Shown one piece after another: positions 1 through 64,000 of a stretch of DNA of 64,000 bases. The DNA lies in assembly GCA_041674205.1 (NCBI GenBank), contig JBAYWF010000002.1:46940-110939 (forward strand). The letters run 5' to 3'. The notes beneath the pieces were generated by a model. It did no database searches. It saw only the letters and a list, made by a program, of their open reading frames with translations, and had not been told where the DNA came from. The stretch is from Parcubacteria group bacterium. Its GTDB lineage: Bacteria > Patescibacteriota > Minisyncoccia > Moranbacterales > UBA2206. How positions within the stretch are numbered: the stretch's first letter is position 1; each line of letters begins with the position of its first letter. A program made the translations under genes and the position numbers.

Positions 1-2
1 TT

Positions 3-344
3 ATGGGAAAAGTCGGCTATGATATGGTTTTCTTCGGGCAGTTTTCTCCCCGTCCTGGCACCACGGCCTGGGAAATGAAGGACAATGTTTCTAAGATAGA
101 AAAAGAAAGGCGCGAACGGTTCCTCAACGAAATCCTGAAAAAAACCGCGCTGGCAAACAGCAAAAAATTCCTTAATACTGATGCCGAGGTACTGATTGAA
201 AATGAGAAGGATGGGATATATTTTGGAAAGACCCGCACCGCTAAAAATGTGAAAGTAATTTCCAACAAGAAAAACTTGGTCGGGAAATTCGTAAAAGTAA
301 AAATAACCAGAGTCAACATATGGAATCTCGAGGGAAAATCATAG
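3..344 (+). CDS. miaB: MiaB-like tRNA methylthiotransferase, C-terminal fragment (TRAM domain); 5' truncated by window edge
   Basis: ORF translation ends ...GKFVKVKITRVNIWNLEG, TRAM-like; lies immediately upstream of miaA. Confidence 0.6.
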   Translation: MGKVGYDMVFFGQFSPRPGTTAWEMKDNVSKIEKERRERFLNEILKKTALANSKKFLNTDAEVLIENEKDGIYFGKTRTAKNVKVISNKKNLVGKFVKVKITRVNIWNLEGKS

Positions 345-1228
345 CCATCCTAGGACCTACTTCCGCCGGAAAATCAGCGGCGGCGATTCGGCTTGCCCAA
401 AAATTCGATGGCGAAATAGTATCCGTGGATTCACGGCAGATTTATCGCGGGATGGACATCGGAACCGGGAAAGTGACACAGGAAGAACAAGCCGGAATCA
501 AACATTGGATGCTGGATATAGCCAGTCCGAAAACCGATTTCAGCGCGGCGCGCTTCAAGAAAAAAGCGGACAAGATCATCAAGGATATTTTAAAGCGCGG
601 AAAACTGCCGATCCTTTGCGGCGGCACCGGCTTCTGGATCAAATCGATCGTGGACAATATCACCTATCCGGAAGTTAAGCCGGACTGGGAATTGCGCAAT
701 CAATTGGATGATTCAAGTCTGGAAGATCTGTTCGCGCAACTGCGGAAACTGGATCCTAAAAGAGCGCGTAGTATCGACGCCAAAAACAAAGTCCGCTTGA
801 TCCGCGCCATCGAAATCTGCAAAACCCTCGGCCAAGTGCCGGAAGAAAAATCCGATCCGCGATACCAGACTTTGCAAATCGGCTTGGCCGTGCCCAAAGA
901 AGAATTGCACGCTAAAATAAAAAAACGCCTCGACCGGAGATGGCGGGACGGAATGATAGAAGAGATTGAAAAACTTCACACCCATGGCCTTAGCTGGAAA
1001 AAGATCCAAAGTTTCGGCTTGGGCTATTTTTGGATTCCGGAGTATCTGCGAAAAAAAATTTCTTTGGAAGAATTATATAGCAAGGTCTATCTGTCCGAAA
1101 AGGATTACGCCAAGCGCCAGCTGACTTGGTTCAAAAAAGACCTTCGGATATTATGGTTGGAAAAATATGGTGACATCGAAAAGGAAGTTGCTATTTTTCT
1201 AAAAAACAAAGTTATTAAAACCGTCTGA
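320..1228 (+). CDS. miaA: tRNA dimethylallyltransferase (IPTase)
   Basis: P-loop ILGPTSAGKS, DSRQIYRGMDIGTGK motif typical of MiaA; overlaps miaB end by 25 nt. Confidence 0.9.
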   Translation: MESRGKIIAILGPTSAGKSAAAIRLAQKFDGEIVSVDSRQIYRGMDIGTGKVTQEEQAGIKHWMLDIASPKTDFSAARFKKKADKIIKDILKRGKLPILCGGTGFWIKSIVDNITYPEVKPDWELRNQLDDSSLEDLFAQLRKLDPKRARSIDAKNKVRLIRAIEICKTLGQVPEEKSDPRYQTLQIGLAVPKEELHAKIKKRLDRRWRDGMIEEIEKLHTHGLSWKKIQSFGLGYFWIPEYLRKKISLEELYSKVYLSEKDYAKRQLTWFKKDLRILWLEKYGDIEKEVAIFLKNKVIKTV

Positions 1229-1236
1229 CCTGTTTT

Positions 1237-1803
1237 CTAATCCCAAATCTCATCTTCTGTTTTCCCCGCTCCATCCGCGATATGTTTTCTCAATATTTCC
1301 ATCTGATCGATAAGTGAGTTGAAACTGATCTTGATTGTTGTGTCTTGCAGTTCTTTCGAGTTCAAAGCTTTTATCGATGCTAAGACATCCCTCCTTAATT
1401 CCGTAAAATCAGCGCCTAAATTTAAAAATTTCGCATAGTTCAACTGTTCATTCATTCTGACTTGGTCTTCCAACGCGACTACGCGCTGGAGAAAAATATT
1501 TATTTCATCAAGTGTCCTTTCTATCTTTTTCCTTTCTTCCGTCGCCCTGATTTCTTCTTCCACTTCCGGCTTTTTGAGAGGCATCAATTCAGCGGTTTTT
1601 TCAATTCCCTCAGAAATATATGACACTTCGATAGGATCATCAACATCTTTTTTAACGGCATCGCTATGGACAGGAATAGACCCGCTCTTCCGGATCCTTT
1701 TTAAAAGAGCCCCATTCAAATCGCCGATTTTATTGCCAGGCACAAAAGCATCATAATCTTCTCCTGACGATTCCCTAGGGCTATTGAATACGCCTTCCAT
1801 CAT
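1237..1803 (-). CDS. hypothetical coiled-coil protein
   Basis: 188 aa ORF, E/K-rich predicted coiled coil, no recognisable motif. Confidence 0.4.
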   Translation of the reverse strand: MMEGVFNSPRESSGEDYDAFVPGNKIGDLNGALLKRIRKSGSIPVHSDAVKKDVDDPIEVSYISEGIEKTAELMPLKKPEVEEEIRATEERKKIERTLDEINIFLQRVVALEDQVRMNEQLNYAKFLNLGADFTELRRDVLASIKALNSKELQDTTIKISFNSLIDQMEILRKHIADGAGKTEDEIWD

Positions 1804-1807
1804 ATTT

Positions 1808-3277
1808 TTATTTTATCTTGTTTTTTAACATTTCCATGACGATTCCCGGATTAGCCTTGCCTTTCGAGGCGGCCATCACCTGTCCCATCAGGAATTGGAG
1901 CGCGTTCTGTTTGCCAGCTTTGAAATCGTCCACCGATTTCTGGTTTTTGGCCAACACCCCATCGATTATGTTTTCAAGTTCGGAAGCGTCATCCATCTGC
2001 GCCAGATTTTTTTCCTCGATGATCTGCGACGGATCGCCGCCAGTCGCGTACATCTCTTCCAAAACGACCTGTCCGGCGCTGGAATTTATCTTGCCATCCG
2101 CCAAAAAGCCGACGAGTTCCGCATAATTTTCCGCCGTTATCTTCACGTCTTTGATAGTTTGGGAATTTTTCATCAGATGTTTCTGCAATTCACTGACCAT
2201 ATAATTCGCGGCTAATTTGACCAGCTTATTTTCTTCAGAACCGATTTCCCCGCTCTGCTTTTTCTCTTTCAATTCGGAAACCACATGCTCGAAATATTCC
2301 GCCAAATCCTTGTCGCCCGTAATCACGTTCACATTTTCCAAAGATAAATTATATTCATCTACAAATCTCCTGGATTTAGCGTCTGGCAATTCAGGCAGAT
2401 GCCGGCGCAAATCCGCTACGTATTCTTCCGTAAACTTCATCGGCGGAATGTCCGGTTCGGGGAAATAGCGGTAATCATGGGCGGACTCTTTTTTTCTCTG
2501 CGCTACCGTGACGCCGCGCGCCTCGTCCCAGCCCCGGGTTTCCTGTGATACCTTCTCGCCTTTTTCCAGAATTTCCGTCTGGCGCAAGATTTCATAATCG
2601 ACCGCGCGCTCAACCACCCGGAAAGAATTCAGGTTTTTAATTTCCGATTTGGTCCCGCTCAGCTTCTCCTCATCCTCCTTATGTAAAGAAATGTTGACCT
2701 CGCAACGCATATGGCCTTTCTCCATATCCGCTTCCGAAATTTCCAGATAACGGAAAATCTGCTGCAATTTCTGGCAGAACAGGCGTGCTTCCTTGCCATT
2801 CTCAATGTCCGGTTCCGTCACCAGTTCCATCAGAGGCACCCCAGCCCGATTGAAATCCACCAAAGAATATTCAACGCCTTTCGGATGCACCAGCTTTCCC
2901 GTGTCCTCTTCCATATGGATCCGGGTTATCCCGACGGACTTCCCGTCGATTTCAACGCGGCCCTGCTCGCACAGGGGCTGGTCATATTGCGAAATCTGGT
3001 AGCCCTTGGGGATGTCCGGATAGAAATAGTTCTTACGGTCGAATTTGGAATTTTCCGCGATCTGACAATTCAGTGCCAAGCCAGCCATTTGCACGAATCT
3101 GATCGCTTGTTCGTTGGCTACCGGCAAAGTCCCGGGTTGCGCCGTGCAAACCGGACAAATATTAACGTTCGGTTCCGTTTCCATACCTAAACCGTTCTTG
3201 CAGCCGCAAAACATCTTCGATTTCGTTTTCAGTTCGACATGGATTTCCATACCGATGACGGGAATATATTTTGTCAT
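1808..3277 (-). CDS. gatB: Asp/Glu-tRNA(Asn/Gln) amidotransferase subunit B
   Basis: N-term MTKYIPVIGMEIHVELKTKSKMFCGC, typical GatB. Confidence 0.9.
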   Translation of the reverse strand: MTKYIPVIGMEIHVELKTKSKMFCGCKNGLGMETEPNVNICPVCTAQPGTLPVANEQAIRFVQMAGLALNCQIAENSKFDRKNYFYPDIPKGYQISQYDQPLCEQGRVEIDGKSVGITRIHMEEDTGKLVHPKGVEYSLVDFNRAGVPLMELVTEPDIENGKEARLFCQKLQQIFRYLEISEADMEKGHMRCEVNISLHKEDEEKLSGTKSEIKNLNSFRVVERAVDYEILRQTEILEKGEKVSQETRGWDEARGVTVAQRKKESAHDYRYFPEPDIPPMKFTEEYVADLRRHLPELPDAKSRRFVDEYNLSLENVNVITGDKDLAEYFEHVVSELKEKKQSGEIGSEENKLVKLAANYMVSELQKHLMKNSQTIKDVKITAENYAELVGFLADGKINSSAGQVVLEEMYATGGDPSQIIEEKNLAQMDDASELENIIDGVLAKNQKSVDDFKAGKQNALQFLMGQVMAASKGKANPGIVMEMLKNKIK

Positions 3278-3340
3278 AAAATCTAGATTACTGGATTATA
3301 ATAAGCCTGTGTTTAAAAAAATAGTGTGTGATTTTTATTT

Positions 3341-3410
3341 TTATACTCAAATTTTCAATTCACAATTTTAAATTTTCAAACAATTTTTAATTTAAAATTT
3401 CAAAAAATCA
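3341..3410. repeat. AT-rich AATTTTAAATT / AATTTTCAA repeat tract (gatB-dut intergenic)
   Basis: caattttaaattttcaaacaatttttaatttaaaatttcaaaaaa. Confidence 0.5.
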
Positions 3411-3423
3411 GATGCTCAAATAT

Positions 3424-3846
3424 TTAAACTCCGGTGCTTCCGAAACCGCCGTTTCCTCTTTCCGTTTCGTCCAATCCGCCCACTTCGATAACTTCCGGAT
3501 TTTCCACTTTCTGGATAAGCATCTGTGCGATCTTATCCCCCTTGCCTATCTTATATGTTTCTTGCGATAAATTAACGAGGCCTATCTTAACTTCGCCGCG
3601 ATATCCGCTATCGATGACGCCACCCAATACTTTTATCCCGCTCTTGATGGCGATGCCGCTCTTGTCCCAAATCAAGCCGACATATCCGTCCGGAATTTGC
3701 ATCGCGATTCCGGTCCGGCAAGCCGACCTTTCCATTGGCCGCAACTCCAAATCTTCCAGAGAGAAAAAGTCCATACCCGCATCGCCCGCAATGGCATATT
3801 GGGGAATTTTCGCGTCGGTTTCCAATTTTTTTATCCGTATCTTCAT
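3424..3846 (-). CDS. dut: dUTP diphosphatase
   Basis: 140 aa, dUTPase motifs (AGMDF, GVIDSGYRGE). Confidence 0.9.
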   Translation of the reverse strand: MKIRIKKLETDAKIPQYAIAGDAGMDFFSLEDLELRPMERSACRTGIAMQIPDGYVGLIWDKSGIAIKSGIKVLGGVIDSGYRGEVKIGLVNLSQETYKIGKGDKIAQMLIQKVENPEVIEVGGLDETERGNGGFGSTGV

Positions 3847-4535
3847 TTTATAATTATTTCCAACTTATTCCAAATTATACTTCCGATTTCATCTATCGGC
3901 AGAAGTCCATCATTTTTAACACAATTTACCCGCACCCAATTATTATTTTTCTTAATCATTTTTATCGCGCTTTCTTTGGAATCTTGCAAATGTTGCAGAT
4001 TATTTTCCGCCACGTCTTTCCGGCCTCTCAAATATCTTTTTTTATAACTGCCTTTTTCGCCTGCCAGAAGTTTTTGCGTGATTTCCACCGGCACATCCAG
4101 GTAGATGATCGCATCCGGTTTGGGAATGGCAAAAATCTCAAACTCCATTTTTTCCAGCCATTTCAGAAATTCTTTTCTGTCTTTTTCATTTTTTATTTTC
4201 CCTCCCTGATGGATTTGATTGGAACTGACATAGCGGTCAGCGATGACGATATTCCCGTCTGCCAGCCATTTCCGAATGCTTTTACTGGATTCAAAGCGAT
4301 CAGCCGCATATAGCACCGAAGCGATGCGCGGATTGACTGCCAAAAAATCCCCATACTCTCCAGCCAAACATTCACCGATCAATTTTCCGAAAAAATTATC
4401 ATAATATCTTGGAAAATCAATCACTTTGACCTTGAATTTATTCTTTTTGAGTCTGGACGCCAATAGTTCGGTCTGGGTCGCTTTCCCGCTGCCATCCGTG
4501 CCATCAATAACGATAAATTTCCCTTTTTTCCCCAT
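3843..4535 (-). CDS. tmk: thymidylate (dTMP) kinase
   Basis: GKFIVIDGTDGSGKATQ P-loop, DRY motif; 4-nt overlap with dut. Confidence 0.85.
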   Translation of the reverse strand: MGKKGKFIVIDGTDGSGKATQTELLASRLKKNKFKVKVIDFPRYYDNFFGKLIGECLAGEYGDFLAVNPRIASVLYAADRFESSKSIRKWLADGNIVIADRYVSSNQIHQGGKIKNEKDRKEFLKWLEKMEFEIFAIPKPDAIIYLDVPVEITQKLLAGEKGSYKKRYLRGRKDVAENNLQHLQDSKESAIKMIKKNNNWVRVNCVKNDGLLPIDEIGSIIWNKLEIIIK

Positions 4536-4566
4536 ATCTTAGTTTTTTAAAAGCAGTTTGCCGCCG

Positions 4567-5040
4567 TTATCTCGTCAGCTCCAAAAATTTAAACTTGTAT
4601 TGGCCATTGTCAACCGCCTCCTCCTTTATGATATTTTTAAATTCAGAGTAATCCGGGAAAAAAGTATCGGCATCTTCCGGGGCATCTTCCACGACCGTCA
4701 AATAGAGCTTATCTACCATTGGCAAAGAAAGCTTGTAAATTATGCCGCCTCCGATGACAAAAACCTCCTCTTCGCTATTTTTATATTCTTGCAAAACTTC
4801 CTCCAAAGAATTCCTGACTTCCACGCGATCATCCCGGAAATCTTTGTCGAGTGTCACGACGATATTTTTCCTATTCGGCAACGGTTTGCCGATGGACGCG
4901 AAAGTCCGCTCGCCCATAATCACAGTGTGGCCGGAAGTCGTTCTTCTGAAATGCGCCATATCCTCCGGGATATCCCAAAGCAACCGGTTATTGCGCCCGA
5001 TGGCGTTATTTTTAGCGACTGCCACGATAAGTGAAATCAT
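4567..5040 (-). CDS. folA: dihydrofolate reductase
   Basis: MISLIVAVAKNNAIGRNNRLLWDIPEDMAHFRRTT, classic DHFR. Confidence 0.9.
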   Translation of the reverse strand: MISLIVAVAKNNAIGRNNRLLWDIPEDMAHFRRTTSGHTVIMGERTFASIGKPLPNRKNIVVTLDKDFRDDRVEVRNSLEEVLQEYKNSEEEVFVIGGGIIYKLSLPMVDKLYLTVVEDAPEDADTFFPDYSEFKNIIKEEAVDNGQYKFKFLELTR

Positions 5041-5132
5041 ATAGCTTATACCCTATGAAGCTGATTATCCCTTTTAACCATATTATCACATAAAAAGACC
5101 GCCGACAAGCGATATTTCCAGACCTACGTTTA

Positions 5133-5160
5133 TTGCAAAATGCCATAATTCAGGTATAAT
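5133..5160 (+). promoter_or_regulatory. sigma70-like promoter (-35 TTGCAA, 16 nt spacer, -10 TATAAT) upstream of nucleotidyltransferase gene
   Basis: TTGCAA at 5133-5138, TATAAT at 5155-5160, 43 nt before ATG at 5203. Confidence 0.5.
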
Positions 5161-5202
5161 TTAGGTATTGACGGATAAATTAACATAATTAAAGCAAGAT
5201 CT

Positions 5203-5787
5203 ATGGATATCGAAATATCAAGTCTCTTAGGTAGCGGAAAGCTTGTACCCACAAAAGATATAGGCAAAATTTCAACTTTTCTCAAAAAGAATAATTACAA
5301 AGTCGTATTGACGCAAGGGGTGTGGGATCTTATCCACGAAGGGCACGCCCAATATCTTCAAAAAGCCAAAGAATTCGGCGATGTGTTGATCGTAGCTGTC
5401 GATACCGATGAAGTCGTGAAACATCGCAAGGGTCCCAACCGCCCGATAGTTCCGGAAAAGGAACGGGTCAAAATGATTTCCCATTTGAAACATGTCGATT
5501 TGATCGTTATGAAAGAATCCAAAACGGATCATGGAAAGCTCATCAGGGATATAATGCCCGATATCTTCGTTATTTCAGAGTCGACACAATCCAATATAAA
5601 AGGCAAAAGTTTTCTCCAGGAAATCATAGAAGAACATACTCCGTACTGCAAAAAAATTGTCAACCTGGAGCCGCAATCCACGACCTCCACTACCGCGCGG
5701 ATCAGGCTGTTGACCATCCAAGGAGCTGAGGATCTTGCGAAAGAATTACAAAAATCGATAGAAAATTTCTTGTACAACAGAAAGTAG
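5203..5787 (+). CDS. cytidylyltransferase-family nucleotidyltransferase (TagD / RfaE domain II-like)
   Basis: GVWDLIHEGHAQYL (HxGH motif), LIVAVDTDE, ISHLKHVDLIV. Confidence 0.7.
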   Translation: MDIEISSLLGSGKLVPTKDIGKISTFLKKNNYKVVLTQGVWDLIHEGHAQYLQKAKEFGDVLIVAVDTDEVVKHRKGPNRPIVPEKERVKMISHLKHVDLIVMKESKTDHGKLIRDIMPDIFVISESTQSNIKGKSFLQEIIEEHTPYCKKIVNLEPQSTTSTTARIRLLTIQGAEDLAKELQKSIENFLYNRK

Positions 5788-5890
5788 AGGATATTGGAAT
5801 TTTATTATTACCGCTCAGGAATGGACCTGCCGGCTGGCGTTATCCTCCCGCCGGACTAGCCAAACAACGCTAAATTTTTACGCCACGAGA

Positions 5891-6736
5891 ATGTCCGGAA
5901 AAAAAATCTTAATCGCTCTAGCCCCCGTCATCCATATCAAATACCTGGAATTATTCAAAAAATATCCGGAGCATCTTTATATTTTAGATGACACGATCCT
6001 GAAAAAATGGGACAAATTTGAAAATTTGAAAAGGGACCTGCGATCCATCGACCAAAAGACCATCTGTGATTTCATCCGGAAATCAGGCCTTTTGCAAAAG
6101 GTCGACCTGTTGACATTGGAAAATTTGACGGCTTTGGAGGAAGAAAAAGCTTCCATCGTCATGCCGGACGAAGACGTGTCCCGCTGGTTCGCGGAAAAAT
6201 TTCTTCCCGACAGGAAAGTTGAATTTGAAAATGTCTTTTTGCGGTGGAACAAGCCGGTGTCAACCCAGGAATTGGAAGTTTCCGCTGACAGGATAATCAC
6301 ATTTGAAAAAGCCCACCAAGAACTTATGGACAAAGCCGACGCCCTGAAAGAAAAAAGCGCTAATTGGTGGAGACAGATCGGCGCCATAGTCACGGACGCG
6401 AAAGGCTCGGTGATACTTTCGGCATTCAATCGCCATGTCCCCACCCAGGAAAATATGGCTGTCTATGGAGACCTCCGGATGTGTTTTGACGCCGGTGAAA
6501 ACCATCACCTCTCCAATTCCATCCACGCGGAAGCCTCCCTGATTGGGAAAGCCGCCCGGGACGGGATCAGCCTGGACGGTACCGTTCTATACGTCACCAC
6601 CTTCCCCTGCCCGACTTGCGCCAAACTGGTGGCGGAAGCTGGCATTAAAAAAGTTTATTACCAAAACGGCTATTCACTTTCCGACGCTGAAGATATCCTC
6701 AAAAATGCCGGGGTGGAGATTATTTTAGTCAAATAA
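5891..6736 (+). CDS. dCMP/cytidine deaminase-family zinc enzyme with ~140 aa N-terminal extension of unknown function
   Basis: C-terminal HAEASLI...TFPCPTCAKL zinc-binding CDA signature; N-terminal half has no match I recognise. Confidence 0.7.
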   Translation: MSGKKILIALAPVIHIKYLELFKKYPEHLYILDDTILKKWDKFENLKRDLRSIDQKTICDFIRKSGLLQKVDLLTLENLTALEEEKASIVMPDEDVSRWFAEKFLPDRKVEFENVFLRWNKPVSTQELEVSADRIITFEKAHQELMDKADALKEKSANWWRQIGAIVTDAKGSVILSAFNRHVPTQENMAVYGDLRMCFDAGENHHLSNSIHAEASLIGKAARDGISLDGTVLYVTTFPCPTCAKLVAEAGIKKVYYQNGYSLSDAEDILKNAGVEIILVK

Positions 6737-6754
6737 AATAAAAACTAAGTTAAT

Positions 6755-6789
6755 GACAAAAAAACTATCCGGCGTAGCCGGATGTTTTT
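6755..6789. terminator. A-tract/hairpin/T-tract bidirectional terminator
   Basis: aaaaaaactATCCGGCgtaGCCGGATgttttt. Confidence 0.5.
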
Positions 6790-6890
6790 ATTATCAAGCC
6801 GGATTGACTTCAATTGGCCTTTTTGCTATTGTATTTAACTGAAACAAAAGGTTATTAGTTCCTATAAAACTGAAGGGGGAGGGTAAAGTA

Positions 6891-7394
6891 TTGAAAAAAA
6901 CTATCACTGAAATCGTAAAGGGGTTTTCTGGGAAATTACCGAAGTTTCCCGATGGGCGGATCGATTATTCGACATCAAGCAGCGCACCAGTCATAATCAT
7001 CTTCGTCAAGGTTGGCGAAGAATTCCTGCTTTTAAGACGGAGCAAGAAGGTATCCAACTATCAAGGCAAATGGAGTGCAAGCGCTGGCTTCCTGGATGAT
7101 GAAAGACCCGTCCAAGAAAAAGTTATGGATGAACTTATTGCTGAGTTAGGAGTTGCCGAGGAACGACTGCAAAGGCTTATCACGGAGATTAAGATCTGTG
7201 AGTATTATGAATTCAAGGATGAGAAAGCCGGCAAGACTTGGCTCAAAACTCCGGTACTGGTTGAGCTGAGAGAAAAACCAGAAATACGCCTTGACTGGGA
7301 GCATGACGATTACTGCTGGATTCGAATCGAGGAGCTATCCAAATACGACACGGTCGTCGATCTTAAACACACTCTCAAATGCGCTTTAAACTAA
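6891..7394 (+). CDS. Nudix hydrolase (TTG start, strong SD GGGGGAGGG)
   Basis: Nudix box GFLDDERPVQEKVMDELIAELGV. Confidence 0.7.
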   Translation: MKKTITEIVKGFSGKLPKFPDGRIDYSTSSSAPVIIIFVKVGEEFLLLRRSKKVSNYQGKWSASAGFLDDERPVQEKVMDELIAELGVAEERLQRLITEIKICEYYEFKDEKAGKTWLKTPVLVELREKPEIRLDWEHDDYCWIRIEELSKYDTVVDLKHTLKCALN

Positions 7395-7403
7395 AAGACA
7401 TTT

Positions 7404-7441
7404 GAAAAGGCGGACAAGCTACTACAGCTTGCCCGCCTTTT
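7404..7441. terminator. bidirectional rho-independent terminator between convergent Nudix and HIT genes
   Basis: aaaaGGCGGACAAGCTactacAGCTTGCCCGCCttttt. Confidence 0.7.
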
Positions 7442-7459
7442 TAACTCTCACCATTTTTC

Positions 7460-7900
7460 TTAACCGATTCTCGTAATAACCGGCTCTTCCCCGGCGGAAA
7501 CGACCAACTGGGCATGCAAATGCTGGACGGTCGCGCCTGTCAGGCCGGTGCTGTCCGAACGCATCAAAAAAGTGCTATGGGTTATTCCAAGGCTTTGTTT
7601 GATTTTTTTAACGATATTCCATAGATCCGAAATTTCCTCCTCCTTCATTTCCTCAGGTGTCAGGATATGGCGCTTGATTATAATGACCAGATGTTCTTTC
7701 GTATGCTCATACGGCCAAGCGTTCCTTGTTACCACCCAAAAATCAGTTTCTATCAAAACAGGATTCGAATGGTAAGCCGGTTTTTCTTTAGCGACGAAAT
7801 CATGGCAAAAAGGACACACTCCGTCAGAAATAATTTTTTTCATCACCGCGATCTGTTCCTCCTTGCGGGCATTTTCCAGATCCAATCCGCTTTTATTCAT
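7460..7900 (-). CDS. HIT-family nucleotide hydrolase/transferase
   Basis: histidine triad HLHAQLV near C-terminus. Confidence 0.7.
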   Translation of the reverse strand: MNKSGLDLENARKEEQIAVMKKIISDGVCPFCHDFVAKEKPAYHSNPVLIETDFWVVTRNAWPYEHTKEHLVIIIKRHILTPEEMKEEEISDLWNIVKKIKQSLGITHSTFLMRSDSTGLTGATVQHLHAQLVVSAGEEPVITRIG

Positions 7901-7924
7901 ATCTCTAAATTTGTAAATTATGGG

Positions 7925-8902
7925 CTATACCGGAGTTGGAATCTTAAACCAAGGCTTTGGTTCGTAGTCTTCAAGCACGAAATCCTCCTTGCGGAAATCC
8001 TGGAGCCTTGTCACTTTCCTATCCAGTCTAAGAGTCACGGTCGGGAAAGGCTTCGGTTCAATGGCTAAAATCTTATCCACTGATTCAGCTTGGACGTCAT
8101 AATAATGGGGATTGGATAGAAAATGAGTATATTTGGTAAACTTGTAACCCAGCAGATGCGCCACCATCAAACCAAGAGCTGACCATTCGATCAGGTTGAA
8201 TTGCAAGCCCACCGGGACATCGGCCGATCGCTGGGTGTGTGTCATTTCCAGTTCTTTCTGCTCATCAAAAAGCACGAAATGGATGAAATTGCCATGGCAG
8301 GGAGCGACGACGACTTTGCGCTTGAAACCCTGCTCTTCATCTCCCATCGATAGAGGCGGATTCCAGGTAGTCAGGACATGGGTCCTCAAAAATGGCGCTT
8401 TTTCCATCTGCCGCTGGACGGCGCTGACTTGATCGAATTCCCCTTTTGCGGATTGGAAACGTCCCAAGGATGCCCCATAGGATCCATCGCCCAAATCGCC
8501 TTCAGGTAACCCAAATATCGCACACTTTTCTTTTGTAACCCAATCCTTCCAAAAAACCTCCGGACAGCCATATTCCTTCAGGCCGCTCAGCGTACTTTGC
8601 CCATTTAAAAACGCCACCAATTCGCCTATTGATCCATAAAATGACTTGCTCAAATCACGCTCCGTCAAAACGGGAAAACCGTTGTTCATTTCAAATTGCA
8701 ACATAGCACCTGTTATTTCTTTTGAATTCTGATGCCCGGAATTAGCATTCTCACTAAGCCTGGCATGGATAGGCACTTTGTCTTTTCCTGTTGTTTTAAT
8801 TTTTTTAAGCAATTCTTGATATTGAAAATCAGGAACCCGCTCGCCAAATGGAAGATAATCGATGCCTCCTTCTATTTTATTTTTAACCTCTTTATTTGTC
8901 AT
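7925..8902 (-). CDS. thyA: thymidylate synthase ThyA family, divergent, N-extended
   Basis: TTWNP, catalytic VVAPCHGNF, RSAD, GLQFN (uracil-specifying Asn retained); aligns with E. coli ThyA over the core. Confidence 0.75.
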   Translation of the reverse strand: MTNKEVKNKIEGGIDYLPFGERVPDFQYQELLKKIKTTGKDKVPIHARLSENANSGHQNSKEITGAMLQFEMNNGFPVLTERDLSKSFYGSIGELVAFLNGQSTLSGLKEYGCPEVFWKDWVTKEKCAIFGLPEGDLGDGSYGASLGRFQSAKGEFDQVSAVQRQMEKAPFLRTHVLTTWNPPLSMGDEEQGFKRKVVVAPCHGNFIHFVLFDEQKELEMTHTQRSADVPVGLQFNLIEWSALGLMVAHLLGYKFTKYTHFLSNPHYYDVQAESVDKILAIEPKPFPTVTLRLDRKVTRLQDFRKEDFVLEDYEPKPWFKIPTPV

Positions 8903-8965
8903 ATTTTTATGCCCCTATCTTACTGTTTATGGTTATTCCATCATACTATTTTTAGCTCCATAGGT

Positions 8966-8988
8966 CAAAAAGTCCCGCCTCAGCGGGA
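8966..8988 (-). terminator. rho-independent terminator after P-loop kinase gene
   Basis: minus strand GTCCCGCtgagGCGGGACttttt. Confidence 0.55.
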
Positions 8989-8996
8989 CTCCCTAT

Positions 8997-9572
8997 TTAT
9001 CGCCTGATTTTTTCCATAATTTTATCCGTTTCTTCCAGCAGATATTCCAAAGTTTGCTCGTTTCTGACGGTGAAATCCGCTTTAGCGCCGATTTCCGGAA
9101 TGATCGCTTCCGTTTCGAATTTTTCCAATTCCTGGAATTTGGCGAAACTGCTGTTGTCATCCGATTTTTCCATCCGGTTCGTCGACCGCTCCCAGCGCAA
9201 TTTCTGGTCCGCGGTAACATAGATGATATAGCTCCGGGGAAATCCCTTTACGAAATCATAATTTTCCCAAAATCTTATTCCATTGAAGATAACTACCTTA
9301 TCGCTAACTGACATCCTTTTTATCAAAGCCTTAGCGAAAATATCTTGTCCGAATCTTTCACGGACAGCGTGCGAAAGCCACTGCAAATCCTCCCTGGATA
9401 TCGCGTCAACGAAGTTCCTCAAAGCGTCGAACAAAGGATCGGAAAACCGGATTTCCTTAGCGCCATATCGGTCTTTCAGATGTTTTGATACCGTGTCCTT
9501 GCCCGATCCTGGCTCTCCTGCCAAACCGATGATTATTTGTCCTGACTTATCCATCTTATAGGGTTTATCCAA
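8997..9572 (-). CDS. P-loop nucleoside/nucleotide kinase-like protein
   Basis: IIIGLAGEPGSGKDTVSKHL Walker A, ~190 aa. Confidence 0.6.
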   Translation of the reverse strand: MDKPYKMDKSGQIIIGLAGEPGSGKDTVSKHLKDRYGAKEIRFSDPLFDALRNFVDAISREDLQWLSHAVRERFGQDIFAKALIKRMSVSDKVVIFNGIRFWENYDFVKGFPRSYIIYVTADQKLRWERSTNRMEKSDDNSSFAKFQELEKFETEAIIPEIGAKADFTVRNEQTLEYLLEETDKIMEKIRR

Positions 9573-9655
9573 TTAGCCTCGCCAAATAATCCTATCAAAA
9601 ATCACCGGTTCGGTCAACATAAAAAATGCTTACGTCCCACAAAGGACTAAAGTCA

Positions 9656-11068
9656 TCATAAAAAATCGATCGGCATAGCATCCCCGCTGAATTCTTTTTT
9701 GTCCAACACCTTTTTATTTTCAACGTCCAAAAGCAAAAAAACCGACTTCCATTCCCGTTCTCCACCCGCTTGGCGATGCGAATTGCCAAAGATGGCCAGA
9801 TAGCGTCCGTCCAACCAGAAGATATCAGACCAATCATCATAACCTTTAGGCAAGGCACCCACTTCCATCCTTTCCTTGGTCGCTACATCGATAGCTAGAA
9901 GTTCAGCGGAATCTTTTACCGTTTCGTTTATGAAAAATACCAGCCTGCCGCCCGGTGAAAAAAACGGAAGTGATTTCATGTCTTCTTTGTCCAATGCGTA
10001 AAATCCGCCTCCATCGATATTCGAAACAGCCAGAACGCTGCTAGGCGCTTCCGTAAATTCATTTTTGAAAGTGAAAACGGCTTTTTTGCCATCCGCAGAA
10101 ATTGCCGCTTCCTGAAAACCGCCTTTCTGCCTTCCGATTTTCCCTCCCAAATCAAATGGAACATCTGATTTTTCCGCCGCTACGATAAAAATTCCTGATC
10201 GGCCTCCATCTCCAGGCTCCGGATCGATAATCAGATTAGCATTGGGCGCCCAGCGCGCTTCCATCCCAGCCAGCGCGCTGCTTTCTGATCCTCCAATCGG
10301 AGCGGGATCACCCGCTAATTTGGTATCGATAACATATAGCCGGTGGGATCCGGCGGAAACTTCCACGAAGCTCAAAAACCTGCTGTCAAAAGACCATTGG
10401 GGTTTCACCAAATCAAAAACATAAGTATTTTTTTTCAGGACCTGTTCCGAAGCGAATCCTGGATCAGCGACCAGCGCTTCTTTTTTTCCAACCAGCAATC
10501 TATTCTCCCTGCTTGCCAAATCATACGAATATAATCCGTCGATTGCCACATATGCCAGCTTTTTTTTATCAGGCGATAAAACGACACTTGCGACTGGCAC
10601 ATCTGTCCCGTCAGACAATCCATCCAAACTCCGGTCAAATTCCAAAACTACTTCCTGATAATCCTTTTTGATATCTTCCCGACTGACAATCACATGATTG
10701 CCTTGTCCGGAAACCACCAGAAGCGCCCCATGGTAGGCGTTACCTTCTTCGGCAAAGCCCTCCAAATCCCAAATATTGCCATCCGCAAACTGAGCCGCCG
10801 CTTGATTCTCTTGACCAGCCATCACTTTTATGCCGCCGACTTTCCCAAAGTCATTCCCTTGCCATTGATACACGCCTGCGGTCGCTATGGCAACCGAGAT
10901 GGCTAAAGCTGCCACGACGGCTAATTCCCTGCGAACCTTGCGCCGATTATAACGGAAACTCAGCCCTTGCCTGATCTCGATTCTCTTATGTTTGATCATA
11001 TCCCATTCGGCGACCACTTTCTCCTCGATTGCCTGGCCAAACGAATGCGCATCAAATTTTTTTTCCAT
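9656..11068 (-). CDS. membrane-anchored TolB-like beta-propeller (PD40/WD40-like) protein
   Basis: short cytoplasmic N-term, one TM (LAVVAALAISVAIATAGVYQW), repeated propeller-like segments. Confidence 0.5.
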   Translation of the reverse strand: MEKKFDAHSFGQAIEEKVVAEWDMIKHKRIEIRQGLSFRYNRRKVRRELAVVAALAISVAIATAGVYQWQGNDFGKVGGIKVMAGQENQAAAQFADGNIWDLEGFAEEGNAYHGALLVVSGQGNHVIVSREDIKKDYQEVVLEFDRSLDGLSDGTDVPVASVVLSPDKKKLAYVAIDGLYSYDLASRENRLLVGKKEALVADPGFASEQVLKKNTYVFDLVKPQWSFDSRFLSFVEVSAGSHRLYVIDTKLAGDPAPIGGSESSALAGMEARWAPNANLIIDPEPGDGGRSGIFIVAAEKSDVPFDLGGKIGRQKGGFQEAAISADGKKAVFTFKNEFTEAPSSVLAVSNIDGGGFYALDKEDMKSLPFFSPGGRLVFFINETVKDSAELLAIDVATKERMEVGALPKGYDDWSDIFWLDGRYLAIFGNSHRQAGGEREWKSVFLLLDVENKKVLDKKEFSGDAMPIDFL

Positions 11069-11178
11069 AATTTGTTTTTTTTAAGACAAATCGCACTAAT
11101 CAGAAACCTAGACAAAAAAATCGCACCGTCAAACCAGCACATCCACATAATACCATAAAAAACATTTACTTAAAACCT

Positions 11179-11206
11179 AAAAAAAGACGCACTTGGCGTC
11201 TTTTTT
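11179..11206. terminator. terminator hairpin downstream of rplA
   Basis: aaaaaaAGACGCacttgGCGTCTtttttt. Confidence 0.6.
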
Positions 11207-11231
11207 AGTCGATTACCTTAATTTGGAAATC

Positions 11232-11903
11232 CTACAGGCTGATTTTCATTCCCCGTCCCATCGTCGAGCAAACCGTCATATTAGCCATCAGTTTCCCCTT
11301 GAAAGCGGCCGGCTTCACTTTTTCTACCGCCTCGATGAAAGCTTTAATATTTTCAATAAGTTTCGCATCATCAAACGAAAGCTTGCCCACCGCCTGGTGG
11401 ATATTGGCTGAGTCATCATTCTTGAAGGCAGCCCGTCCTTTTTTCAATGCCTCCACAGCCTCTTTGATCTTAGTGGTCACCGTCTCAGTCTTCGGGTTAG
11501 GCATCAATCCTTTCGGCCCGAGCACTTTAGCCACCTTGGCCAATTTCGGCATCATCTCAGGAGTCGCAACCAAGACATCGAAGTCGATTTTTTTAGAGAA
11601 TCCTTCGATCATTTCTTCTCCACCGACGATATCCGCTCCAGCCGCCTTGGCCTCATCCACGCTGGTTGAAGTTATGACCGCCACGCGCTTGGCCTTGCCA
11701 GTCCCGTGAGGAAGCACGACAGTTCCACGCACCTGTTGGTCGCCCTTTTTAGTGTCCACATTGGTTTTGATATGCACTTCGACCGACTCATCGAATTTGG
11801 CGATTTTATTTTCCTTCATCAACTTCACCGCCTCTTCCAAAGAATAAACTTTGTCCTTGGAGATTTTTTCCGCAGCCGCCCTGTACTTTTTCCCGTGCTT
11901 CAT
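11232..11903 (-). CDS. rplA: 50S ribosomal protein L1 (start taken at MKHGKKY; ORF extends to 11954)
   Basis: MKHGKKYRAAAEK... canonical L1 N-terminus. Confidence 0.9.
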   Translation of the reverse strand: MKHGKKYRAAAEKISKDKVYSLEEAVKLMKENKIAKFDESVEVHIKTNVDTKKGDQQVRGTVVLPHGTGKAKRVAVITSTSVDEAKAAGADIVGGEEMIEGFSKKIDFDVLVATPEMMPKLAKVAKVLGPKGLMPNPKTETVTTKIKEAVEALKKGRAAFKNDDSANIHQAVGKLSFDDAKLIENIKAFIEAVEKVKPAAFKGKLMANMTVCSTMGRGMKISL

Positions 11904-11965
11904 ATAATTTGCGTGGTTCAAGCGATGCATATTATAACCTAACGCATCTCCCACAAAATTAAAAA
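11904..11965 (-). promoter_or_regulatory. candidate L1-binding autoregulatory leader between rplK and rplA
   Basis: mRNA sense ...UUUGUGGGAGAUGCGUUAGGUUAUAAUAUGCAUCGC...; resembles the rRNA L1-stalk mimic; not folded. Confidence 0.3.
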
Positions 11966-12391
11966 TTAATTCTCTATTTTCACGCCCATCGATCTCGCCG
12001 TTCCGGCGATGATTTTCATAGCCGCTTCCACATCATTCGCATTAAGATCCGGCAATTTCTTTTCCGCGATCTCCCGCAATTTCGCTTCGCTTATTTTGCC
12101 AACTTTGTCCTTTAAAGGATTTCCAGCACCTTTCTCGATGCCGGCAGCTTTCCGCAACAAGTCGGAAGCAGGAGGGGTTTTCAAAACGAAACTGAATGTC
12201 CGATCTTCAAAAACAGTGATTTCAGCCGGGATGATATCCCCCATCTGCGCCTTAGTCGCTTCATTGAATTTGGTGCAGAACTCCTGGATATTAAGGCCGT
12301 GCTGGCCCAACGCCGGACCGACTGGAGGCGCCGGATTAGCCTTTCCAGCTCCGATTTGCAATTTGATAACGGTTTTAATTTTCTTTGCCAT
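11966..12391 (-). CDS. rplK: 50S ribosomal protein L11
   Basis: [29 protein letters not shown]. Confidence 0.95.
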
Positions 12392-12477
12392 GTGATTAGT
12401 TCTTAGTTTTTAATGATATCGCGCATTTGGAATCCCGTACTAAGAAGCCTGTACGAAACCCGACACGCGCTCGTAAA

Positions 12478-13023
12478 TTATAGTTTGCGTATCTGCAGGA
12501 AATCCAATTCGACCGGGGTTTCCCTTCCGAAAATCGAAACCAGCACCTTGACCCTGCCTTTGGCTTCGTCCACCTCGTCCACCTTCGCGTCGAAGTCTTT
12601 AAACGGACCGTCCACGACCTTGATGGAATCGCCGACTTTGACATCAATTTTATATTTCGGTTCAGCCACGCCCATCCGCTTTTTCAACATTTCGATTTCC
12701 GCCGGATCAACCGGAGTCGGCGTCGTACCCAGTCCGATGAAACCGGTCACGTTCGGAGTATTGCGGACGACATACCAGGACGCGTCCGTCACGATCATAT
12801 CCACCAGGACATATCCGGGATAAATTTTCTCTTCTACGACCGTCCTTTTGCCAGCCTTGATCTTTATTTTCTTTTCAATCGGGACCATCGCGTCGAAAAT
12901 CAGATCCTGCATATCCATCGATTCGATCCTCTGTTTCAAGTTTCGAGCGACATTATCCTCATAACCGCTGTAGGTATGGATAACATACCAGGCCCGCCCG
13001 TGATGTTGGGTTTGTTTCGCCAT
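12478..13023 (-). CDS. nusG: transcription antitermination factor NusG
   Basis: WYVIHTYSGYE N-terminus, KOW C-terminus. Confidence 0.9.
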   Translation of the reverse strand: MAKQTQHHGRAWYVIHTYSGYEDNVARNLKQRIESMDMQDLIFDAMVPIEKKIKIKAGKRTVVEEKIYPGYVLVDMIVTDASWYVVRNTPNVTGFIGLGTTPTPVDPAEIEMLKKRMGVAEPKYKIDVKVGDSIKVVDGPFKDFDAKVDEVDEAKGRVKVLVSIFGRETPVELDFLQIRKL

Positions 13024-13024
13024 A

Positions 13025-13210
13025 TTATTTTATGATAAATGTTTTTAATAAGTAACTGAATACGTAATCCAAACTTCCTAGAAAAACCGCCCCGGCGATG
13101 CTGATGCCGATAACTAAAATCGTATAATTTATAGTCTGCCGCTTATTCGGCCAGTTGACCTTCATAAGTTCCGCCCGTGCTTCCCGTAAAAATGTGGTTA
13201 TTTTATTCAT
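13025..13210 (-). CDS. secE: preprotein translocase subunit SecE
   Basis: 61 aa, single TM, FLREARAELMKVNWP. Confidence 0.85.
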   Translation of the reverse strand: MNKITTFLREARAELMKVNWPNKRQTINYTILVIGISIAGAVFLGSLDYVFSYLLKTFIIK

Positions 13211-13343
13211 TTTTTTCCTTTATTTAAGCCTTTTTTTCAAAAAGCGTTTTTAAGCTTTTTTAAAAAGCCCTCTGAGGCTTTTCTATGGATTAATATTACA
13301 TCGTTCCGAACCGATTGTCAACTGCGAAAAACCGCAAGGACTA

Positions 13344-13371
13344 TGGACAAATTTTTTCTTTACTATATAAT
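13344..13371 (+). promoter_or_regulatory. sigma70-like promoter for tRNA-Ala/tRNA-Ile pair
   Basis: TGGACA(16 nt)TATAAT, ~40 nt upstream of tRNA 5' end. Confidence 0.45.
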
Positions 13372-13411
13372 GGATTCTAGTTACCCATAAGACGGATAGA
13401 TTGAAAAATAT

Positions 13412-13485
13412 GGGCCCTTAGCTCAGTTGGCTAGAGCGCCTCGTTTGCACCGAGGAGGCCGGGAGTTCGAATCCCCCAGGGTCCA
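13412..13485 (+). tRNA. tRNA-Ala (anticodon UGC)
   Basis: cloverleaf read by eye; G3:U70 in acceptor stem; anticodon loop tTTGCAc; CCA not encoded. Confidence 0.85.
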
Positions 13486-13551
13486 CAGCATAAATTTTTA
13501 ATTTTAAAATTTTTAATTATAGAGTCGCTTTCGCGACGAATTTTTATTTAC

Positions 13552-13625
13552 GGGCTTATAGCTCAGTTGGTTAGAGCGCGTCACTGATAATGACGAGGTC
13601 TCAAGTTCGAATCTTGATAAGCCCA
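13552..13625 (+). tRNA. tRNA-Ile (anticodon GAU)
   Basis: cloverleaf read by eye; anticodon loop cTGATAa. Confidence 0.85.
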
Positions 13626-13631
13626 CATCGA

Positions 13632-13668
13632 CAAAAAAACAATCCATCATAATGGATTGTTTTTTTTG
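13632..13668. terminator. strong bidirectional rho-independent terminator after tRNA pair
   Basis: aaaaaAACAATCCATcataATGGATTGTTttttttt. Confidence 0.8.
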
Positions 13669-13673
13669 TTGGG

Positions 13674-14051
13674 CTATTTTTTCCGGAAAACCAGGAACAG
13701 GCAGCCTAAAACAAAGGTGATCAATGCCAGCACATGCATCCCTAAAACATTCCTATCTTGCGCGATATCAGCCAAAATCAATCCGATACCGGCGATAACA
13801 AAAAGCATCCCGCCGATCCTGGCATTCCGCCAGGCCGCATAAGCCATCAGGAGATACGCGCTGCCCGGCATCAGGGATGGTAAAAAATGGCTCCACTGGA
13901 AATTTTCCGAAAAAACCTCACCAACAAAAAGAAAAAGTGACATGACCAAGACGACTGAAATAAATCTGGGAATCCGGACCAGCTGGAATCCTTCTTTGCC
14001 GGACGCTTTTTTAACAGTTTTTTTAGAATGCTTTTTTCCGTTTTTTTTCAT
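13674..14051 (-). CDS. small integral membrane protein, unknown function
   Basis: 125 aa, 3-4 predicted TM helices, Lys-rich N-terminus. Confidence 0.45.
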   Translation of the reverse strand: MKKNGKKHSKKTVKKASGKEGFQLVRIPRFISVVLVMSLFLFVGEVFSENFQWSHFLPSLMPGSAYLLMAYAAWRNARIGGMLFVIAGIGLILADIAQDRNVLGMHVLALITFVLGCLFLVFRKK

Positions 14052-14077
14052 AAAATGAAGTTAGCTGCGTTTCCGAT

Positions 14078-16597
14078 CTATTTTGATTTTAAAATAGCTT
14101 TTTTGAACGCGTCACCTTTCTCTTCGAAATTCTTCCAAACGCTATAACTCGGTGAAGCGGTCGAAAGCAAACATATTCCGCCAGGCCTGCTATTGGCAAA
14201 AGCGAATTCTACCGCTTCATCCATTTCTCCGGTATGTAAAATATGGTATTTCTTCTTGGACTTTTTACGCAAAGCCGCCGCGATTTTTTTCCCGCTATCA
14301 GGAAAAAAGGCGATATTTCTGACTTTCGATTTATCGATAGCGACGGCTAGCTTCAAAAAGTCATAACCCCGATCCAATCCACCCAAAAATATCGTATCCA
14401 CATCTTCCAATGAATCGATGGCCGCCATAGTCGACTCAGGCGTAGTCGAAATCGCATCGTCATAAAATCTGATTCCCTGAAATTCACCGACCAGCTCCAA
14501 GCGATGCGGCAAAGATCGGAATCCCTCAATGCCTTGTTTTATGGTATTTTTAGAAATTCCCAGCACATCAGCCACGGCGATTGCCGCTTTGATATTTTCT
14601 ACATTATGCTTGCCTAGCAAGGGGACCTTTATATCTCCTAGGCCTATCCCATTGAATGGAACTTTTTTTACATTCAAGCCGGCGAGTCTTTTTTCCAACT
14701 CACGATCTTTTTGATTAAATACGCAAACATCGGTCTGATTCTGAAATTTCACAATATTGCTCTTGGCCGCATAATATTTTTCCACACCACCATGGTAATT
14801 CATATGTTCAGGAAAAAGATTAAGCATCACCGCGATATTCGGCGAATACCGGATATCATCCAATTGATAGCTGGAGAGTTCGATGACGAAAATTTCTTCC
14901 GGATCGATCGGTTGCAATATGGCTTCCAGCATCGGACTGCCGATATTTCCCAATAGCCTGGCTTTTTTCCCCGCGGCCTGCAAAATAGAAAAAATGAGTG
15001 AAGCCGTAGTGCTCTTGCCTTTGCTGCCCGTGACTCCAATGGTCAGATTCGCCACTTGGGAAAAAAACAAGTTAGTCGCGGTCGTGTATGGCCGAGTGAT
15101 CAATTCCTTAGGCAAGCCCGGAGTTTTTATAACCAAATCAAATCCATCCTGTTTTTCCAAATAATCCGATCCGTCCTTTTCGTCCGCGATGGCAATTTTT
15201 ATTTTTGGAAAATATTTTCTTATATATTTCCCAGTCACCATCCCTTCCTTGCCATAACCTAAAATCAGTGCATTTTTAATACCCGATAACTTGAATTTAT
15301 CAGGCAATGCTGGCGCCGGGTTTGTCTCAAAGACCTTTTTAATAAGCTTGTCTGGATTTTTTATCCTATTGACGACATTTTGCATAATAAAGCTGTCTGT
15401 GAATTTGTCCTTAGCCGAAAACAAAGCCGCACGCGACTCATCAAAAGTACCGACACAATCGAAGGGTTTCATTTTTCCATAACCCAACACGTCCAAAAAT
15501 AAAGGCAATAGTTTTTCATCCGCATACATATCCTTATGGAAAATTTCCATCATTTCCCGCTTGCTCAAAAAAGCTGATAAGAGAATCCACATAAAAACGC
15601 ATTTAGGACATTCGCCGCACCACAATCCGTTCGGCCGATCCTTATGTATGCGGAAGCTGCGGTTGCAACTCGTAAATAAGGGGAAATATTTTTTATACCT
15701 TACGAACATCTCCACGATGCGGATCTCATAGAACGGGCGCAAAAGGGAGAAATATGTGACATCCGGACAGATATTTTTTCTAGTATATTCCTGGAAAAGT
15801 TTTTCAAATTCAGCCGACTTGCTCCATTGATGGTTGATTTCTTCACCTTTATAGGTGATGTTGCCGAAATTACTGCTATATTCGTTAGCTACGACCACCC
15901 GGGCATAATCATAAACGATCGCCGCGAAATAACCCAGAAAAGCGAAGACGGCCGAAATCGGGATATGTCCGTTATAGGCACCGGGAAAATCATCAAATAT
16001 CTTATCGTCCACACGCCTATTAATCACCAATGATCCGATTTTCAATTCCTCGGCTATCCGAACGGAAATCGGGGATTTTTTTTGCGTTTCAATCAAAAGA
16101 GCCGTGATATCCTCCCGCTGCTCCTTCAAAAGTTCCGCCGCCACGATCGAATCCTTGCCGCCGCCGATACCTACCAGTGAACGGTTTTTCCGGACCAGTT
16201 TGCGCGCGATCGGTTTCTTTTTCGCGTCATACGGGAATCTGACCAAATTATGCGGATCAATTCCGTTGCGATAAAAAAATTCACCCAAACCTTTCCGATA
16301 AACCGTATTCCAAAATTCCGCCTGATCCTTGGAAAGGACGGAGGAAATTTTTATTTTTTTCGGACAATATAATTTATAATAACTTATTCCCAATATGATA
16401 TGGATGCTGGATAATAAGTTTTTCAAAATTTCCGGATGGATGCCGGACACTGAAAATTTATCCGAAAAAGATATCGTCTCTGAAAAACGCAACGGCTCCC
16501 GATCGGCAAAAATTATCTCATAGTCAAAAACAGCCCTGGTTTTATCCGGCTCCAACTTATACGAAATAAAATTAAAGACTTTCGGATTAGGTTTCAT
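14078..16597 (-). CDS. fusion protein: N-terminal PP-loop ATP-pyrophosphatase domain (QueC-like, C-terminal CxxCxxC) + complete MurD-like Mur ligase
   Basis: SGGxDS-type PP-loop LVGIGGGKDS, CGECPKC; C-terminal half has MurD Rossmann N-domain and Mur ligase P-loop GVTGSKGKSTT. Confidence 0.7.
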   Translation of the reverse strand: MKPNPKVFNFISYKLEPDKTRAVFDYEIIFADREPLRFSETISFSDKFSVSGIHPEILKNLLSSIHIILGISYYKLYCPKKIKISSVLSKDQAEFWNTVYRKGLGEFFYRNGIDPHNLVRFPYDAKKKPIARKLVRKNRSLVGIGGGKDSIVAAELLKEQREDITALLIETQKKSPISVRIAEELKIGSLVINRRVDDKIFDDFPGAYNGHIPISAVFAFLGYFAAIVYDYARVVVANEYSSNFGNITYKGEEINHQWSKSAEFEKLFQEYTRKNICPDVTYFSLLRPFYEIRIVEMFVRYKKYFPLFTSCNRSFRIHKDRPNGLWCGECPKCVFMWILLSAFLSKREMMEIFHKDMYADEKLLPLFLDVLGYGKMKPFDCVGTFDESRAALFSAKDKFTDSFIMQNVVNRIKNPDKLIKKVFETNPAPALPDKFKLSGIKNALILGYGKEGMVTGKYIRKYFPKIKIAIADEKDGSDYLEKQDGFDLVIKTPGLPKELITRPYTTATNLFFSQVANLTIGVTGSKGKSTTASLIFSILQAAGKKARLLGNIGSPMLEAILQPIDPEEIFVIELSSYQLDDIRYSPNIAVMLNLFPEHMNYHGGVEKYYAAKSNIVKFQNQTDVCVFNQKDRELEKRLAGLNVKKVPFNGIGLGDIKVPLLGKHNVENIKAAIAVADVLGISKNTIKQGIEGFRSLPHRLELVGEFQGIRFYDDAISTTPESTMAAIDSLEDVDTIFLGGLDRGYDFLKLAVAIDKSKVRNIAFFPDSGKKIAAALRKKSKKKYHILHTGEMDEAVEFAFANSRPGGICLLSTASPSYSVWKNFEEKGDAFKKAILKSK

Positions 16598-16608
16598 TCT
16601 GATTTATC

Positions 16609-18180
16609 TCAGCGTCTAATTACCTCACCGAACCGGCCACCCGCATAAACTCCGTCTTGCAGCGCGATCTGTCCATTGACTAAAACCAGATCGATGCCTT
16701 TGTTATACCGATAGGGATTTTCCTGGGTGGCGAAATCGCAGATTTCATCGCGATTGATGATTACGATATCCGCGAAATATTTTTCTTTTAACATCCCTCT
16801 TTTTTTGATGCCGAATTTCCGCGCCGGCAATGAAGTCATTTTCGCGATCGCCTCTTCCCATCGCAAAAGCCTTTTACCCAAGACATATTTAGCCAAGACC
16901 CGCGGAAAAGTCCCAAAGCTTCGCGGATGCACCACCTCGCCCGTCTGTCCATGATTGTCACGATAGCCGGAACCGTTAGTCGAGATGACCGCGGCCGGAT
17001 GGACGATCGCTTTTTCGATGTTTTCTTCGCTCAAAACATCCATCGAAATGATGACTTGCCCGTCTGAAGCGATCAAAATATCCACTATGGCATCTTCTAT
17101 CGATTTTTCTTGGGAAACGGCTATTTCCGCGATTTTCCGCCTGGCCAGCGTCTTATTCAAGGGGGAACTGGCTATTTCTATCTTGGAATAATCGATTGCT
17201 GACGCTTTCATTTCCGCCACAACCTTAGCACGGTTTGCCGGATCTTTCAAGCGGTTGAGCATCATTTTCTTACCCCCATCAGTCGCCCAAGACGGCAATA
17301 GCGTATACAGGACCGAACCGGTATTCGTGTATGGATAAACATCAAAAGTCACGTCCAATCCGGTTTCGCGCGCCCGGGAAATCATATTCAAGGCATCCTC
17401 CATCATAGGCCAGTTTTCTTCTCCCATAACTTTGAGATGGGATATGTGCAATTTGACTTTCGTCAGACGGGCAATTTCGATCGATTCTTCAACCGAATCC
17501 AAAAATCCGGCATTTTCATCGCGCATATGAGTCACATACACCCCGCCGCGCTCTTCGATTTTCTCCGCCAAACTGATGATTTCATCCTTAGTCGTGCTTC
17601 TCGCATGGGTATAGACCAACCCGGACGACATTCCCAAGGCGCCTTCCTTCATCGCGTCTGATAATTTTCCCGCCAAAAAATCCACTTCTCTGAAATTGAG
17701 ATTCCGCATCTCATCCCCTAGGATGCTTCGGCGCAAAGTCGCCTGTCCGACCAGCGTGGCAAAATTCACGGACAATTTTTTCCTCCCGATGACATCCAGA
17801 AATTCCCGCATACCCAGCCAATCCAAACTAGTATTATTGACGCTTAGCCATTTCTGCACGGACACGATCGCTTTCGCTCCCAAAAGCGGCGCCAAAGATG
17901 ATCCGCAATTGCCGCCCACGATAGTCGTGATACCCTGATGCACCAAGCTTTCCAGATCCGGATTGGAAAATATCTGCCAATAAGTATCGCTATGGTTATT
18001 CACATCCACAAAACCGGGACACACCAATCGGTCAGCCGCGTCGATTTCGATTTCGCCTTTTTCATTCTGCAAATCCCCGATTTTGGCTATCTTGTCATCC
18101 TTTATGCCGATATCCGCGCGATACATCGGCTCTCCTCCACCATCGATCAGCGTCCCGTTTTTTATTATGATGTCGAACAT
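16609..18180 (-). CDS. D-aminoacylase / N-acyl-D-amino-acid deacylase-family amidohydrolase
   Basis: MFDIIIKNGTLIDGGG...VCPGFVDVNNHSD metal-dependent amidohydrolase N-terminus typical of D-aminoacylases. Confidence 0.7.
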   Translation of the reverse strand: MFDIIIKNGTLIDGGGEPMYRADIGIKDDKIAKIGDLQNEKGEIEIDAADRLVCPGFVDVNNHSDTYWQIFSNPDLESLVHQGITTIVGGNCGSSLAPLLGAKAIVSVQKWLSVNNTSLDWLGMREFLDVIGRKKLSVNFATLVGQATLRRSILGDEMRNLNFREVDFLAGKLSDAMKEGALGMSSGLVYTHARSTTKDEIISLAEKIEERGGVYVTHMRDENAGFLDSVEESIEIARLTKVKLHISHLKVMGEENWPMMEDALNMISRARETGLDVTFDVYPYTNTGSVLYTLLPSWATDGGKKMMLNRLKDPANRAKVVAEMKASAIDYSKIEIASSPLNKTLARRKIAEIAVSQEKSIEDAIVDILIASDGQVIISMDVLSEENIEKAIVHPAAVISTNGSGYRDNHGQTGEVVHPRSFGTFPRVLAKYVLGKRLLRWEEAIAKMTSLPARKFGIKKRGMLKEKYFADIVIINRDEICDFATQENPYRYNKGIDLVLVNGQIALQDGVYAGGRFGEVIRR

Positions 18181-18289
18181 AGCGATTAATTTTAAATTTT
18201 AAGTTTTAAATTTAAAATAAAATTCAAATGTATAAATTTTTAAAATTCAATAAATTTATAATTGATTTTAAATTTATGATTTAAAATTA
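18181..18289. repeat. AT-rich AATTTTAAATT-family repeat tract (amidohydrolase-gap intergenic)
   Basis: taattttaaattttaagttttaaatttaaaataaaattcaaatg... Confidence 0.5.
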
Positions 18290-19294
18290 TTATAACTTAT
18301 TACCGACAAGTTCCGCCATCTCCACTAACCGGTTCGAATATCCCCATTCATTGTCATACCAACCGACCACTTTGATCAGATTGCCGTTCGCCATAGTCAA
18401 AGGCAGGTCCACGATTGCGGAATTCGGATTACCTTTGAAATCCATAGAAACCAGTTGTCCGTCTTCAGTCGCCAGGATATCCTTCAATCCGCCCTGCGCC
18501 GCCATCCTGAACGCGTTGTTGATCTGTTCGACGTCGGCTTCCTGCTTGACGGTGCAGATGAAATCCACAATGGAAACGACCGGCGTCGGCACGCGCAATG
18601 AGATGCCGTCCAATTTACCCTCCAGATGTTCCATCACCAATCCGACCGTTTTGGCCGCGCCGGTCGTAGTCGGGATGATATTCAAAGCGGCCGCCCTGGC
18701 CCGGCGCAAATCGCGATGAGGCAAGTCCTGCAAGCGCTGGTCATTCGTGTACGAATGGGTGGTCGTCATAAAACCTTTTTCCACGCCGAAATTTTCGTCC
18801 AAAACTTTGATCATCGGCGCCAAACAATTGGTCGTACAGGAACCGTTTGAAATTATATTGTCTTTTTCCGGATCATATTCATGCTCGTTGATGCCGAGAA
18901 TATATACCGGAATATCCCCTTTGGGAGGCGCCGACAGAACGACTTTGCGCGCTCCCGCTAACAGATGTTTTTGCGCCTTTTCACGGTCTTCGAAAATTCC
19001 CGTACACTCCAAAACCACATCCACGCCCAAATCATGCCACGGCAACTTTTCCGGCGCCGGCTCGCTTAGATATTTTATCCGCTTGCCATCCACGATCAAG
19101 AACGACCCCTGCGCGTCGACTTCCACCGTGCGGTGATATTTGCCATAACTCGAATCATATTGCAAGAGATGCGCCGCCGTCTTGAGATCGGTCAAATCAT
19201 TGATAGCCACGATTTCCAAGTCTTCTTTTTCAAAAGCGATTTTGAATGATGGCCGTCCGATACGCCCGAAGCCATTGATTGCGATTTTTGTCAT
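18290..19294 (-). CDS. gap: glyceraldehyde-3-phosphate dehydrogenase
   Basis: MTKIAINGFGRIGR, catalytic SCTTNC. Confidence 0.95.
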   Translation of the reverse strand: MTKIAINGFGRIGRPSFKIAFEKEDLEIVAINDLTDLKTAAHLLQYDSSYGKYHRTVEVDAQGSFLIVDGKRIKYLSEPAPEKLPWHDLGVDVVLECTGIFEDREKAQKHLLAGARKVVLSAPPKGDIPVYILGINEHEYDPEKDNIISNGSCTTNCLAPMIKVLDENFGVEKGFMTTTHSYTNDQRLQDLPHRDLRRARAAALNIIPTTTGAAKTVGLVMEHLEGKLDGISLRVPTPVVSIVDFICTVKQEADVEQINNAFRMAAQGGLKDILATEDGQLVSMDFKGNPNSAIVDLPLTMANGNLIKVVGWYDNEWGYSNRLVEMAELVGNKL

Positions 19295-19315
19295 AGTGTG
19301 GAATTTATAAATTTA

Positions 19316-19603
19316 TTAAACCTCGATATTCGTAATCTTCCAATTATCCCCCGCCGCTTTTTCGATTTCAAACCGCGTATTTTTCAGGATCGTATCTTTG
19401 GCGATACTTTCAATTCCGAACCGCACGTTTTCCAGATTCAACTCATCGAAATGCTCGTCGTGCGCGTGATCATGATGATGGTCGTGCGGCATGCTGGCGC
19501 CGCCGATTTCCAAGGAAACCGATTTGATATTCCCGATATTTTTTTCTCGGCTGATTCGCAAAACGGCATCGACGATTTCCTTGGCTAATAAAAAATCATG
19601 CAT
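19316..19603 (-). CDS. HypA-like Ni-metallochaperone with His-rich segment, lacking the Zn-finger CxxC pairs
   Basis: MHDFLLAKEIVD (MHE-type N-terminus), HDHHHDHAHDEH; no Cys. Confidence 0.5.
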   Translation of the reverse strand: MHDFLLAKEIVDAVLRISREKNIGNIKSVSLEIGGASMPHDHHHDHAHDEHFDELNLENVRFGIESIAKDTILKNTRFEIEKAAGDNWKITNIEV

Positions 19604-19668
19604 AGGATTCCATAAAACGCAAACTGCGGAACTTAAGTGTCACGCATTTGCGTCGTGCGTTATGCGAT

Positions 19669-20043
19669 TTACGATTTCCACAATCCGTGGACATTGCAAT
19701 AAGCTCTCACTTCGATATGTTCAGCCTCCAGACAAAACTCCGCTTCCGGTTCCATACCCGGCTCCAAATGTTTCCGATAAACTCGATGCTCGGTTATGAC
19801 TTCGATCCATTCGATATAGTGTTCGCTCTCCATCGGATGCAGCACGCTGCCCACCCGCACGATCACGCCTTCACTCACCTTCTCCACGACCGGCCGGTGT
19901 TTTTCATATCTCTCTTCTTCGCTCTGTTCGGCTTGCAAAACCATCGGCTGGCCGCAACACACCAATTCACCCACTCCGTTATGCAAAACTTCGGTGATAT
20001 TGCCACAGATATCGCATTTATAGACTTGTCTTAATTCAGTCAT
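19669..20043 (-). CDS. dfx: desulfoferrodoxin (2Fe superoxide reductase)
   Basis: N-terminal desulforedoxin CDICGN...CCG; C-terminal SOR His/Cys ligands. Confidence 0.85.
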   Translation of the reverse strand: MTELRQVYKCDICGNITEVLHNGVGELVCCGQPMVLQAEQSEEERYEKHRPVVEKVSEGVIVRVGSVLHPMESEHYIEWIEVITEHRVYRKHLEPGMEPEAEFCLEAEHIEVRAYCNVHGLWKS

Positions 20044-20061
20044 ATTTTTATATTTAAAAAA

Positions 20062-21321
20062 TTAATGTACCGCGCAGGAAATGCACGGATCATAGGCCCG
20101 GATGAAGCCGCGTAACTTCTTTTGCTTGTCTTGATCCTTGAGATCGATTATCTCCTTGATGTAGTCCGCCACGTCATCTTCCAAATTAGCCAGGAACTGG
20201 GCGGTCGGAGTGATGATATTCACGTTTTTCACATAGCCTTTGCTGTCCACATCGACATGATAATAGAGCGTCCCGCGCGGAGCTTCGACCGCCGCCACGC
20301 CGACTCCCTCTTTGATTTCATATGGCCGGGTGACGACCCTCTCCAAGTCGGAGTTCAAAAGCTCTTTGATCAGCTTAGTCGATTCTTCGACGCAATGGAT
20401 GAGTTCAACCATCTGGCACAAGATATTATGGAATGGATTATAGTCCGGAAAAGTGAAATTCAAGCTTTCCAAATATTTGCCCGCTTGCGGATTGAGCTTA
20501 CTGCGGTTGATATTGATCCGGGCGATCGCTCCGACCATATAGCTTATCCCGTTATGCTCGACTTTTTTGATCACCTCGTTCTGCTTCTGCAATTCCTGGA
20601 AATCCTGTTCGAATTTTTCCACTGGGATATGCAGGCCGTACGAGGAAACTATGTCTCCGTCATAAACCGCATATCTCCCTTTCCCGCTCAAACATACATA
20701 CTCGGTTTCCCGTTGGAAATCGGGAATTTTTATTTTTTTGAAAAAATCACCCAGCGCGACAGCGTCTTGCAATGCCCGCTCGCTGTCCGCGACGATCTTC
20801 CGCAAAGCTTCCGCCTCCGGGGCTTTTTTGAAACCGCCCACCTCGTTGGTCAGCGGATGGATAACCCGTCCGCCGATGACCCGTACGATATCCATACCGA
20901 ACTCCCGCAGACGCACCGCGATTTTCGTTTCTTCGGGATAAGCGCTGACCAGCTGGATATCATTATCCATATCCAAAAAATCCGCCAATGACAGGAAAAA
21001 AAGATGGAGGGCATGCGAATGGATGATTTGCGCCAATTCCATCACCGTGCGCAGTTTTTTGGTTTCCGGCGTGACCTGGATGCCCATCGCGTTCTCCAAA
21101 GCCTTGATTGAAGTCAAGTTGTGCACCACCGGACAAATTCCACAAATGCGTTGGGCGATTATGGGCATATCCGTATAGTAGCGTCCGATCAGGACGCCCT
21201 CAATCAGACGGATGCCTTCCTGCACCTCCAGTTTGGCGCTTTTGACATCCCCATCCAACACACTGGCCATAAAACCGGCATGTCCTTCCATTTTAGCGAT
21301 ATGGTTTATTTTTATATCCAT
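20062..21321 (-). CDS. [NiFe]-hydrogenase large subunit (compact cytoplasmic group 3-like)
   Basis: N-terminal RICGICPVVH and C-terminal DPCISCAVH (ORF stops directly after His, no cleavable extension). Confidence 0.9.
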   Translation of the reverse strand: MDIKINHIAKMEGHAGFMASVLDGDVKSAKLEVQEGIRLIEGVLIGRYYTDMPIIAQRICGICPVVHNLTSIKALENAMGIQVTPETKKLRTVMELAQIIHSHALHLFFLSLADFLDMDNDIQLVSAYPEETKIAVRLREFGMDIVRVIGGRVIHPLTNEVGGFKKAPEAEALRKIVADSERALQDAVALGDFFKKIKIPDFQRETEYVCLSGKGRYAVYDGDIVSSYGLHIPVEKFEQDFQELQKQNEVIKKVEHNGISYMVGAIARININRSKLNPQAGKYLESLNFTFPDYNPFHNILCQMVELIHCVEESTKLIKELLNSDLERVVTRPYEIKEGVGVAAVEAPRGTLYYHVDVDSKGYVKNVNIITPTAQFLANLEDDVADYIKEIIDLKDQDKQKKLRGFIRAYDPCISCAVH

Positions 21322-21325
21322 AATT

Positions 21326-22534
21326 TTATATTTTTATGTTTTTTTCCCTCGCCTCTATATCATCCCGCAAGCCGAAAATCTCAGCGATGTTTTCAAATTC
21401 ATGGTCGGTCACCATATTTTTCAAAGCCGCGCGCATCGCTTTCACATTTCCAGTCGGACGGAGTCCGCGGCATCCCTGGCAAGTCATCCGGGAGGTCGGA
21501 CAGACCGCGCCGCACCCGCCCTGGATCATCGGTCCGAAGCACGGCTTCTTGTCGAGCAACAGACAACGGTTGCCAGCCGCTTTGCATTCGACGCAAACCG
21601 GCTGGTCGGGAATGACCGGAATCCGGCCGGCTAGCAATTCCGGGATATAGCGCAGAAACTCATCGCCGGAAATCGGACAGCCTGGGAAAACAAAATCGAC
21701 TTTTACGAAATTATCGATTTCCCTGATTTCCGGATTACTGATGCCTTGGATATATTTGTAGACATGTTTGATCGTATTGGCGCCTTCCTGGTAATTTTTA
21801 ATTTCCGGTATTCCGCCCATAGCCGCGCAATTGCCCAATGCTACCAATAACTTGCTTCTTTTACGCAAAGCTTTCAAAGTTTTTACATTTTCTTCCGTCA
21901 CCGGATTGCCTTCCACCAAGACCAAATCCAAATCGCCTCCGCCATCCTCTTCATCCTCGATCAGGCGGAAATCCACCATTTCTATTTTTCCCACAAAATC
22001 CAAAAATTTCTCGCCCAAATCCAGCAAAGCGAATTGGCACCCCTCGCAAGAAGTCAAGCTGGCGATAGCCACTTTCGGTTTTTTCAATTTGGCCTCCGGT
22101 TTGCTTGGCGCCGCTTTTGCCACTTTTGCGATTTTAACGGTTTTCTTAACCGCGCTTTTGTTTTTTTCATTCACGACAGCCACAGACGCATCAACTTTCT
22201 TTTTGGCTACCCGCTTGACTGTCGGCTTTCTCTTATCAGCCTTTGCCTTGCTCTTATTCGCAGGTTTGTTTGGCAATATCTTTTTTGCATCCTTTGTTTT
22301 TTTATCAGCTACTGTTTTTTTCTTGACCGTCAACTTAGCTGGCATTTTTTTCTTCACAACCCTCGCGCCTTTCTTGGCCACAGCCGATTTATTTTTCGCT
22401 ATCCCTACGGGCAGCTTTTTCACTTTCGATTTCTTGGCGTTTTTTTTAGCCGCAACTTTGCCTCTTAACCGAGAGGTCACACTGGATAACCTGCCTAAAA
22501 ATTTAGCGATTTTTGATTTTTTATTTACTGCCAT
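21326..22534 (-). CDS. [NiFe]-hydrogenase small subunit with ~150 aa Lys/Ala-rich N-terminal extension
   Basis: SCEGCQF proximal-cluster motif and C-terminal Cys clusters; N-terminal KKxAK repeats. Confidence 0.85.
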   Translation of the reverse strand: MAVNKKSKIAKFLGRLSSVTSRLRGKVAAKKNAKKSKVKKLPVGIAKNKSAVAKKGARVVKKKMPAKLTVKKKTVADKKTKDAKKILPNKPANKSKAKADKRKPTVKRVAKKKVDASVAVVNEKNKSAVKKTVKIAKVAKAAPSKPEAKLKKPKVAIASLTSCEGCQFALLDLGEKFLDFVGKIEMVDFRLIEDEEDGGGDLDLVLVEGNPVTEENVKTLKALRKRSKLLVALGNCAAMGGIPEIKNYQEGANTIKHVYKYIQGISNPEIREIDNFVKVDFVFPGCPISGDEFLRYIPELLAGRIPVIPDQPVCVECKAAGNRCLLLDKKPCFGPMIQGGCGAVCPTSRMTCQGCRGLRPTGNVKAMRAALKNMVTDHEFENIAEIFGLRDDIEAREKNIKI

Positions 22535-22612
22535 ATTATTTTTATTTTATGATTTATTTTACCACATTCCAGCTAAATTTAAAAATCGCCGATAACTTGC
22601 TATACTGGGCTT

Positions 22613-23776
22613 ATGCGGATATTCGAATATGAAAATAAGGACACTCGACAAATCTTGGCTCTCGGTCCCGAATCGAACGGCAATTTTTCGTTTTTCTATC
22701 AGAACAAGCTTTATTTTTCCGAAGATTTCGGCGATCTATTGATTGATAAAAATTTCCATAATTACAAAACGGGCCTTTCTAAGTTCCTCAGCGCAAACAA
22801 CTTCCGTCCGGACATCATCCTCACCGACTCGCATCCGCTCTACAAAACTACCACCCTAGGCCGAAACCTGGCTAAAAAATATCCCGCCAGACTTATCCAG
22901 ATCCAGCACCACCTCGCCCACATTTTTTCCGCGATCGGCGATAAAACATTACTGACTAGAAACTATCAGCTAGAAAAGGCTTTAGGCATAACTTTGGACG
23001 GTACCGGCTATGGATCGGATGATAAAATTTGGGGAGGGGAAATTTTTAGAATTTCAAAATCCAAATTTCAAATTTTAAATCAAATCCCACAACTAAAATT
23101 ACAAATCGAAAGGATCGGACACCTGGAAAACCAAGTGATGATCGGGGGTGATTTGGCTATCAAGGAGCCTGCACGTATGTTGATCGGCATCTTATCAAAA
23201 TTCCTACCCAAGGAAAGCATCTATCCGCATATAAGAAAATATTATTCCGCCCAGGAATTTGAAGTTTTATACAACCAATCGCAACAGAAATTCAACTGCA
23301 TCGAAACATCCAGCACCGGAAGGATTTTGGACGCGGTTTCCGTGCTGCTCGGTTTTTGCGGCAATCAAAGAAATTACAAACATGAGCCGATCGAGTTATT
23401 GGAAAAAAATTCAGCAAAACCCTATTTGGATTTAAAACCCGAAATTAGCAAAGATTCCGACGGAAACCATATCCTCAGCACCACTTATTTATTTAATTAC
23501 ATACTTAAATACTTACATAAAAACAAAGATATATCTGACGGGGATAGGAACCGCTTGGCTGCCACCGCCCAACTCTACATCGCCCAAGGACTATACCGAA
23601 TAATTTCGGATGCAGATTTCGAAATCAGGGACTTCTATCTAGCCGGCGGCATCGCCAACAATAAAATAATTTCCGGATATCTGGACTCCAAGGGCGCCTA
23701 CGCCAGCCGGACGATTCCCCGCGGCGACGCCGGGCTTTCGTTCGGGCAGATCGTTTTCTATTTATCCGGCCACTAA
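22613..23776 (+). CDS. HypF-like carbamoyltransferase, C-terminal Kae1/YgjD-like domain only
   Basis: QHHLAHIF (HypF HHxAH), LDGTGYGSD, LAGGIANN; no acylphosphatase, Zn-finger or YrdC domains. Confidence 0.6.
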   Translation: MRIFEYENKDTRQILALGPESNGNFSFFYQNKLYFSEDFGDLLIDKNFHNYKTGLSKFLSANNFRPDIILTDSHPLYKTTTLGRNLAKKYPARLIQIQHHLAHIFSAIGDKTLLTRNYQLEKALGITLDGTGYGSDDKIWGGEIFRISKSKFQILNQIPQLKLQIERIGHLENQVMIGGDLAIKEPARMLIGILSKFLPKESIYPHIRKYYSAQEFEVLYNQSQQKFNCIETSSTGRILDAVSVLLGFCGNQRNYKHEPIELLEKNSAKPYLDLKPEISKDSDGNHILSTTYLFNYILKYLHKNKDISDGDRNRLAATAQLYIAQGLYRIISDADFEIRDFYLAGGIANNKIISGYLDSKGAYASRTIPRGDAGLSFGQIVFYLSGH

Positions 23777-23860
23777 AAAAAGGCGGGAGGCTGGTTATTT
23801 TTTTTACAACAACCGCCTGCCCGCCCTTTGCGACGACGCGCCTCCGATCAAAGTGCGCCG

Positions 23861-24376
23861 TCAGCGTACCCAAAGATAAGGCCTTATTGACAAAGTAGCC
23901 TCCCCCTCCAAATACACTTCGGGCTTCTCACATTTATACTCTTCAAATACTTCACAGGTTAATTCCTGTGTTTCTTCATTAAGAGTCTGTGAGAAATTCT
24001 GCTCACAATCCTGGGTAGCGACCAGCATACTGATCGACTTATCTTCCCCAATCAAGACATCCGTCCTATTCACCAGCCCCTCAGGACCCTTGATGACTAA
24101 ATTGGCGCTGCCGAAGTTGTTCTTCGTCAATTCCCTCACCTTTTGCCGGTAAAAGAATTTGATCTGTTTGTATTTTGCTTCCTTCCCGGCGCAATCCCAG
24201 GTTTTTTCTTCGACAACCTGGACGATTGACTTGCTATCCAGGCTATCAGGAATCACGAAAGAATATTCTTCCATAACTCCTCCAAAAAAAGACACTACGA
24301 TAACCCAACAAAAAACAACCATCACTATCGTAATTATGACGGATGTCACCACCATCGCCGCTGTCACTTTTCCCAT
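23861..24376 (-). CDS. membrane-anchored hypothetical protein
   Basis: N-terminal TM helix, Cys-containing ectodomain, no known motif. Confidence 0.4.
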   Translation of the reverse strand: MGKVTAAMVVTSVIITIVMVVFCWVIVVSFFGGVMEEYSFVIPDSLDSKSIVQVVEEKTWDCAGKEAKYKQIKFFYRQKVRELTKNNFGSANLVIKGPEGLVNRTDVLIGEDKSISMLVATQDCEQNFSQTLNEETQELTCEVFEEYKCEKPEVYLEGEATLSIRPYLWVR

Positions 24377-24525
24377 AGCACCATCTCCGTAAAATTATTC
24401 TGTTCGAACCGGCGGGACGCCCACAGGTTCTTTTTTTACATACTGTCTTCGCGGAACAACCGCAAAAACGCCTTATTCGATTTTTAAAATGCCAAGTTCC
24501 AATATGGCACATATCCGGCAGATTG

Positions 24526-25506
24526 TCAACAAATGCGAGGAATCAATTTTCCCCGCGGAACATCGATTTTTTTGATGCCGCCGAGCGAAGTTTTGAGATA
24601 GACGCCTTTTCCACGCGCGACCGAACCGATGATTTTGGCGTTTTTGTCGTATTTCTGCAAGATTTTGACGGTTTTTTGGGCTTCTTTAGCGGAAACCGTC
24701 GCCACAAAACGGCCTTCGGAAGGGAAAGAAAATTTATCGATACCCAGGAGTTCGGACAAGGCCACCGTTTCTTTGGCGAAAGGAAGCTTGCCTTCTTCTA
24801 AAACTATTTTCACTTTGGATTTTTCGGCGATTTCATTAAGCACGGCCGCCACCCCGCCCCGGGTCGGATCTTTGCATGAAGTCAGATATTTGGCCACACT
24901 TTGGATTTCCAGGGTCAAGGGCCGGCAATCGCTTTTGATTTTGGTCTTGTAATTGAAACGGCTGGCCAAAAGCGCCACCGCGTGCTCGCCCAGATTGCCG
25001 GAAGCGATGACCGCGTCCCCCGCTTGCGCCCCGCCGTTTCCGATTATCTTTTTGGCCAACCCCACTCCGGAAGTGGTGATTTCCAATTTGTCGATCTTGC
25101 CCCTTTCCGTGACCTTGGTGTCCCCCGTCACGATCGGCACGCCGGTTTCCCGGGAGACCTTGCCGATCGACCGCATAATTTTTTGCAGATCTTCTTCCGG
25201 AAAACCTTCTTCGATCACCAGGCTCAAGCCGACGCCGATCGGACGCGCGCCCATCACCGACAAATCATTGATGGTGCCGCATAGCGCGATTTTGCCGATA
25301 TCGCCGCCCGGGAAAAAAAGCGGATCCACGATGAAAGCGTCCGTCGTAAAAACCAATCGTTCCTTGCCGATCCGGAACGAAGCTCCGTCATCCTGCGTGT
25401 TTTTCCACTGGCGGCTTGCTACGAAATTCCGACGGATTTGCGCGATCAGCCGATTGGATTTTTCTCCGCCTGCTCCAGCCTCCAATTCGATCATTTCTTT
25501 TTCCAT
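24526..25506 (-). CDS. hypE: hydrogenase maturation factor HypE
   Basis: AIR-synthase-like fold motifs and C-terminal PRIC. Confidence 0.9.
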   Translation of the reverse strand: MEKEMIELEAGAGGEKSNRLIAQIRRNFVASRQWKNTQDDGASFRIGKERLVFTTDAFIVDPLFFPGGDIGKIALCGTINDLSVMGARPIGVGLSLVIEEGFPEEDLQKIMRSIGKVSRETGVPIVTGDTKVTERGKIDKLEITTSGVGLAKKIIGNGGAQAGDAVIASGNLGEHAVALLASRFNYKTKIKSDCRPLTLEIQSVAKYLTSCKDPTRGGVAAVLNEIAEKSKVKIVLEEGKLPFAKETVALSELLGIDKFSFPSEGRFVATVSAKEAQKTVKILQKYDKNAKIIGSVARGKGVYLKTSLGGIKKIDVPRGKLIPRIC

Positions 25507-25874
25507 CGGTTAAATTTTAAGATTAAAATTGCGGCCAAAACGATGCCGATCAGATCAATTGCCACATCCCTTGGCGTACCCGTCCGGCCGAAAACGAAAG
25601 TCTGATGCCATTCGTCCGACGCCGCATATAATAAAGACAAGACCAGCGAAAACCATAAAGCTCTCTTCAGAGTGAAATTTTGTGAAAAAGCGCGGAAAAA
25701 CAAAAAAGCCAAGATGGAATATTCGATCACGTGGAAAGTTTTCCTTTCGATGAAATAAAACAAACTGAAAGGCCGGACATCGTGCCCTTCCATCGCCGAA
25801 AGCCCAAAAATGATCGCCATCCAAAACAAAACAGCCAGCCACGCGGATATTTTTTTAGTTACAAACTTTTCCAT
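25491..25874 (-). CDS. VanZ-like family membrane protein
   Basis: 4 TM helices, SDEWHQ...GR...DV motif. Confidence 0.55.
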   Translation of the reverse strand: MEKFVTKKISAWLAVLFWMAIIFGLSAMEGHDVRPFSLFYFIERKTFHVIEYSILAFLFFRAFSQNFTLKRALWFSLVLSLLYAASDEWHQTFVFGRTGTPRDVAIDLIGIVLAAILILKFNRWKKK

Positions 25875-25888
25875 AGTGGTATTCTAAC

Positions 25889-25930
25889 AAAAAAAAGGCG
25901 TCCTGGCGAGAAAAATTCCCGCCAGGACGC
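25889..25930 (-). terminator. rho-independent terminator after PhoH-like gene
   Basis: minus strand GCGTCCTGGCGggaatttttctCGCCAGGACGCctttttttt. Confidence 0.7.
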
Positions 25931-25950
25931 GCACAAATGAACATTAAAAT

Positions 25951-27252
25951 TTAGAGAAGGCGTGTCGCTTTCTCCGCCAATCTCGAACGGTTTGCCCGCT
26001 TAAGCTTCAGATAACAGAATGCTTCGTCATCTTTGAAGCGGTCAATCAAATAGGCTAAACCACTTGAATTGGAATCGAGATATGGCGTGTCTATCTGTTC
26101 CAAATCGCCGCAAAACACGATTTTAGTGCCCTCGCCACAACGGGTAATAATCGTCTTCATCTCCCAAGGGCGCAAGTTCTGGGCTTCATCGATTATGATG
26201 AATGTGCGCTGAAGACTTCGTCCCCTGATATGGGCCACAGACTCAAGCTCAAGGATGCCCTGGGAAATAAGACTTTCCTTGGAAAAAAGGTTTTCTTTCT
26301 TGCTTTGCGCATTTTTCCTGCTAAACCCTTCCTCGATCCGTTGGTTGGAATTTTTGATAATTGCGTCCAGATTATCAAAGATCGGATTCATCCATTCGGA
26401 CAATTTTGCTTCCTTGTCTCCTGGGAAATATCCGATATCCGGACCTGATGCAATAGCCGGCCGTGCCACGACCACTTTGTCGTATAGTCTCCCACTCTTA
26501 AGCGCCTGATTCAGTCCGGACAATAGAGCTACAAAAGTCTTGCCTGTCCCGGCAACCCCTGACAAAGCTATCATTTCTATATCAGGACAGGACAGCGCGT
26601 CCAAGGCGCACTCCTGCTCCTCATCTCTTGGAGAAATCCCCCAAATATGCCTGCCTCTCCGTATGGACTTGCATGATTCCTTTTCCCAATGACGGAAAAT
26701 CTCCCCGCCTTTGACCCGGTACCGGACGGACAAGATACCATTCGGCTTCTCTTCATTTCCATCGAAGACTGAGCCGTACTTTTTGAAAAGCTCGGATTGA
26801 TCTTTGGTATAGTCATCCGTATTAAGCCCAAGACCAGACGCTTTGAGTCGGACATTAGTGTCCTTGGAGATGACAAACACTGTCTTTCCTTCCTCTGACA
26901 ATCCATACGCGAAAGACAAAATCCGGTTATCCGGCGTATCCCTTTTGAATTTGAGCGGATACTTACTATCCAATGATACGACAAGCATTCCGCCATTAGG
27001 CAGTTTTACTCCCTCCCTAATATCCCCTCCATTCAAAAATTCTGCTAGGCCGTTACTGGCCTTGCGGGCCGAAACGGCTACTGAGCCGTCAATATCATTA
27101 CTTCTTTTTTTGAGAGAATCCAGTTCCTCCAGGACTTCCTCGTAAATAACCACCGTATTGTCCCCGAATTCCCTGAACGCGTCCGGGTCATGGATTAGGA
27201 CGTTAGTGTCCAAAACGAAATACTTCGTTTTCTTTTTCTTTCTGGCTGCCAT
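25951..27252 (-). CDS. PhoH-like ATPase with N-terminal PIN domain (YlaK type); ORF extends to 27354
   Basis: PIN KYFVLDTNVLIHD; Walker A ALSGVAGTGKT. Confidence 0.8.
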   Translation of the reverse strand: MAARKKKKTKYFVLDTNVLIHDPDAFREFGDNTVVIYEEVLEELDSLKKRSNDIDGSVAVSARKASNGLAEFLNGGDIREGVKLPNGGMLVVSLDSKYPLKFKRDTPDNRILSFAYGLSEEGKTVFVISKDTNVRLKASGLGLNTDDYTKDQSELFKKYGSVFDGNEEKPNGILSVRYRVKGGEIFRHWEKESCKSIRRGRHIWGISPRDEEQECALDALSCPDIEMIALSGVAGTGKTFVALLSGLNQALKSGRLYDKVVVARPAIASGPDIGYFPGDKEAKLSEWMNPIFDNLDAIIKNSNQRIEEGFSRKNAQSKKENLFSKESLISQGILELESVAHIRGRSLQRTFIIIDEAQNLRPWEMKTIITRCGEGTKIVFCGDLEQIDTPYLDSNSSGLAYLIDRFKDDEAFCYLKLKRANRSRLAEKATRLL

Positions 27253-27357
27253 AAGCACCCCACTCGTTGAATTGATAAAAGAACAGCTTTCTGAGTGAAG
27301 CATAAAACAAGCCGGTTGCTTTTGCAAGCCACGAAAAACCCTAAAAAATGACAATTA

Positions 27358-28389
27358 CTAAGAAAACCTGTGCGCCACGTTGCAACTCCCCTCCACCGAA
27401 ACCATACAGGCGCCTTGCGGCTTGTCCGGCGTACAAACCCGACCAAAAAGCGGGCATTCTTTCGGTTCGATCAATCCTTGCAAGACCAGTCCACACCTGC
27501 AAGCGCTCGGTTTGGGCTTTGTTTCTTTTTTGATTTTTCCAATCAAATCCTTATGCACGGATTCCGCATCCTGTTTTTGATATTTTTTCCGGATCTTCAA
27601 ACCGGAATTCTTTATTTCGCCCAATCCCCGCCAACGCGCATCTGAAACTTCAAAAACCTCATCGATCAGCTTCCTGGCCTTGGGGTTGCCATCTTTTTTG
27701 ACCAAGCGCGGATAGGCATTTTCCACTTCTTTCCTGCCTTCCAGGATTTGCGCCAAAAGCCTATCGATCGCCCGCAAGACATCCTTTCCGGAAAAACCGG
27801 CTACGACCTGGGGAATTTCAAACTGTCCATAAACCCGCGTACCGATAATCGCACTGACGTGTCCCGGATCAATGAAACCGTCCACCTTGATTTTCTTATT
27901 CGCCAAAAGCGCTTCCATCGCCGGCGGAAAAATTTTATGGGCGCAATAAACAGTTATCCCGTTTTGGACTGCCCAGGCACTTGGCGGCGTCGTCGTTTCA
28001 AATCCCAGGCCGAAAAACACGATGTCGGGATATTTGTTTTTCAATTCCAAGACTTCCGCGACATCATAGACCGCGAAAACTTCGGCGCCCTTCTGCCGCG
28101 CCTGTTCCAAACTCATCAGGTTCCCAGGAACATTCAGGACATCTCCATATGCCGCCACCGGGATTCCCGCCAACGCCAAACCGGCCATCACGTCGATGTC
28201 CGTCTGGTCTGTCACACACACCGGACAGCCCGGGCCAGAAACCAGCTTCACATTTTTTGGCATCAAACTTTTGATCCCATTTTGCGCTATCGTCTGCGAA
28301 TGCGTCCCGCACAATTCCATCAAACGGACTTCCCGGCCGATTTCCGCCGCCAATTTATGGATATTCTTTACGATTTTATCGATTTCCAT
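27358..28389 (-). CDS. hypD: hydrogenase maturation factor HypD
   Basis: CGTH, GPGCPVCV signature motifs. Confidence 0.9.
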   Translation of the reverse strand: MEIDKIVKNIHKLAAEIGREVRLMELCGTHSQTIAQNGIKSLMPKNVKLVSGPGCPVCVTDQTDIDVMAGLALAGIPVAAYGDVLNVPGNLMSLEQARQKGAEVFAVYDVAEVLELKNKYPDIVFFGLGFETTTPPSAWAVQNGITVYCAHKIFPPAMEALLANKKIKVDGFIDPGHVSAIIGTRVYGQFEIPQVVAGFSGKDVLRAIDRLLAQILEGRKEVENAYPRLVKKDGNPKARKLIDEVFEVSDARWRGLGEIKNSGLKIRKKYQKQDAESVHKDLIGKIKKETKPKPSACRCGLVLQGLIEPKECPLFGRVCTPDKPQGACMVSVEGSCNVAHRFS

Positions 28390-28399
28390 AACCAGATTT

Positions 28400-28606
28400 T
28401 TATTTTTTACCTAAATACCCTTGGATATCTCTTACTAATTCCGTATCCATTTTCTCGATCGCAAAGCCGGCATGCACCATCACGAAATCTCCGATTTTCA
28501 CGTCAACCAAGGCGACATTCACGGTCTTCCCGATGCCATTGAAATCAATTTCAGCCACATCACCTTTGATTTTTAGAATTTTACCAGGGATAGCTAAACA
28601 CATATG
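28400..28606 (-). CDS. hypC: hydrogenase maturation factor HypC (start at MCLAIP; ORF extends to 28660)
   Basis: MCLAIPGKILKI canonical HypC N-terminus. Confidence 0.85.
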   Translation of the reverse strand, partial: HMCLAIPGKILKIKGDVAEIDFNGIGKTVNVALVDVKIGDFVMVHAGFAIEKMDTELVRDIQGYLGKK

Positions 28607-28722
28607 ATTAATAATTTGAAATTTTAAATTATAAATTTTAAATGAATTTTCAATTACCAAATTAACAAATTTTTTTAAAATTTAATCATTAGGATTTCAT
28701 TTTAAATTTGAAATTTAGACTT
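28607..28722. repeat. AT-rich AATTTTAAATT / GAAATTT repeat tract (hypC-hydA intergenic)
   Basis: gaaattttaaattataaattttaaatgaattttcaa...aaatttgaaatttag. Confidence 0.5.
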
Positions 28723-30126
28723 TTACTTCCTAGATTGCCCTCCCCCGTTGACGCAGCCGCCCGGACAAACCATACATTCGATGAGGCCTGTTTTAATCCG
28801 GCCTTTGTCCAGATCGCGCAAGATGTTTTTTATTTGCGGCACGCCATCAGCCACGATATATTCCCTGCCAGTCATTTTGGCGATCATTTCCGCCGCCCCG
28901 CCCGCCCGCTTCATATCCTTGGCGCTTTCATTTTTCACGGCAAAATCCTTGCCGAAACCAACGCTTTTTATTTCCGCCAATTTAATATTTTTTTGCCTGA
29001 TCAACCGGCCCAATTCCCTGACAGTCAAAATATGATCAAGCTTTCCGCTTCTATCTTTTTTCTTCGCCACGCACGGGGAAATGGAAATAACCACGATATC
29101 TTGCGGATTTATTTTGTGCAGTTTCGCATAATCGCCTTTAATAGCCTCCGCCATCAATTCGTCCGGATTGGCGACATCCAAAACGCTGCCTTTGAACTGC
29201 GGATAATATTTATCCACTAATAAATTGAAAGATGGGCAATGGCTGAGCATCAGATTGCCCTTGCCGCTTGTTTTGATAGCCTGCGCCATTTTTTCCAGCG
29301 CCAATCCCATCCCGAACCCCAAATCAAAAACTTTTTCAAATCCCAGCGCTTCAAGCGCCCCGACCAATTTTCCTTCCGAATTTATCTCAGACTGCTCCAA
29401 AGCGATCGATTCCAAAACGGCCGGGTCAACCAAAGCGACAGCCATTTTTTTCAAATCATCCAATTCCGCTTGGATTCCGACTAGGTCATTTTTGTCAGTC
29501 AAAGCGCCAGTCGGACAATCTTTCACGCATTGCCCGCAAAAAATACAATCCAAAGGTTTTCCATACGCAGTGCCGACCACGGCATCTCCCGCCCGATGAT
29601 TGAAGGCCAGCTCCTTGGTCGGGCAGATATTGATGCATCTCCGGCATTCTACGCATAACTCAGTCGTCCTGGAAACGCAGGGATTGCCCTCGTCCACCAC
29701 TACTCGTGAGCGGTTGTCTTTCAACAAATCGAGATTTTCCCTGTCGGTCAATTCTTCTTTTCTGGGAATAAAATGGAAGTTTTCGATTTTCTGTTCCGTC
29801 GCCAGATTCTGCAATTCGCAGCGCTGGTTTTTCTTGCAAGCCGCGCATTTGCCCGCATGGTCCGCCCACAGCAATTCCAAATTGATCCGCCGGGCTTGGG
29901 AAATTTTTTCACTTTCCGTCACGATTTCCATCCCTTCGTAAACTTTCGTATTGCAAGAAGTGATGAGGCGTCCGCCGCATTCCACCACGCAGATCCGGCA
30001 CACGCCTTCGTGCGAATTTTTCGTACCGCATAATGTCGGGATCTTTATCCCGTTGCGCAAACAAACCTGGAAAATAGTCTCTCCCGGCTTTATTTCAAAA
30101 TCCTGACCGTTGATTTTTATTTTCAT
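28723..30126 (-). CDS. hydA: [FeFe]-hydrogenase catalytic subunit HydA (2Fe-2S + His-ligated 4Fe-4S + 2x4Fe-4S + compact H-domain), with Cys-to-His in L1 motif
   Basis: L1 LSHCP (canonical TSCCP), L2 SPCVAKKKD, L3 ECMVCPGGCVNGGGQ; N-terminal ferredoxin-like Cys clusters. Confidence 0.85.
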   Translation of the reverse strand: MKIKINGQDFEIKPGETIFQVCLRNGIKIPTLCGTKNSHEGVCRICVVECGGRLITSCNTKVYEGMEIVTESEKISQARRINLELLWADHAGKCAACKKNQRCELQNLATEQKIENFHFIPRKEELTDRENLDLLKDNRSRVVVDEGNPCVSRTTELCVECRRCINICPTKELAFNHRAGDAVVGTAYGKPLDCIFCGQCVKDCPTGALTDKNDLVGIQAELDDLKKMAVALVDPAVLESIALEQSEINSEGKLVGALEALGFEKVFDLGFGMGLALEKMAQAIKTSGKGNLMLSHCPSFNLLVDKYYPQFKGSVLDVANPDELMAEAIKGDYAKLHKINPQDIVVISISPCVAKKKDRSGKLDHILTVRELGRLIRQKNIKLAEIKSVGFGKDFAVKNESAKDMKRAGGAAEMIAKMTGREYIVADGVPQIKNILRDLDKGRIKTGLIECMVCPGGCVNGGGQSRK

Positions 30127-30170
30127 ACCCTGTTGCTTATAAAATAATTTTAATCCGGATGGAACCGGGA

Positions 30171-31415
30171 TTATTTGGAAATCTTATAGATTTCATCGCG
30201 GAAATTTTCCAGAGCGTCCGAAAAAGCCGTCGCGGCGAATTTACCCAACGGACAGAAGGTCGTATTATTGAGCGTCCACAAGATATCCTGGATGGCCGCC
30301 ACGTCCCGTTCGGACACTTCCCCGTCTTGCAGGCGCTTAGCGATTTCCCATAAACGAAAGGTTCCTTCGCGGCATGGCACGCATTTGCCGCAGGATTCCC
30401 GGCGGAAAAAACCCGTCCAGGACAGCAGCAATTCATGGATATTGGCTGTCTTGTCCACTACCAGCACCGCTCCGGATCCCAACGGGATTTTCGCTTCACA
30501 ATCATATTCCAATTTCAATTTCAAATCTTTTTCCAGCGCCAACCGTCCAGATGACCCGCCCACCTGCGCGAACCGGAACTCCTTGCCCAACTGGATACCG
30601 CCGGCATATTTCCCGATCAAATCACCTAATTTTATGCCTAGTGGCGCTTCAAAAACATCCGGATTTTTCACCGCTCCATTCACGATGAACAATTTGGTGC
30701 CGGGAGATTTCCGGGAACCGATTTTCGCATACGCCTTTCCGCCATTTTCGATTATCCACGGGATATTGGCTATGGTTTCCGCGTTATTGATCGCCGTCGG
30801 TTTACCAAACAACCCGCATTGCGTCGGATAGGGCGGCCGCGCTTTCGGCTCGCCGCGATTGCCCTCGATGGAATTCAAAAGCGCCGTTTCTTCCCCGCAG
30901 ATATATGCCCCGGCACCCGCGAAAATTTCCATTTCCAAACCATATTTTGAACCTAGGATGCTTTCGCCGATGAAATTTTTTTCCCGCGCTTGTTCCACCG
31001 CCCGCTCTAAAATTCCGATTTCTTTTCCATAGTTGCCATTGACGTATATGAAAGCCTTCCGCGCGCCCACGATCAATGATCCAATGATGATCCCCTCCAA
31101 AAGCATATGCGGATCATTATCAACGATCGACCGATCCTTGTAGGTTCCAGGCTCCGACTCATCCAGATTGCAAATGAAATATTTTTCCTGGTTTTTTTCC
31201 AAAGCCACGCATCCAAGCTTCCGTCCAGTCGGAAAACCGGCGCCGCCCCGCCCGCACAATCCGGAAACATTGATTTCCTCCAAAGCCGATTGCGGCGTCA
31301 TCTCCCGTATGAATTTCGACAAAGCGGCATATCCGCCCGTAGCGGCATAATCTTCTATCCTGCCCGGATTTATCTTCCCCCAATTTTTGGTTATTATTTT
31401 TATTTCCTTCTTCAT
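30171..31415 (-). CDS. NuoF-like NAD(P)H-binding flavoprotein subunit (HydB/HndC type); ORF extends to 31511
   Basis: GLCGRGGAGFPTGRK, CGKCVPCREG. Confidence 0.85.
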   Translation of the reverse strand: MKKEIKIITKNWGKINPGRIEDYAATGGYAALSKFIREMTPQSALEEINVSGLCGRGGAGFPTGRKLGCVALEKNQEKYFICNLDESEPGTYKDRSIVDNDPHMLLEGIIIGSLIVGARKAFIYVNGNYGKEIGILERAVEQAREKNFIGESILGSKYGLEMEIFAGAGAYICGEETALLNSIEGNRGEPKARPPYPTQCGLFGKPTAINNAETIANIPWIIENGGKAYAKIGSRKSPGTKLFIVNGAVKNPDVFEAPLGIKLGDLIGKYAGGIQLGKEFRFAQVGGSSGRLALEKDLKLKLEYDCEAKIPLGSGAVLVVDKTANIHELLLSWTGFFRRESCGKCVPCREGTFRLWEIAKRLQDGEVSERDVAAIQDILWTLNNTTFCPLGKFAATAFSDALENFRDEIYKISK

Positions 31416-31755
31416 CCTTACATTATATCGCAACAACCATATTTTGCATATCAAATCCCATATTTTTTTCCCACTGCTTATTGAGAAAACCGCCCTTAGT
31501 CTCCGCGCCACGATTGATCAATTCGTCTTTTACTCATATTTTCCAACCATCATTCTTGCCTTGATTGAGCTCCAAACAATAGTAACCTTTACAAAAAACA
31601 ATTTTTAGTGTATAATAGATAATTGTGCCTGATTATTATCCGACCAACACCAGATTTTGTTCGATAATTGACTTTTGAATCAAAAACGCTATCATTTATA
31701 AAGAACGGTTTTGCACATTCCAACACATTCAAACAAAACATTTCAGGGGGTCAGG

Positions 31756-32301
31756 ATGAAAAAAGAAATTTCTACGGACGGGATTATCGAAGCGTTGGGC
31801 AATATAATCGCAAGCGGCGATGCCAGCGCCGCGAAAGAAATCCTAAAGGAACTGAAAAAATCCCATTCCGAAACAATTCAGGGAGTGCTGGAATTAATGG
31901 CACAAAAGGCTTTGAGGATGGGGATGTTTTTCCATCCTGGTTCCAAAGTGACCGTGTTAGATCCCGCCCACCACCCAAGCTATTCGACATTTATGTGTCC
32001 TAAGCTCGAGAGTCTGCCTTCAGACATGGAAAGGATAACGTTTCGGTGGGCTTTCACGGAGATAGAAAACGGCAGCCATTATCTGCCGGACGATACCCTT
32101 GTATCATATGGCCATTCCGACTACATCATCACGTTGATAGATGTGCTTACTGAATGTGATACTGATACGCTTAGAAAAATAACTGAAATGGCCAGACGGA
32201 TGTCCACGAAGACGGTAGTCATCGCTATGGCTATCATAAACCGCGGCTACACCGCCGAAAGTCTGGGAGTGGATGAATTTTATTCTCTCCTTGATTTATG
32301 A
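31756..32301 (+). CDS. hypothetical protein (opposite strand, between hydB and hydC)
   Basis: ORF from MKKEISTDG; no motif recognised. Confidence 0.4.
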   Translation: MKKEISTDGIIEALGNIIASGDASAAKEILKELKKSHSETIQGVLELMAQKALRMGMFFHPGSKVTVLDPAHHPSYSTFMCPKLESLPSDMERITFRWAFTEIENGSHYLPDDTLVSYGHSDYIITLIDVLTECDTDTLRKITEMARRMSTKTVVIAMAIINRGYTAESLGVDEFYSLLDL

Positions 32302-32544
32302 ACCATCCGAAAAACGGAAAAAGAGGTTGCCGATCCCGGCAGCCTCTCATTTTTTTTAAACAGACGGGGCCTTGGCACGGATCCGAAAATAACTTATACT
32401 GGGACAAGGCCTTCAGAATGGAGAGGTGAAAAATTGGGACCCACCTGGATTTTCAGGGAAAAAATTATTTTTTCCGTTAAATTTTTCAAGGGACCCACGC
32501 GCCTAGGAGCCCGACGGGCTCCCGCTCCTGCATTGAGGGCCCAA

Positions 32545-32578
32545 CAAAAAAACCGAGGTTACGCCTCGGTTTTTTTTG
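32545..32578. terminator. bidirectional rho-independent terminator
   Basis: aaaaaaAACCGAGGttacgCCTCGGTTtttttt between convergent genes. Confidence 0.8.
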
Positions 32579-32583
32579 TTACG

Positions 32584-33024
32584 TCAGATATAATTCCGCA
32601 GGATGTCATCCACACTGCTGGGCGTCACTCTGGTAAAAACATTGCCATTCACGACCATCACCGGCCCCTGGCCGCATTGTCCAAGACAACTGATGATCTC
32701 GAGCTTAACGTTGGGATTGAAATCATCACCGGCTTTGATATGCAACTGGCTTTCGATTTCAGATATAACTTTAAAACTGCTCTTTACCGCGCAATTGGCT
32801 CCGGAACAGACCTGGATAACCAAGCCAGGCTGTTTTTTGGTTTTGACCAGATCATAGAAACTGGCGACTTCATAAACCTTGGAAAGCGGCACGGAAAAAT
32901 AATCCGCCGCTTTACGCGCCTCCTCCTCACCGACATAGCCGAAACCGGCGTCGATTTTTTTCAGCGCCGGCAACAGGTTTTTTTGTTCCGGATCGAATTC
33001 CAAAAGGATTTTTTCAACTGCCAT
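32584..33024 (-). CDS. NuoE-like thioredoxin-fold [2Fe-2S] subunit (HydC/HndA type)
   Basis: CSGANC...CLGQCGQGPVMVVN. Confidence 0.85.
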   Translation of the reverse strand: MAVEKILLEFDPEQKNLLPALKKIDAGFGYVGEEEARKAADYFSVPLSKVYEVASFYDLVKTKKQPGLVIQVCSGANCAVKSSFKVISEIESQLHIKAGDDFNPNVKLEIISCLGQCGQGPVMVVNGNVFTRVTPSSVDDILRNYI

Positions 33025-33042
33025 ACCATTTAAAAATAAGTC

Positions 33043-33906
33043 CTATACTTTTCCGGCACTGCCGAACAAGCGCATTTTATGTTTGACGCTTTCTTTGACG
33101 GATTTACGCGCGTCGCCCAGAATCGTACGCACATCGAACCCCGGATCCTTGTCGCTCTTGAAAGTCGTACTCAAACTGTTTACAAAAGACATCCTGGTAT
33201 CCGTATCGACATTGAAGCAATTCACTCCCAATTTAATCGCCTGTTCAGCTTTGCCATCTTCCCAATCGGACGCGCCATGCAAAACGATCGGGATATCGAT
33301 CAAACTTCTGATTTTTTTCAACCTATCGAAATCAGGCACCTCCCTTTCCACAAAAAAACCATGCGCGTTGCCGATGGCTACGGCCAACGTATCTATGCCG
33401 GTCTTTTCCACGAAATCCTTGGCTTGCTCCGGATCGGTCATATATTTATCCCAATCCACCGCTCCCATCTTATGCTCGCTTAAATATGGGACATTACCCA
33501 ATTCTCCTTGCACAGCCACGCCTCTTTCGTGGCAGAAATCAACCACTTTTTTGGTTACCGCCACATTATCAGAATATTCCTTCCTGGATCCGTCATACAT
33601 AACCGACGGCCAACCGATTTCCACCGCCCGCTGCACGATTTCGAAACTGCCGCCATGGTCCAGATGGATACCTACCGGGATTTCCGGCGCGTAGAATTCC
33701 ACGTCATTCTTAATAATATTGAAAATCATGCGTCCGCCCGCATATTCCATAGTCTTTTCCGTGACTTGGATTATGACTGGGGACTTCAATTCTTTCGCAG
33801 CTTCAACGATCGCACGGGTCGTTTCCAAATTAATCGTATTGAACGCTCCAACGGCATAGCCGCCCTCTTTGGCTTTCGCTAAAATTTCTTTGATATCGAC
33901 GATCAT
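33043..33906 (-). CDS. fba: fructose-bisphosphate aldolase class II
   Basis: GGYAVGAFN, HLDHG motifs. Confidence 0.9.
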   Translation of the reverse strand: MIVDIKEILAKAKEGGYAVGAFNTINLETTRAIVEAAKELKSPVIIQVTEKTMEYAGGRMIFNIIKNDVEFYAPEIPVGIHLDHGGSFEIVQRAVEIGWPSVMYDGSRKEYSDNVAVTKKVVDFCHERGVAVQGELGNVPYLSEHKMGAVDWDKYMTDPEQAKDFVEKTGIDTLAVAIGNAHGFFVEREVPDFDRLKKIRSLIDIPIVLHGASDWEDGKAEQAIKLGVNCFNVDTDTRMSFVNSLSTTFKSDKDPGFDVRTILGDARKSVKESVKHKMRLFGSAGKV

Positions 33907-33972
33907 ACGCTTTGAATTTTAAATTCTAACCTTGAAACTTATAGTTTAGAATTTACTATTGATTTAAAAAAA
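33907..33972. repeat. AT-rich repeat tract (fba-tpiA intergenic)
   Basis: ctttgaattttaaattctaaccttgaaacttatagtttagaattt. Confidence 0.45.
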
Positions 33973-34749
33973 TTATGTTTTAAGATTGCCATCTATTATT
34001 CCTACTATTTTTATGAGACTGCTCGGAGCCAAACTTTCCTTGCCCACCAAGGCGCCATCCATCCCGGAATCGACGCAAATAGCTTCCGTATTATCCGGAG
34101 CGACCGAACCGCCATAGATGATTTTCACTTTTTCCGTAATTTTAGGCCCATATTTCGCTACTAGGAATTTCTTTATAACCAATCTGGCGCCCATCACTTC
34201 ATTCGTAGTCGGCAAATGATCGGGGTTATTGGAACTGATCGCCCAGACCGGCTCATAGCAGATTATGACATTTTCAATTTTCCACTTACTGACCCCGTCC
34301 AAACAATTCTGCAATTGTTCCACGACGATATCCGTCCCTTCTTTTTTTTGATCGGCATCCTCTCCGACACACAAAATCGGTTTGATCCCGTTTTTCAGGG
34401 AGGAAATAACTTTAAGATTCACATCTTGATCGTTTTCCCGGATATATTTTCTCCTTTCGCTATGGCCCAAAATCACATACTCGCAATCGAAATTCCTGAG
34501 CATCACCGGGGATATCTCGCCGGTAAAGGAACCCTTATCCTCAAAAAACATATTCTGCGCCCCCCGCTTCACCTTTTTATTTTTCCATTTTTTAAAACCC
34601 TCCAAATGCACGAACGGGGCACATAAGACGATTTCAGTATCGGAAAATTTCTTGCCCGATAACAGCACGCTCAGCCGTTTCAAATACGCCTCCCTTTCGC
34701 TGATGGAAAGAAGGTTCATCTTGAGATTGGCGGCAACTATGTTTTTCAT
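33973..34749 (-). CDS. tpiA: triosephosphate isomerase
   Basis: AANLKMN, ILGHSERR. Confidence 0.9.
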   Translation of the reverse strand: MKNIVAANLKMNLLSISEREAYLKRLSVLLSGKKFSDTEIVLCAPFVHLEGFKKWKNKKVKRGAQNMFFEDKGSFTGEISPVMLRNFDCEYVILGHSERRKYIRENDQDVNLKVISSLKNGIKPILCVGEDADQKKEGTDIVVEQLQNCLDGVSKWKIENVIICYEPVWAISSNNPDHLPTTNEVMGARLVIKKFLVAKYGPKITEKVKIIYGGSVAPDNTEAICVDSGMDGALVGKESLAPSSLIKIVGIIDGNLKT

Positions 34750-34771
34750 ATTTTTTAATTTTAACTCAAAT

Positions 34772-35434
34772 TTATTCTCCGGCCTGTCCGACAGCTAATC
34801 CATCCGGGATCCGCGATTGGGAACGCCTAATACCCATATGCCTGCGCACGAACCAAACCAATCCGGCCAAAATCAAAGCTCCGATCACCATATCGAATTT
34901 ATGGAAATATACCCCTAGCGTGTTCCAGTTATCACCCAGCTCCTTGCCGATATAGGCTAGCAAGTAACAAAATGGGAAAGATCCCAGAAACGTATAGGCC
35001 ACGAACTTAGGAAAATCCATCCGGGCGATTCCCGCCGGCAAGGAAATGAAAGTCCGGACCACCGGGAGCATCCGCGAAAAAAAGACCGCGGTATTGCCGT
35101 ATTTTTTGAAAAAATTATCGGCAATATCCAAGTCGTGATGGGTCACCAGGATATATTTGCCATATTTCTCCGCCGCCGGCCGGCCGCCATAATAACCCAC
35201 CCAATAAGCCACGACGCTGCCCAGCACGCATCCGACCGCACCAGCCAAAGAAACGCTCCATAAGGAAAATCTTCCGGCTGAAACCAGGTAGCCCGAAAAC
35301 GGCATTATGATTTCGGATGGCAGCGGGATGCAAGCCGACTCGATCGCCATCATCAATGCCACCCCCGCATAGCCCAATGAATCTATGCCCCAAATTATAA
35401 ACTGCGCCAAAACGGAAATTATCCCTGCGATCAT
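34772..35434 (-). CDS. DedA/SNARE-associated family membrane protein
   Basis: multi-TM, DedA-type motif region. Confidence 0.7.
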   Translation of the reverse strand: MIAGIISVLAQFIIWGIDSLGYAGVALMMAIESACIPLPSEIIMPFSGYLVSAGRFSLWSVSLAGAVGCVLGSVVAYWVGYYGGRPAAEKYGKYILVTHHDLDIADNFFKKYGNTAVFFSRMLPVVRTFISLPAGIARMDFPKFVAYTFLGSFPFCYLLAYIGKELGDNWNTLGVYFHKFDMVIGALILAGLVWFVRRHMGIRRSQSRIPDGLAVGQAGE

Positions 35435-35460
35435 AATATTTTTCTAATTTTAATCCTTTT

Positions 35461-36507
35461 CTAGATTTTTCTCAAATATTCAGCTGCCACTTCCGGCTGG
35501 ATAGTGGAAATCTCGATGCCGGTGGAAAGCTCGAAGCCGGCCCAATTGCTCGTGTGCGGCAAAATTTCGATATGCCAATGGAAATGGGGATAATCCTTGC
35601 CATCGCACGGCGCCGTGTGGATATAAAAATTATAAGCCGGATCTTCCAAAGCTTTATAGATCTTATTGATGGCCGTTTGCAAGGCTTCGGCCGCTCCCAA
35701 TTTATCATCGTCCGATGTCCGTTCAAAATACGGCTTATGTTTTTTCGGCACCACCCAAACCTCAAAAGCCGCCCGCGACGAAAAAGGACAAAAAGCCACA
35801 AAATCATCATTTTCAAATATGACTCTTTTTTTATTTTCAATTTCCCATTCGACCATCGAACAGTACACGCATTTCTTATTCGCCTTATGATAACTTTCCG
35901 CGCCGTCCAATTCAGACTGGACATATGGAGAAATCACCGGAATCGCCATAAGCTGGGAATGCGGATGGGCGAGCGAAGCGCCGGCTTCTTTGCCATGGTT
36001 ATGGAAAATTTCTATATAATTCACGCTTTTCTTATTCATCAGATCGATATAGCGCTCCTGATAAGCATCGATGATTTCAGCCACCTCCAAAACATTCAGC
36101 TGGGCGATTTGTTTATGATGGTCGCGCGTTATGATCAACTCATGATATCCCGTCCCGTCCATGGAGAAATATGGGCCTTCTTCATAGTGTTTCGGCACCC
36201 GTCCCCGCGTAAACGCCGGGTACTTATTCGGGAAAACCCGCAAGCTCCATTCTCCATTGGCCCGCTCATACAACAGGACGTCTTTCTCCTGTCCGGTTTC
36301 TTCCGGGTAGCAAAAAAAACACGGCTTGCCGGAATCTTCCTCGATTGCCGCCCGCCGGTTGGAAGCGAATTCTTCCGGACGCCTGGCGCGACCGGTCGCG
36401 ATCACCACCCAATCGCCCGTCACCAAATCCTGCCGCAATTCGGTAGATTGCATCTTCCCTTTTTTAGAAAGGTCTTTTTTCAACTGACTATCGTTTTTAT
36501 TTTCCAC
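35461..36507 (-). CDS. galT: galactose-1-phosphate uridylyltransferase (HIT superfamily; start possibly 36453)
   Basis: CFFCYPEE zinc site, AHPHSQL active site. Confidence 0.8.
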   Translation of the reverse strand: MENKNDSQLKKDLSKKGKMQSTELRQDLVTGDWVVIATGRARRPEEFASNRRAAIEEDSGKPCFFCYPEETGQEKDVLLYERANGEWSLRVFPNKYPAFTRGRVPKHYEEGPYFSMDGTGYHELIITRDHHKQIAQLNVLEVAEIIDAYQERYIDLMNKKSVNYIEIFHNHGKEAGASLAHPHSQLMAIPVISPYVQSELDGAESYHKANKKCVYCSMVEWEIENKKRVIFENDDFVAFCPFSSRAAFEVWVVPKKHKPYFERTSDDDKLGAAEALQTAINKIYKALEDPAYNFYIHTAPCDGKDYPHFHWHIEILPHTSNWAGFELSTGIEISTIQPEVAAEYLRKI

Positions 36508-36552
36508 TTTTTTATTTTAACACCGGCCGGAAACCGGCCTTTGCACCGGAGA

Positions 36553-37317
36553 TTATTTCTTGTATTTATACTGGCCGGTTATCATCCGCCATTTCACTTG
36601 CAACAATTCTTTGAGAGTCGAAACATATCCGCCCATACCGGAAGCACCTACCAGCGTCTGTCCGGCATCCAGCCAAATCACTGGGATCTCGATAATTTCA
36701 TAACCCATTTTTTTAGCCAGCATCAACATTTCAAAATCTCCACCCCAGCGGTCGACTTGCATTTGCGGAACGATATCGGACACGGCCCGCGCAGACATAA
36801 CCTTGAAGCCGCATTGGGTGTCCTCCAGTCCGCGCAAACCAAGCATGAATTGGATCAACAGATTTCCAGCGTCGCCCATCAGCTCTTTCCATTTGGGCTG
36901 GTGCTTTTTGATATTCGATTCCTTCAAATCGCGCGAACCGATCAACACATCACCACCCTTTTCCATCCGGTCGAGAAAATTTTCCAGATTGGTTATGGAA
37001 GTCGCCCCATCGGCATCCGTCAATAAGCGGTATTCCCCTTTGGCCGCCATAAATCCCTCCCGCACGGAAAAAAACTTGCCCCGATTTTCCTGCCTGTCTA
37101 TCACTTCCAACTTCGCCACCAGATGCGCCAAACCCCTCACGAATTCAGCCGTATTGTCTTTCGAACCGTCATTGACCACCACCACTTCATAGGAAATATC
37201 CTTTCCTCCCAGGTACTCGCCTATTTCACGCAAATTATTTTTCAATTCCTCCCCTTTTCTACCGCCCTCGTTATATGCCGGTATTATGACAGACAGATAT
37301 GGATTAGTGTCTTGCAT
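36553..37317 (-). CDS. family 2 glycosyltransferase (Dpm1-like)
   Basis: SVIIPAYNEG, DAD motif. Confidence 0.8.
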   Translation of the reverse strand: MQDTNPYLSVIIPAYNEGGRKGEELKNNLREIGEYLGGKDISYEVVVVNDGSKDNTAEFVRGLAHLVAKLEVIDRQENRGKFFSVREGFMAAKGEYRLLTDADGATSITNLENFLDRMEKGGDVLIGSRDLKESNIKKHQPKWKELMGDAGNLLIQFMLGLRGLEDTQCGFKVMSARAVSDIVPQMQVDRWGGDFEMLMLAKKMGYEIIEIPVIWLDAGQTLVGASGMGGYVSTLKELLQVKWRMITGQYKYKK

Positions 37318-37386
37318 TTTTTTATTCTTCGCTACTAGTTAATAAAAGTCACATCAATTATAACACACCGCGTTAAAAACCCAAAT

Positions 37387-37815
37387 TTAAATTCCACCTT
37401 TCCGATCCAGCCAGCTCTGCAGGATTACGCGGGCAGCCTCCTGGTTATCCGCCAGCTTGATCTTCCGCATTCCTTTTTCCTTAAGATTGCTTTCGGCCAT
37501 CTTCGTAGAAAACATCTCTTCCTGGTAAGAAACCGCCAATTTGAATTCTTTTTTTAATTTTTCCCCGATGTCCGCCGCTTCAAAAGACTGCCTATTACCG
37601 CCAGCCTGGCCTAATTTGCCGATGATTATACGATCGATATCCTCTATTTCTATTATTTTCCCCAGCGTGTCCAAAAAGTGCCTGTCATTATCGACAGTGC
37701 CATAAGCGAAAGCGATGCGGATTTCCGAATCAGCTATCGCCAAACCGATTTTCGCTTTTCCATAATCCAGTCCTAAAAAATGTTCCAATCCAGCCGTATT
37801 CTCCATAATTATCAA
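37387..37815 (-). CDS. ruvX: RuvX/YqgF Holliday-junction resolvase-like nuclease
   Basis: LGLDYGKAKIGLAIAD. Confidence 0.8.
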   Translation of the reverse strand: MIIMENTAGLEHFLGLDYGKAKIGLAIADSEIRIAFAYGTVDNDRHFLDTLGKIIEIEDIDRIIIGKLGQAGGNRQSFEAADIGEKLKKEFKLAVSYQEEMFSTKMAESNLKEKGMRKIKLADNQEAARVILQSWLDRKGGI

Positions 37816-38576
37816 ATTCTGGTTAAAATTTCCGCTTCATTCTTAGACACCAAGACCGTATCTTCGAAGTGGGCGCTTAATTTGCCGTCAGCCGTCACAT
37901 AAGTCCACCGGTCTTTTCTTAATTCAATTTTGTGCGTACCCGCATTAATCATCGGCTCCAGCGCCAATGTCATACCTTCTTCCAAAATGATATCCTTCCC
38001 GCCGGACCTGTAATTAGGAATGTGCGGATCCTCATGCAGGAACCTGCCGACTCCATGGCCGACCAAATCGCGCACGACCGAAAACCCTTGGCCTTCGACA
38101 TATTTCTGCACTGCCGCGGAATAATCCCCAAGGCTCGCTCCGGCCTTTATCTTCGCTATACCGGCATCCAGGCACTCGCGCGTCACATCCAGTATCCTTT
38201 GGGCTTCCACGGAAATCTTCCCTACCGCGAAAGTCCGCGCCATATCGGTGACCATTCCCCGATAGCGCATCCCGATATCGATTTTGAATATGTCGCCCGT
38301 TTGCAATATCCGATCCGGCCTAGGAATACCATGGACGATCTCATCATTGATTGAAGCGCAGATGGCAGCGGGAAACGGATTACCCGATTCCTTGCCATAG
38401 CCTTTGAAAACCGGGATCCCGCCCGCCTCCAAAATAAGTTTCTCCGCCAACTGGTCGATTGCAAAAGTGTTTTTTCCCGGCGCAACGCTGTCCCCCAATG
38501 CCCGCATAACGCCTGCCAGGATTTTTCCGCCTGCCCGCATAGCCTCTATTTCTTCTGGTTTTTTGATAATTATCAT
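37812..38576 (-). CDS. map: methionine aminopeptidase type I
   Basis: 254 aa, metal ligands DIGMRY, HGVGR, EPM. Confidence 0.9.
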   Translation of the reverse strand: MIIIKKPEEIEAMRAGGKILAGVMRALGDSVAPGKNTFAIDQLAEKLILEAGGIPVFKGYGKESGNPFPAAICASINDEIVHGIPRPDRILQTGDIFKIDIGMRYRGMVTDMARTFAVGKISVEAQRILDVTRECLDAGIAKIKAGASLGDYSAAVQKYVEGQGFSVVRDLVGHGVGRFLHEDPHIPNYRSGGKDIILEEGMTLALEPMINAGTHKIELRKDRWTYVTADGKLSAHFEDTVLVSKNEAEILTRI

Positions 38577-38644
38577 AATATTTATCTTGATCCGATTTGG
38601 AAATTTACGGACATTCCGCGCATATCCGTCCGTAGTTGGAAAAA

Positions 38645-39295
38645 TTATTGGATTCCGACATTTTTAGCGATATCGCTCGCGACTTTTTCGATATCCCGCC
38701 CGCCGTCGATCCTGACTAAGACACCCTCTTCTTTATAAGCATTTATCACCGGCATGGTTTCTTCATTGAAGACTTGCAACCGCTTTTTGATCCCTTCGAC
38801 GGTATCGTCGACCCTATGCATGATTTCACCGCCGCAATCCGAACATCTGTCGGTTTCCTTCCGGATATCTTTCCCCATAATGAAAACTTTCTTGCAACCC
38901 TTGCATATCCTCCGGAAAGAAATCCTGCGGATAGATTCTTCACCTGGGATATCCACAAAAAAAACTTTATCGATCTTTCTGCCGAATTCCTTCAATGTTT
39001 CAGAAAAATATCCGGCTTGCTCGGAATTCCTCGGTACGCCGTCAAAGACGATGCCCTGTTCCCGCGGCATATCCGAAAGCCGCAAATGTACGATTTCCTT
39101 CAAGATACGGCTAGGTACGAGTTCTTTCCTGACATTGATGATTTCATGGATCTCCTTCCCGAGATCGCCATCCATCCTGGCTACCTGGCGCAATAATTTT
39201 CCCGTATCAAAATGATCCAAGCCGTATCTTTCGGCCAATATCCCGGCCTGAGTCCCCTTGCCACTACCCGCTTGTCCCAAGATGATGATATTCAA
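38645..39295 (-). CDS. adk: adenylate kinase (Zn-lid type)
   Basis: IILGQAGSGKGTQ, lid CKGCKK...CSDCGG. Confidence 0.9.
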   Translation of the reverse strand: MNIIILGQAGSGKGTQAGILAERYGLDHFDTGKLLRQVARMDGDLGKEIHEIINVRKELVPSRILKEIVHLRLSDMPREQGIVFDGVPRNSEQAGYFSETLKEFGRKIDKVFFVDIPGEESIRRISFRRICKGCKKVFIMGKDIRKETDRCSDCGGEIMHRVDDTVEGIKKRLQVFNEETMPVINAYKEEGVLVRIDGGRDIEKVASDIAKNVGIQ

Positions 39296-39389
39296 AAAAA
39301 TTATAATCTTCTAACGCCTTAAGATTCGGAAATCGAAACCTCAAGATCACTTACAAGATTAAAAATAAAAAATTAAATCCACGGGAGTT

Positions 39390-40685
39390 TTAGAATCCTT
39401 CGTAATCACGCATTACCAGCTGGCTCTCGATTTGCTTGACCGTTTCAATCACGACCGCCACCACGATCAACAATCCCGTTCCACCGATAGATACGGAACT
39501 CATACTGGTAAATCCCTGGACGATAAACGGCAGGATCGCGATCATTCCCAAAAATAAAGCACCGGATAGCGTTATACGATTGATGATCCCATACAAATAT
39601 TCAGCCGTGGTCTTGCCTGGCCTTATGCCGGGGATATAACCGCCCTGTTTCTGCAGGCTCTCGGAAATCTTATGCGGATCAAAAACCACGGCCGTATAAA
39701 AATAAGTGAAGGCGACCACCAGGATGAAATACATCGATCCATAGAAGACTTGGTTTTGGAAGACATTCCCGATACTCCTGGCTGCGCCCGCTATGGTCGG
39801 ATTGGAAGCCGAGGCCAGGAAATTCGCGATCATTCCCGGAAAAAGCATAATTGACATCGCGAAGATGATCGGAATCACTCCCGCCTGGTTGACCCGCAAC
39901 GGCAGATGGGTGGACGATCCTCCGAACATCTTGTTGCCACGGATCCTTTTCGCATAGGAAACCGGGATATTCCTTTGCCCCTCAGTCATAATGACCACGC
40001 CCGCGATAGCGGCGATAACCACCGCTCCTAATATAAGATAAGTGAAAAGTTGGGACGAATCGAAAGTCGCGGATATTTTAGACAGGCTGGATGGCAAGCC
40101 GGCTACGATTCCGGCAAAGATGATGAGTGAAACCCCGTTGCCGATTTTTTTCTCCGTAATCAGTTCTCCCAACCACATCAGGAAAATCGTTCCCGCCACC
40201 GCTACGGTGATGATGGAAAACATATCGAAACTGCTGAGCTGGCCCAGGATATTCTGCGAACGCAAAAGCGATATCATACCGAAAGTCTGCAAGGCCGCCA
40301 AAGGGACGGTCGCCCAGCGCGTCCACTGGTTGAATTTCTGCCGGCCGGCTTCACCCTCTTCCTTGTATATCTGCTCCAATCTCGGAACGATCATAGTCAA
40401 AAGCTGCATAATGATCGAACCGGTGATATACGGTCCGACGCCCAGCATAACGATCGATATGCTGGATAAGCCTCCGCCGGAAAACAGATTCAAGAGACCG
40501 AAAAACTGGTTATCACTGAAAAAATTCTTTAACTGTTCCTGATTCACACCCGGAACCGGAATGGATGCGATCAAGCGGAAAATAATGAAAATTCCCAGGA
40601 TGAATAGGATCTTATTGCGCAATTCCTTGACCTTGAAAATTTGAGATATTTTTTCTAGCATATTTTTTACCGCCCGAAAAGGCAT
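39390..40685 (-). CDS. secY: preprotein translocase SecY
   Basis: 431 aa, 10 TM, SecY signatures. Confidence 0.95.
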   Translation of the reverse strand: MPFRAVKNMLEKISQIFKVKELRNKILFILGIFIIFRLIASIPVPGVNQEQLKNFFSDNQFFGLLNLFSGGGLSSISIVMLGVGPYITGSIIMQLLTMIVPRLEQIYKEEGEAGRQKFNQWTRWATVPLAALQTFGMISLLRSQNILGQLSSFDMFSIITVAVAGTIFLMWLGELITEKKIGNGVSLIIFAGIVAGLPSSLSKISATFDSSQLFTYLILGAVVIAAIAGVVIMTEGQRNIPVSYAKRIRGNKMFGGSSTHLPLRVNQAGVIPIIFAMSIMLFPGMIANFLASASNPTIAGAARSIGNVFQNQVFYGSMYFILVVAFTYFYTAVVFDPHKISESLQKQGGYIPGIRPGKTTAEYLYGIINRITLSGALFLGMIAILPFIVQGFTSMSSVSIGGTGLLIVVAVVIETVKQIESQLVMRDYEGF

Positions 40686-40751
40686 TTCTTATTATTTTAA
40701 AAATAAAAGGGGGACTTTCGCCACCCTTTCATTATACATCATCATTCGATA

Positions 40752-41201
40752 TTATTCCACTTTGCCGCCAGCCGCCTCAATCGATTTTTTGGCTTGCGCA
40801 CTAAGCAGGATTCCCTTTGCGATTGTCAATTTAGCCTTGATTTCAGTGTTTCCCAAAATCTTCACCCGCGAAACGGATTGGATCTTGCGGATAAGTCCCG
40901 CCTTGACCAAATCAGCCAAAGCCACCGTATCCCCCGTCTTGAATTTATTTTCCAAATCAACCAAATCGACGGTGACCGGCTTATCAGCGATAGTGGTGAA
41001 TCCCCGCTTTTTCTTCATATGGTCGATCAAGGTCGATCGTCCTCCTTCAAAAAGGGGATTTATCTTACAACCGCTGCGCGCCTTCTGGCCCTTATTGCCC
41101 TTTCCGGAATAAGTCCCCTTTTTACCGCCGCGTCCGATAGTCCGCCGCTTCTTTCTGGCAGTTTTAAGTTTTAACGTATTTATCTGCATATATTTTAGCA
41201 A
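40752..41201 (-). CDS. rplO: 50S ribosomal protein L15
   Basis: family match. Confidence 0.9.
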   Translation of the reverse strand: MLKYMQINTLKLKTARKKRRTIGRGGKKGTYSGKGNKGQKARSGCKINPLFEGGRSTLIDHMKKKRGFTTIADKPVTVDLVDLENKFKTGDTVALADLVKAGLIRKIQSVSRVKILGNTEIKAKLTIAKGILLSAQAKKSIEAAGGKVE

Positions 41202-41249
41202 GCCGTAACTAGTGACTCGCGACTAGTATCCGGGATTTATGTTTACTGA

Positions 41250-41756
41250 TTACTGGGTTGCCGCGGCCACTCTTTCTTTTCTGGTTCTGGCTTGGCTCAA
41301 AGTCGCTAGCGCCTCGACAGCCGCCCTAGCTACGCTCAATTTATTCGCCGTCCCTAATGATTTGGAAACGATATCCTTGATTCCGGAAAATTCCACCACC
41401 ACGCGTACCGCCCCGCCCGCAATGATTCCCCGTCCTTCGACTGCCGGCTTCAGGATTATCTTCGCGCTGCGCGATTTATAATTGATATCATGCGCGATCG
41501 TGTTCTTCGTCATCTTGACGGTAACCAGATTCTTTTTAGCGTCATCGAAAGCCTTGCGAATAGCATCGGAAACATCAGATCCCTTTCCCACGCCCACTCC
41601 CACTTTGCCCTTCCTGTTGCCGATTACCAAAGTCGCCCGGAACCGGAACCGCCTTCCGCCCTTGACTACGCGGGTTACGCGCGCAAGGTCAAGCAGTTTC
41701 TGATCGAACTCAGGCTTTTCTTTTTTCCCTTTGAAATTTTTATTGTCCCTTGCCAT
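41250..41756 (-). CDS. rpsE: 30S ribosomal protein S5
   Basis: family match. Confidence 0.95.
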   Translation of the reverse strand: MARDNKNFKGKKEKPEFDQKLLDLARVTRVVKGGRRFRFRATLVIGNRKGKVGVGVGKGSDVSDAIRKAFDDAKKNLVTVKMTKNTIAHDINYKSRSAKIILKPAVEGRGIIAGGAVRVVVEFSGIKDIVSKSLGTANKLSVARAAVEALATLSQARTRKERVAAATQ

Positions 41757-41822
41757 AATGTTATGAATCCCTTATTAATCCTAAATTTATCCGCTAATTA
41801 TCTTTAGTATTTTTAAATTTTA

Positions 41823-42170
41823 TTAGAATTTAAGCCCGGCTGCACGCGCACCTTCCGCCAAAGCTTTTATTTTTCCATGATATTTATAACCTGATCTGTC
41901 AAAAACGACTTTTTCAATCTTTTTATCCAAACATTTTTCCGCTATCAACTTACCCAATCCATTCGCGCCATCGACGCTGTTTTTTCCTTTAGCATCAAGC
42001 AGGCTCGCGGCAACAAGAGTCTTGCCGGCAGAATCATCGATCACCTGTGCACTGACATTCCGCAAGCTCCTAAAGACAGCCAGTCTTGGCATTTCAGAAG
42101 TGCCTGAAAGCTTAGCCCGTATCCTGCGCTTCCGATGTAATCTTATTTGATTTCTGCTTAATTTTTTCAT
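41823..42170 (-). CDS. rplR: 50S ribosomal protein L18
   Basis: family match. Confidence 0.9.
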   Translation of the reverse strand: MKKLSRNQIRLHRKRRIRAKLSGTSEMPRLAVFRSLRNVSAQVIDDSAGKTLVAASLLDAKGKNSVDGANGLGKLIAEKCLDKKIEKVVFDRSGYKYHGKIKALAEGARAAGLKF

Positions 42171-42216
42171 ATATCTTATAAATATGTCTATTTAACCTTG
42201 TTGATCTGTTTAAGTC

Positions 42217-42759
42217 TTATTTGGACGCGGCTTTCTTTCCAGCCTTCCTTCTTACGTGTTCACCGACGTAGCGGAACCCTTTCCCCTTATACGGCTCGAC
42301 CGGTTTCAATCTCCGGATTTCAGCTGCGAATTGGCCGACTGCTTGCTTATCGATGCCGGATATGGCTAAAAAACCCTCTTCGATCTTAGCTTCCAAGCCC
42401 TCCGGTACATCCACGTTTACAGGATGGGAAAAACCCAGAGCCATATTTATTTTCCGACCTGCCACCGCCATACGGTAGCCGACACCCTGCAACTCCAATT
42501 TCTTCACATAAACTTCCTTCACCCCATCGATCATATTGCTGATAAGCGCACGGGTCAATCCCCAGATAGCCGGAGCCTTCTTCGTTTTTCCGATATTCTT
42601 GACCGAAATTTCTTTCTCAGTCATCTCTAAAGCGACCTCACGATTGAGTACCAACTCAAGGGAACCCTTAGGCCCCTTAACCTCGAGTTTATTACCCTGA
42701 TTGAGGGTCACGGCGACTCCTTCCGGGATAGTTATGATTTTTTTACCTATTCTACTCAT
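42217..42759 (-). CDS. rplF: 50S ribosomal protein L6
   Basis: family match. Confidence 0.95.
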   Translation of the reverse strand: MSRIGKKIITIPEGVAVTLNQGNKLEVKGPKGSLELVLNREVALEMTEKEISVKNIGKTKKAPAIWGLTRALISNMIDGVKEVYVKKLELQGVGYRMAVAGRKINMALGFSHPVNVDVPEGLEAKIEEGFLAISGIDKQAVGQFAAEIRRLKPVEPYKGKGFRYVGEHVRRKAGKKAASK

Positions 42760-42806
42760 ATGTTTAAATGCGCCTTATCGGCTTTATGCGTCCTATATTT
42801 TATTAA

Positions 42807-43211
42807 TTACCAGACTTCACAAACAACCTCTCCGCCCAAGCCCTGTTTTCTCGCTTCAAAGCCAGTCATAACGCCCTTCGGAGTGGAAATAATGGAAATA
42901 CCGAAATTATTCTTAACCGACCTGATGTCTTTGCTTTTGACATAAATCCGCTGGCCTTCCTTGCTTACCCGCTTGATTTCCTTGATAGCAGGCAACTTCT
43001 TAGTATTGGAAACCCGATGGTATTTCAATTCGATTTTCATATTTTCAATCATATCAGCCTTTTCCTTCGCAACCGCCGCCACAAAACCTTCCTTCTCAAG
43101 GATCTTCGCGATAGCCAATTTCAACTTGGATGCGCCGACAACGACATCCTGATGCCCCGCTTGTTGGGCATTCCTTATTCTGGTCAACATTTCCGCTATA
43201 GGATCTAACAT
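42807..43211 (-). CDS. rpsH: 30S ribosomal protein S8
   Basis: family match. Confidence 0.95.
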   Translation of the reverse strand: MLDPIAEMLTRIRNAQQAGHQDVVVGASKLKLAIAKILEKEGFVAAVAKEKADMIENMKIELKYHRVSNTKKLPAIKEIKRVSKEGQRIYVKSKDIRSVKNNFGISIISTPKGVMTGFEARKQGLGGEVVCEVW

Positions 43212-43284
43212 AATTTTTCGCTTAGTTATTGGTTCACTGCCAATATTTTTTATTTATTGGCTGATAACGATTAACATTTATAAT

Positions 43285-43470
43285 TTACCAACTCGACTTC
43301 TTTACGCCTGGAATCTGGCCCGTGCTCGCTAGCTCCCTGAAACAAATCCTGCAGATATCAAACGCCCGCATATATCCATGTTTCCTCCCGCATCTCCAAC
43401 ACCGCTTCACCTCCCGAGTTGAAAATTTCGGTGTTTTTCGAGCTCTAGCTTCAACAGATTTTTTCGCCAT
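43285..43470 (-). CDS. rpsZ: 30S ribosomal protein S14 type Z (zinc)
   Basis: 61 aa, CWRCGRK...CRICFRE. Confidence 0.95.
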
Positions 43471-43514
43471 ATCATTTTAAAACTTAATTCTAATTTTCCC
43501 CTATTATATTATTT

Positions 43515-44060
43515 TTAGTCTTTTTTAAATGGGAATCCCATCAATCTGAACAATTCCAGTCCTTCTTTCCGATTCTTGGCAGTCGTAGTGATATTAATCT
43601 GGAACCCGACGATATTTTTTACGTTTTCTGCCATAATTTCAGGGAATATCGTGTGTTCTTTGATGCCTAGATTGAAATTTCCACCAGCATCGACTGTCGA
43701 TTCCTTAATTCCTTGGAAGTCCCGCACGCGAGGTATGGCCGATCTGACCAATTTTTCAATGAAATCCCACTTTCTTTTCCCCCGCAAGGTGACTTTGATT
43801 CCGACTTCTTGCCCTTCGCGCACTTTGAATCCCGCGATTGACTTCTTAGCCTGGGTCATAACCGGCTTTTGCCCCGTAATCGCCACTATGGTCTTCTTCA
43901 CATCATCAACCAATCCTGAGTCTTTGATAAATTTGCCGATTCCGACATTGATCACGACTTTTTCAATCCTTGGCACCTGCAAGACGCTCTTAAAACCGAA
44001 AAGTTTCTTCATTTCAACCGCAACTTCTTTATTATATTTACTTTTGATTGATTCGTACAT
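43515..44060 (-). CDS. rplE: 50S ribosomal protein L5 (start at MYESIKSKY; ORF extends to 44174)
   Basis: family match; upstream ORF extension overlaps rplX. Confidence 0.9.
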   Translation of the reverse strand: MYESIKSKYNKEVAVEMKKLFGFKSVLQVPRIEKVVINVGIGKFIKDSGLVDDVKKTIVAITGQKPVMTQAKKSIAGFKVREGQEVGIKVTLRGKRKWDFIEKLVRSAIPRVRDFQGIKESTVDAGGNFNLGIKEHTIFPEIMAENVKNIVGFQINITTTAKNRKEGLELFRLMGFPFKKD

Positions 44061-44067
44061 ATTTTTC

Positions 44068-44373
44068 TTATAATTCCGCTTTACATTGTTTACAAATCCT
44101 AAATTTATTCTTTTCCGTAACGCTATATCCGACTCGGGTAGGTTTTCCGCATTTAGGACAAACCAGCATGACATTGGAAATATCGGCCTTGCCGGGAATT
44201 TCTATCCGCTGTCCGCGTTCGCCTTCCTTCCTGGGTTTGACATGTTTTTTCACTATATTCACGCCTTCCACCACGATCTTGTTTTCAGCGGAAATAACCC
44301 GCAAGACCTTGCCGGTTTTCCCCCGGTCTTTGCCTGCCAATATCTTAACTTGATCATTTTTCTTAATTTTCAT
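44068..44373 (-). CDS. rplX: 50S ribosomal protein L24
   Basis: KOW motif. Confidence 0.9.
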   Translation of the reverse strand: MKIKKNDQVKILAGKDRGKTGKVLRVISAENKIVVEGVNIVKKHVKPRKEGERGQRIEIPGKADISNVMLVCPKCGKPTRVGYSVTEKNKFRICKQCKAEL

Positions 44374-44407
44374 AAATATGTCTTATGCCCTATTATTCCT
44401 AAAAAAA

Positions 44408-44773
44408 TTACAATACTTCAGGGGCCAATGAAATTATCTTACTGTATCCTTTTTCCCTGATCTCTCTGGCAATCGGACCGAAAATACGGGTTCCTTTAGG
44501 TTCCTTCCCATCCAAAATCACAGCCGCATTCTCATCAAACCTGATATAGGTACCGTCCTTCCGCCTGATCGCTTTGACTTGGCGGACGATAACAGCCTTC
44601 ACTTTTTCTCCTTTCTTTACCAATCCTCGCGGTTCCGCTGACTTGACTGAAGCGACGACTATGTCGCCGATTTGCGCATATCTCTTCTTCGAACCGCCAA
44701 GAACCTTGAAGCATTTCATAATTTTTGCTCCGGAATTATCAGCTGATTTCAATATTGTCTCTGCTTGTATCAT
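44408..44773 (-). CDS. rplN: 50S ribosomal protein L14
   Basis: [17 protein letters not shown]. Confidence 0.95.
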
Positions 44774-44857
44774 ATTTTTTCTTAAAACCTGGAACCTATA
44801 ATCCGAAACCGTTTATGCAAATTTATTTTGCGGGTTGCGGATTGCGGGTTGCGGGAT

Positions 44858-45106
44858 CTATACTACTTTATAACGCTTATCCTTACTCATCGGCTTGCAT
44901 GGGATTATCTCGACGACATCGCCTGTCTTATATCTGCCATCTTCATCATGCGCCTTATACCGTTTGGTCGATTTATATTTTTTGTGGTATTTCGGATGGG
45001 TTTTAAAGCTATCCACAGCCACAACGACCGTCTTTGCCATCTTATCGCTGACGACTACGCCCTTTTTCTTGATAATTATCTTGCCTTGCTCTAAATTCTT
45101 TTCCAT
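44858..45106 (-). CDS. rpsQ: 30S ribosomal protein S17
   Basis: family match. Confidence 0.9.
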
Positions 45107-45117
45107 TTTTTTAAAAA

Positions 45118-45303
45118 CTACTTAGTTTCCTTAAGGATAGTTAAAATCTTCGCTATATCCCGCTTATAATTCCTCATTTCCCGGATATTCTTAACTTGTT
45201 TCGCAGCAATATCAAAACGCAGCTTCCTCACAGCCTCCCGTTTTTCACTTAGGAACTTTTTCAATTCCTCCATGCTTTTTTCCCGTATCTCCTTTATTTT
45301 CAT
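45118..45303 (-). CDS. rpmC: 50S ribosomal protein L29
   Basis: family match. Confidence 0.85.
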
Positions 45304-45329
45304 AATATTGCAAACTTACTTTTTCTTAT

Positions 45330-45746
45330 TTATTCCTGATCTTTAGCGATAAATTTCGACTTGACGCACAGTTTGTATGCCGCCAACTCCATGGCCTTCC
45401 TGGCGATATCATCTTTCACGCCATCCATTTCAAACATAATGCGGCCCGGCCTCACAACCGCCACGAAATGATCAACCGTTCCTTTTCCTTTACCCATAGG
45501 AACCTCAGAGCCTTTCTTGGTAATTGATTTGTCCGGGAAAATCCTGATCCAGATCTTTCCGCCCCGTTGTACGTATCTTGTCATAGCTCTCCGGGCCGAT
45601 TCGATTTGGCGGGCGGAAACAAGCCCCGTCTCCAAAGCTTTCAATCCGAAACTTCCGAAACTGACTGAATTTCCCCGGTTTGAATTGCCGCGGATCCTTC
45701 CGCCTCTCTGGACTTTCCTATGCTTTACTTTTTTTGGCATTAACAT
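45330..45746 (-). CDS. rplP: 50S ribosomal protein L16
   Basis: [11 protein letters not shown]. Confidence 0.95.
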
Positions 45747-45776
45747 ATGCGTGTTCTATTCTATGATCTATGTTTA

Positions 45777-46436
45777 TTATTTCTTTTCCTCGTTATTGAA
45801 TACTTCACCCTTATACAACCAGACCTTCACTCCCAATGTCCCGTAGGTCGTATAGGCGGTCGCTCTGGCGAAATCAATGTTAGCGCGCAAGGTATGCAAT
45901 GGCAACGTGCCTTTGCTTGACCATTCCCTCCGGGCCATCTCAGCTCCTCCCAACCGGCCGGACATCTCGATTTTCACTCCCTTGATTGCGGTATTTTTCG
46001 TAACCTGGTCAAGCATCGATTTCATCGCCCGCCTGAAAGCGATCCGTTTCTCCAATTGTTCGGCGATATTCTGCGCGATAAGCAAGGCGTTTTCTTCGAA
46101 ATTCTTAATTTCCTGGATCTCGATTTTCAGAGTAGTCTTCTTATGTTTGAAAAAATTGGTTTTTACATAATTCTGGATATCCTCGACTCCGCTTCCCCCT
46201 CGACCGATCAAAACACCTGGGCGGGCGGTCTTGATAATAACCCGGATCATCGCGGCCGATCTTTCGATTTCCACTTCGGCGATCGCGGCGGCCTTCCACT
46301 TTTTCATAATCGCGGACCGCAACTCGATATCTTGTCGAAGATTATCTTTATATTCTTTTTTTCCCCCGAACCATTTGGACTTCCACGTATTCGTGATGCC
46401 TATTCGGAGCCCGACCGGGTTTACTTTGTGTCCCAT
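45777..46436 (-). CDS. rpsC: 30S ribosomal protein S3
   Basis: MGHKVNPVGLRIG. Confidence 0.95.
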   Translation of the reverse strand: MGHKVNPVGLRIGITNTWKSKWFGGKKEYKDNLRQDIELRSAIMKKWKAAAIAEVEIERSAAMIRVIIKTARPGVLIGRGGSGVEDIQNYVKTNFFKHKKTTLKIEIQEIKNFEENALLIAQNIAEQLEKRIAFRRAMKSMLDQVTKNTAIKGVKIEMSGRLGGAEMARREWSSKGTLPLHTLRANIDFARATAYTTYGTLGVKVWLYKGEVFNNEEKK

Positions 46437-46484
46437 AAATTCAATAATTTAAAATTTGAAATTTGAAATTTAAAACTTCCAACT
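46437..46484. repeat. AT-rich GAAATTT tandem repeat inside S10 operon (rpsC-rplV gap)
   Basis: aatttaaaatttgaaatttgaaatttaaaac. Confidence 0.5.
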
Positions 46485-47057
46485 TTACATTCCGGATTTT
46501 CTTCTGAAAATCTTGTTCGCCCATCCGGCGTTCGGCGCTTCAGCGGACTTCTTTATTTTGCCGCCTTCTTTCACCTTCAGTTCCTTGCCCACACCTTCGG
46601 CCTTGGCGACTTCTTCGGATTCTTTCTTGCTGGCAAGCATTTCCTTTTCCGCTTTTTTCTTAGCATCCAATCGCGTCTTTTTTTCTTTTTCCAATTGTTC
46701 CTTGGTTTTCCTATTCTTGCCTTCAACCCGTTCTTCCACGACTATTTCCATCTGGGTCGATCTTTTCCTGATCGGTGTCGCCCGTCCATACGCTTTCGGC
46801 ATCCAACGCTTCAAAGTGATGCCTTCTTTAACGACCACATCCGAAACATACATATTATCCCTATCGATACCGAAATTATTTTCCCCGTTGGCGATAGCGC
46901 TTTCCAACAATTTGATGATGAACGGACTGGTCTTTTTGACTGTCGCATCCAATTGATCCAAAGCGTCCTTCACATCCATCCCGATAATAAGATCGGCCAC
47001 CAATTTGACTTTGCGGTTCGGCATCCTTAAATTGTTTAATTTTGCTGATACTTTCAT
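46485..47057 (-). CDS. rplV: 50S ribosomal protein L22 with K/E-rich C-terminal extension
   Basis: L22 core plus ~70 aa charged tail. Confidence 0.9.
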   Translation of the reverse strand: MKVSAKLNNLRMPNRKVKLVADLIIGMDVKDALDQLDATVKKTSPFIIKLLESAIANGENNFGIDRDNMYVSDVVVKEGITLKRWMPKAYGRATPIRKRSTQMEIVVEERVEGKNRKTKEQLEKEKKTRLDAKKKAEKEMLASKKESEEVAKAEGVGKELKVKEGGKIKKSAEAPNAGWANKIFRRKSGM

Positions 47058-47098
47058 AAATATGTCTTATATGCGTCTTATCGATCTATTTTTAAGTC

Positions 47099-47443
47099 TT
47101 ATTTTTTCTTGGCATCGCCACCGGCCTTGACAGCCTTAGCCGCATCAAGCTCTTTCTGTTTGGCGGCCTGTTCGATTTCTTTCTGCATCTTTCCTCCGTG
47201 TTTGGAGAAAGTCCTGGTCGGCGAGAACTCACCGAACTTGTGGCCGACCATCTCCTCTGTCACGAAAACCGGAATGTGCTTCCTGCCGTTATGGACACCG
47301 AAAGTCAATCCGATCATTTCAGGGGAAATAGCGCTGTAGCGGGCCCAGATATTCATCGTTGATTTATCCCCAGCCGGCCTGTTTTGGATTTTCTTGATTA
47401 TCCGGCTATCTACGAATATTCCTTTTTTTAGACTTCTTGTCAT
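47099..47443 (-). CDS. rpsS: 30S ribosomal protein S19 with short K/A-rich C-terminal tail
   Basis: family match. Confidence 0.95.
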
Positions 47444-47480
47444 TATTTTATAAATCTCTAATTAACCTTCGATTTGCTTC

Positions 47481-48314
47481 TTATTTCCGCTTCTGTCTTC
47501 GCTTGATTATGAACTTATTGCTATAAAGCTTCTTCTTGCGGGTTTTCTTTCCGAGCGCCGGCTTGCCCCAAGGGGTTTTCGGATGCTTCAGTCCGATTCC
47601 CTGACGGCCTTCGCCTCCTCCATGCGGATGGTCGACCGGATTCATAACCGTACCGCGGACGGACGGCCTCACTCCCATATGCCGCTTGCGTCCCGCCTTG
47701 CCGATATTTACTGCGTTATGTTCAAAATTGCTCACTTGTCCAACTGTAGCATAACATTCGCTGTTGACCAACCTGATTTCACCGGATGGCATTTTCACCT
47801 GCGCGGTCTTTTCTTCGACCGCCGTCAGGATCGCGCTTGATCCGGCGCCTCTTACGATTTGGCCGCCCTTACCAGGAAATAATTCCAAATTACAAATAGT
47901 CGTACCGGTCGGGATATTTTTAACTTGTGTCCGATTGCCTAATTTGATCGGCGCGGTCGGGGAAGTTAAAATTTCCATACCTGTCTTCATTCCCTCGGAA
48001 GCCAAAATATAACGTTTCTCTCCATCTTTGTAGTGGACCAAGGCGATGAAAGACGATCTGTTCGGATCCCGCTCGATAGCCGCGATTTTTCCAGGCACCT
48101 CCAACTTATCCTGTTTGAAATCGATGATCCGATATCTTCTTTTGGCTCCCCCACCTTGATGGCGGACGGAAATCTTGCCGTGTGACCGGCCAGCCTTGCT
48201 TTTTATCGGGGACAACAGCGATTTTTCAGGTTTTTTTCCGGAAACATCGGCCGATTTGACAATCGACATATTCCTTCGTCCGGCGTTATTCTTTTTGTAT
48301 ACTTTGATTGCCAT
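47481..48314 (-). CDS. rplB: 50S ribosomal protein L2
   Basis: family match. Confidence 0.95.
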
Positions 48315-48369
48315 AATATTCGCTTCGCTAAATTTTAAATCTGAAATTCAAAATTTTTAATTATTTTTA
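48315..48369. repeat. AT-rich repeat inside S10 operon (rplB-rplW gap)
   Basis: ctaaattttaaatctgaaattcaaaatttttaattattttt. Confidence 0.5.
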
Positions 48370-48714
48370 CTATACGCCCTTGAATAATTCGATCGAATCG
48401 CCCGCTTTCAATGTCACGATCGCTTTCTTACTGCCTGCCTTGAATCCCGGAGTCCGGCCGTAGCTTACGGCTCGTCGTCGGTTATTCAGGGTATTCACGG
48501 AAATAACTTTCACTTTATATAATTCCTCGATAGCTGACTTGATCTGAATCTTTGTCGCGTCCACCGCCACCTTGAACGAATACTTATTAAGTTCGATAGC
48601 GATAGTGGCCGCCTCGGTGATGATCGGTTCGATTAAAACCCGGTACGCGATGCTGCTTGCGCCCGCCTTGTCGATCTTATTGGCCTTATTGGCTTTTTTA
48701 CTTGTCTGTTTCAT
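48370..48714 (-). CDS. rplW: 50S ribosomal protein L23
   Basis: family match. Confidence 0.9.
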   Translation of the reverse strand: MKQTSKKANKANKIDKAGASSIAYRVLIEPIITEAATIAIELNKYSFKVAVDATKIQIKSAIEELYKVKVISVNTLNNRRRAVSYGRTPGFKAGSKKAIVTLKAGDSIELFKGV

Positions 48715-48753
48715 TTCGTTTAATCTCTGTGATAAAATAAATTGCGCGGTTTA

Positions 48754-49389
48754 TTATGCCTTAGCTTGGTATTTGTCTTCCAAATATTTGATCGAATCCT
48801 GGCTCAAAACCAGGTTCTTATTATTCAACATATCCAAAACGTTCAATTTTTCAACTAAGATATTATTGACTTTTTCAATGTTCCGGCTATATGCGCGCAA
48901 GCCTCTTTCTCCCGCGGAAAATCCGATCAGCATCCGTCCCTTGATTTCCAAATTTTTCAAAATCCGCGCCATCTCCTTGGTCTTATTCTCCTTCAGCGAC
49001 AGCTTATCCAAAACGACCATCTCGCCGTCCCGCAACTTCGCGCTCAATACGGTCGCGATAGCCTTGGTATTCATCTTTTTGTTGATTTTTTTCTTGAAAT
49101 TCCGTTCATTGGTCGGTCCGAAGGCCACCCCTCCACCTCTCCAAGTCGGAGTCCGGCTGGAACCTACCCGGGCGCGTCCGGTGCCTTTCTGTTTCCACGG
49201 TTTGATACCTGATCCGGATCGCTCACCCCTGGTCTTAGTATGGGCCAGCACTTGCCTTTGGTTGGCTCCCAACGAAACGAACACTTGGTGAACCAAATCA
49301 TCATTCGCCGGCAATCCGAAAACCGCGTCAGATATCTCAATCTCCTTCACTTCTTTACCTTCAACGTTATATAGTTTGACCTTAGCCAT
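48754..49389 (-). CDS. rplD: 50S ribosomal protein L4
   Basis: family match. Confidence 0.95.
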   Translation of the reverse strand: MAKVKLYNVEGKEVKEIEISDAVFGLPANDDLVHQVFVSLGANQRQVLAHTKTRGERSGSGIKPWKQKGTGRARVGSSRTPTWRGGGVAFGPTNERNFKKKINKKMNTKAIATVLSAKLRDGEMVVLDKLSLKENKTKEMARILKNLEIKGRMLIGFSAGERGLRAYSRNIEKVNNILVEKLNVLDMLNNKNLVLSQDSIKYLEDKYQAKA

Positions 49390-49394
49390 TGTTT

Positions 49395-49958
49395 TTATTT
49401 AACGGAATAAATTTCAATTACAGCGCCTGAAACTCCTGGAACGGCACCTTGCAATGCCATCATATGCTTCTCCTTATCTATCAAAACGATTTTGACATTC
49501 TTGCTTGTTACACGCTTGCCACCCATCCGACCAGCCATCCGTTTACCTTTGATGACATGTTCCGGATAACCCGCACCGATTGAACCCGGCGCACGCAAAT
49601 CGTGTTTGTGCCCGTGTGAAGCGGCTGATCCTTTGAATCCATGCCGTTTAACCACGCCCTGGAAACCCTTAGCCTTTCCAAGTCCGCTTATATTGACCTT
49701 GTCGCCGATTTCAAACGAGTCGACGCCGATTTCATCCCCGACTTTCACTTCAGCGGAAGCGCCTTTGAATTCCTTTTTATAAACTTTATTCTTGGTTTTC
49801 GCCATTTCAACTTGTACCGCCACATATCCGTCCGTCTCTTCGTTGCGGATTATCGAAACTTTGGAAGCGCACTCCACCAAAGTCACGTTCAAAGCCTCAT
49901 TAGCTTCATTGAAGATCGTAGTCATTCCAAGTTTTTTGCCTAATATGAATTTTGCCAT
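49395..49958 (-). CDS. rplC: 50S ribosomal protein L3
   Basis: family match. Confidence 0.95.
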   Translation of the reverse strand: MAKFILGKKLGMTTIFNEANEALNVTLVECASKVSIIRNEETDGYVAVQVEMAKTKNKVYKKEFKGASAEVKVGDEIGVDSFEIGDKVNISGLGKAKGFQGVVKRHGFKGSAASHGHKHDLRAPGSIGAGYPEHVIKGKRMAGRMGGKRVTSKNVKIVLIDKEKHMMALQGAVPGVSGAVIEIYSVK

Positions 49959-50099
49959 GGTCTTTTTTTACAAATAAAAAATCAGGTATCCACAAGCCAG
50001 TTATCTCAGTCATGGGGCTTAGTACCCGATTTAACTTTCTGGTTGAGTATCTCCCGCCTAAACGGGGACTTTAACTAGTATTTTATATATTTTTCCAAA
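49959..50099 (-). promoter_or_regulatory. 141-nt spacer between rpsJ and rplC with hairpin potential (candidate attenuator, internal promoter or processing site)
   Basis: gap is unusually long for the rpsJ-rplC junction; contains CCCCGTTTAGGCGGG stem and TATCCACA box. Confidence 0.3.
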
Positions 50100-50426
50100 T
50101 TACATCTTTATCTCGATATCCACTCCAGCCGGCAAATCCAGATTAGTCAGGCTGTCGATCGTTTTAGGGGTCGGACTCCAGATATCGATAATCCGCTTAT
50201 GCATCCGCATCTCATATTGATCCCTTGCATCCTTGTTGACAAAAGTGGATTTATTGACGGTGAATTTTCTGATTTCAGTTGGCAATGGAACCGGACCGGT
50301 GATCGTCGCGCCTGATCTCTCTGCCGTTTCAACGATTTGTCTGGCTGATCGATCGATAATCTTATGGTCGTAGGCTTTGATCTTTATCCTGATCCTAGAT
50401 TTTGCGTCTTCTTCCTTTTTAATCAT
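50100..50426 (-). CDS. rpsJ: 30S ribosomal protein S10
   Basis: [15 protein letters not shown]; SD AAGGAGG upstream. Confidence 0.95.
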
Positions 50427-50523
50427 TTTTTTTAATGAAAACCTCCTTAGTTATGTGTTTATAAATTCTACTCTATAAGACCGCTTATGTCAAATATTTC
50501 CATAAGCGGTCCGAAGAATCGAC

Positions 50524-51717
50524 TTATTTTATAATCTTAGTAACGACTCCGGCGCCGACCGTCCGGCCACCTTCGCGGATCGCGAACCTCATTCCGTCCT
50601 CCATCGCTACAGGAGCACCTAATTTGACGTTGAAGTTGATAGTATCTCCCGGCATAACCATCTCAGTTCCCTCCGGCAGGATCACTTCACCAGTCACATC
50701 AGTTGTCCGGACATAGAATTGCGGCTTATAGCCCTTGAAGAATGGAGTATGTCTTCCACCTTCTTCCTTAGTCAAGATATAGACTTCACCTTCAAATTCA
50801 GTGTGCGGAGTAATCGAGCCTGGTTTAGCCAAAACTTGCCCACGTTCGACATCCTCTTTCTTTATTCCACGAAGCAAAAGTCCGGCATTATCTCCAGCCC
50901 GTCCCTCCGTAAGAGATTTGTTGAACATTTCAATTCCAGTCACTACGGTCTTAGCGGTCGGTCGGATTCCGACGATTTCAATTTCCTCATTGATTTTGAT
51001 CGTACCCCTTTCAATCCTTCCAGTCACTACGGTTCCTCGACCCTCGATTGAGAAGATATCTTCGATTGGCAGCAAGAATGGCTTGTCAGTTTCACGCACT
51101 GGATCTGGAACTTTTTCATCAACTGCCGCAATCAAATCCCAAATCGGTTTAGCCGCTTCGTCGTCAGCTGATTTCGATTCAAGGGCTTTCAGAGCTGAAC
51201 CGCGGATAACTTTGGCGTTATCACCATCAAACTCGTATTTTGTCAATAGTTCACGCACTTCCGCTTCGACCAATTCGATCAATTCCTCATCATCCACCAT
51301 ATCAACCTTGTTCAAGAAAACCACGATTTCCGGCACACCCACCTGCTTAGCCAAAAGGATGTGTTCGCGGGTCTGCGGCATCGGACCGTCGGTCGCAGCC
51401 ACTACCAGGATAGCACCGTCCATCTGGGCAGCACCGGTAATCATATTTTTGATATAGTCAGCATGTCCCGGACAGTCAACGTGCGCGTAATGTCTTTTTT
51501 CAGATTCGTATTCACAGTGGGCGGTCGCGATGGTGATACCCCGCTCTTTTTCTTCCGGAGCCTTGTCGATTTCATCGATTCCCTTTTCCTTGGCTTGCCC
51601 TCTAAAAGACAAGACATGCAGGATAGCTGCGGTCAGGGTCGTTTTGCCATGATCAACATGTCCGATCGTACCGACATTGACGTGAGGTTTGGTTCTTTCG
51701 AATTGTCCTACTGCCAT
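50524..51717 (-). CDS. tuf: elongation factor Tu
   Basis: [22 protein letters not shown]. Confidence 0.98.
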
Positions 51718-52020
51718 ATTTTTAGTTTATGTTCGTCTTATTTCACGAATTAAATCCGGAATAAAAACCCGGATTCGCAAATAATTACGAATTAATTTAT
51801 TATTTTATTTAACAAAATATATTTTATATCATCTCTCGATTTTTGGCAAGTTTTGCGGATTTCCACCTGTGGATAACTCAGCTGTTTTATCCCGGGACGC
51901 CCGCAAACGCACATTTCTCCAACCACTTGCATCGTTATCAAATATTATCAAGTAATTTGCACCTTGTCAAGCTTTTTTGGAATATTTTTCCATCCGATCC
52001 TCCGCCTTGCGACAATCAAG

Positions 52021-52422
52021 TCAGGACTTCATCCCGGAAAAATCCGCGGTTCCGAATTTTGCCAGCGGATCATCCTCCAGAACGCCCTCGGCGGATCCAT
52101 CTGCCGATTCCTGAACCGCCACGACCGCGGATATTCCATCCTCTTCAGCCATCCGCCTGCCTAGCTCGAAGCTAGCGATTACCTCGCAAGCTTTGGCCGT
52201 ATCCAGCCCGAAGGTTTTTTCCAACTCCGCGGCATCCGCTCCAGCCAAGGAAAATTTCGGATATTCACGCAAGATGTTTTTCGCCAATTCGACTACATCC
52301 ATGCCTTTCGTCCCCGTACGCAAAATAATCGCCAACAATTCGGACTTCGTCAACTTATCCGCGCCGTAATGCAACATTTTTTCTTTCGGCCATTCTATTT
52401 TCGCGCTTCCTTTTGTTTCCAT
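52021..52422 (-). CDS. RadC-like N-terminal (UPF0758, HhH) domain protein lacking the JAB/MPN domain
   Basis: LTKSELLAIILRTGTKGMDVVELAKNIL...LGRR typical RadC N-domain; only 133 aa. Confidence 0.6.
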   Translation of the reverse strand: METKGSAKIEWPKEKMLHYGADKLTKSELLAIILRTGTKGMDVVELAKNILREYPKFSLAGADAAELEKTFGLDTAKACEVIASFELGRRMAEEDGISAVVAVQESADGSAEGVLEDDPLAKFGTADFSGMKS

Positions 52423-52431
52423 ATTTCTATT

Positions 52432-54060
52432 CTAACACACTTTTTCCATTTTCAGTTTCTGTCTTTTGGCGATCACCAGCCTGATCTGTTCATAACTGAT
52501 CAGCTCCGGTAATTGCGCCTTGATGGCGCTCAAAAAATGCGCGCTGCCCGCCGCCGGCAAAGCTTGTAGGATTTGCCGTTCTTCCTCAGGAGTGACGAAT
52601 TTTCCAATTGCAAGTTCCCCACCAGCCAAATACCATAACACCAGATGATTGAAAATCGTGCTGACGCCCAGGCTGCGGATCTTGGCGATCTGCTCCGGCG
52701 CGTAGTCTTGTTTATAAAAATCGACGGTGACCAAGACGGTGTCGCTCAAATCGTCCTTGCCGCGCATAACGCGCGCCGCGCCGCGGGATGTTTTTCGGAT
52801 TTCCGTATTTTTCCAATTCAGGCACACATCGCAACCTTTGCAATTTTGCTGGTGCGATTCCAAATCCGGATCCTGGAAATATTCCAAGATTATCCGGCGC
52901 CGGCAGGACTTGGCCGTAGCATAGTTCAGGATGCCCTCCAGGCGGTTATATTTGATATCCAACACCCGGTTGGTTTCCTGCCAATCCTTGCCCTGCGCGA
53001 GCATATTCTGTTTGTCCAAACGGATGAAATATTTGTGGGTGGTCACATCCCGCTTGCTATGCAAAAGCACGCAATAGGAAAGCTCGCCGTCGCGTCCGGC
53101 GCGTCCGGCTTCCTGATAGTAGCCTTCCAGGCTCCCCGGCATCCCGGCGTGGATGACGAAGCGGATGTCGGCTTTGTCCACCCCCATCCCGAAAGCCACA
53201 GTGGCCACGATCACCTTGAAGCGGTTTTCCATAAAATCATTCTGGATTTTCTCGCGTTCTCCGGCTTTCATACCGGCATGATAGGCGCGCGCCGTGATGT
53301 CCTGGCTTTTCAGATATTTCGCGATGGCTTCCGTGTCTTTTCTGGAAATCGCATAGACGATGCCGGAACCCGCGCCTTTCAAAGATTTCACTATGCGCAA
53401 AACTTCCTCCAATCTTTGCGTCGGCTTCAAATCGCACTGCGCGAAGAAACGGATATTGGGCCGATCGAATCCGCGGATAAAAACTTTCGGGCTCCGCAGA
53501 TCCAAGCGCGCGATGATATCATCTTTGACTTCCGGCGTGGCCGTCGCCGTGAAAGCCGCCACGACCGGCCGTTTTTTTAAAGACTTGATATATTGGCCGA
53601 TGGCCAGATAGTCCGGCCGGAAATCATGCCCCCACTGAGAAACGCAATGCGCTTCGTCCACCGCGAACAAGGAAATTTCCAAATCGGAAAATATATTACG
53701 GAACTCCCCGCTTGCGAACCTTTCCGGGGCGATATACAAAATCTTGGTTTTCCCCGCCCGCAAATCCGCCAGGCGCCGCTGCGTTTCTTCCGGCGTAAGC
53801 GAACTGTTGATAAAAGTGGCCGGAATGCCCCGCGCCATCAGGCTGTCCACCTGGTCTTTCATAAGCGCGATGAGCGGTGAGATGACGATAGTGGTTTTCT
53901 CACCCAAAATGGCCGGCAATTGGTAGCACAAAGACTTGCCGCCTCCGGTCGGCATCAATGCCACCACATCCGTGCCTTGCAAAATGCTTTCGATGATTTC
54001 TTTCTGTCCCGCGCGGAACCGCGGAAAGTTGAAATATTTTTCCAGGTTTTTTTCCAACAC
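52432..54060 (-). CDS. recQ: ATP-dependent DNA helicase RecQ
   Basis: DEAH box VDEAHCVSQWGHDFRPDY, Zn-binding Cys cluster. Confidence 0.9.
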   Translation of the reverse strand: MLEKNLEKYFNFPRFRAGQKEIIESILQGTDVVALMPTGGGKSLCYQLPAILGEKTTIVISPLIALMKDQVDSLMARGIPATFINSSLTPEETQRRLADLRAGKTKILYIAPERFASGEFRNIFSDLEISLFAVDEAHCVSQWGHDFRPDYLAIGQYIKSLKKRPVVAAFTATATPEVKDDIIARLDLRSPKVFIRGFDRPNIRFFAQCDLKPTQRLEEVLRIVKSLKGAGSGIVYAISRKDTEAIAKYLKSQDITARAYHAGMKAGEREKIQNDFMENRFKVIVATVAFGMGVDKADIRFVIHAGMPGSLEGYYQEAGRAGRDGELSYCVLLHSKRDVTTHKYFIRLDKQNMLAQGKDWQETNRVLDIKYNRLEGILNYATAKSCRRRIILEYFQDPDLESHQQNCKGCDVCLNWKNTEIRKTSRGAARVMRGKDDLSDTVLVTVDFYKQDYAPEQIAKIRSLGVSTIFNHLVLWYLAGGELAIGKFVTPEEERQILQALPAAGSAHFLSAIKAQLPELISYEQIRLVIAKRQKLKMEKVC

Positions 54061-54240
54061 CTGTTTTGTATTTAGGACTTACGCGTTTGCCGCTTTATCC
54101 GGAGTGTTCCTAAAGCTAAGCTTTTGATAGGCTTCCAAGAAACAAACGTGTATGTCCTAATATTATTATTTTTTACCCGTAGCCTTATCTTACCACAAGC
54201 GGACTGTTTGCATCATGCAAACAGTCCGCATCCATTCCGA

Positions 54241-54492
54241 TTACTGCAAATATTGTTTCACTTCTTCCAAGGCGCCAGTAAAAGCCGGGAAATGGTCTTT
54301 AAAAATCAAAAGGCGGTTCACGACTTTTTCACCGGTCGGTTTTTTATAGGACTCGGCGACAGTCAGATAATTACTGCCGTTGCTCGCCTTCTTCACATCG
54401 AAGAAATAGGTTTTGCCTCCCGCCTTCACCATCTGCGCGAAGACTTTGTCCTGGACCGGCGCGCCTTGCGGCGCATTTTGTGATTGTTGCAT
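54241..54492 (-). CDS. PUR-alpha-like (DUF3276-type) nucleic-acid-binding protein
   Basis: GGKTYFFDVKKASNGSNYLTVAES. Confidence 0.5.
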   Translation of the reverse strand: MQQSQNAPQGAPVQDKVFAQMVKAGGKTYFFDVKKASNGSNYLTVAESYKKPTGEKVVNRLLIFKDHFPAFTGALEEVKQYLQ

Positions 54493-54647
54493 TTTTGTTT
54501 TCCGTACCCGCGCCTCAAGCGCGGGATATTAAATTATTAGTCGGAAGGCTGCAGCGCTTCCTGATGATATTTTATCACTGCCGTTATCACTGTCAAGTTT
54601 TCGGCTGTGGATAACTTATTGCAGCGGTCCGACCCCTCCAAAAAACT

Positions 54648-55157
54648 TCACTTCAACGCTTCAGCCAGCTTGTCCAGAGACTGGTTCCAGCCCATATCCA
54701 TATCCTTCAAATCCTGTTCGTCGAAACGGCTCGTGTCCGGATAGCGCAAAGTGAATTTAGTCTTATTACCCATCTCTTCAAGCATAGTTTCCACTGTTGT
54801 CTCATATGGCACATCACTGCCCATGCCATAATAGGCCGGTGTCACCGGATTGCCTTTCTCATCGGAAAAATAGTCCGTCACCACGATTTTCTCCGGTGCT
54901 TTGACCTCACGGAAAATACCGGCGCTCCAAAAATCATGCGCTTCACCGCCTGGCACGACCACTCCGTGCATACAGTAGAGATATTTCCCGCCTTCGCGCA
55001 GATCAATCTCGATGTGCGGGGCCGTGAAATCTTTCGGACCCCACCATTTTTTCACCATCTCAGGAGTCGTCCAAGCCTCCCAAACTTTTGCGCGCGGAGC
55101 GTCAAAAACGCGTGTGAATTCCAAACCTTTTTCATTTTTTCGCATCGTATTATCCAT
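54648..55157 (-). CDS. SRPBCC / AHSA1-like domain protein
   Basis: VFDAPRAKVWEAWTTPEMVKKWWGP. Confidence 0.65.
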   Translation of the reverse strand: MDNTMRKNEKGLEFTRVFDAPRAKVWEAWTTPEMVKKWWGPKDFTAPHIEIDLREGGKYLYCMHGVVVPGGEAHDFWSAGIFREVKAPEKIVVTDYFSDEKGNPVTPAYYGMGSDVPYETTVETMLEEMGNKTKFTLRYPDTSRFDEQDLKDMDMGWNQSLDKLAEALK

Positions 55158-55217
55158 ATGTTTTCACCTCCTTTCCATATGACTAATACAGCCACTATGA
55201 GCCCGGGCTTTCAAATA

Positions 55218-55571
55218 CTATCGGATGGCAAAGCCAGCCACGAATACCGCCAGCCACACCAGGCCGCTCACTATCGTATAAGCCGGCGGCACCCGTTTTC
55301 CCGATCCTTCACGATAGTTGATCGAGGACCAGACGGCTTTCCCGCCCATGAGCGCCAGCGCGACCAAGCCAGCAACCGAATGGAAATCCAAGGCGAAACC
55401 CGCGGTCATAAGTGACATAAGCGCCGTCCCGGTCAGGTCAAAAACGAATCCCCACCAAAAAAGGGCCAGGGTCGCGGACGAGACCGCTTTCCGCGAAAAT
55501 TCCTGGAAGACGCTTGTGGCATAAAGGACCAAGGCGAGGACGACTGCGATGATGGCGGCTGGAAGCAACAT
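55218..55571 (-). CDS. small multi-TM membrane protein
   Basis: 117 aa, 4 predicted TM. Confidence 0.45.
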   Translation of the reverse strand: MLLPAAIIAVVLALVLYATSVFQEFSRKAVSSATLALFWWGFVFDLTGTALMSLMTAGFALDFHSVAGLVALALMGGKAVWSSINYREGSGKRVPPAYTIVSGLVWLAVFVAGFAIR

Positions 55572-55609
55572 ATTATTTTTTTCTTAAATTATTAATTATT
55601 TCCCGATTT

Positions 55610-56623
55610 TCAATTCTTGGCCAGCAAGTTGGTGATGAGCGCGATCATGGTTTCTTTTTCTTTCGGATGGCTTTCCGCCACGAGCAAGGCCAGCGCCGTC
55701 AAAGCGTTGTCATTGATTTTCTTTTCTCCATTGGCGCCGTAGAGATAATTATTGCGGTCCAAAAAATAGATAAACAGGAAAGCTCCCATACGTTTGTTGC
55801 CATCGGAAAACGGATGATCCTTGATTACTAGGTACAGCAAGTGCGCCGCCTTGCTTTCCAAATCAGCATACAATTCCTTGCCGTCGAAAGTTTGGTATAG
55901 GTTTTTGATGACCGATTCGAACGCGCCACCCCTTTCATTGCCGAAAATATCACCCGCTTCTTTCTTAGCCAGCAATTCCCTTTTGACTTCCGTCACGATT
56001 TTTTGGCAATCTTCATACCGCAAAACGAATTTGGCCTTGCCTGCGCGCGCCTTCTTCAAACTGCTCTTATCATATTGCTCCAAGAGGGTCAAAGTCTTGG
56101 CGTAGTCCGCCAACAGATCCATAATTTCAACCTCTTGCCCTTTCAACGTTTTCGCGTGGACTTTTTCCCGCAAGAAGGAAATGGTTTTTTGCAGTTTTTC
56201 AAAATTTTCCTTTTCCTGCAAAAGCCTTTTCTGATTGATGGTGTAGCCTTTTAACAAATGCTCCCGCAATACATTGGTCGCCCAGATGCGGAATTGGGTG
56301 GCGCGAGTCGAATTGACCCGATAACCGATAGAAATAACAGCATCTAGATTATAAAATTGGATTTTATAGACTTTACCATCAGAGGCAGTATGTTCCAAAA
56401 TGGAACTAACTGAACTCTTCTTCAGCTCGCCGGATTTAAAGACATTTTGCAAATGTTTTGTAATTGCAGGTCTCTGCGTACCAAAAAGCATTGCAATTTG
56501 ATCCTGCGTAAGCCAAACTGTTTCTTTCTCGAATTTAATCTCCAATTCAACCTCCCCTGCCTTGGATTTGTAAATTATGACTTCACCTTCTTGTGGAACC
56601 TTTTTTAAGTTTTGTTTTACCAT
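55610..56623 (-). CDS. RhuM-like N-terminal domain fused to Fic (AMPylase-type) domain
   Basis: C-terminal HPFSDGNKRMG matches Fic motif HPFx[DE]GNGR; N-terminal KIQFYNLDAVISIGYRVNS RhuM-like. Confidence 0.7.
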   Translation of the reverse strand: MVKQNLKKVPQEGEVIIYKSKAGEVELEIKFEKETVWLTQDQIAMLFGTQRPAITKHLQNVFKSGELKKSSVSSILEHTASDGKVYKIQFYNLDAVISIGYRVNSTRATQFRIWATNVLREHLLKGYTINQKRLLQEKENFEKLQKTISFLREKVHAKTLKGQEVEIMDLLADYAKTLTLLEQYDKSSLKKARAGKAKFVLRYEDCQKIVTEVKRELLAKKEAGDIFGNERGGAFESVIKNLYQTFDGKELYADLESKAAHLLYLVIKDHPFSDGNKRMGAFLFIYFLDRNNYLYGANGEKKINDNALTALALLVAESHPKEKETMIALITNLLAKN

Positions 56624-56715
56624 ATTTTTTAACTTATTTGATTATAGTGATATAGTATCATTATAATCGAATCCGTCAACCCTTCACGACCTTGTTTATT
56701 GCAACTATCAAAAAA

Positions 56716-56747
56716 CGCATGGACATTCTCACATTCTCGAGAATGTG
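56716..56747. promoter_or_regulatory. 32-bp near-perfect palindrome upstream of Fic gene (GAATGT half-sites, centred on CTCGAG)
   Basis: ACATTCTCACATTCTCGAGAATGTGAGAATAT. Confidence 0.6.
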
Positions 56748-56756
56748 AGAATATGT

Positions 56757-57380
56757 TCATTGCCCATCATCATCCAGGAAATTCCCGAGCTCAGAAATGT
56801 TCAAAAAATCTATGCCGGCGGCCTGGGCCGCGCCGCTGTCGGCCCGGCTATCGCCGATAAGCAGGTATCGCGATTTCGGAAAGCTCCCGTCAAAAATCAA
56901 GGAAAAACCGTCCGCCCGCGGTTTGATATACCGGACATCGTTGCGCGTAACGATCTTTGCGAAAAATTTCGCCCAACCCAGCTCCTCCAAAATCAGCTGG
57001 ATCGTCCGCCGGTCATTGGATGTCCATAAATATAATTCGGCATACTTCCGGGATAATTCGAGCAGGGGCGCCGCGAGCGGCGACAAGTCGTAGCCGTAAA
57101 AAAAATCTTTTTCAATCCCGAAATTCATTTCATTCATCCTCTCGCTGGCCGCATCGCCACCTTTTTCGATGCAAAGATTTATCTTCTCGGAATAATTCAA
57201 ATCAGGGCTCTCGCTGAAATCCAACCCGAACTCGGAAAAAATGCCATCCAGCTCCTCGCACCAAGGCTTCCAATCGACCAACAACGTGCAGAGCGTCTTG
57301 TCGAAATCGAAAATAATATGCTTGATGTCTTTTTCTTGGATGTAGTTTTCGAACTGTTCTTTTTTCATGTTTTTTTGCAA
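56757..57380 (-). CDS. HAD-superfamily hydrolase
   Basis: IIFDFDKTL (DxDxT motif). Confidence 0.7.
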   Translation of the reverse strand: MQKNMKKEQFENYIQEKDIKHIIFDFDKTLCTLLVDWKPWCEELDGIFSEFGLDFSESPDLNYSEKINLCIEKGGDAASERMNEMNFGIEKDFFYGYDLSPLAAPLLELSRKYAELYLWTSNDRRTIQLILEELGWAKFFAKIVTRNDVRYIKPRADGFSLIFDGSFPKSRYLLIGDSRADSGAAQAAGIDFLNISELGNFLDDDGQ

Positions 57381-57397
57381 ATAATCAAACCCAAAAT

Positions 57398-57440
57398 GGG
57401 AAATTTAATACGTATAAAGGTAAGTGTTAAAATCATTCAC
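57398..57440. promoter_or_regulatory. motif B copy (immediately upstream of HAD gene)
   Basis: GGGAAATTTAATACGTATAAAGGTAAGTGTTAAAATCATTCAC. Confidence 0.55.
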
Positions 57441-57656
57441 TGATCTCGATTTAAGTATAGCACCTTAAAATATATGGCCAAATAAAAATACTACTGATGA
57501 AAACCACTGCCGGTGTCAGCCTGCCGCATACGCGAAACATCAAAGGGGAAATAAAAAAAGGCCGCTTCCTGGTTAGGGGCGACCTTCGTGAAAAATTATT
57601 CGAGTTTATTTATATATGCTTGTTTGTACGTGGCATTCTTTTTCTTCGGGAGATGA

Positions 57657-58283
57657 TTAGGTGGCAGGCTGCATACCTTTAAGCTTATTTATCCCTCTGC
57701 GTTCAGCCTCGATTATTTGAATGAAAATAGGATAATAACCTTTCTTATCATCGATCGGGTCGCCATAAATATTATACGCCATATTCCCCCGCCTTTTTGT
57801 TTCCCACAAGAAACCATCGAAACTCTCTTTGCCAGCATTGCAAAGAAACATTTCCCCGGACTTAAGTTCCGGATGCCGGTCATTTGAAAAGGGTTTTTCA
57901 TGGATGATATTGATTTCTCCGCCTTTTTCATATGCCCTTAAATCCTGACTTAATCCGATTGGTTCCGATTTGTAATCCTTGGGACCATTCTTGAAAAAAG
58001 CCATCCCGACGCAACCCACCAAAGTCAATGAATTCGTCCGGGCAAAAGCGAGAAAATCTTCAAAAACTTCTCTCCATGTATTACTGAAAGGCGAAACACC
58101 TTCATTAACAGAGATGGCCATGTATCTTGTCATACTATGGACTTCATTTTTAATCCGGAAAATTGCATGATCAGGAGATGATGGTGGAGATTCCACCAGA
58201 GCATGCGGGAAAAAACTAAAGCTGGAAAGTTGCAAAACTGGCGTTTCTCGCTCTCCTTTGGTTGGCTCTCTAAGGATGGCCAT
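57657..58283 (-). CDS. hypothetical protein (start possibly internal at MTRYMAIS)
   Basis: ORF only; no motif recognised. Confidence 0.35.
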   Translation of the reverse strand: MAILREPTKGERETPVLQLSSFSFFPHALVESPPSSPDHAIFRIKNEVHSMTRYMAISVNEGVSPFSNTWREVFEDFLAFARTNSLTLVGCVGMAFFKNGPKDYKSEPIGLSQDLRAYEKGGEINIIHEKPFSNDRHPELKSGEMFLCNAGKESFDGFLWETKRRGNMAYNIYGDPIDDKKGYYPIFIQIIEAERRGINKLKGMQPAT

Positions 58284-58489
58284 GGCTTTTCCTCCACTGT
58301 TGATTTTTTATCTATGAATCACATTGTAATTGTTTGTAAAAGTAATATGGCATCCTACTAATAAAACGCGATTTTGTCAATAAAAAAATGCCTTCACAAC
58401 GTGCCTATTATCCCGCCGTGAAGGAAAAATTTATTTCCGAAGGTCCAACCTTCGAAGCCAATGACACGTAGCCGACTCCTCAATTAAAA

Positions 58490-58726
58490 TCATTCTATCC
58501 TCCGCCAATGCCGGTGTTCGACATAGACGATCCGCCACCAGGTTTGGCCCAGAAAATATCCGCCGATGAGGCCGGCAAGGAAAAACGCAGCACTGGCATA
58601 TCCCGGCAAGCCGTCCACCGCCCCGCTATTCAAATAGCGGATATCCAGCAAGCCGAACGCAATCACCGCCAACAGTACTCCCAAAAACATCGTGAGGATG
58701 ATATAGATTGTTTTTTTGATTTGCAT
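58490..58726 (-). CDS. small 2-TM membrane protein
   Basis: 78 aa, two hydrophobic helices. Confidence 0.4.
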   Translation of the reverse strand: MQIKKTIYIILTMFLGVLLAVIAFGLLDIRYLNSGAVDGLPGYASAAFFLAGLIGGYFLGQTWWRIVYVEHRHWRRIE

Positions 58727-58740
58727 TTGGTTTTGATTTG

Positions 58741-58786
58741 AAAAAATTTAATACGTATTAAGGTAAGTATTTAATCATGTATATCC
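58741..58786. promoter_or_regulatory. motif B copy (upstream of small membrane protein gene); contains perfect 14-bp palindrome TTAATACGTATTAA
   Basis: AAAAAATTTAATACGTATTAAGGTAAGTATTTAATCATG. Confidence 0.55.
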
Positions 58787-59364
58787 ACAACAACGAACTC
58801 CGTTTCTTTCACCGCATACACCGGCAATTTTTCCGCGTAGCCTTCCAGCATTTCCAATTTATCCCTTCCACTCGTTGCCGCATATTCCCCGGTCGACAAA
58901 TAGTGCGCGATCATTTTCGCATGCAAAAAATCCAGGCCTGCTAGGATTTTATCATGATCTTGGTCATAATAGTATTTCATAAACACCAAAGCGCCGGCTG
59001 AAGAACCTGCCACGACCTTGCTCTCGAATAATCTTTGAAGATCAGGAACTTTTTCCAACTGGGTCTGCAGCATCGGCGTCGATCCTCCGCGGATATAGAC
59101 GACATCGCACCATTCCACCTGTTTGGCGAATTCCCCCGGATCGGCGCTGGCGATTTGGAATCCGATTTCGCGGCCATCCGCGCGTGCCTCAAATTTATTT
59201 TCATGCTCCCCTGCCAATCCAGCCCACCGTTCCTTTTCCACGGCGAAATACGTCAACAAAATCTTGGCCGGTCCGGAAACCGAGCCCAGGATTTCTTTAT
59301 AGTATTTATCGTTGCTTTCACAAGGCACGCCCGCCATGCCGCCGTGGAGGAAATATTTGGTCAT
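58771..59364 (-). CDS. peptidase S51 / class I glutamine-amidotransferase-like protein
   Basis: YIRGGSTPML...VVAGSSAGALVF nucleophile elbow. Confidence 0.55.
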   Translation of the reverse strand: MTKYFLHGGMAGVPCESNDKYYKEILGSVSGPAKILLTYFAVEKERWAGLAGEHENKFEARADGREIGFQIASADPGEFAKQVEWCDVVYIRGGSTPMLQTQLEKVPDLQRLFESKVVAGSSAGALVFMKYYYDQDHDKILAGLDFLHAKMIAHYLSTGEYAATSGRDKLEMLEGYAEKLPVYAVKETEFVVVDIHD

Positions 59365-59376
59365 AGGTTTTGGTTG

Positions 59377-59406
59377 GAATATTTAATATACGTTAATACA
59401 ATCACC
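59377..59406. promoter_or_regulatory. motif B-related half copy (upstream of S51 gene, next to motif A)
   Basis: GAATATTTAATATACGTTAATACAATCACC. Confidence 0.4.
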
Positions 59407-59421
59407 TTGAATTATTTTGTT

Positions 59422-59446
59422 GGCTTTCTGCAGAATGTGGGAATGT
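59422..59446. promoter_or_regulatory. motif A copy 1 (upstream of S51 peptidase gene)
   Basis: GGCTTTCTGCAGAATGTGGGAATGT. Confidence 0.6.
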
Positions 59447-59458
59447 TGTTTTTTATAT

Positions 59459-60037
59459 CTATTCCCTTCCGATCTTGTCCAACAATCCATCAAAGGGGAA
59501 ATTTTCAGTATAGATAATCGGGTTTTCAGCTTTAGTCGGACGTTCGAAATTAATAGCATCTTCTGTCAGCCAGCCTGAGGGAACATCATGCCTGTCGCGA
59601 GTTATTTTGTTGCGCGCCTTCCTTTCCTTCAACACCTCAACGGGAATATCCAGATATACTAAAGAAAAATCGACACCCATATCTTTCGCTACGGCACGCA
59701 GATCTTCACGCTGGCGGAAAAGCAAGCAGTTGTCGTCAAAAACCACCGAATTGCCGATGAGCAATTGGTTCTTGGCTCCCTGCACGGCAATCGGCCAGAG
59801 ATTGTTCCACAGCGAATCATCATCGTCGTCCGGCGTGCTTTCAAGGGCTAATATTTTTTCAATGGCAAAATAGATGCGATCGCGCCCGACTATTTCCGCC
59901 CCAAAAGACTCGGACAATTTCTTGGAAAGTGTCGTCTTTCCGGAAAAAGCTTCCCCGCAAAGAATAATGAGACGCTGTTTTTCCTTTTTCATATCATTTT
60001 TAATGTTAATTGATTGTGGATTATCCCGCACTGACAT
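59459..60037 (-). CDS. P-loop kinase (AAA_33 / zeta-toxin-like fold)
   Basis: LIILCGEAFSGKTTLSKKL Walker A. Confidence 0.55.
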   Translation of the reverse strand: MSVRDNPQSINIKNDMKKEKQRLIILCGEAFSGKTTLSKKLSESFGAEIVGRDRIYFAIEKILALESTPDDDDDSLWNNLWPIAVQGAKNQLLIGNSVVFDDNCLLFRQREDLRAVAKDMGVDFSLVYLDIPVEVLKERKARNKITRDRHDVPSGWLTEDAINFERPTKAENPIIYTENFPFDGLLDKIGRE

Positions 60038-60067
60038 TCTGTCTTTCTGCAGAATGTGAGAATGTCG
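60031..60067. promoter_or_regulatory. motif A copy 2 (upstream of P-loop kinase gene)
   Basis: CTGACATTCTGTCTTTCTGCAGAATGTGAGAATGTCG. Confidence 0.6.
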
Positions 60068-60072
60068 TTTTA

Positions 60073-60372
60073 CTAGAATGTTCTTATGAATTTCAGGAAG
60101 AGCTTGCCATAGGGCGAAAGTGAATGCCGGATTCCCCTACCTTGGCGGGTCTTATTGATTAGTCCGGATTGCACCAGTTTTTTAGTATGTTCGGAAATGG
60201 TTTTGATATTGCCTCGCATGATCGCGCAGATGCTATCCAGCGTGATTCCGTCATGTTCAGCCACTATAAACAAAATCTCTATCCTTCGGTGGTTAGCTAC
60301 GCCTTTCAAGTGCCGTTCCATCTGCCGGGGAGTTTTTTGCTTCTTTTCAATTTTTCTCTTTTTGGCTAACAT
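60073..60372 (-). CDS. ArsR/SmtB-family winged-helix transcriptional regulator
   Basis: HRRIEILFIVAEHDGITLDSICAIMRGNIKTISEHTKKLVQSGLI HTH. Confidence 0.7.
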   Translation of the reverse strand: MLAKKRKIEKKQKTPRQMERHLKGVANHRRIEILFIVAEHDGITLDSICAIMRGNIKTISEHTKKLVQSGLINKTRQGRGIRHSLSPYGKLFLKFIRTF

Positions 60373-60445
60373 AATTTAATTTTATAACCGCCAACACACT
60401 ATCATATTTCAATAATATCACAATCCTACCATCCCACAACATCCT

Positions 60446-60472
60446 GGCTTTCTGCAGAATGTCGGAATGTCG
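60446..60472. promoter_or_regulatory. motif A copy 3 (upstream of ArsR gene itself)
   Basis: GGCTTTCTGCAGAATGTCGGAATGTCG. Confidence 0.6.
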
Positions 60473-60627
60473 CGGTGGCATATGTGTGATATGTGCGGGC
60501 TATTTCAGATTGAAGGCTTGGTGCGGGATGGATTGCTCGAGAGCGGCAAGGTCGGATTGGGTGGATTTTTGGCGAGCCTGCAAGCGGGCGATTTTTTCGC
60601 GATTTACATCCAGCCGCATGATGATCC

Positions 60628-61095
60628 CTAATTCAAAATCCAAATCGAATAATTAAGATAGCCGGCGAAGCTGACCCAAAGAATATATGGCGCCAGAAGC
60701 CAGGCGGCTGTCTTGGAAATTTTGGCGAAGGCGATGATTGTGGCAAGGATGGCCAGCCAAAGAAAAGTCATCTCTAAAAGCGCGCCGCCTGGGGAATGGA
60801 GGCCGAAAAAGACAATCGACCAAAGCGCGTTCAAAACCATCTGGATCCCGAAAGTCCAAAAAGCCAAGCGTTTGTTTTTTCCGCCTTCGTCCGTCCAGAC
60901 AAGATAGAGCGCGTAGCCCATCAAAAGAAACAGCGCCGTCCAGACCGGACCGAATACCCACGCCGGCGGATTGAGAGCGGGCTTCACCAGCACCGGATAC
61001 CAATTTTTCACCGAACCGATCGTAAAAAAACTCCCCAATCCTCCCGCCAATTGCGGGATAAGAAGTGAAATGATGAGTTTGTATATTTTTTTCAT
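60628..61095 (-). CDS. tspO: TspO/MBR (translocator protein) family membrane protein
   Basis: 5 TM, Trp-rich, WYPVLVKPALNPPAWVFGPVWT. Confidence 0.75.
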   Translation of the reverse strand: MKKIYKLIISLLIPQLAGGLGSFFTIGSVKNWYPVLVKPALNPPAWVFGPVWTALFLLMGYALYLVWTDEGGKNKRLAFWTFGIQMVLNALWSIVFFGLHSPGGALLEMTFLWLAILATIIAFAKISKTAAWLLAPYILWVSFAGYLNYSIWILN

Positions 61096-61206
61096 ATATT
61101 TATTTTATTTTTTAATTGAGCAATAAAGGTACCCGACCCATTTTAATCATGGTTTTGTGACATGATTGGATGCGCTAATGCTTATTTTTTGCTTTTATTA
61201 TATCAT

Positions 61207-61244
61207 GCTGACATTCTGGCTTTCTGCAGAATGTGGGAATATCG
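61207..61244. promoter_or_regulatory. motif A copy 4 (upstream of tspO)
   Basis: GCTGACATTCTGGCTTTCTGCAGAATGTGGGAATATCG. Confidence 0.6.
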
Positions 61245-61288
61245 TTGTTGCTGTTTTTTTAAAAATAAACCTTCAGGACTAGCTTGAA

Positions 61289-61768
61289 TTATTTTACAAA
61301 ATTTTTGATTGCACTAATAAACTTTCCCGGTTCTGCCTCAATAGCCTTTTTCAATTCATCCCTGGAAAACCATCTGATCGCTTCCACCTCTTTCGGTTCA
61401 ATTTTAAATTCATTCAATCCTCTATCTAAAACTATTTTGTACCATTGGCAGAAATAATTATAGGTTCGGCTAACCCTGACCTTTTGAGCCTTCTCAAATT
61501 CAATTCCGCTCAAACCGATTTCCTCCTCTGCTTCTTTCACGATGTTGCTGTCATATGTTTCTCCCTCATCATTTGTTCCGGAAACGGCCGAACCCCATTT
61601 GCCAGGACTATGGCTCTTATTGAAAGATCTTTGAGCCAAAAGAACCTCGCCCTTGCTATTCTCAATCCACAAAGCACTGACGCGATAGATGTCATCGCGA
61701 ATCACTGAATCTCTTTCCTTGCTTCCGATAATTTCATCCTGCTCATTAACTATGATTATTTTTGCCAT
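61289..61768 (-). CDS. Nudix hydrolase
   Basis: Nudix box GTNDEGETYDSNIVKEAEEEIGL. Confidence 0.7.
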   Translation of the reverse strand: MAKIIIVNEQDEIIGSKERDSVIRDDIYRVSALWIENSKGEVLLAQRSFNKSHSPGKWGSAVSGTNDEGETYDSNIVKEAEEEIGLSGIEFEKAQKVRVSRTYNYFCQWYKIVLDRGLNEFKIEPKEVEAIRWFSRDELKKAIEAEPGKFISAIKNFVK

Positions 61769-61778
61769 AAAAAAAATT

Positions 61779-61828
61779 AAATTACTGAATTCCCTCCATA
61801 GGCGAGTAAAAAATTCATGAATTGTAGT
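61779..61828. promoter_or_regulatory. motif C copy split by ~20-nt insertion (upstream of Nudix gene)
   Basis: AAATTACTGAATT-ccctccataggcgagtaaaaa-ATTCATGAATT. Confidence 0.45.
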
Positions 61829-61878
61829 CGAGGACCGTCCTTTTTAAGCATGAATTTTTTCCCGTATCGGGCTTGGTT

Positions 61879-61916
61879 AAAAATTTAATACTTATCAAGG
61901 TAAGTATTAAATTACG
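61879..61916. promoter_or_regulatory. motif B copy (between NERD and Nudix genes)
   Basis: AAAAATTTAATACTTATCAAGGTAAGTATTAAATTACG. Confidence 0.5.
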
Positions 61917-61919
61917 TAA

Positions 61920-62714
61920 TTATATAACTGTCATTTTTTTATTTTCTTCACCTGATCTGATATACCGAGAAATTTGAAAAGATATTTCATTAACATCATC
62001 CCCACTAAATATTTCCTTTTCATTCGCTAGATATTTCGGTAAAGCTTTTGGCTCTAAAACCCACACGTCATTATTTTTCTTACTTGCCTTAATGAACCAT
62101 CCTGGATACACAACCACCGCCTTAACTGAAACATCTCTGCCTGTTATTTTGAGAATAAGTTTTTGAAGCCAATCCCGTTGCGCCTTTGCTTGGATAATTG
62201 GTTTTTCTGATATAGTCCCTCCGTTCATTCGAATACCTTTACTATCGTAATCAATAATTGCCTGTCCCTTCCCAGGCTTGCTCCATGTTTTAGTTTCAAT
62301 CGTAAACGCTCCAGCTGGCCCGATGATAATGTGATCTAAGTTAAATCCATCGCCAATCAGATCATGAAAAACAAAATATCCCTTGGTTCTCAGCGATTCT
62401 AAAAATTGACCAACTTCTCTTTCACCATCCCTGCCCAATTTTCTATTACTTATTTCCTTTTTTGCATACATATATTTTGCAATAGCATATCCAGTGACAA
62501 CGATTGCAACGAACGTCCATACTTCTGGCAAGGGTGGCTTGTCGTATGTTTTTTCATACCATTGAAGGAGCGCTACGACAATGGTAAATATAGCCAACAA
62601 AGCTGGGGAAATAATGCTATCATAAGCAATATCTCGAATTTCTTCGGTTAGTGATTGACCTGGATAACGCAAGGGCTGAGCTTTTAGTGGCGACTTCTTT
62701 TTTATATTGGCCAT
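61920..62714 (-). CDS. NERD (nuclease-related) domain protein with N-terminal TM helices
   Basis: GRDGEREVGQFL...YFVFHDL...DHIIIGPAGAFTIETK. Confidence 0.6.
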   Translation of the reverse strand: MANIKKKSPLKAQPLRYPGQSLTEEIRDIAYDSIISPALLAIFTIVVALLQWYEKTYDKPPLPEVWTFVAIVVTGYAIAKYMYAKKEISNRKLGRDGEREVGQFLESLRTKGYFVFHDLIGDGFNLDHIIIGPAGAFTIETKTWSKPGKGQAIIDYDSKGIRMNGGTISEKPIIQAKAQRDWLQKLILKITGRDVSVKAVVVYPGWFIKASKKNNDVWVLEPKALPKYLANEKEIFSGDDVNEISFQISRYIRSGEENKKMTVI

Positions 62715-62724
62715 TTTTTTATTT

Positions 62725-62754
62725 TAATTACTGAATTAATTCATGAATTATGGT
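62725..62754. promoter_or_regulatory. motif C copy (immediately upstream of NERD gene)
   Basis: TTAATTACTGAATTAATTCATGAATTATGG; overlapping palindromes TGAATTAATTCA and ATTCATGAAT. Confidence 0.55.
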
Positions 62755-62816
62755 CGGAAATGATTAATTAATGATTGCTCATTATTTTGCCTTAAAAGGT
62801 GCCTGACCCCATATAT

Positions 62817-63455
62817 CTATTTCAATTTGATGTAAATTTCAGGATCACCCTTGATCAGATTTTTGATTTCTTCTATCCTATTTTGCAAGAAATAATCGAA
62901 CTCTTCCGGAATGACGTTCGGAAAATCATAATCATGTGAAACGACCAGGACAGTTTCAGCATCCTCTTTCAGTTTTCTCACTAAGGGCTTCAAATAGCTG
63001 AACGTGTCTATTATGACATCTCTCGCCTCATCGATATCATAGCCATCAGTCTCGCTGAATCTTTTTGCGATTTCAGCCAAGTTTTCATCATTGATCAATG
63101 CATACATCTGAATAAAAGAATCCTTAGTTGGTATATATTCATCAATTTGCTCCAATTTGAAATAGCCGACCAATGTACCTAATTGACTCATATATTGCTC
63201 ATCTCCCATAGCTGAATTTATCAAGGCTGATACCGAACCCATTTTTAAATAAATATTTTCCAGCCCAGCTAAAAAATCATCACCCCCATATCGGTAGGCG
63301 TCTTTTAATTCTGAAAAATGCTCAAAAAATTTATTTTCTTCCGATTCACCAGCCTTCTCCACGGAATCGGCTTTCTTCACAAAATCTAAAAACTCAGCCA
63401 AAGTTTTTTCAGCTTCATCCTTGTTGAACGCAAAAATTTCTGTTATAACACTCAT
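62817..63455 (-). CDS. acidic hypothetical protein
   Basis: 212 aa, D/E-rich, no motif recognised. Confidence 0.4.
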   Translation of the reverse strand: MSVITEIFAFNKDEAEKTLAEFLDFVKKADSVEKAGESEENKFFEHFSELKDAYRYGGDDFLAGLENIYLKMGSVSALINSAMGDEQYMSQLGTLVGYFKLEQIDEYIPTKDSFIQMYALINDENLAEIAKRFSETDGYDIDEARDVIIDTFSYLKPLVRKLKEDAETVLVVSHDYDFPNVIPEEFDYFLQNRIEEIKNLIKGDPEIYIKLK

Positions 63456-63462
63456 TTTTTTA

Positions 63463-63505
63463 GGTAAGTAATTAATTACTGAATTAATTCATGAATTAAA
63501 ATTAT
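63463..63505. promoter_or_regulatory. motif B tail + motif C copy (upstream of acidic 212-aa gene)
   Basis: AGGTAAGTAATTAATTACTGAATTAATTCATGAATTAAAATTA. Confidence 0.55.
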
Positions 63506-63592
63506 TTCTGAAACACAAACAAATGTTCATGCATAATTAGGAGGAAATTACTTTCCTTGGAGCGATTCACCCAAAAGCCTGTGGCTTTGCAA

Positions 63593-63796
63593 TTAAAATC
63601 CTTCTGGCTCATCAATTTTTCCTTTGCAATTTATACAAAAGAATTCTTGTGATTCAACACTTTCATCTCCATGAAAATCATTCCACTGCCTCGTTTCTAG
63701 ATCGAAAGAATAATAACGAGTTTCTTTTTGAACAATGCCAATAACTTCGTTAGTATTCCTGCAATGCTTACATGTATATTTTTTTAATTTTTCCAT
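63593..63796 (-). CDS. small zinc-ribbon protein
   Basis: CKHC...CINC paired CxxC. Confidence 0.45.
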   Translation of the reverse strand: MEKLKKYTCKHCRNTNEVIGIVQKETRYYSFDLETRQWNDFHGDESVESQEFFCINCKGKIDEPEGF

Positions 63797-63797
63797 A

Positions 63798-63983
63798 TCA
63801 TTTTTCTTTTTTATCTTTCAGGTTAAAATGATAAGTTTTTTCATCTTTCAATTCAACTCCAATAACTTCATCAAACTCCATATCTTTGAGCCAAGCACTT
63901 TCTTCTTTGAAATTATCAAATGCTTCCTCCGCAACATTGCCTTTCCCCCATCCTAAAACTTGGCAATTTTCAACATCTGACAT
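63798..63983 (-). CDS. small hypothetical protein
   Basis: 61 aa ORF adjacent to Zn-ribbon ORF. Confidence 0.3.
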   Translation of the reverse strand: MSDVENCQVLGWGKGNVAEEAFDNFKEESAWLKDMEFDEVIGVELKDEKTYHFNLKDKKEK

Positions 63984-64000
63984 GTCACTTTCTGAATCAG

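Follow-up and report, generated by a model that had tools for sequence, protein, structure and literature searches.

We conclude, with a probability of about 0.65, that HydA' (the HydA-derived subunit encoded at 28723-30126 (-); 467 aa, ATG start) is no working [FeFe] hydrogenase and serves as the iron-sulfur conduit subunit of a NuoE/NuoF-driven, non-bifurcating, NADH-linked [NiFe] hydrogenase. Most likely its H-domain has lost the hydrogen-making site, and a bacterium with a tiny genome has been caught partway through an exchange of hydrogenase types. Our argument draws on features that can be read directly from the window (the whole 64-kb stretch of DNA analysed) and from its relatives, namely sequence states, synteny, co-occurrence, phylogeny and selective constraint.

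HydA' matches the Pfam models Fer2_4, NADH-G_4Fe-4S_3, Fer4 (twice) and Fe_hyd_lg_C (E=1.2e-43). The N-terminal part is NuoG/HoxU-like, with ligands for one [2Fe-2S] cluster (C33/C43/C46/C58), one His-ligated [4Fe-4S] cluster (H90/C94/C97/C103) and two further [4Fe-4S] clusters (C158/C161/C164/C168 and C194/C197/C200/C204). All of these residues are present and invariant in the family, in agreement with the claim in an earlier note on this DNA that the N-terminal F-clusters are complete. The H-domain is shortened, and of the H-cluster ligands only the four cubane Cys are retained. The same note had described a HydA-like ORF with the motifs L1 LSHCP (residues 294-298; 29233-29247 (-)), L2 ISPCVAKKKD (residues 349-358; 29053-29082 (-)) and L3 ECMVCPGGCVNGGGQ (residues 450-464; 28735-28779 (-)), with the cluster-ligating Cys intact and the protein ending 3 residues past L3. 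The translation agrees: C297 corresponds to CpI C300, C352 to C355, and C454 and C458 to C499 and C503, and L3 is followed by SRK-stop. In L2, M353 (CpI numbering, used below for pocket positions) is replaced by Ser and K358 is retained.

Mis-registration of L1 had been named as a possible refutation. Independent HMMER alignments against the solved HydA structures 8a6t, 7q4v and 7p5h and against CpI align S-H-C-P on S-C-C-P and place His296 on the relay cysteine, CpI C299. Its codon is CAT (29241-29239) and not CAC, as first reported. A sequencing error at this codon was considered and rejected, since Cys to His requires two base changes and the nearest relatives also carry His. The L2-L3 spacing of 102 residues, versus 144 in CpI, is 42 residues shorter, close to the first estimate of ~40, whereas a supposed L1-L2 shortening of ~10 residues was mistaken: the Cys-to-Cys distance is 55 residues in both proteins, and the HMMER alignment is gap-free between the two motifs. 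The C-terminal small-subunit-like domain is missing. Judged by its sequence, HydA' is a HydA homologue, nearest to the NADH-linked HydABC-type enzymes. Its best Foldseek matches are HydA 8a6t, 7q4w, 7p5h and CpI, which support the fold only, and the NCBIfam model that fits it best is 'NADH-dependent [FeFe] hydrogenase, group A6'. Nonetheless, it falls below all NCBIfam [FeFe] cutoffs (FeFe_hydrog_A6, 309 vs 765; Hydr_FeFe_Clost, 220 vs 900; TIGR02512, 168 vs 406; TIGR04105, 135 vs 450).

Residue statistics, in CpI numbering, were compiled for 100 Moranbacteria-clade members, using entropy as the measure, and for 90 database homologues. In the clade, position 299 is occupied by H in 49 sequences, F in 25, Y in 15, N in 9 and S in 2, giving an entropy of 1.84 against an H-domain background of 1.83. 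The proton-pathway positions E279, E282, S319 and R286 are less constrained still, with a mean entropy of 2.43 against the same background (n=100), and in HydA' itself all four are substituted. Its second-sphere states are A230D, Q325D, M353S and F417M, and only M497 and A232 are canonical-like. The earlier note had not remarked on the substitution of these four other pathway residues or of several [2Fe]-pocket residues. It had suggested that a His in the relay position could tune proton transfer and catalytic bias in what would be an active [FeFe] enzyme. Because Phe is incapable of relaying protons, yet occupies position 299 in 25 of 100 sequences, this proposal is unsupported; the position varies among H, F, Y and N at background level, and the pathway is unconstrained.

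Several other pocket positions are conserved. Among the 90 database homologues, A230 is D in 90/90, M353 is S in 87/90, Q325 is D or E in 87/90, and F417 is aliphatic in ~90%. Within the clade, F417, M497, S232 and P354 vary at or near background, whereas D230, P324, S353, D/E325 and K/R358 are conserved above it (P=0.0015). Each of the four cubane Cys is invariant (100/100 at three positions, 97/97 non-gap residues at the fourth) in sequences that have diverged down to ~46% identity, a pattern difficult to account for unless a cluster is bound. Conservation of pocket positions above background, together with invariance of the bridging Cys, argues that the pocket is not merely decaying and that some site-specific function is left. 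At the level of the whole H-domain, dN/dS values of 0.11-0.18, indicative of purifying selection, and AF2 pLDDT values of 90-97 show that the domain is maintained.

Two simple arguments for inactivity were tried and discarded. A short H-domain is not sufficient, as the minimal enzyme P0125 (297 aa), with a canonical TSCCP, has an equally short L2-L3 spacing. Nor is loss of the proton pathway: the group D enzyme TamHydS carries C299A, M353S, M497L and an altered pathway, and still binds a genuine H-cluster (PMC11803613). Pathway loss and shortening are thus no proof of inactivity. In a broad sense HydA' is a 'low-activity or non-canonical variant', and to that extent the earlier note was right.

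Part of the case for a conduit subunit comes from the genes around HydA'. Upstream lies a NuoF/HoxF-like flavoprotein (30171-31415 (-); 414 aa when started at Met33 of the longest ORF, itself extending to 31511; relatives, 404-421 aa), followed by a NuoE/HoxE/HydC-like subunit with a thioredoxin-like [2Fe-2S] domain (32584-33024 (-); 146 aa). Both had been described as adjacent to HydA'. This is accurate for the NuoF-like gene, which adjoins it, but the NuoE-like gene is separated from the NuoF-like gene by a gap of ~1.1 kb containing an opposite-strand ORF. The only Pfam domains in the NuoF-like protein are Complex1_51K, SLBB and NADH_4Fe-4S, corresponding to an FMN/NADH site and one [4Fe-4S] cluster. 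It aligns only to the core of Bfu HydB/HoxF chains (residues ~100-520 of ~600) and has neither the N-terminal nor the C-terminal extra cluster domain found in bifurcating HydB, so that the full B1-B5 set is missing. Subunits without those extra clusters are non-bifurcating (PMC7311640, PMC11406978, PMC9304861), and on the basis of this NuoF architecture we rejected an electron-bifurcating (Bfu) complex and consider the system to be non-bifurcating.

Downstream (3') of HydA', the gene order is hypC-hypD-(PIN-PhoH, vanZ)-hypE-hypF, followed by genes for the [NiFe] small and large subunits, dfx and hypA. No terminator-like site was found between HydA' and HypC (28400-28603 (-); 67 aa from an MCLAIPG start, longest ORF to 28660). 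HypD (27358-28389 (-)) was identified with E=2.4e-121, and HypE (24526-25506 (-)) by its AIRS/AIRS_C domains and by synteny. HypF (22613-23776 (+); 387 aa) consists of the C-terminal, Kae1-like half only and matches positions 387-739 of the 741-position model TIGR00143. The [NiFe] small subunit (21326-22534 (-)) and large subunit (20062-21321 (-); 419 aa) are of group-3b type. Residues 152-358 of the small-subunit ORF match Pyrococcus SHI delta, and since relatives are 252-292 aa long the true start is probably internal to this ORF. The large subunit contains RICGICPVVH and ends in ...DPCISCAVH with no C-terminal extension. The best PDB matches of the pair are SHI alpha (3.5e-66) and SHI delta (5.9e-35), the Ni-Fe Cys motifs are intact, and the small subunit aligns with the three-cluster SHI delta. 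It is encoded separately from HydA', ~6 kb away. Next come desulfoferrodoxin (superoxide reductase; dfx, 19669-20043 (-)), which neighbours the large subunit in relatives as well, and a short HypA-like protein with a His-rich stretch (19316-19603 (-); 95 aa). TIM, FBA and GAPDH flank the locus. That HypC/D/E/F and [NiFe] hydrogenase genes lie directly downstream had gone unremarked in the earlier note.

Two sets of missing genes bear on how this locus could work. No 3b beta/gamma (HyhB/HyhG) diaphorase genes are present in the 64-kb window or in the annotated relative loci L001, L003-L005 and L007, which leaves NuoEF-HydA' as the sole candidate electron-input module. HydE/F/G, the second set, are found neither in the window nor in the Pfam-annotated flanks of five relative loci. 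As a positive control, an ORF scan of seven canonical Moranbacteria loci likewise detected none within 10 kb of hydA; local context is therefore no guide to maturase presence. Most archaeal genomes that encode [FeFe] hydrogenases are without HydE/F/G (PMC11216029), and for this reason even a genome-wide absence would not be decisive.

We compared mid-size degenerate-L1 HydA loci (n=27; 22 distinct sequences) with 32 canonical TSCCPSW Moranbacteria loci (548-618-aa ORFs). NuoE-NuoF lies upstream in all loci of both sets, and TIM-FBA in most. In contrast, hypC is directly downstream of hydA in 27/27 degenerate loci, and the [NiFe] large subunit was found in 14 of the 20 having at least 5 kb of flank, versus no Hyp or [NiFe] genes within 10 kb of hydA at any of the 32 canonical loci. 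This link is one of retention across a deep clade: the association reflects one ancestral event, the loci are not independent replicates, and comparing 27/27 with 0/32 in a Fisher test would mislead. A third group of relatives, 338-365 aa in length (~344), occupies an unchanged slot, but L1 is deleted, the L2 Cys is replaced by K/R and L3 is gone, leaving a Cys-less H-domain remnant of ~130 residues. In a neighbor-joining tree these short forms are one clade nested inside the mid-size clade, with canonical forms outside. D230, S353, E325 and K358 remain in them and, being retained without Cys ligands, are not cofactor ligands. That [NiFe] maturation and structural genes follow hydA at loci of the HydA' type, and that a nested clade has done away with the H-domain Cys, likewise leave an active His-relay [FeFe] enzyme unsupported. 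The sequences thus suggest a three-step series within one phylum and one syntenic slot, from canonical HydABC through a cubane-only H-domain associated with [NiFe] to a Cys-less, HoxU-like stub.

As a working model, NuoE-like, NuoF-like and HydA' would constitute an NADH-oxidising (diaphorase) module. Electrons would pass from FMN to the NuoF [4Fe-4S] cluster, enter the [2Fe-2S] and [4Fe-4S] chain in the N-terminal part of HydA', and continue through the three-cluster small subunit to the Ni-Fe site of the group-3b-type hydrogenase, which is encoded a few genes downstream and would be matured by the interleaved HypA/C/D/E/F. Gene order alone points to a physical NuoEF-HydA'-HyhSL complex. With its four cubane Cys kept, the H-domain most likely still binds a [4Fe-4S] cluster, equivalent to cluster A5 of Acetomicrobium NiFe-HydA. 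We infer the direction of electron flow, and also that a di-iron subcluster would be neither held nor used, the proton pathway being gone, the pocket remodelled and the C-terminal wrap deleted. The site of the relay Cys could then be filled by whatever bulky residue fits, which in HydA' is His. The net effect would be the re-oxidation of glycolytic NADH to H2 without electron bifurcation.

Literature searches on CPR with HydEFG, on Parcubacteria with FeFe/NiFe/NuoF, and on 'SHCP' with hydrogenase yielded nothing on such a variant, but several described systems share parts of it. Acetomicrobium mobile NiFe-HydABCSL (NiFe-Bfu, PDB 7t2r; PMC8880783, PMC9304861) likewise joins a HydABC-type NuoE/NuoF/NuoG-HydA-like module to a group-3 [NiFe] small/large pair. 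Its HydA has no catalytic H-cluster and carries a plain [4Fe-4S] there, at a dead-end branch, and the same work describes HoxU as a truncated HydA (PMC8880783); in HydA' the pocket is degenerate and the [2Fe] subcluster is presumed absent. The two differ in that 7t2r_A matches residues 5-213 of HydA' only, while HydA' keeps a clear Fe_hyd_lg_C domain. A. mobile HydB has the full bifurcation cluster set, unlike the NuoF-like subunit here, and its small subunit has one cluster, as opposed to the three of SHI delta. The large subunit is also nearer to 3b SHI alpha (3.5e-66) than to 7t2r_D (5.7e-48). HoxEFUYH (group 3d) resembles our model in that a NuoE/NuoF/NuoG-N-terminal-like diaphorase, probably non-bifurcating, feeds a [NiFe] dimer. 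The N-terminus of HydA' matches the HoxU model, and the 344-aa relatives amount to a HoxU with a stub attached. However, HoxU is without an H-domain, HydA' scores 116 bits against a HoxU cutoff of 333, and the [NiFe] subunits here are 3b-like and not 3d (5xf9_D, only 7.6e-38).

The non-bifurcating, NADH-dependent enzymes of group A6 (S. wolfei Hyd1ABC and S. aciditrophicus HydAB; PMC7311640), to which the best NCBIfam model for HydA' corresponds, are of the type that is its probable ancestor. They differ in retaining C299, the proton pathway, M353/M497 and the C-terminal small-subunit-like domain, and in having no Hyp/[NiFe] linkage. Canonical Moranbacteria HydA (TSCCPSW) shares with HydA' an equivalent syntenic slot and an equally short NuoF plus NuoE. 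Eukaryotic Nar1/NARFL (CIAO3) combines an H-domain fold and retained Fe-S Cys with no di-iron subcluster and no hydrogenase activity; compared by description alone, it is unlike HydA' in lineage, domain organisation and role (cytosolic Fe-S assembly).

The alternative that survives best is a true bacterial hybrid, in which a di-iron subcluster would sit in the remodelled pocket (Asp230, Ser353, Asp/Glu325, Lys358) and [FeFe] and [NiFe] H2 sites would operate in one NuoEF-driven complex, as proposed for archaeal groups F and G. We consider this unlikely, although several observations are in keeping with it. None of the four H-cluster Cys, the bridging one among them, varies; the pocket shows the conservation described above; and purifying selection acts on a confidently predicted fold. 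Group D enzymes bind the H-cluster even though they lack C299, M353 and the canonical pathway (PMC11803613). In the archaeal group F/G enzymes, which contain a HydB with a GltA domain, an H-domain is genetically coupled to a group-3 [NiFe] enzyme and NuoE/F/G-like subunits. An H-domain and a [NiFe] module coexist in one predicted group F complex, and one of these enzymes produced H2 once it had been matured artificially (Greening et al. 2024, PMC11216029, which makes no mention of Patescibacteria). Group F differs in architecture, its H-domain being fused to the [NiFe] small subunit (HyhS-HydA) alongside a separate NuoG-like HydD (PMC11216029), whereas HydA' joins the H-domain to the NuoG-like part, with the small subunit encoded on its own. 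Against a hybrid, His, Phe, Tyr and Asn are interchangeable at position 299, the proton pathway is unconserved, and F417, M497, S232 and P354 sit at or near background. The conserved pocket residues are equally conserved in the nested clade without any Cys ligand, HydEFG was found neither in the window nor in the flanks examined, and two acidic side chains would have been added around the site of a would-be anionic, CN-ligated cluster. No likelier is a first bacterial counterpart of the archaeal hybrids in a looser sense, pairing [NiFe] with an unconventional di-iron (or other) site matured without nearby HydEFG, or alternatively using the cubane as a second electron entry, for example from ferredoxin, in a confurcation unlike the Bfu mechanism.

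We regard it as very unlikely that HydA' is part of an autonomous, NADH-linked HydABC-type [FeFe] hydrogenase in which a His relay tunes pKa or catalytic bias and the neighbouring [NiFe] enzyme is separate. The HydA fold, cluster ligands and NuoE/NuoF-like partners are all there, the best NCBIfam model is of this type, and the canonical relatives in the equivalent slot are plausibly such enzymes. However, His is unconserved in the clade (49% H, 25% F, 15% Y, 9% N) and the pathway unconstrained, scores lie far under the curated cutoffs, no diaphorase subunits dedicated to the [NiFe] pair are encoded nearby, and the hypC/[NiFe] linkage is perfect here versus none at canonical loci. Harder still to credit is a metal-free H-domain with a purely structural role, as a docking platform for HyhSL or NuoEF; the short clade is presumably functional with its Cys-less ~130-residue remnant, but the four Cys of the mid-size forms are invariant in 100 sequences down to ~46% identity.

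The sensory variant raised in the earlier note has parallels in group C/D proteins (TmHydS, TamHydS; PMC11803613), in which position 299 is likewise not Cys, M353 is Ser and the canonical pathway is largely replaced. Unlike HydA', these have a small residue, Ala, at 299 and carry PAS or C-terminal cluster domains; their alternative pathway is conserved, and they demonstrably bind an H-cluster. Least probable of the readings weighed is an H2-sensing or regulatory H-domain (group C/D-like) modulating an attached enzyme, since, despite these parallels and the ASHCP motif of P0266, a sigma-54 regulator from Geobacteraceae whose sensor domain is HydA-like, Pfam detects no PAS, kinase, phosphatase, other signalling or extra C-terminal cluster domain in HydA', which stops 3 residues past L3, its N-terminus is a NuoG-type electron wire, and the nested clade has lost the Cys ligands and kept the operon.

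If HydA' is a conduit subunit, the H2-producing catalyst in degenerate-clade genomes is more likely the [NiFe] enzyme. Database records name proteins of this clade 'Hydrogenase, Fe-only' or '[Fe-Fe] hydrogenase ... domain-containing protein', and metabolic reconstructions of Patescibacteria would count them among the [FeFe] hydrogenases. The series makes the proposed relationship between FeFe-HydABC, NiFe-HydABCSL and the Hox diaphorase directly traceable, and gives the 'intertwined history' of the two hydrogenase classes a further, bacterial example. For enzyme design, the clade offers a natural data set on retention of the H-domain fold and cubane without a di-iron site, and on a relay position that tolerates His, Phe, Tyr or Asn.

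The HydA-derived protein under study (HydA′) is encoded on the minus strand at 28723..30126 and comprises 467 residues. Pfam models identify Fer2_4 and NADH-G_4Fe-4S_3 domains, two 4Fe-4S ferredoxin motifs and Fe_hyd_lg_C (E=1.2e-43), and the best matches in a phmmer search of all PDB chains are NADH-linked HydA subunits (8a6t, 1.5e-70; 7q4v; 7p5h), with the clostridial reference enzyme CpI next. In these alignments MLSHCPSF of HydA′ falls on FTSCCPSW, SHCP on SCCP, which places His296 at the proton-relay Cys (CpI C299) and C297 at the cubane ligand C300. The LSHCP motif reported in the earlier note is thus real, and alignments to PDB HydA chains and to CpI show no shift of register. The His296 codon is CAT (29241..29239), two base changes separate it from Cys, and His is common to the closest relatives. 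L2 (ISPCVAKKKD) and L3 (ECMVCPGGCVNGGGQ, followed by SRK-stop) are as first read, and every ligand of the N-terminal F-clusters, which had been called complete, was found and is invariant across the family. The L2-L3 interval was rightly judged ~40 residues shorter than in CpI (102 vs 144); the ~10-residue shortening proposed for L1-L2 was an error, as 55 residues separate these motifs in both proteins.

The substitution at His296 is, on alignment to CpI and canonical relatives, one of several. The remaining four proton-pathway residues (E279, E282, S319 and R286) are also replaced, and HydA′ further carries the changes A230D, Q325D, M353S and F417M. HydA′ scores far below cutoff in every curated NCBIfam [FeFe] hydrogenase model, the top one being 'NADH-dependent [FeFe] hydrogenase, group A6' (309 bits; cutoff 765). 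An AlphaFold2 model gives the H-domain a pLDDT of 90-97, and Foldseek returned HydA structures for it.

Directly downstream of HydA′ lie Hyp and [NiFe] hydrogenase genes, which the first reading overlooked. hypC (28400..28603, minus strand) follows immediately, with no terminator-like site between, and hypD comes next on the same strand. A PIN-PhoH gene (25951..27354, minus), with a terminator-like hairpin (15-bp stem) beside it at 25930..25898, is inserted between hypD and the vanZ and hypE genes that follow in that order on the minus strand; the insertion is common to the related locus L011 and absent from L001 and L008. At 22613..23776, on the plus strand and opposite to HydA′, hypF consists of its Kae1-like C-terminal half alone, covering 387-739 of the 741-position TIGR00143 model, without acylphosphatase, zinc-finger or YrdC-like parts. 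Relatives keep a half-length HypF (371-500 aa), on the opposite strand in every case.

The [NiFe] large subunit (20062..21321, minus) aligns over its full length with the alpha subunit of the Pyrococcus group-3b hydrogenase SHI (3.5e-66) and contains RICGICPVVH. Its C-terminus, DPCISCAVH, stops exactly at the His after the CxxC, leaving no peptide to cleave, and no maturation endopeptidase gene is present in the locus. The small subunit (21326..22534, minus) aligns with the three-cluster SHI delta. Its longest ORF has a ~145-aa Lys-rich N-terminal extension unmatched in SHI delta, and the start codon is uncertain because gene calls in relatives give 252-292 aa, or 376 aa in L007. Genes for the group-3b beta and gamma subunits (HyhB/HyhG) were not found in the 64-kb window, nor were HydE/F/G genes. 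A desulfoferrodoxin (superoxide reductase) gene at 19669..20043 (minus) directly follows the large subunit, a placement that is kept in most relatives and suggests oxygen protection of the hydrogenase. The short hypA (19316..19603, minus) encodes a 95-aa HypA-like protein in which only the first 38 residues match HypA models and a His-rich stretch, HDHHHDHAHDEH, replaces the usual zinc-binding Cys motifs. GAPDH follows hypA, and TIM and FBA lie upstream of nuoE.

NuoF/NuoE-like partners had been described as adjacent to HydA′; the NuoF-like gene does adjoin it, and the NuoE-like gene lies ~1.1 kb further on. The gap between them holds an opposite-strand ORF (31711..32301, plus; 196 aa, or perhaps 181 aa if translation starts at Met16) with no Pfam or NCBIfam match, its own promoter-like site (31588..31616, 11/12 match) and a strong terminator-like hairpin (32322..32347). 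Since the nuoE-nuoF gap is merely ~25-135 nt in the more distant relatives L003, L005 and L007, this ORF looks like a lineage-specific, operon-splitting insertion.

The host belongs to the Parcubacteria/Moranbacteria (CPR). The HydA′ architecture recurs in about 90 homologues of 430-510 aa, and another group, of ~344 aa, has no detectable H-domain, with L1 deleted, Lys/Arg at the L2 Cys and L3 absent. Distant members, the 344-aa form included, are nearly collinear: TIM-FBA-NuoE-NuoF-HydA′-HypC-...-[NiFe]S-[NiFe]L-Dfx-HypA-GAPDH. A scan of species-representative genomes gave 80 loci, every one in a MAG of Moranbacteria or other Patescibacteria, and these form three classes. Canonical HydA (32 loci; ORFs of 548-618 aa with TSCCPSW, MPCxxK and E[VI]MACPxGC) lacks Hyp and [NiFe] genes in its downstream flank, followed for up to 10 kb; one such protein, P0115, occupies the identical TIM-FBA-NuoE-NuoF slot. 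Mid-size HydA′ (27 loci, 22 distinct sequences) has hypC directly downstream in 27/27, and of the 20 loci whose flank reaches 5 kb or more, 14 show the [NiFe] large subunit. Most of the 24 short-form loci carry the same Hyp/[NiFe] genes. Neighbour-joining on the 215 N-terminal residues common to all forms, computed without support values, unites mid-size and short forms in one clade, with the short forms as one nested group and canonical sequences outside. In the simplest history, a canonical NADH-linked HydABC changed once, to a form with a degenerate H-domain and a coupled [NiFe] module, and the cubane ligands were lost in one later event. At the canonical locus L006, the stretch directly downstream of hydA (11864..13566) contains a tRNA-like sequence and an ORF of 532 aa resembling a large serine recombinase, followed by methyltransferase and helicase genes; it looks like an integrated mobile element where other genomes have hypC and [NiFe] genes.

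We consider it probable (about 0.65) that HydA′ is a HydA-derived conduit subunit whose H-domain retains the cubane only. Its N-terminal cluster chain would join a NADH-oxidising NuoE/NuoF module to a group-3b-type [NiFe] dimer. The NuoF-like subunit matches just the core of HydB of the Bfu family, so the complex should be non-bifurcating by published criteria (PMC7311640, PMC9304861, PMC11406978) and would need a low H2 pressure to make H2 from NADH. Such a role fits the flanking glycolytic genes and, we infer, a fermentative CPR bacterium dependent on other cells. The enzyme would be a novel form of the NiFe-HydABCSL/Hox type; HydA of Acetomicrobium mobile matches HydA′ over residues 5-213 only, whereas HydA′ still has an unmistakable H-domain. 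The locus would then capture, with unusual clarity, an intermediate stage in evolution between NADH-linked hydrogenases of the [FeFe] and [NiFe] classes.

A true two-site hybrid, with an H2 site in the H-domain and a [NiFe] site in one enzyme, is improbable but has precedents. The group D enzyme TamHydS binds the H-cluster despite missing C299, M353 and most pathway residues (PMC11803613), and the short L2-L3 spacing of HydA′ also occurs in P0125, a canonical minimal enzyme. Archaeal group F enzymes couple a [NiFe] module to an H-cluster domain that was active once artificially matured, and HydEFG is missing from most archaeal genomes with [FeFe] hydrogenases (PMC11216029).

Constraint was compared between the degenerate clade (100 sequences) and the canonical one (32), and neither shows any variation at the four cubane Cys. 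Mean entropy at eleven [2Fe]-pocket positions is 0.07 in canonical and 0.97 in degenerate sequences (H-domain backgrounds, 0.86 and 1.83). The proposal that His serves as a catalytic proton relay is unsupported: position 299 in the degenerate clade (H 49, F 25, Y 15, N 9, S 2) has background entropy (1.84), and the proton-pathway positions are unconstrained (mean 2.43, above background; P=0.90). New states are fixed at some pocket positions (D230, P324, S353, D/E325, K/R358), and these are unlikely to be cofactor ligands because the Cys-less short clade retains them. Comparison with the two closest relatives gives dN/dS of 0.06 in the N-terminal part and 0.11-0.18 in the H-domain, which is therefore maintained and not drifting.

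A Moranbacteria group 3b [NiFe] hydrogenase is listed in HydDB (PMC5037454), and the text of PMC10811913 makes no mention of a HydA-like or NuoEF module; our literature search turned up neither the HydA′ clade nor an SHCP-type L1. When the H-domain alone was searched exhaustively against 1.84 billion representatives, only about five clusters matched at E≤1e-30. The top match, a 4122-aa Cyanophora paradoxa gene model (P0121) with 14 matched stretches, represents either HydA-like domains in tandem or several genes merged in one model. Degenerate L1 motifs, with a residue other than Cys at the relay position, occur in other lineages as AVCP in a 493-aa unnamed protein (P0148), AFCP in a Bacillota protein (P0205) and ASHCP in a 764-aa Geobacteraceae sigma-54 transcriptional regulator (P0266).

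Elsewhere in the window, a tRNA-Ala(TGC) and tRNA-Ile(GAT) pair (13412..13486 and 13552..13626, plus) stands alone, with no rRNA detected anywhere in the 64 kb; this pair is usually found in the 16S-23S spacer. Composition shifts near the right end (GC 0.525 at 52000..54000, 0.355 at 62000..64000; ORFs 55610..56623 and 61920..62714). Genes there encode a RhuM/Fic protein and a NERD nuclease, next to several ORFs that match no family, and the region may be a mobile or defence island.

Follow-up and report, generated by a model that had tools for sequence, protein, structure and literature searches.

A RhuM–Doc fusion gene beside a 34-bp element, the probable operator of a small ArsR-type regulator, in a Patescibacteria accessory gene cluster

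The RhuM–Doc gene and its predicted product

The window considered here, i.e., the whole 64-kb stretch of DNA that was analysed, comes from a Parcubacteria group bacterium and carries on its minus strand a gene for a 337-aa protein that joins a RhuM-type domain to a domain of the Fic superfamily. Immediately upstream lies the gene of a HAD hydrolase, with a palindromic 34-bp element between the two, and further upstream are four more copies of this element together with genes for a small winged-helix regulator and a TspO protein. The fusion gene and its neighbour have the following features:

55610..56623, minus strand: RhuM–Doc fusion gene, 337-aa ORF (PADLOC PDC-S23; NCBI "virulence protein RhuM/Fic/DOC family protein")
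56204..56590, minus strand: N-terminal RhuM/Ant/Bro-N-like winged-helix domain, about aa 12-140 (PDC-S05, PHROG, and Bro-N matches)
55613..56026, minus strand: C-terminal Doc-type Fido domain, about aa 200-337 (Pfam Fic, TIGR01550, PHROG, PDB profile)
55790..55816, minus strand: catalytic motif HPFSDGNKR, the Doc variant with Lys277, aa 270-278 (sequence, homologue alignment)
56757..57380, minus strand: HAD hydrolase gene, 207 aa, immediately upstream of RhuM–Doc (Pfam)

The fusion of a RhuM domain with a Fic-superfamily domain, proposed in an earlier sequence-only reading of this DNA, is confirmed by profile searches, in which both of the Pfam families named there for checking scored above their gathering cut-offs: Virulence_RhuM (PF13310) with 83.5 bits (1.9e-23; cut-off 33.7) and Fic/DOC (PF02661) with 47 bits (4.8e-12, aa 212-288; cut-off 24). 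The N-terminal resemblance to RhuM holds as well, and because the match spans only positions 3-112 of the 252 in the profile, what the protein has in common with RhuM is, by this comparison, its N-terminal module alone. The same domain is matched by the PHROG anti-repressor Ant (1.4e-5), weakly by Bro-N (0.018), and by PDC-S05 models, which span aa 11-150. At the other end, the PHROG Doc-like toxin family matches the C-terminal domain (8.2e-15), and TIGR01550 DOC_P1 matches the protein with 36.8 bits (3.8e-9), just below its curated cut-off of 38.65. The best PDB match in a profile search was a death-on-curing family protein, 9vzc (1e-4), and a single-sequence PDB search gave marginal matches only (E about 0.1); a match to the VopS family is weak (0.0015).

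The layout would accordingly read, from the N-terminus, as a winged helix (RhuM/Ant/Bro-N-like), a long helical linker, and a Doc-type Fido domain. Regarding structure, the AF2 model of the full protein, built from shallow input alignments (at least 58% identity), is of low confidence (mean pLDDT 60) and is confident at aa 40-120 only (pLDDT 80-90), where a helix-turn-helix and a beta hairpin appear; for the N-terminal domain, Foldseek found weak matches to winged-helix proteins. Six helices, as many as in the compact Fido core of Doc, were predicted for the Doc domain alone (aa 186-337, mean pLDDT 54), and Foldseek searches of the PDB with the low-confidence models of the full protein and of the Doc domain returned no significant match.

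By these comparisons the gene belongs, as a typical representative, to a family that is very common and already named; it is not novel. A 100% identical protein (P0001) is present at NCBI under the name given above, and PDC-S23 matches the protein over its full length (PADLOC, E=1.3e-124, aa 12-336 against profile positions 4-325 of 327). Its relatives number 25,764 cluster representatives at E<=1e-3 and 1,258 at <=1e-30, most of the top 150 being co-linear with the query over its full length. RhuM–DOC fusions were described already in 2013 by Anantharaman et al. in R-M/PrrC neighbourhoods (PMC3710099), and their architecture is identical to that of the window protein, which in itself is no different; what differs is the setting, which there is a type I R-M/PrrC locus and here is a Patescibacteria accessory cluster, beside a putative ArsR-type operator. 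Several homologues directly follow hsdS/hsdM-like genes, as judged by eye from the C-terminal peptides. A related PDC-S05 RhuM-domain gene cut plating efficiency about 1000-fold and protected E. coli against T7, T5, and T4 (10.1101/2024.09.26.614923); for PDC-S23, we found in the literature no published data on phage protection.

As for the chemistry, the earlier reading had seen in the C-terminal domain a canonical HPFx[DE]GNGR site, implying AMPylation/phosphocholination-type activity, and the present analysis corrects this prediction to that of a Doc-type kinase. The motif HPFSDGNKR does conform to the nine-residue Fic/Fido signature HxFx(D/E)(A/G)N(G/K)R with its catalytic His, and H270, F272, D274, G275, N276, K277, and R278 are invariant among 35 homologues. 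It does not match the AMPylating-type HxFx(D/E)GNGRxxR, having Lys277 at position 8 and MGA next, with the trailing Arg absent (HPFSDGNKRMGA); it fits the consensus of Doc, HxFx(D/N)(A/G)NKR, a sequence that commits the enzyme to phosphorylation in place of AMPylation (PMC4177925). Because position 8 is Lys, as in P1 Doc, the protein is most likely a kinase and not an AMPylase, a prediction drawn from this one residue and the likeness to P1 Doc. The inhibitory helix motif (S/T)xxxE(G/N), which had been suggested as a check of the Fic type, is absent from the 337-aa protein (regex search), and where it occurs, in five of the 35 homologues, its positions are non-equivalent and read as chance matches.

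With P1 Doc the window protein has in common the consensus with Lys at position 8, the Doc HMMs being those that score best, and, at low confidence, the six helices predicted for its domain. It differs from P1 Doc in staying just under the TIGR01550 cut-off, in its fusion to an N-terminal winged-helix domain of about 190 aa plus a helical linker, and in its surroundings: P1 Doc belongs to a Phd–Doc pair, whereas no Phd-type antitoxin gene adjoins 55610-56623, the upstream gene being that of the HAD hydrolase. The only small upstream ORF (56629-56760) runs through the palindrome and is spurious. Beside the RhuM–Doc genes of four other loci (L001, L094, L100, and L101) the neighbours differ, and no conserved antitoxin or partner gene is found.

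The enzyme would most likely bind ATP in an inverted orientation and phosphorylate an essential cellular protein, by analogy a translation GTPase such as EF-Tu. From this predicted phosphorylation it would follow that the protein is a growth-arresting toxin or an abortive-infection effector, a role that fits the listing of PDC-S23 as a defence candidate and the frequent siting of such genes in type I R-M loci. The RhuM–Doc protein is therefore best described as a probable protein-kinase toxin and candidate for phage defence.

A promoter that travels with the gene

The gene has a predicted promoter of its own, on which a small palindrome is centred:

56652..56679, minus strand: sigma-70-like promoter, TTGACG, 16-nt spacer, TACTAT, with TG before the -10 (predicted from sequence)
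56647..56660, minus strand: small palindrome TGATACTATATCAC, centred on the -10 (alignment)

An equivalent promoter, TAGACA-17-TATAAT, is conserved in L001, L094, L100, and L101. The small palindrome travels with the RhuM–Doc gene (the relatives' version is ATAGTGATATAATATCACTAT) and is unique within the 64-kb window, bar one 1-mismatch site; in the alignment of RhuM–Doc upstream regions, TGATA..ATATCAC.ATAA is invariant. These alignments show that the predicted promoter was inherited together with the gene, and the homology with the relatives ends about 40 bp upstream of the ATG, short of the 34-bp element. The conservation of promoter and -10 palindrome in closely related genes points to regulated expression of RhuM–Doc. 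The idea that the N-terminal winged helix autoregulates via this palindrome is weakened by L094 and L100, which keep the palindrome; in both, the N-domain segment of about aa 45-90 is swapped for unrelated sequence.

The 34-bp element and the regulator between two of its copies

The palindrome upstream of the RhuM–Doc promoter is one of five elements in the window, two of which flank the regulator gene:

56722..56755, no strand: 34-bp element, symmetric type B, with halves GACATTCTCACATTCTC and GAGAATGTGAGAATATG and four ACATTCT half-sites (the palindrome of the earlier reading)
59414..59447, minus strand: 34-bp element, type A (distal arm degenerate), upstream of an S51-peptidase-like gene, 36.7 bits
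60033..60066, minus strand: 34-bp element, type A, 6 nt past the regulator stop codon and upstream of an AAA_33 kinase gene, 53.7 bits
60073..60372, minus strand: gene of a 99-aa ArsR/MarR-type winged-helix regulator, proposed to bind the element (Pfam, nearest structures, co-location)
60438..60471, minus strand: 34-bp element, type A, 65 nt upstream of the regulator start, putative autoregulatory site, 53.2 bits
60628..61095, minus strand: TspO gene, recurrent in the regulator-linked cluster (Pfam 2.4e-51)
61210..61243, minus strand: 34-bp element, type A, upstream of TspO, with an extended -10, TGATATAAT, 7 nt on, 53.3 bits

The first of these had been described as a 32-bp palindrome with perfect arms. 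A near-perfect palindrome is indeed present, but the 32-mer at 56723-56754 has one mismatched pair and the perfect part is 28 bp long (14+14, 56725-56752); in the natural 34-bp frame, 56722-56755, 30 of the 34 positions are self-complementary. The end coordinate given at the time, 56747, cuts the palindrome short, the quoted 32-mer reaching to 56754. The sharing of its half-site with a second motif of the window, then called motif A, was correctly seen: ACATTCT is used by the other four elements, all five lying within 56.7-61.3 kb. Four such 7-bp half-sites, set at a spacing of 8 bp, make up the element, the first two reading forward and the last two in reverse.

When the 64-kb window was scanned with a position weight matrix made from 42 elements, exactly five sites reached at least 36 bits (56722, 59414, 60033, 60438, and 61210), with scores that are inflated by the inclusion of these five among the 42; no other site in the window reaches 12 bits, and the top score in 30 shuffles was 12.4. 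Similarly, the 14-mer half-site with up to two mismatches has five matches in the window against 0.71 expected. A possible degenerate type-A site inside the 3' end of the HAD gene stayed below 12 bits and was dropped. Near-identical 34-mers occur in 12 further loci from diverse Patescibacteria. The 56722 element is 100% identical over 32 bp to L012 5046-5077, and L009 2351-2452 matches the 61210 element and about 60 bp of its flanking promoter at 88% identity. Many type-A elements are followed after 5-11 nt by a -10 box (often tggTATAAT), and because of this distance the element would cover the -35/spacer. Type-B elements, found also in L005, L011, and L097, are without the -10 box that follows type A, and symmetric elements scoring nearer type B than type A flank the regulator in L098 and L100. 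No Rfam family matched at the elements.

The 99-aa regulator passes the Pfam cut-offs of MarR (28.2 bits; cut-off 24.6) and HTH_5 (23.2 bits; cut-off 22), and the solved structures closest to it are HlyU, CadC, ArsR, and PagR. Like these ArsR/SmtB autorepressors, it has a palindrome before its own gene and an element that overlaps promoters. Unlike them, it lacks a conserved metal-binding Cys/His motif, its single Cys (C49) not being conserved and a CxC/His cluster being absent. The putative operator differs from theirs in its unusual length of 34 bp, with four half-sites, in having two forms, one asymmetric and linked to promoters (A), the other symmetric (B), and in the presence of a second copy on, or no more than a few bases from, the stop codon of the regulator.

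Of the loci examined, ten have the regulator gene or a homologue next to such elements (the window and nine others), and in nine of these, namely the window, L004, L013, L094, L096, L097, L098, L099, and L100, the gene has elements on both sides, one 23-182 nt before the regulator start and one downstream that coincides with the stop codon, overlaps it, or lies only a few bases from it. The tenth, L009, has the downstream element only, its contig ending inside the regulator gene. Altered operators are found in L098 (centre CTTGAG), L099 (GTATTCT half-sites), and L100 (CTCAAG/AGCATGT), and these three are exactly the loci in which the recognition helix KTISEHTKKL is substituted (to TCRL, ARRL, and LWRL, respectively). 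Because the element changes together with the recognition helix, and in view of the co-location, the 34-bp element very probably serves the 99-aa ArsR-family protein as its operator. This repressor would autoregulate, and would shut a small variable set of accessory genes by covering the -35/spacer of their promoters. A keyword search of the literature for a described ArsR regulon of Patescibacteria returned nothing relevant and, to our knowledge, almost nothing is known about transcriptional regulation in these bacteria.

What the element may do for the RhuM–Doc gene

The genes for the regulator, HAD, TspO, and RhuM–Doc are clustered in three genomes, i.e., those of the window, L094, and L100. 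In L094 the regulator, TspO, and RhuM–Doc are adjacent, and the order in L100 is operator-regulator-operator-HAD-TspO-RhuM–Doc, its HAD (72% identical to that of the window) being syntenic with RhuM–Doc; in L096, TspO and the regulator are 4 kb apart, with a further element at a distance of 0.6 kb. In the window, the 56722-56755 element begins one base after the HAD stop codon, and the regulator is encoded 3.4 kb away. The proposal that the gene is tied to an ArsR-linked regulon is thus upheld in part: the element is of the same motif family and the genes are clustered in two further genomes, but no 34-bp element is present in the 81 other RhuM–Doc loci scanned (375 kb), and none lies directly upstream of RhuM–Doc in L094, L100, L001, or L101. 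Palindrome and RhuM–Doc as a conserved unit were rejected on this count of 0/81. To place the gene "under" the palindrome was likewise an overstatement, as there are 42 bp between the element and the -35 of the promoter that the gene carries, and the element does not overlap the predicted core promoter. The comparison shows that the element is not part of the RhuM–Doc promoter/gene cassette, and control of the gene by it is plausible.

Because of this position, one base past the end of the HAD gene and 42 bp short of the toxin's -35, a repressor bound there would most likely act as a roadblock or as an auxiliary operator, which is the weakest step in the proposed mechanism. Transcription running on from the S51–HAD operon upstream would be stopped by the bound repressor before it reaches the toxin gene, so that the toxin would answer to the signal that governs the other genes of the cluster.

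Other explanations were weighed. The Pfam Fic match, the weak VopS-family match, and the HPFxDGN core could indicate a canonical Fic AMPylase or phosphocholinase, directly repressed through a palindrome in its promoter, and the palindrome does lie within the intergenic region upstream of RhuM–Doc. We consider this improbable, in view of the Doc kinase signature (PMC4177925) with its invariant Lys, not Gly, at position 8 and no trailing Arg, the missing (S/T)xxxE(G/N), the best scores of the Doc models, and the 42 bp that separate the palindrome from the conserved promoter's -35. Patescibacterial cells often live as episymbionts of other organisms, and the protein might be an effector against such an organism, used in virulence or host manipulation; this is very improbable. 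No secretion-system genes are found among the neighbours with Pfam scans or precomputed Pfam matches, and the RhuM–Doc family spans free-living and environmental lineages, in R-M/defence neighbourhoods. The precedent would be BifA of Streptococcus equi subsp. zooepidemicus, which by architecture is alike (N-terminal RhuM, C-terminal Fic), depends on the catalytic His, and increases the phosphorylation of moesin in the cells of the host, although its authors did not demonstrate direct phosphorylation (PMC6529018). By that account BifA is released and acts on mammalian cells as a virulence factor, whereas nothing suggests export of the window protein.

The element itself invites two further readings. 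It could act in RNA, as a 3' stem-loop (terminator or stabiliser) of the HAD operon or as a leader hairpin, given that it begins one base past the HAD stop, that other elements also abut stop codons, that the minus-strand RNA folds with an 11-bp stem in a -24.6 kcal/mol structure (z = -3.2) with a U6 run 9 nt after the hairpin, and that type B is often found 53-75 bp past a type-A promoter, i.e., in the leader. Yet on the minus strand, with an AT-rich stem and 9-10 nt before the T-run begins, it does not qualify as a terminator, and the terminator scan flags the palindrome on the plus strand only. Moreover, conservation goes beyond pairing to the sequence itself (near-identical 34-mers in unrelated contexts), copies upstream of -10 boxes would escape transcription, changes in the element go with changes in the recognition helix of a DNA-binding protein, and no Rfam family matches it; a role in RNA is unlikely. 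Alternatively, the elements may be boundaries of mobile cassettes (loxP/attC-like) or REP/MITE-like repeats, with RhuM–Doc as an inserted cassette. Their size and symmetry recall loxP/FRT, they are sited exactly at gene boundaries in one orientation and in many unrelated contexts, close relatives have different genes next to a conserved element (an S51 peptidase in the window and an alpha/beta hydrolase in L009), and RhuM–Doc moves as a unit with its own promoter. We give this no more credence than the AMPylase, because no integrase or recombinase adjoins the arrays in the window or the loci examined, the spacing to -10 boxes is consistent, the elements flank the regulator and co-vary with it, and the RhuM–Doc homology breaks about 40 bp upstream of the ATG and not at the element.

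We favour, with moderate confidence, the reading of a RhuM–Doc kinase toxin with its own promoter, situated beside the operator of an ArsR-type repressor that acts there as a roadblock or auxiliary operator. A wider proposal is tentative: a Patescibacteria-wide ArsR-type mini-repressor with its 34-bp four-half-site operator might govern a genome-variable accessory regulon, which in some lineages has captured a Doc-type kinase toxin, with the repressor acting as gatekeeper in place of the missing antitoxin. The accessory genes under it would be those for TspO, HAD, Nudix/MazG-type proteins, kinases, and hydrolases.

The gene alone adds nothing new, and among the candidate defence genes that have no known mechanism RhuM–Doc is one of the most abundant. 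The element and the 99-aa protein make a clean, conserved candidate regulator–operator pair in Patescibacteria, in which the co-variation of helix and operator offers a ready-made specificity series for experiments. If the wider proposal is true, a transcription factor would serve as the transcriptional gatekeeper of a defence or stress toxin.

The RhuM–Doc protein and its family

The sequence-only reading took this gene for a RhuM/Fic fusion, and the profile searches bear out that architecture: in Pfam the protein matches Virulence_RhuM at 1.9e-23, over profile positions 3-112 of 252 only, and Fic at 4.8e-12.

55610..56623, minus strand: RhuM–Doc ORF, 337 aa (ORF call)
55790-55816, minus strand: active-site motif HPFSDGNKR, aa 270-278 (sequence)

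Canonical Fic enzymes carry HxFx(D/E)GNGR, and Doc proteins HxFx(D/N)(A/G)NKR, in which the Lys imposes an inverted ATP orientation, so that phosphate and not AMP is transferred (PMC4177925). The active site studied here matches the Doc consensus, not the canonical Fic one; no Arg trails HPFSDGNKR, and a sequence search of the protein for the inhibitory (S/T)xxxE(G/N) motif, proposed as a means of classifying Fic types, found none. For these reasons the earlier domain assignment is right, whereas the AMPylation or phosphocholination activity that was read from a canonical Fic motif is probably wrong, and a kinase is probably the better prediction. KDHPFxDGNKR is unchanged across 35 aligned homologues. 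The top NCBIfam match is the Doc model TIGR01550 (3.8e-9; 36.8 bits, slightly below the 38.65 cut-off), PHROGs gives 'Doc-like toxin' (8.2e-15) and, for the N-terminus, 'anti-repressor Ant' (1.4e-5), and the C-terminal domain profile has as its top structure 9vzc, of the death-on-curing family (1e-4), with P1 Doc as a weak match.

Predicted structures reach a mean pLDDT of 60 over the full length and of 54 when the Doc domain is modelled alone, and Foldseek with these low-pLDDT models returned no significant match for either. The sole confident region, aa 40-120, is a helix-turn-helix with a beta hairpin, weakly similar to winged-helix proteins. In the homologue alignment this winged-helix segment is mosaic at aa ~45-90 (window nt ~56354-56491): P0005, P0009, P0012, P0039 and P0087 have unrelated sequence there, with the remaining protein >70% identical, which suggests recombinational swapping of a putative recognition module.

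The family is already known. NCBI has an entry with 100% identity to it, 'MAG: virulence protein RhuM/Fic/DOC family protein [Parcubacteria group bacterium]', and all of at least 8000 scored candidate homologues have E<=1e-5, with ~65% identity, across candidate phyla, among the 120 matches listed. An exhaustive search of 50%-identity clusters gave 25,764 representatives at E<=1e-3, of which 1,258 reach E<=1e-30; the best 150 are mostly co-linear over aa ~12-335. The PADLOC candidate single-gene defence system PDC-S23 has the same architecture (full-length match, 1.3e-124), and PDC-S05 is the counterpart of the N-domain alone; a PDC-S05 representative lowers T7 and T5 plating efficiency ~1000-fold (10.1101/2024.09.26.614923). 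Anantharaman et al. described the fusion and found it in R-M/PrrC neighbourhoods in the place of a toxin (PMC3710099), and several of 80 metagenomic homologues directly follow genes judged by eye, from their C-terminal peptides, to be hsdS/hsdM-like. A RhuM + Fic protein that has been studied is BifA of Streptococcus equi subsp. zooepidemicus (PMC6529018); a less likely reading would make the RhuM–Doc protein a virulence effector for export, in line with the proposal for BifA, but there is no secretion-system gene among its annotated neighbours.

The 34-bp element and its putative regulator

The element with ACATTCT half-sites occurs five times in the window, always between co-directional minus-strand genes, and no other sequence in the 64-kb scan scored close to it.

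56722: upstream of the RhuM–Doc gene
59414: upstream of the S51-peptidase-like gene
60033: upstream of the AAA_33 kinase gene
60438: upstream of the 99-aa winged-helix regulator gene
61210: upstream of the TspO gene

A scan with a 23-nt core, one genome per species, added 12 loci in diverse Patescibacteria MAGs (loci are numbered with L). Type A is asymmetric, RACATTCYSACATTCTGCAGAAAGCCAGAATGTY, and always has the same orientation to the downstream gene; a -10 box, often tggTATAAT, lies 5-11 nt after many copies, so that the element spans the -35/spacer region. Type B is symmetric, RACATTCTCAYATTCTCGAGAATRTGAGAATGTY, and lacks a trailing -10 box; it lies 53-75 bp downstream of type A in L005, L011, L012 and L097, and directly past a stop codon in the window and at L097 5654. 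Elements are also strung together in a fixed order, as A-B-A repeating every 53 bp at L005 1268-1407 and as two A-then-B pairs with 75-bp spacing at L097 4009-4991, which points to cooperative or multi-dimer occupancy.

The copy ahead of the RhuM–Doc gene is type B, 100% identical over 32 bp to one in L012, and starts one base past the stop codon of the gene upstream, which encodes a HAD hydrolase (56757-57380). It had been described as a 32-bp perfect-arm palindrome ending at 56747. The palindrome is real, yet that end cuts it short: the 32-mer lies at 56723-56754 and holds one mismatched pair, perfect pairing being confined to 14+14 bp (56725-56752), and the natural 34-bp frame, 56722-56755, is self-complementary at 30 of 34 positions. 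Spurious ORFs through the element (window 56629-56760; L012 4748-5080) encode '...FSHSRECEN...'; they result from the conserved DNA element alone and might be annotated as genes in error.

The 99-aa regulator scores above cut-off against both the MarR and the ArsR HTH models, and its closest solved relatives are HlyU, CadC, ArsR and PagR; it has 734 relatives, and the named ones among the 120 matches listed are all Patescibacteria-group. In all ten loci examined, the window and nine others with a homologue, elements adjoin its gene, one 23-182 nt upstream of the start and a second at, overlapping or a few bases from the stop, serving the next gene. Both are present in the window, L004, L013, L094 and L096 to L100; L009 has the downstream one only, because its contig ends within the regulator gene. 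Three loci have diverged operators.

L098: centre CTTGAG
L099: half-sites GTATTCT
L100: CTCAAG / AGCATGT

The recognition helix, KTISEHTKKL, is altered in exactly these three, to TCRL, ARRL and LWRL, respectively. This co-variation, together with an arrangement that suits autoregulation and the overlap with promoters, makes the regulator–operator assignment the best supported one, and the element is best read as a conserved Patescibacteria putative operator of a small ArsR-family autoregulator.

Two other readings were weighed. As an RNA hairpin or terminator, the palindrome has in its favor that its minus-strand transcript forms a stable fold (-24.6 kcal/mol, z = -3.2), with a U6 run 9 nt downstream, but the terminator pattern appears on the non-coding strand only, the element is conserved in sequence and not in pairing, and copies upstream of -10 boxes argue against a hairpin. 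Cassette boundaries or recombination sites would suit the location at gene boundaries, and the gene that follows a conserved element is not the same in L009, a close relative, as in the window; however, no recombinase is found near the elements in the window or the other loci examined, and the co-variation with the regulator speaks against such sites.

A possible 39-aa ORF, MRLDVNREKIARLQARQKSTQSDLAALEQSIPHQAFNLK, at window 60500-60619 (minus strand), has TspO on one side and the element upstream of the regulator on the other, and window 60439-60580 is 71% identical to L006 327-480. The identical 27-mer TTAATTACTGAATTAATTCATGAATTA at 62725-62751 and 63472-63498, 10-17 bp upstream of the starts of two adjoining minus-strand genes (NERD-domain, 61920-62714; 212-aa, 62817-63455), is a putative promoter/operator motif, the second such repeat and one that has no relation to the 34-bp element. 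On L001, another candidate-phyla contig, four copies of a different ~34-bp palindrome, CACTCAC..CAGTACGGCCGTACTG..GTGAGTG (2988-3802), surround a PaaX_M-like and a Ham1p-like gene, a layout analogous to the window's regulator with flanking operators.

Control of the RhuM–Doc gene

The gene has a promoter of its own.

56679→56652, minus strand: sigma-70-like promoter TTGACG-16-TACTAT, TG ahead of the -10 (promoter prediction)
56647-56660, minus strand: TGATACTATATCAC, window version of the -10 palindrome (alignment)

In an upstream alignment of the window with L001 (85% identity), L101 (76%), L094 and L100 (71%), a TAGACA-17-TATAAT promoter is conserved, its -10 enclosed by the palindrome ATAGTGATATAATATCACTAT. 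DNA homology between window and L001 extends only to ~40 bp ahead of the ATG, far short of the 34-bp element. One mismatch from the -10 palindrome, TGATATTTTATCAC occurs at window 54565-54578, intergenic and upstream of an 83-aa gene (54241-54492). The conserved upstream module also holds GAGTTATCCACAGG, which includes a perfect DnaA-box consensus, TTATCCACA; the window module lacks it.

L001 4912-4925: GAGTTATCCACAGG
L094 ~10765-10778: GAGTTATCCACAGG
L100 ~7921-7934: GAGTTATCCACAGG
L101 ~7920-7933: GAGTTATCCACAGG

The 34-bp element, placed in the promoter region by the sequence-only reading, is indeed upstream of the gene, 98 nt from the ATG, but stops 42 bp short of the -35, clear of the core promoter. 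The proposal of an ArsR-linked regulon holds in part: the palindrome belongs to the element family, and the gene order is operator-regulator-operator-TspO-RhuM–Doc in L094 and operator-regulator-operator-HAD-TspO-RhuM–Doc in L100, whose HAD shares 72% identity with that of the window, so that the regulator/HAD/TspO/RhuM–Doc linkage recurs in three genomes. Also in its favor, symmetric elements closer in score to type B than to type A flank the regulator as its putative operators in L098 and L100. Against it, the 81 other RhuM–Doc loci that were searched (375 kb) all lack the element, and in L094 and L100 it was not found directly ahead of the RhuM–Doc gene. Control of the RhuM–Doc gene by the element is plausible; most economically, a bound repressor would halt transcripts reading through from the S51–HAD unit upstream, or would serve as an auxiliary operator.

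The regulator cluster is followed closely downstream by the tuf–S10 ribosomal protein operon in L094 (12647 onwards), L100 (11051 onwards) and L099 (5114 onwards), of which only L094 and L100 have a RhuM–Doc gene; in these two a Doc-type toxin gene is thereby placed within ~1-2 kb of tuf, and by analogy such a toxin would target EF-Tu. As a member of a named, abundant toxin/defence-candidate family, the RhuM–Doc gene is unremarkable, and the regulator–element pair appears to form an uncharacterised system, though one of a conventional kind.

Follow-up and report, generated by a model that had tools for sequence, protein, structure and literature searches.

Organization of the island

The end of the window (the whole stretch of 64,000 nucleotides that was analysed) raises the question of what the palindromic repeats between its small genes do, and which proteins would read them. 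About 13 short genes, all on the minus strand, occupy 55.6 to 64 kb, and their ORFs span 55610-63983 (Table 1), as a sequence-only reading had described; the gaps, which that reading put at 40 to 250 bp, measure 1 to 356 nt. Its three recurring motif families, A, B, and C, were recovered, with 0.00 matches expected for each over 100 shuffles and no copy in positions 1 to 56000 of the window. They are not private to the locus, as all three recur in other Patescibacteria. The kinase, described as zeta-toxin-like, matched AAA_33/KTI12 and not zeta-toxin; its start was taken from the L001 gene call. The island continues for ~9 kb beyond the window end, where AbrB/MazE-like and Bro-N proteins are encoded.

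Table 1. Genes and palindromic elements of the island, in window coordinates
Feature	Position	Strand	Basis or context
RhuM-Fic gene	55610..56623	-	Pfam
A5, perfect palindrome ATTCTCACATTCTCGAGAATGTGAGAAT	56723-56754	-	Directly after HAD stop codon
HAD hydrolase gene	56757-57368/57380	-	Pfam / gene calls
Motif B copy	57401-57428	-	Upstream of HAD gene
208-aa protein, no assigned function	57657-58283	-	
78-aa membrane peptide gene	58490-58726	-	
Motif B copy	58744-58770	-	Fills 44-nt gap between S51 and 78-aa genes
Peptidase_S51-like gene	58771..59364	-	Pfam
Motif B, degenerate copy	59381-59399	-	Upstream of S51
Motif A copy 4, truncated after GCAGAAAGCCA	59421-59446	-	Between kinase and S51 genes
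AAA_33/KTI12-like P-loop kinase gene	59459..59992	-	Pfam AAA_33, 4e-15
Motif A copy 3	60034-60065	-	Begins 8 nt past wHTH stop codon, upstream of kinase
ArsR/HlyU-like winged-helix regulator (wHTH), 99 aa	60073..60372	-	Proposed binder of motif A
Motif A copy 2, ACATTCCGACATTCTGCAGAAAGCCAGGATGT	60439-60470	-	Putative operator upstream of wHTH gene
TspO/MBR gene	60628..61095	-	Pfam, 2.4e-51
Motif A copy 1	61211-61242	-	Upstream of TspO; then extended -10 TGATATAAT at 61197-61205
NUDIX gene	61289-61768	-	Pfam
AT-rich sub-block	61289..63983	-	NUDIX to start of 84-aa gene; carries motif C
Motif C copy, split by ~20-nt insert	61776-61823	-	Upstream of NUDIX
Motif B, full palindromic form AATTTAATACTTA-CCTTGA-TAAGTATTAAATT	61882-61913	-	Just after NERD stop codon
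NERD gene	61920-62714	-	Pfam
Motif C copy	62724-62749	-	Ends 9 nt before NERD start codon
212-aa protein, no assigned function	62817-63455	-	
Motif C copy (63472-63497) with C1 core CAGTAATTAATTACTTACC	63463-63497	-	Ends 7 nt before 212-aa gene start codon
Zn-ribbon gene, 67 aa	63593-63796	-	
84-aa gene, start only	up to 63983	-	Last minus-strand ORF listed in the window

Each island gene may be separately promoted, as had been proposed; scanning the island for generic sigma-70 promoters returned 21 sites, with 18.5 expected. A TTGACA-17-TAGGAT site (58380-58352) belongs to the 208-aa gene, which carries no A, B, or C, and the RhuM-Fic gene lies 3' of a promoter-like TTGACG-16-TACTAT site (56679-56652) that is overlapped by a further palindrome, D (56641-56659). 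GC3 is 0.21 to 0.41 in the AT-rich sub-block versus 0.47 to 0.62 in reference genes, and is host-like (0.52 to 0.65) in the motif A block. The sub-block marked by motif C is thus probably foreign, and the suggestion of horizontal acquisition holds for the block from NUDIX to Zn-ribbon and for the DNA past it but not for the motif A block.

Two tiny DNA-binding proteins that regulate themselves and occur across uncultivated Patescibacteria (CPR) most likely bind the island palindromes. We regard it as probable that the island is a mosaic in which accessory genes sit on reusable control modules, at least two of these being operators of tiny autoregulated proteins, and each gene would be coupled to one of a few such intergenic modules. 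Autoregulated repressor-operator pairs as such are an already known kind of system; no description of these particular pairs was found in the literature searched. If this reading is true, gene regulation in uncultivated Patescibacteria becomes directly testable.

Motif A and the winged-helix regulator

The 32 bp of motif A form a palindrome made up of four 8-bp units, two of ACATTCnn followed by two of nnGAATGT, with a conserved asymmetry in the third unit, CAGAAAGC. It is carried by four consecutive genes (TspO, wHTH, AAA_33 kinase, and S51), and copies 1 and 2 bracket the TspO gene. Candidate -10 elements, read from the sequence, follow copy 2 at 60412-60422 and 60370-60387, and another candidate, GGGATAATCC, lies near copy 3 at 60018-60027; the wHTH promoter in the window departs further from the canonical form than is usual in the family, with its putative operator 67 nt from the ATG. 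The wHTH protein scores 23.2 bits for HTH_5 (cut-off 22) and 28.2 for MarR (cut-off 24.6). Its AlphaFold model (pLDDT 90) has the topology α1-α2-α3-αR-β1-β2-α5, with HlyU, SqrR, CadC, CzrA, and ArsR as the best PDB matches. The homologous clusters number 734, and all taxon-named ones are Patescibacteria or unclassified bacterium.

Among 80 metagenomic loci encoding wHTH relatives of 53 to 86% identity, a family palindrome is present upstream of the gene in 66 and downstream in 67, and it lies at or overlaps the wHTH stop codon in 66; a dedicated palindrome detector returned 144 sites in 368 kb versus 1 in shuffled sequence. Across MAGs of Moranbacteria, Parcubacteria, and Paceibacteria, motif A hardly varies over ~35 nt. 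It lies directly 5' of wHTH homologues in L005, L015, and L016, and is found upstream of the gene in L016, L101, and L102 too; in L005 the detector returned none at the upstream position, yet a copy is present ~180 nt upstream. In L010 it follows the homologue, the upstream side being cut off by the locus end. Relatives above 70% identity share an identical 32-mer 37 to 67 nt upstream (L015, L018, L020-L022), with a CTGGAG variant in L019 and a symmetric variant in L023, and in L101 (83% identity) three tandem units of A plus -10 precede three small genes, the wHTH gene being last. Each GTDB representative genome has at most four exact copies of the 21-nt core, and the closest relative has two, both beside its wHTH gene; together with the 0 copies in the other 56 kb, these counts agree with the earlier expectation that motif A is not a generic genome-wide promoter element.

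The upstream palindrome abuts TGTGTATAAT and a leaderless ATG, and is followed at a fixed offset by T-G-T-G-T-A-T-A-A-T. Matches of at least 5/6 to TATAAT, 16 to 18 nt from the centre hexamer, accompany 43 of 66 upstream copies versus 8 of 67 downstream copies, and TTGAGA in the upstream copies points towards the gene in 35 cases and away from it in 1.

The palindrome class also tracks the recognition helix. Residue 60, which falls within the predicted helix (residues 56 to 68) of the modelled ArsR-type fold, is Ser with ACATTCT and Gly with ACAAACT. The inner half-site of Ser60 proteins is always CATT, TATT, or AATT, the single exception locus encoding Cys60 (L019, CTTT/GATT), and that of Gly60 proteins is CAAA, TAAA, or AATA, save one CATA site. 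Upstream and downstream copies of the same locus differ at a median of 4 positions versus 9 for non-self pairs. The palindrome-helix association gave a Mantel r of 0.62, reached by 0 of 2000 permutations; across clades, common ancestry partly confounds the co-variation, as flanks are inherited together with the gene. Two loci (L049, L094) hold two paralogues, each with its own palindrome class. In the largest clade, outer-arm positions 4 to 9 are of several types, and the left and right arms are often unlike although the recognition helices are nearly identical.

That motif A precedes the ArsR-type gene had been noted before, and ~90 related loci argue that it is very probably the operator of this 99-aa ArsR/HlyU-like protein. 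From these sequence features we infer binding and repression, an inducing signal, and a role for the downstream copy. A dimer of the wHTH protein would bind motif A; in most relatives the palindrome centre (TTGAGA) would serve as the -35 box and the right arm as the spacer, followed by TG-n-TATAAT and the leaderless ATG. Because the -35 lies within the palindrome, bound wHTH would block the promoter and thereby repress the gene that encodes it. The additional copies, one at the wHTH gene's own stop codon and others before TspO, the kinase, and S51, would place neighbouring genes under the same protein, and could work as operators that overlap promoters, as roadblocks, or as looping sites.

TspO lies at most 1.6 kb downstream of wHTH in 6 of 69 loci, with at least three palindrome classes, and thus appears to be the most recurrent target of the regulator family, a putative conserved core target. 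RhuM-Fic homologues lie downstream of wHTH in L018, L032, and L091. In the window, A5 is ~43 nt upstream of the Fic -35 and is of the type that flanks a different wHTH clade (CN[FLM]KTIS helix; L029, L068, L086). It may therefore represent the operator type of a paralogous clade, bound either by a paralogue whose gene lies elsewhere or through cross-recognition; no paralogue able to bind it was found in the 73 kb available.

Motifs B and C

A 55-aa AbrB/MazE-like protein that passes Pfam PF04014 is encoded 3.7 kb past the window end, and motif B matches conserved repeats upstream of its gene. In four loci (L103, L104, L105, L106), B-type repeats separate the -10 of the AbrB-like gene from its ATG, and two others (L107, L021) have an altered repeat unit in the same arrangement; the gene in L108 has no B-type repeats. 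Because of this match, the ArsR-type gene is not the island's sole regulator: it is the only one inside the window, as proposed, and the AbrB/MazE-like and Bro-N genes lie beyond its end. Nor do the motifs form the single locally co-regulated regulon that had been suggested, since A, B, and C are not under one regulator and B follows the AbrB/MazE-like protein. Motif B, built from 12-nt-period AATACTTAC units and an inverted unit, would be the operator of the 55-aa protein. The copy before the HAD gene lies ~23 nt downstream of a promoter-like TTGGCC-16-TATACT site (57481-57454), and the S51 gene lies 3' of both a truncated motif A copy and the degenerate B-like repeat. Motif C may be a promoter-proximal element, ending 7 to 9 nt before the ATG; its C1 core is found again in many CPR loci, and in L010 the flanking GGACGGTCCTCGACTA and the C module are upstream of a non-homologous gene.

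Alternative explanations

The palindromes could instead be selfish or structural repeats (REP/REPIN, BIME, or Rickettsia RPE-like) or terminator or RNA hairpins, with the wHTH association reflecting linkage and not binding, which we consider unlikely. Many palindromes do lie directly 3' of stop codons, most downstream copies have no recognisable -10, palindrome edges coincide with the ends of homology blocks, and a gene bracketed by its repeats resembles REP-RAYT-REP; the bracketed gene, however, encodes a DNA-binding fold of 99 aa with no catalytic domain. Different palindromes are stacked in L006, L013, L014, and L017, where A5 adjoins motif A, and the L006 stack (B, C, A, A5, A within ~250 nt, no genes between) is an oddity that sits badly with simple operators. 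As RNA, A5 (-17.9 kcal/mol, z = -4.9) and the B copy at 61882-61913 (-9.6 kcal/mol, z = -4.4) fold significantly, whereas two B/C-type copies and one more C copy fold weakly, at -0.8 to -3.5 kcal/mol (B copy at 58744-58770: -0.8 kcal/mol, z = -0.4); no T-tract follows the palindromes, and the genome also uses canonical terminators. A family palindrome lies in frame inside three TspO genes (L062, L056, L078), as RPEs do, but 29 of its 31 synonymous third positions are kept versus ~49% elsewhere in the same genes, indicating purifying selection. The low copy number, the fixed promoter geometry of the upstream copy, and the tracking of a recognition-helix residue by palindrome class also favour operators.

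It is quite unlikely that the palindromes are lox/dif- or attC-like recombination sites through which cassettes are shuffled, in an integrase-independent or trans-acting array. The island does consist of unrelated small genes in one orientation with repeats between them, and homology of the window to L010 (90% identity) stops inside motif A copy 4, which is truncated exactly at this rearrangement junction. The order wHTH-A-kinase is kept in L010, and the module of A, -10, and leader that precedes TspO in the window comes after the kinase gene there; because this relative has the same modules joined to other genes, the modules have been reshuffled. The palindrome-wHTH-palindrome block is a homology unit in L062/L092, in L020/L021 and likewise in L031/L048 a block and a palindrome share one edge, and hybrid left and right arms are frequent. 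These breakpoints, however, would also be explained by ordinary homologous recombination between 32- to 38-bp repeats, the reciprocal attL/attR pattern occurs in 0 of 36 hybrid-arm loci, and the arms co-vary with the wHTH helix and not with a recombinase. Searches gave no integrase, attC site, or RAYT transposase: the L001 gene calls between 10 kb upstream and 10.6 kb downstream of the query gene include neither an integrase nor a recombinase, and the island gaps lack R''/R' (RYYYAAC/GTTRRRY) cores and attC-length sites.

Lineage-specific core-promoter elements, for example of an alternative sigma factor, would account for the strong orientation bias, the embedded -35-like hexamer followed by a -10, and the end of motif C close to start codons, but are highly improbable given that the motifs are missing from the remaining 56 kb of the window, where EF-Tu-sized and other core genes lie, that long perfect dyad symmetry is foreign to sigma recognition, and that distinct classes coexist in one locus, each beside its own wHTH paralogue.

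Comparison with known systems

ArsR/SmtB family members are dimeric and recognise imperfect inverted repeats of the 12-2-12 type that overlap the promoters of their own genes. The wHTH protein is closest, in sequence and structure matches, length (~100 aa), and topology, to the non-metal-sensing members HlyU, SqrR/BigR, PagR, and YgaV. It differs in its ~20% identity to any solved member, scores below the NCBIfam family cut-offs, the lack of conserved Cys or an α5 metal site, a Lys-rich N-terminal tail, and a proposed operator of 32 to 38 bp with the -35 at its centre. Its gene is bracketed by two putative operator copies, the transcript would be leaderless in most relatives, and the family is restricted to Patescibacteria, where it has diversified into many helix/operator classes.

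Classical repressors use auxiliary operators, such as lac O2 within lacZ and gal OI within galE. The second putative wHTH operator likewise lies a few hundred base pairs downstream of the promoter copy, and in the three TspO genes the putative operator is intragenic and conserved at synonymous sites. Unlike in lac and gal, the second copy is at the repressor gene's own stop codon, and in some clades it encodes the wHTH C-terminal residues (TFQHS*). We know of no looping or tetramerisation in the wHTH family.

The 55-aa protein resembles AbrB/MazE/SpoVT autoregulators and antitoxins in its PF04014 match and in the repeats between its own -10 and ATG, but has no adjacent toxin partner in 8 of 8 loci; restriction-modification or GmrSD genes follow it in 3 of the 8. 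On this evidence it seems to stand alone as a regulator, and may control defence genes.

As in REP-RAYT/REPIN systems and the palindromic elements of Rickettsia, the wHTH system has a cognate gene flanked by its palindromes, whose classes co-vary with it, and a palindrome copy in frame within an ORF; it differs in having no HUH transposase, few copies, a fixed promoter geometry, and an intragenic copy under selection.

Putative mobile promoters are highly similar promoter-region modules upstream of non-homologous genes (Matus-Garcia et al. 2012, PMC3488235). The island modules likewise precede non-homologous genes, both in the same genome and in related ones; they differ in that candidate binders can be named for two of the module types and in being conserved across classes of the superphylum, not only within genera.

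Gene content and extent of the island

About 13 short minus-strand ORFs are clustered in window 55.6-64 kb, in agreement with the sequence-only reading. Pfam assigns them to RhuM plus Fic, HAD, Peptidase_S51, an AAA_33/KTI12-like P-loop kinase, an ArsR/MarR-type winged-helix (wHTH) protein, TspO, NUDIX, and NERD, with the island's other ORFs left without assignment; the kinase, taken earlier to be zeta-toxin-like, falls outside the zeta-toxin family. The window DNA was matched in gene orientation to a 100-kb ENA contig, locus L001 (1 mismatch in 11,184 nt; window position = 73456 - L001 position), on which the island extends ~9 kb beyond the window end. This extension carries a DpnI-type restriction-modification operon, an AbrB/MazE-like gene, Fic_N-Fic, and Bro-N, and the island is bordered by EF-G on one side and AHSA1/DUF3276/RecQ on the other. 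The wHTH protein, claimed earlier to be the only transcription factor of the island, is the sole regulator inside the window but not in the island as a whole, since the AbrB/MazE-like gene is encoded in the extension. The suggestion of a foreign island holds by composition for the motif C-bearing genes, which are AT-rich (GC3, 0.21-0.41), whereas the motif A block is host-like. At gathering thresholds, Rfam returned two tRNA matches only in the whole window. In the stretch that separates TspO from motif A copy 2, a GC-rich ORF of 39-47 aa (MRLDVNREKIARLQARQKSTQSDLAALEQ...) matches no family; it may be what is left of a gene.

The three repeat families proposed for the intergenic gaps were recovered as 2-3 copies per long consensus at ≤3 mismatches, against 0.00 expected, and the shorter cores have no convincing copy in window 1-56000. 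They are not private to this locus, as motif A, B-type units, and the motif C core recur in other Patescibacteria; the motif phenomenon is real and more general than was first seen.

Coordinates of the features (L001, window contig in gene orientation; L010, a Moraniibacteriota MAG; other L numbers, loci of relatives; RC, reverse complement)
Feature	Window	Other loci
wHTH gene	60073-60372 (-)	
Motif A copies	61211-61242, 60439-60470, 60034-60065; truncated copy 4, 59421-59446	
A5 variant	56723-56754	
Motif B copy excepted from weak folding	61882-61913	
tRNA matches	13412-13485, 13552-13625	
GC-rich 39-47-aa ORF	60500-60643	
Palindrome D	56641-56659	L001 2790-2830, 5800-5830; L018 4796-4832; L103 after 1668
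DnaA-box-like word	54493-54647	L001 2297-2351, 2757-2842, 5774-5840; L103 after 1668
GGGTC(G/A)GG(T/C)ACCTTT	61125-61139, 62794-62810	L010 (RC) 1625-1640, 2945-2965, 2760-2775
AbrB/MazE-like gene		L001 5606-5773
AbrB-like plus defence genes		L001 5606-9339; L103 1501-3168; L108 146-1822
Terminator + promoter module		L001 551-665, 1830-1981, 5432-5605; L010 (RC) 2800-2900
NERD-type N-terminus remnant		L010 (RC) 2914-2946
Split operator copy with hairpin insert		L016 7283-7230 (minus strand); L101 10240-10310
Gene-free palindrome stacks		L006 1270-1480 (minus strand); L014 5046-5170; L013 501-590; L017 6591-6672
Palindrome in frame inside TspO		L062 4553-4590; L056 5193-5226; L078 4722-4759
243-aa SWIM-like gene		L046 550-1281; L053; L061; L074; L083

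Motif A accompanies a family of small winged-helix proteins

Motif A is composed of four 8-bp units, two of ACATTCnn followed by two of nnGAATGT, with a degenerate third unit (CAGAAAGC); A5 is the perfect form (ACATTCTC ACATTCTC GAGAATGT GAGAATGT). When its 21-nt core was scanned against one genome per GTDB species, 15 stretches carried it, with ~35 nt near-identical across them and 1-4 exact cores per genome with matches. Most come from MAGs named Moranbacteria, Parcubacteria, Paceibacteria, or Patescibacteria, while 4 are labelled "bacterium" only and 3 stand under other phylum names. A wHTH homologue lies directly 3' of motif A in three relatives (L005, L015, and L016), and in L010, where the locus end truncates the upstream side of the homologue, motif A is found 3' of it. 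A protein-query metagenome scan gave >287 wHTH relatives, and in most of the 80 loci kept, a long palindrome stands on both sides of the wHTH gene. The family palindrome detector (centre WWWCTNNAGWWW, ≤5 mismatches in 16+16 pairing) found 144 sites in 368 kb versus 1 in shuffled sequence; its four sites in the 64-kb window are all in the island, and the fifth copy is truncated. IMG/VR holds no exact match to motif A or motif C, and an origin from phages or mobile elements was rejected, the 3 motif B matches there being without surrounding similarity and looking like chance.

The 99-aa wHTH protein passes Pfam HTH_5 (PF01022) marginally (23.2 bits; cut-off, 22) and MarR (PF01047) with 28.2 bits (cut-off, 24.6). 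Its AlphaFold model (pLDDT 90.4) adopts the ArsR/SmtB topology a1-a2-a3-aR-b1-b2-a5 (H15-23, H25-39, H45-52, H56-68, E72-77, E80-85, H87-98), in which residues 56-68 form the recognition helix, and the top Foldseek matches are HlyU, SqrR, CadC, ArsR, and CzrA mixed with MarR-family chains. The NCBIfam metalloregulator model NF033788 scores 34.6 bits, below its cut-off of 55; a search of the family for an a3N CXC or a5 Asp/His metal or metalloid site found no conserved Cys, and the invariant columns are Q17, E19, R20, K23, G24, R30, N55, K57, T58, H62, G70, L71, K74, H83, P87, Y88, G89, and F99. The absence of a metal site fits the non-metal, HlyU-like subgroup.

Different palindromes are also stacked with no genes in between; the order B, (C), A, A5 does not vary, and A adjoins A5 in four genomes from different CPR (Patescibacteria) groups. 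No second wHTH paralogue able to bind A5 is present in the window or L001. In two unrelated genomes, a GC-rich hairpin insert (e.g., CCTGCCTGCCGGCAGGCAGG) interrupts the centre of the putative operator copy 3' of wHTH, at an identical insertion point.

Recognition helix and palindrome vary together

When the proteins are ordered by similarity, every variant of the recognition helix comes with a palindrome class of its own.

Recognition-helix variants and their palindrome classes
Helix	Palindrome class
GN[IV]KTISEHTKKL	window motif A
CN[FLM]KTIS.H	ACATTCCAAC.../ACATTCTCAC... types, A5 among them
ANEKTIGEHTRRLYQAGLLNKKYRGKFVEH	ACATCCTTACAAACTTGAGAATGTAAGGATGT
ANPKTIGEH	...AAACTGGAGTTT...
ANAKTIGEH	TTATCCTTAAATACTGGAGTATTTAAGGATAA

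Residue 60 splits the classes almost cleanly: Ser60 goes with the inner half-site CATT/TATT/AATT and Gly60 with CAAA, TAAA, or AATA (one CATA site excepted), and Cys60, present in one locus (L019), goes with CTTT and GATT. Between the upstream and downstream copies of one locus the median difference is 4 of 32 positions, compared with 9 in non-self pairs; the Mantel r of 0.62, which includes shared descent in part, was reached by 0 of 2000 permutations. Two loci, L049 and L094, even contain two paralogues, each with its own palindrome class. Shared descent accounts for part of the helix/palindrome correlation; the stronger argument for these putative operators is that the intergenic sequences remain palindromic and in place at 53-65% protein identity.

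The putative operators overlap promoters

A T-G-T-G-T-A-T-A-A-T stretch follows the upstream palindrome copy at a fixed offset, and in the wHTH relatives the ATG lies ~6-8 nt past this -10, so the transcript is predicted to be leaderless. The centre hexamer of the upstream copy is TTGAGA in 35 of 66 cases (oriented towards the gene in 35, away in 1) and lies 16-18 nt from a TATAAT match (≥5/6) in 43 of 66 loci; the palindrome would therefore hold the -35 box and spacer, a predicted classical occlusion design. An inverted-repeat putative operator overlapping the family's own promoter, as expected of autoregulation, is seen in the 43 of 66 upstream sites where the palindrome adjoins TGnTATAAT. 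In the window's own wHTH clade, the putative operator stands 37-67 nt from the ATG, with an extended -10 in between in several relatives.

Downstream copies have the same orientation (33 towards, 3 away), and a good -10 follows 8 of 67. In about half, the next start codon follows 11-37 nt later, in some cases with a weaker -10-like hexamer; the downstream copy could be the next gene's operator, or it could act as a roadblock, as one partner in looping, or as a 3' hairpin. Intrinsic terminators were rejected as the identity of the motifs: a generic scan gave 9 sites versus 7.1 expected, of which only A5 coincides with a motif.

Genes next to the palindromes

Motif A lies 5' of TspO, wHTH, and the kinase in the window, its truncated form 5' of S51 and A5 5' of Fic; in L101, a relative with 83% identity, three tandem units of A and -10 lead into a Zn-ribbon gene, a membrane-protein gene, and wHTH. 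Palindrome-adjoining genes are diverse across the 80 loci, in which no conserved partner gene is found 3' of wHTH and neighbours are mostly singletons. Recurrent downstream neighbours are TspO, a SWIM-like 243-aa family, RhuM-Fic (3 loci), GIY-YIG, ASCH, and DUF2238. TspO is downstream in 6 of the 69 loci with ≥600 nt of downstream sequence, representing at least three palindrome classes, and also in the window. The 243-aa protein (CxC...CxH, no Pfam hit), seen in 5 loci, is the commonest gene directly 3' of the second putative operator of wHTH.

In three loci, a palindrome lies in frame inside TspO at ~+212 nt, where it encodes KQHPYILENVRML in the TM2-TM3 loop. For identical codons, 29 of 31 third positions agree inside this palindrome, versus ~49% in the rest of the same genes, which argues that the DNA itself is under selection. 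The window's own TspO has no intragenic palindrome.

There is also a fourth family of palindromes, D (AGTGATAT-n-ATATCACT), with the half-site TATCAC, as in lambda operators. It overlaps a TATAAT box 5' of RhuM-Fic, of Bro-N, and of the restriction-modification operon, and relatives carry it too. A DnaA-box-like word, GTTATCCACAG (TTATCCACA), is repeated in several intergenic gaps, as an inverted pair in one of them, and often lies ~20 nt before palindrome D. The short repeat GGGTC(G/A)GG(T/C)ACCTTT occurs near gene 3' ends or in leaders in the window and L010.

Motifs B and C

In L001, motif B is flanked by a TTGCTT-17-TAAAAT promoter on one side and by the start codon (ATG) of the 55-aa AbrB/MazE-like gene on the other. 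The protein matches PF04014 (28.5 bits; cut-off, 24.7) and is conserved across CPR (327 clusters, 65-100% identity). Among loci of homologues, AATACTTAC units occupy the interval between -10 and ATG in L103, L104, L105, and L106 (78-89% identity), and GTATATACTT units do so in the same arrangement in L107 and L021 (74-76%); L108 has no B-type units 5' of the gene. Given this position, motif B is best read as the predicted operator of the AbrB/MazE-like protein, in a small sample of 8 loci. No MazF, PemK, or other toxin gene, as a MazEF-like type II toxin-antitoxin operon would have, adjoins the AbrB/MazE-like gene in L001, L103-L108, or L021. In 3 of the 8 loci, the gene is directly 5' of methyltransferase, DpnI, or GmrSD defence genes, and its product may control restriction-modification genes.

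Motif C ends 7-9 nt before the starts of the 212-aa gene and NERD, and a split copy lies 5' of NUDIX. Its core (CAGTAATTAATTACTTAC) is 1 nt per unit away from the B units and recurs as ATTACGTAATTAATTACTTACATAAAAAAT in many CPR loci, 5' of unrelated genes. A search for its binder with detectors centred on ACGT, AATT, and CATG gave 7 sites in total, too few for a gene link.

Control modules are joined to different genes

L010 is 90% identical to the window over the wHTH-kinase stretch, and it joins the same control modules to other genes than the window does; these modules are motif A, the TspO-type leader, motif C and its flank, motif B and its promoter, and short elements of the GGGTCGGGTACC type. 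Homology between the two ends within motif A copy 4. The L062/L092 block of homology comprises palindrome, wHTH, and palindrome and nothing more, and in L020/L021 and L031/L048 one block edge is a palindrome edge. Modules on other genes and block edges at palindromes indicate that the modules have been reshuffled.

In L010, what remains of a NERD-type N-terminus (ATGTCTAACATAAAAAAGAAATCACCGCTAAAG) is fused to the element that trails the window's 212-aa gene, which shows directly that L010 has undergone deletion or rearrangement. Three sites in the island and one in L010 carry a terminator and promoter module: its hairpin T-tract leads into TTGCCA-17-TAAAAT-GGAAGCAGG, and motif B usually comes next.

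Discussion

Taken together, the island is a mosaic of putative operator-promoter modules belonging to at least two small, Patescibacteria-wide regulators. Less likely is that the palindromes are primarily selfish or structural repeats, lox/attC-like recombination sites, or alternative-sigma promoters. A mobility component may be involved, given the stacked palindromes, the block boundaries, and the copy in frame in TspO. Against the three rivals as the primary function, copy number is low (none of the cores in window 1-56000, versus the tens to hundreds of dispersed copies of REP/RAYT systems), and the flanked gene is wHTH, without a catalytic domain, no repeat-flanked HUH (RAYT) transposase being found. 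Neither a recombinase nor IntI was called over the 10 kb 5' and the 10.6 kb 3' of the L001 query gene, nor in L101 and L102, and att-like reciprocal hybrid arms were seen in 0 of 36 loci. In addition, B and C form weak RNA folds (one B copy excepted), no T-tract follows the palindromes, and the helix-operator rule holds.

It seems improbable that wHTH and palindrome form a self-contained movable cassette, with the repressor gene enclosed by its own operators, and that these operators spread to further sites (in frame into TspO among them), recruit genes into the regulon, and serve as joints in the reshuffling of accessory genes. An integron gene-cassette array was rejected, there being no integrase among the genes called around the L001 query gene or in L101 and L102 and, in all island gaps read, no attC (57-141 bp; R''/L''-L'/R' cores RYYYAAC ... 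GTTRRRY), against island repeats of 25-38 bp in three unrelated sequence families.

A large part of bacterial diversity belongs to the Patescibacteria, almost all of them uncultivated. The literature search turned up no account of the motifs or the regulator family and nothing on gene regulation in Patescibacteria; of related ideas, it gave only the general "mobile promoter" concept. The mosaic of operator-promoter modules offers two small regulator families whose predicted operators can be read from sequence, with a residue-to-base rule (Ser60 or Gly60 versus ATT or AAA); the locus and its relatives also yield promoters of predicted leaderless design and, in TspO, a conserved predicted target. 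These predictions are testable in vitro or in E. coli without growing Patescibacteria, and the co-diversified helix/operator classes are candidate orthogonal repressor-operator pairs. The reshuffled control modules bear on how very small genomes wire accessory genes into regulation.

Were the movable cassette real, it would give Patescibacteria a repressor-based analogue of the REPIN-RAYT partnership or a cassette platform that needs no integrase. The reshuffled modules themselves may fit the notion of putative mobile promoters, which are promoter segments of 50-100 nt with ≥80% identity 5' of non-homologous genes (PMC3488235). Comparison of L010 with two sites of L001 shows 78.6-92.3% identity over 52-117 nt in the module of terminator, TTGCCA-17-TAAAAT, and B; the motif A cores measure only ~35-40 nt.
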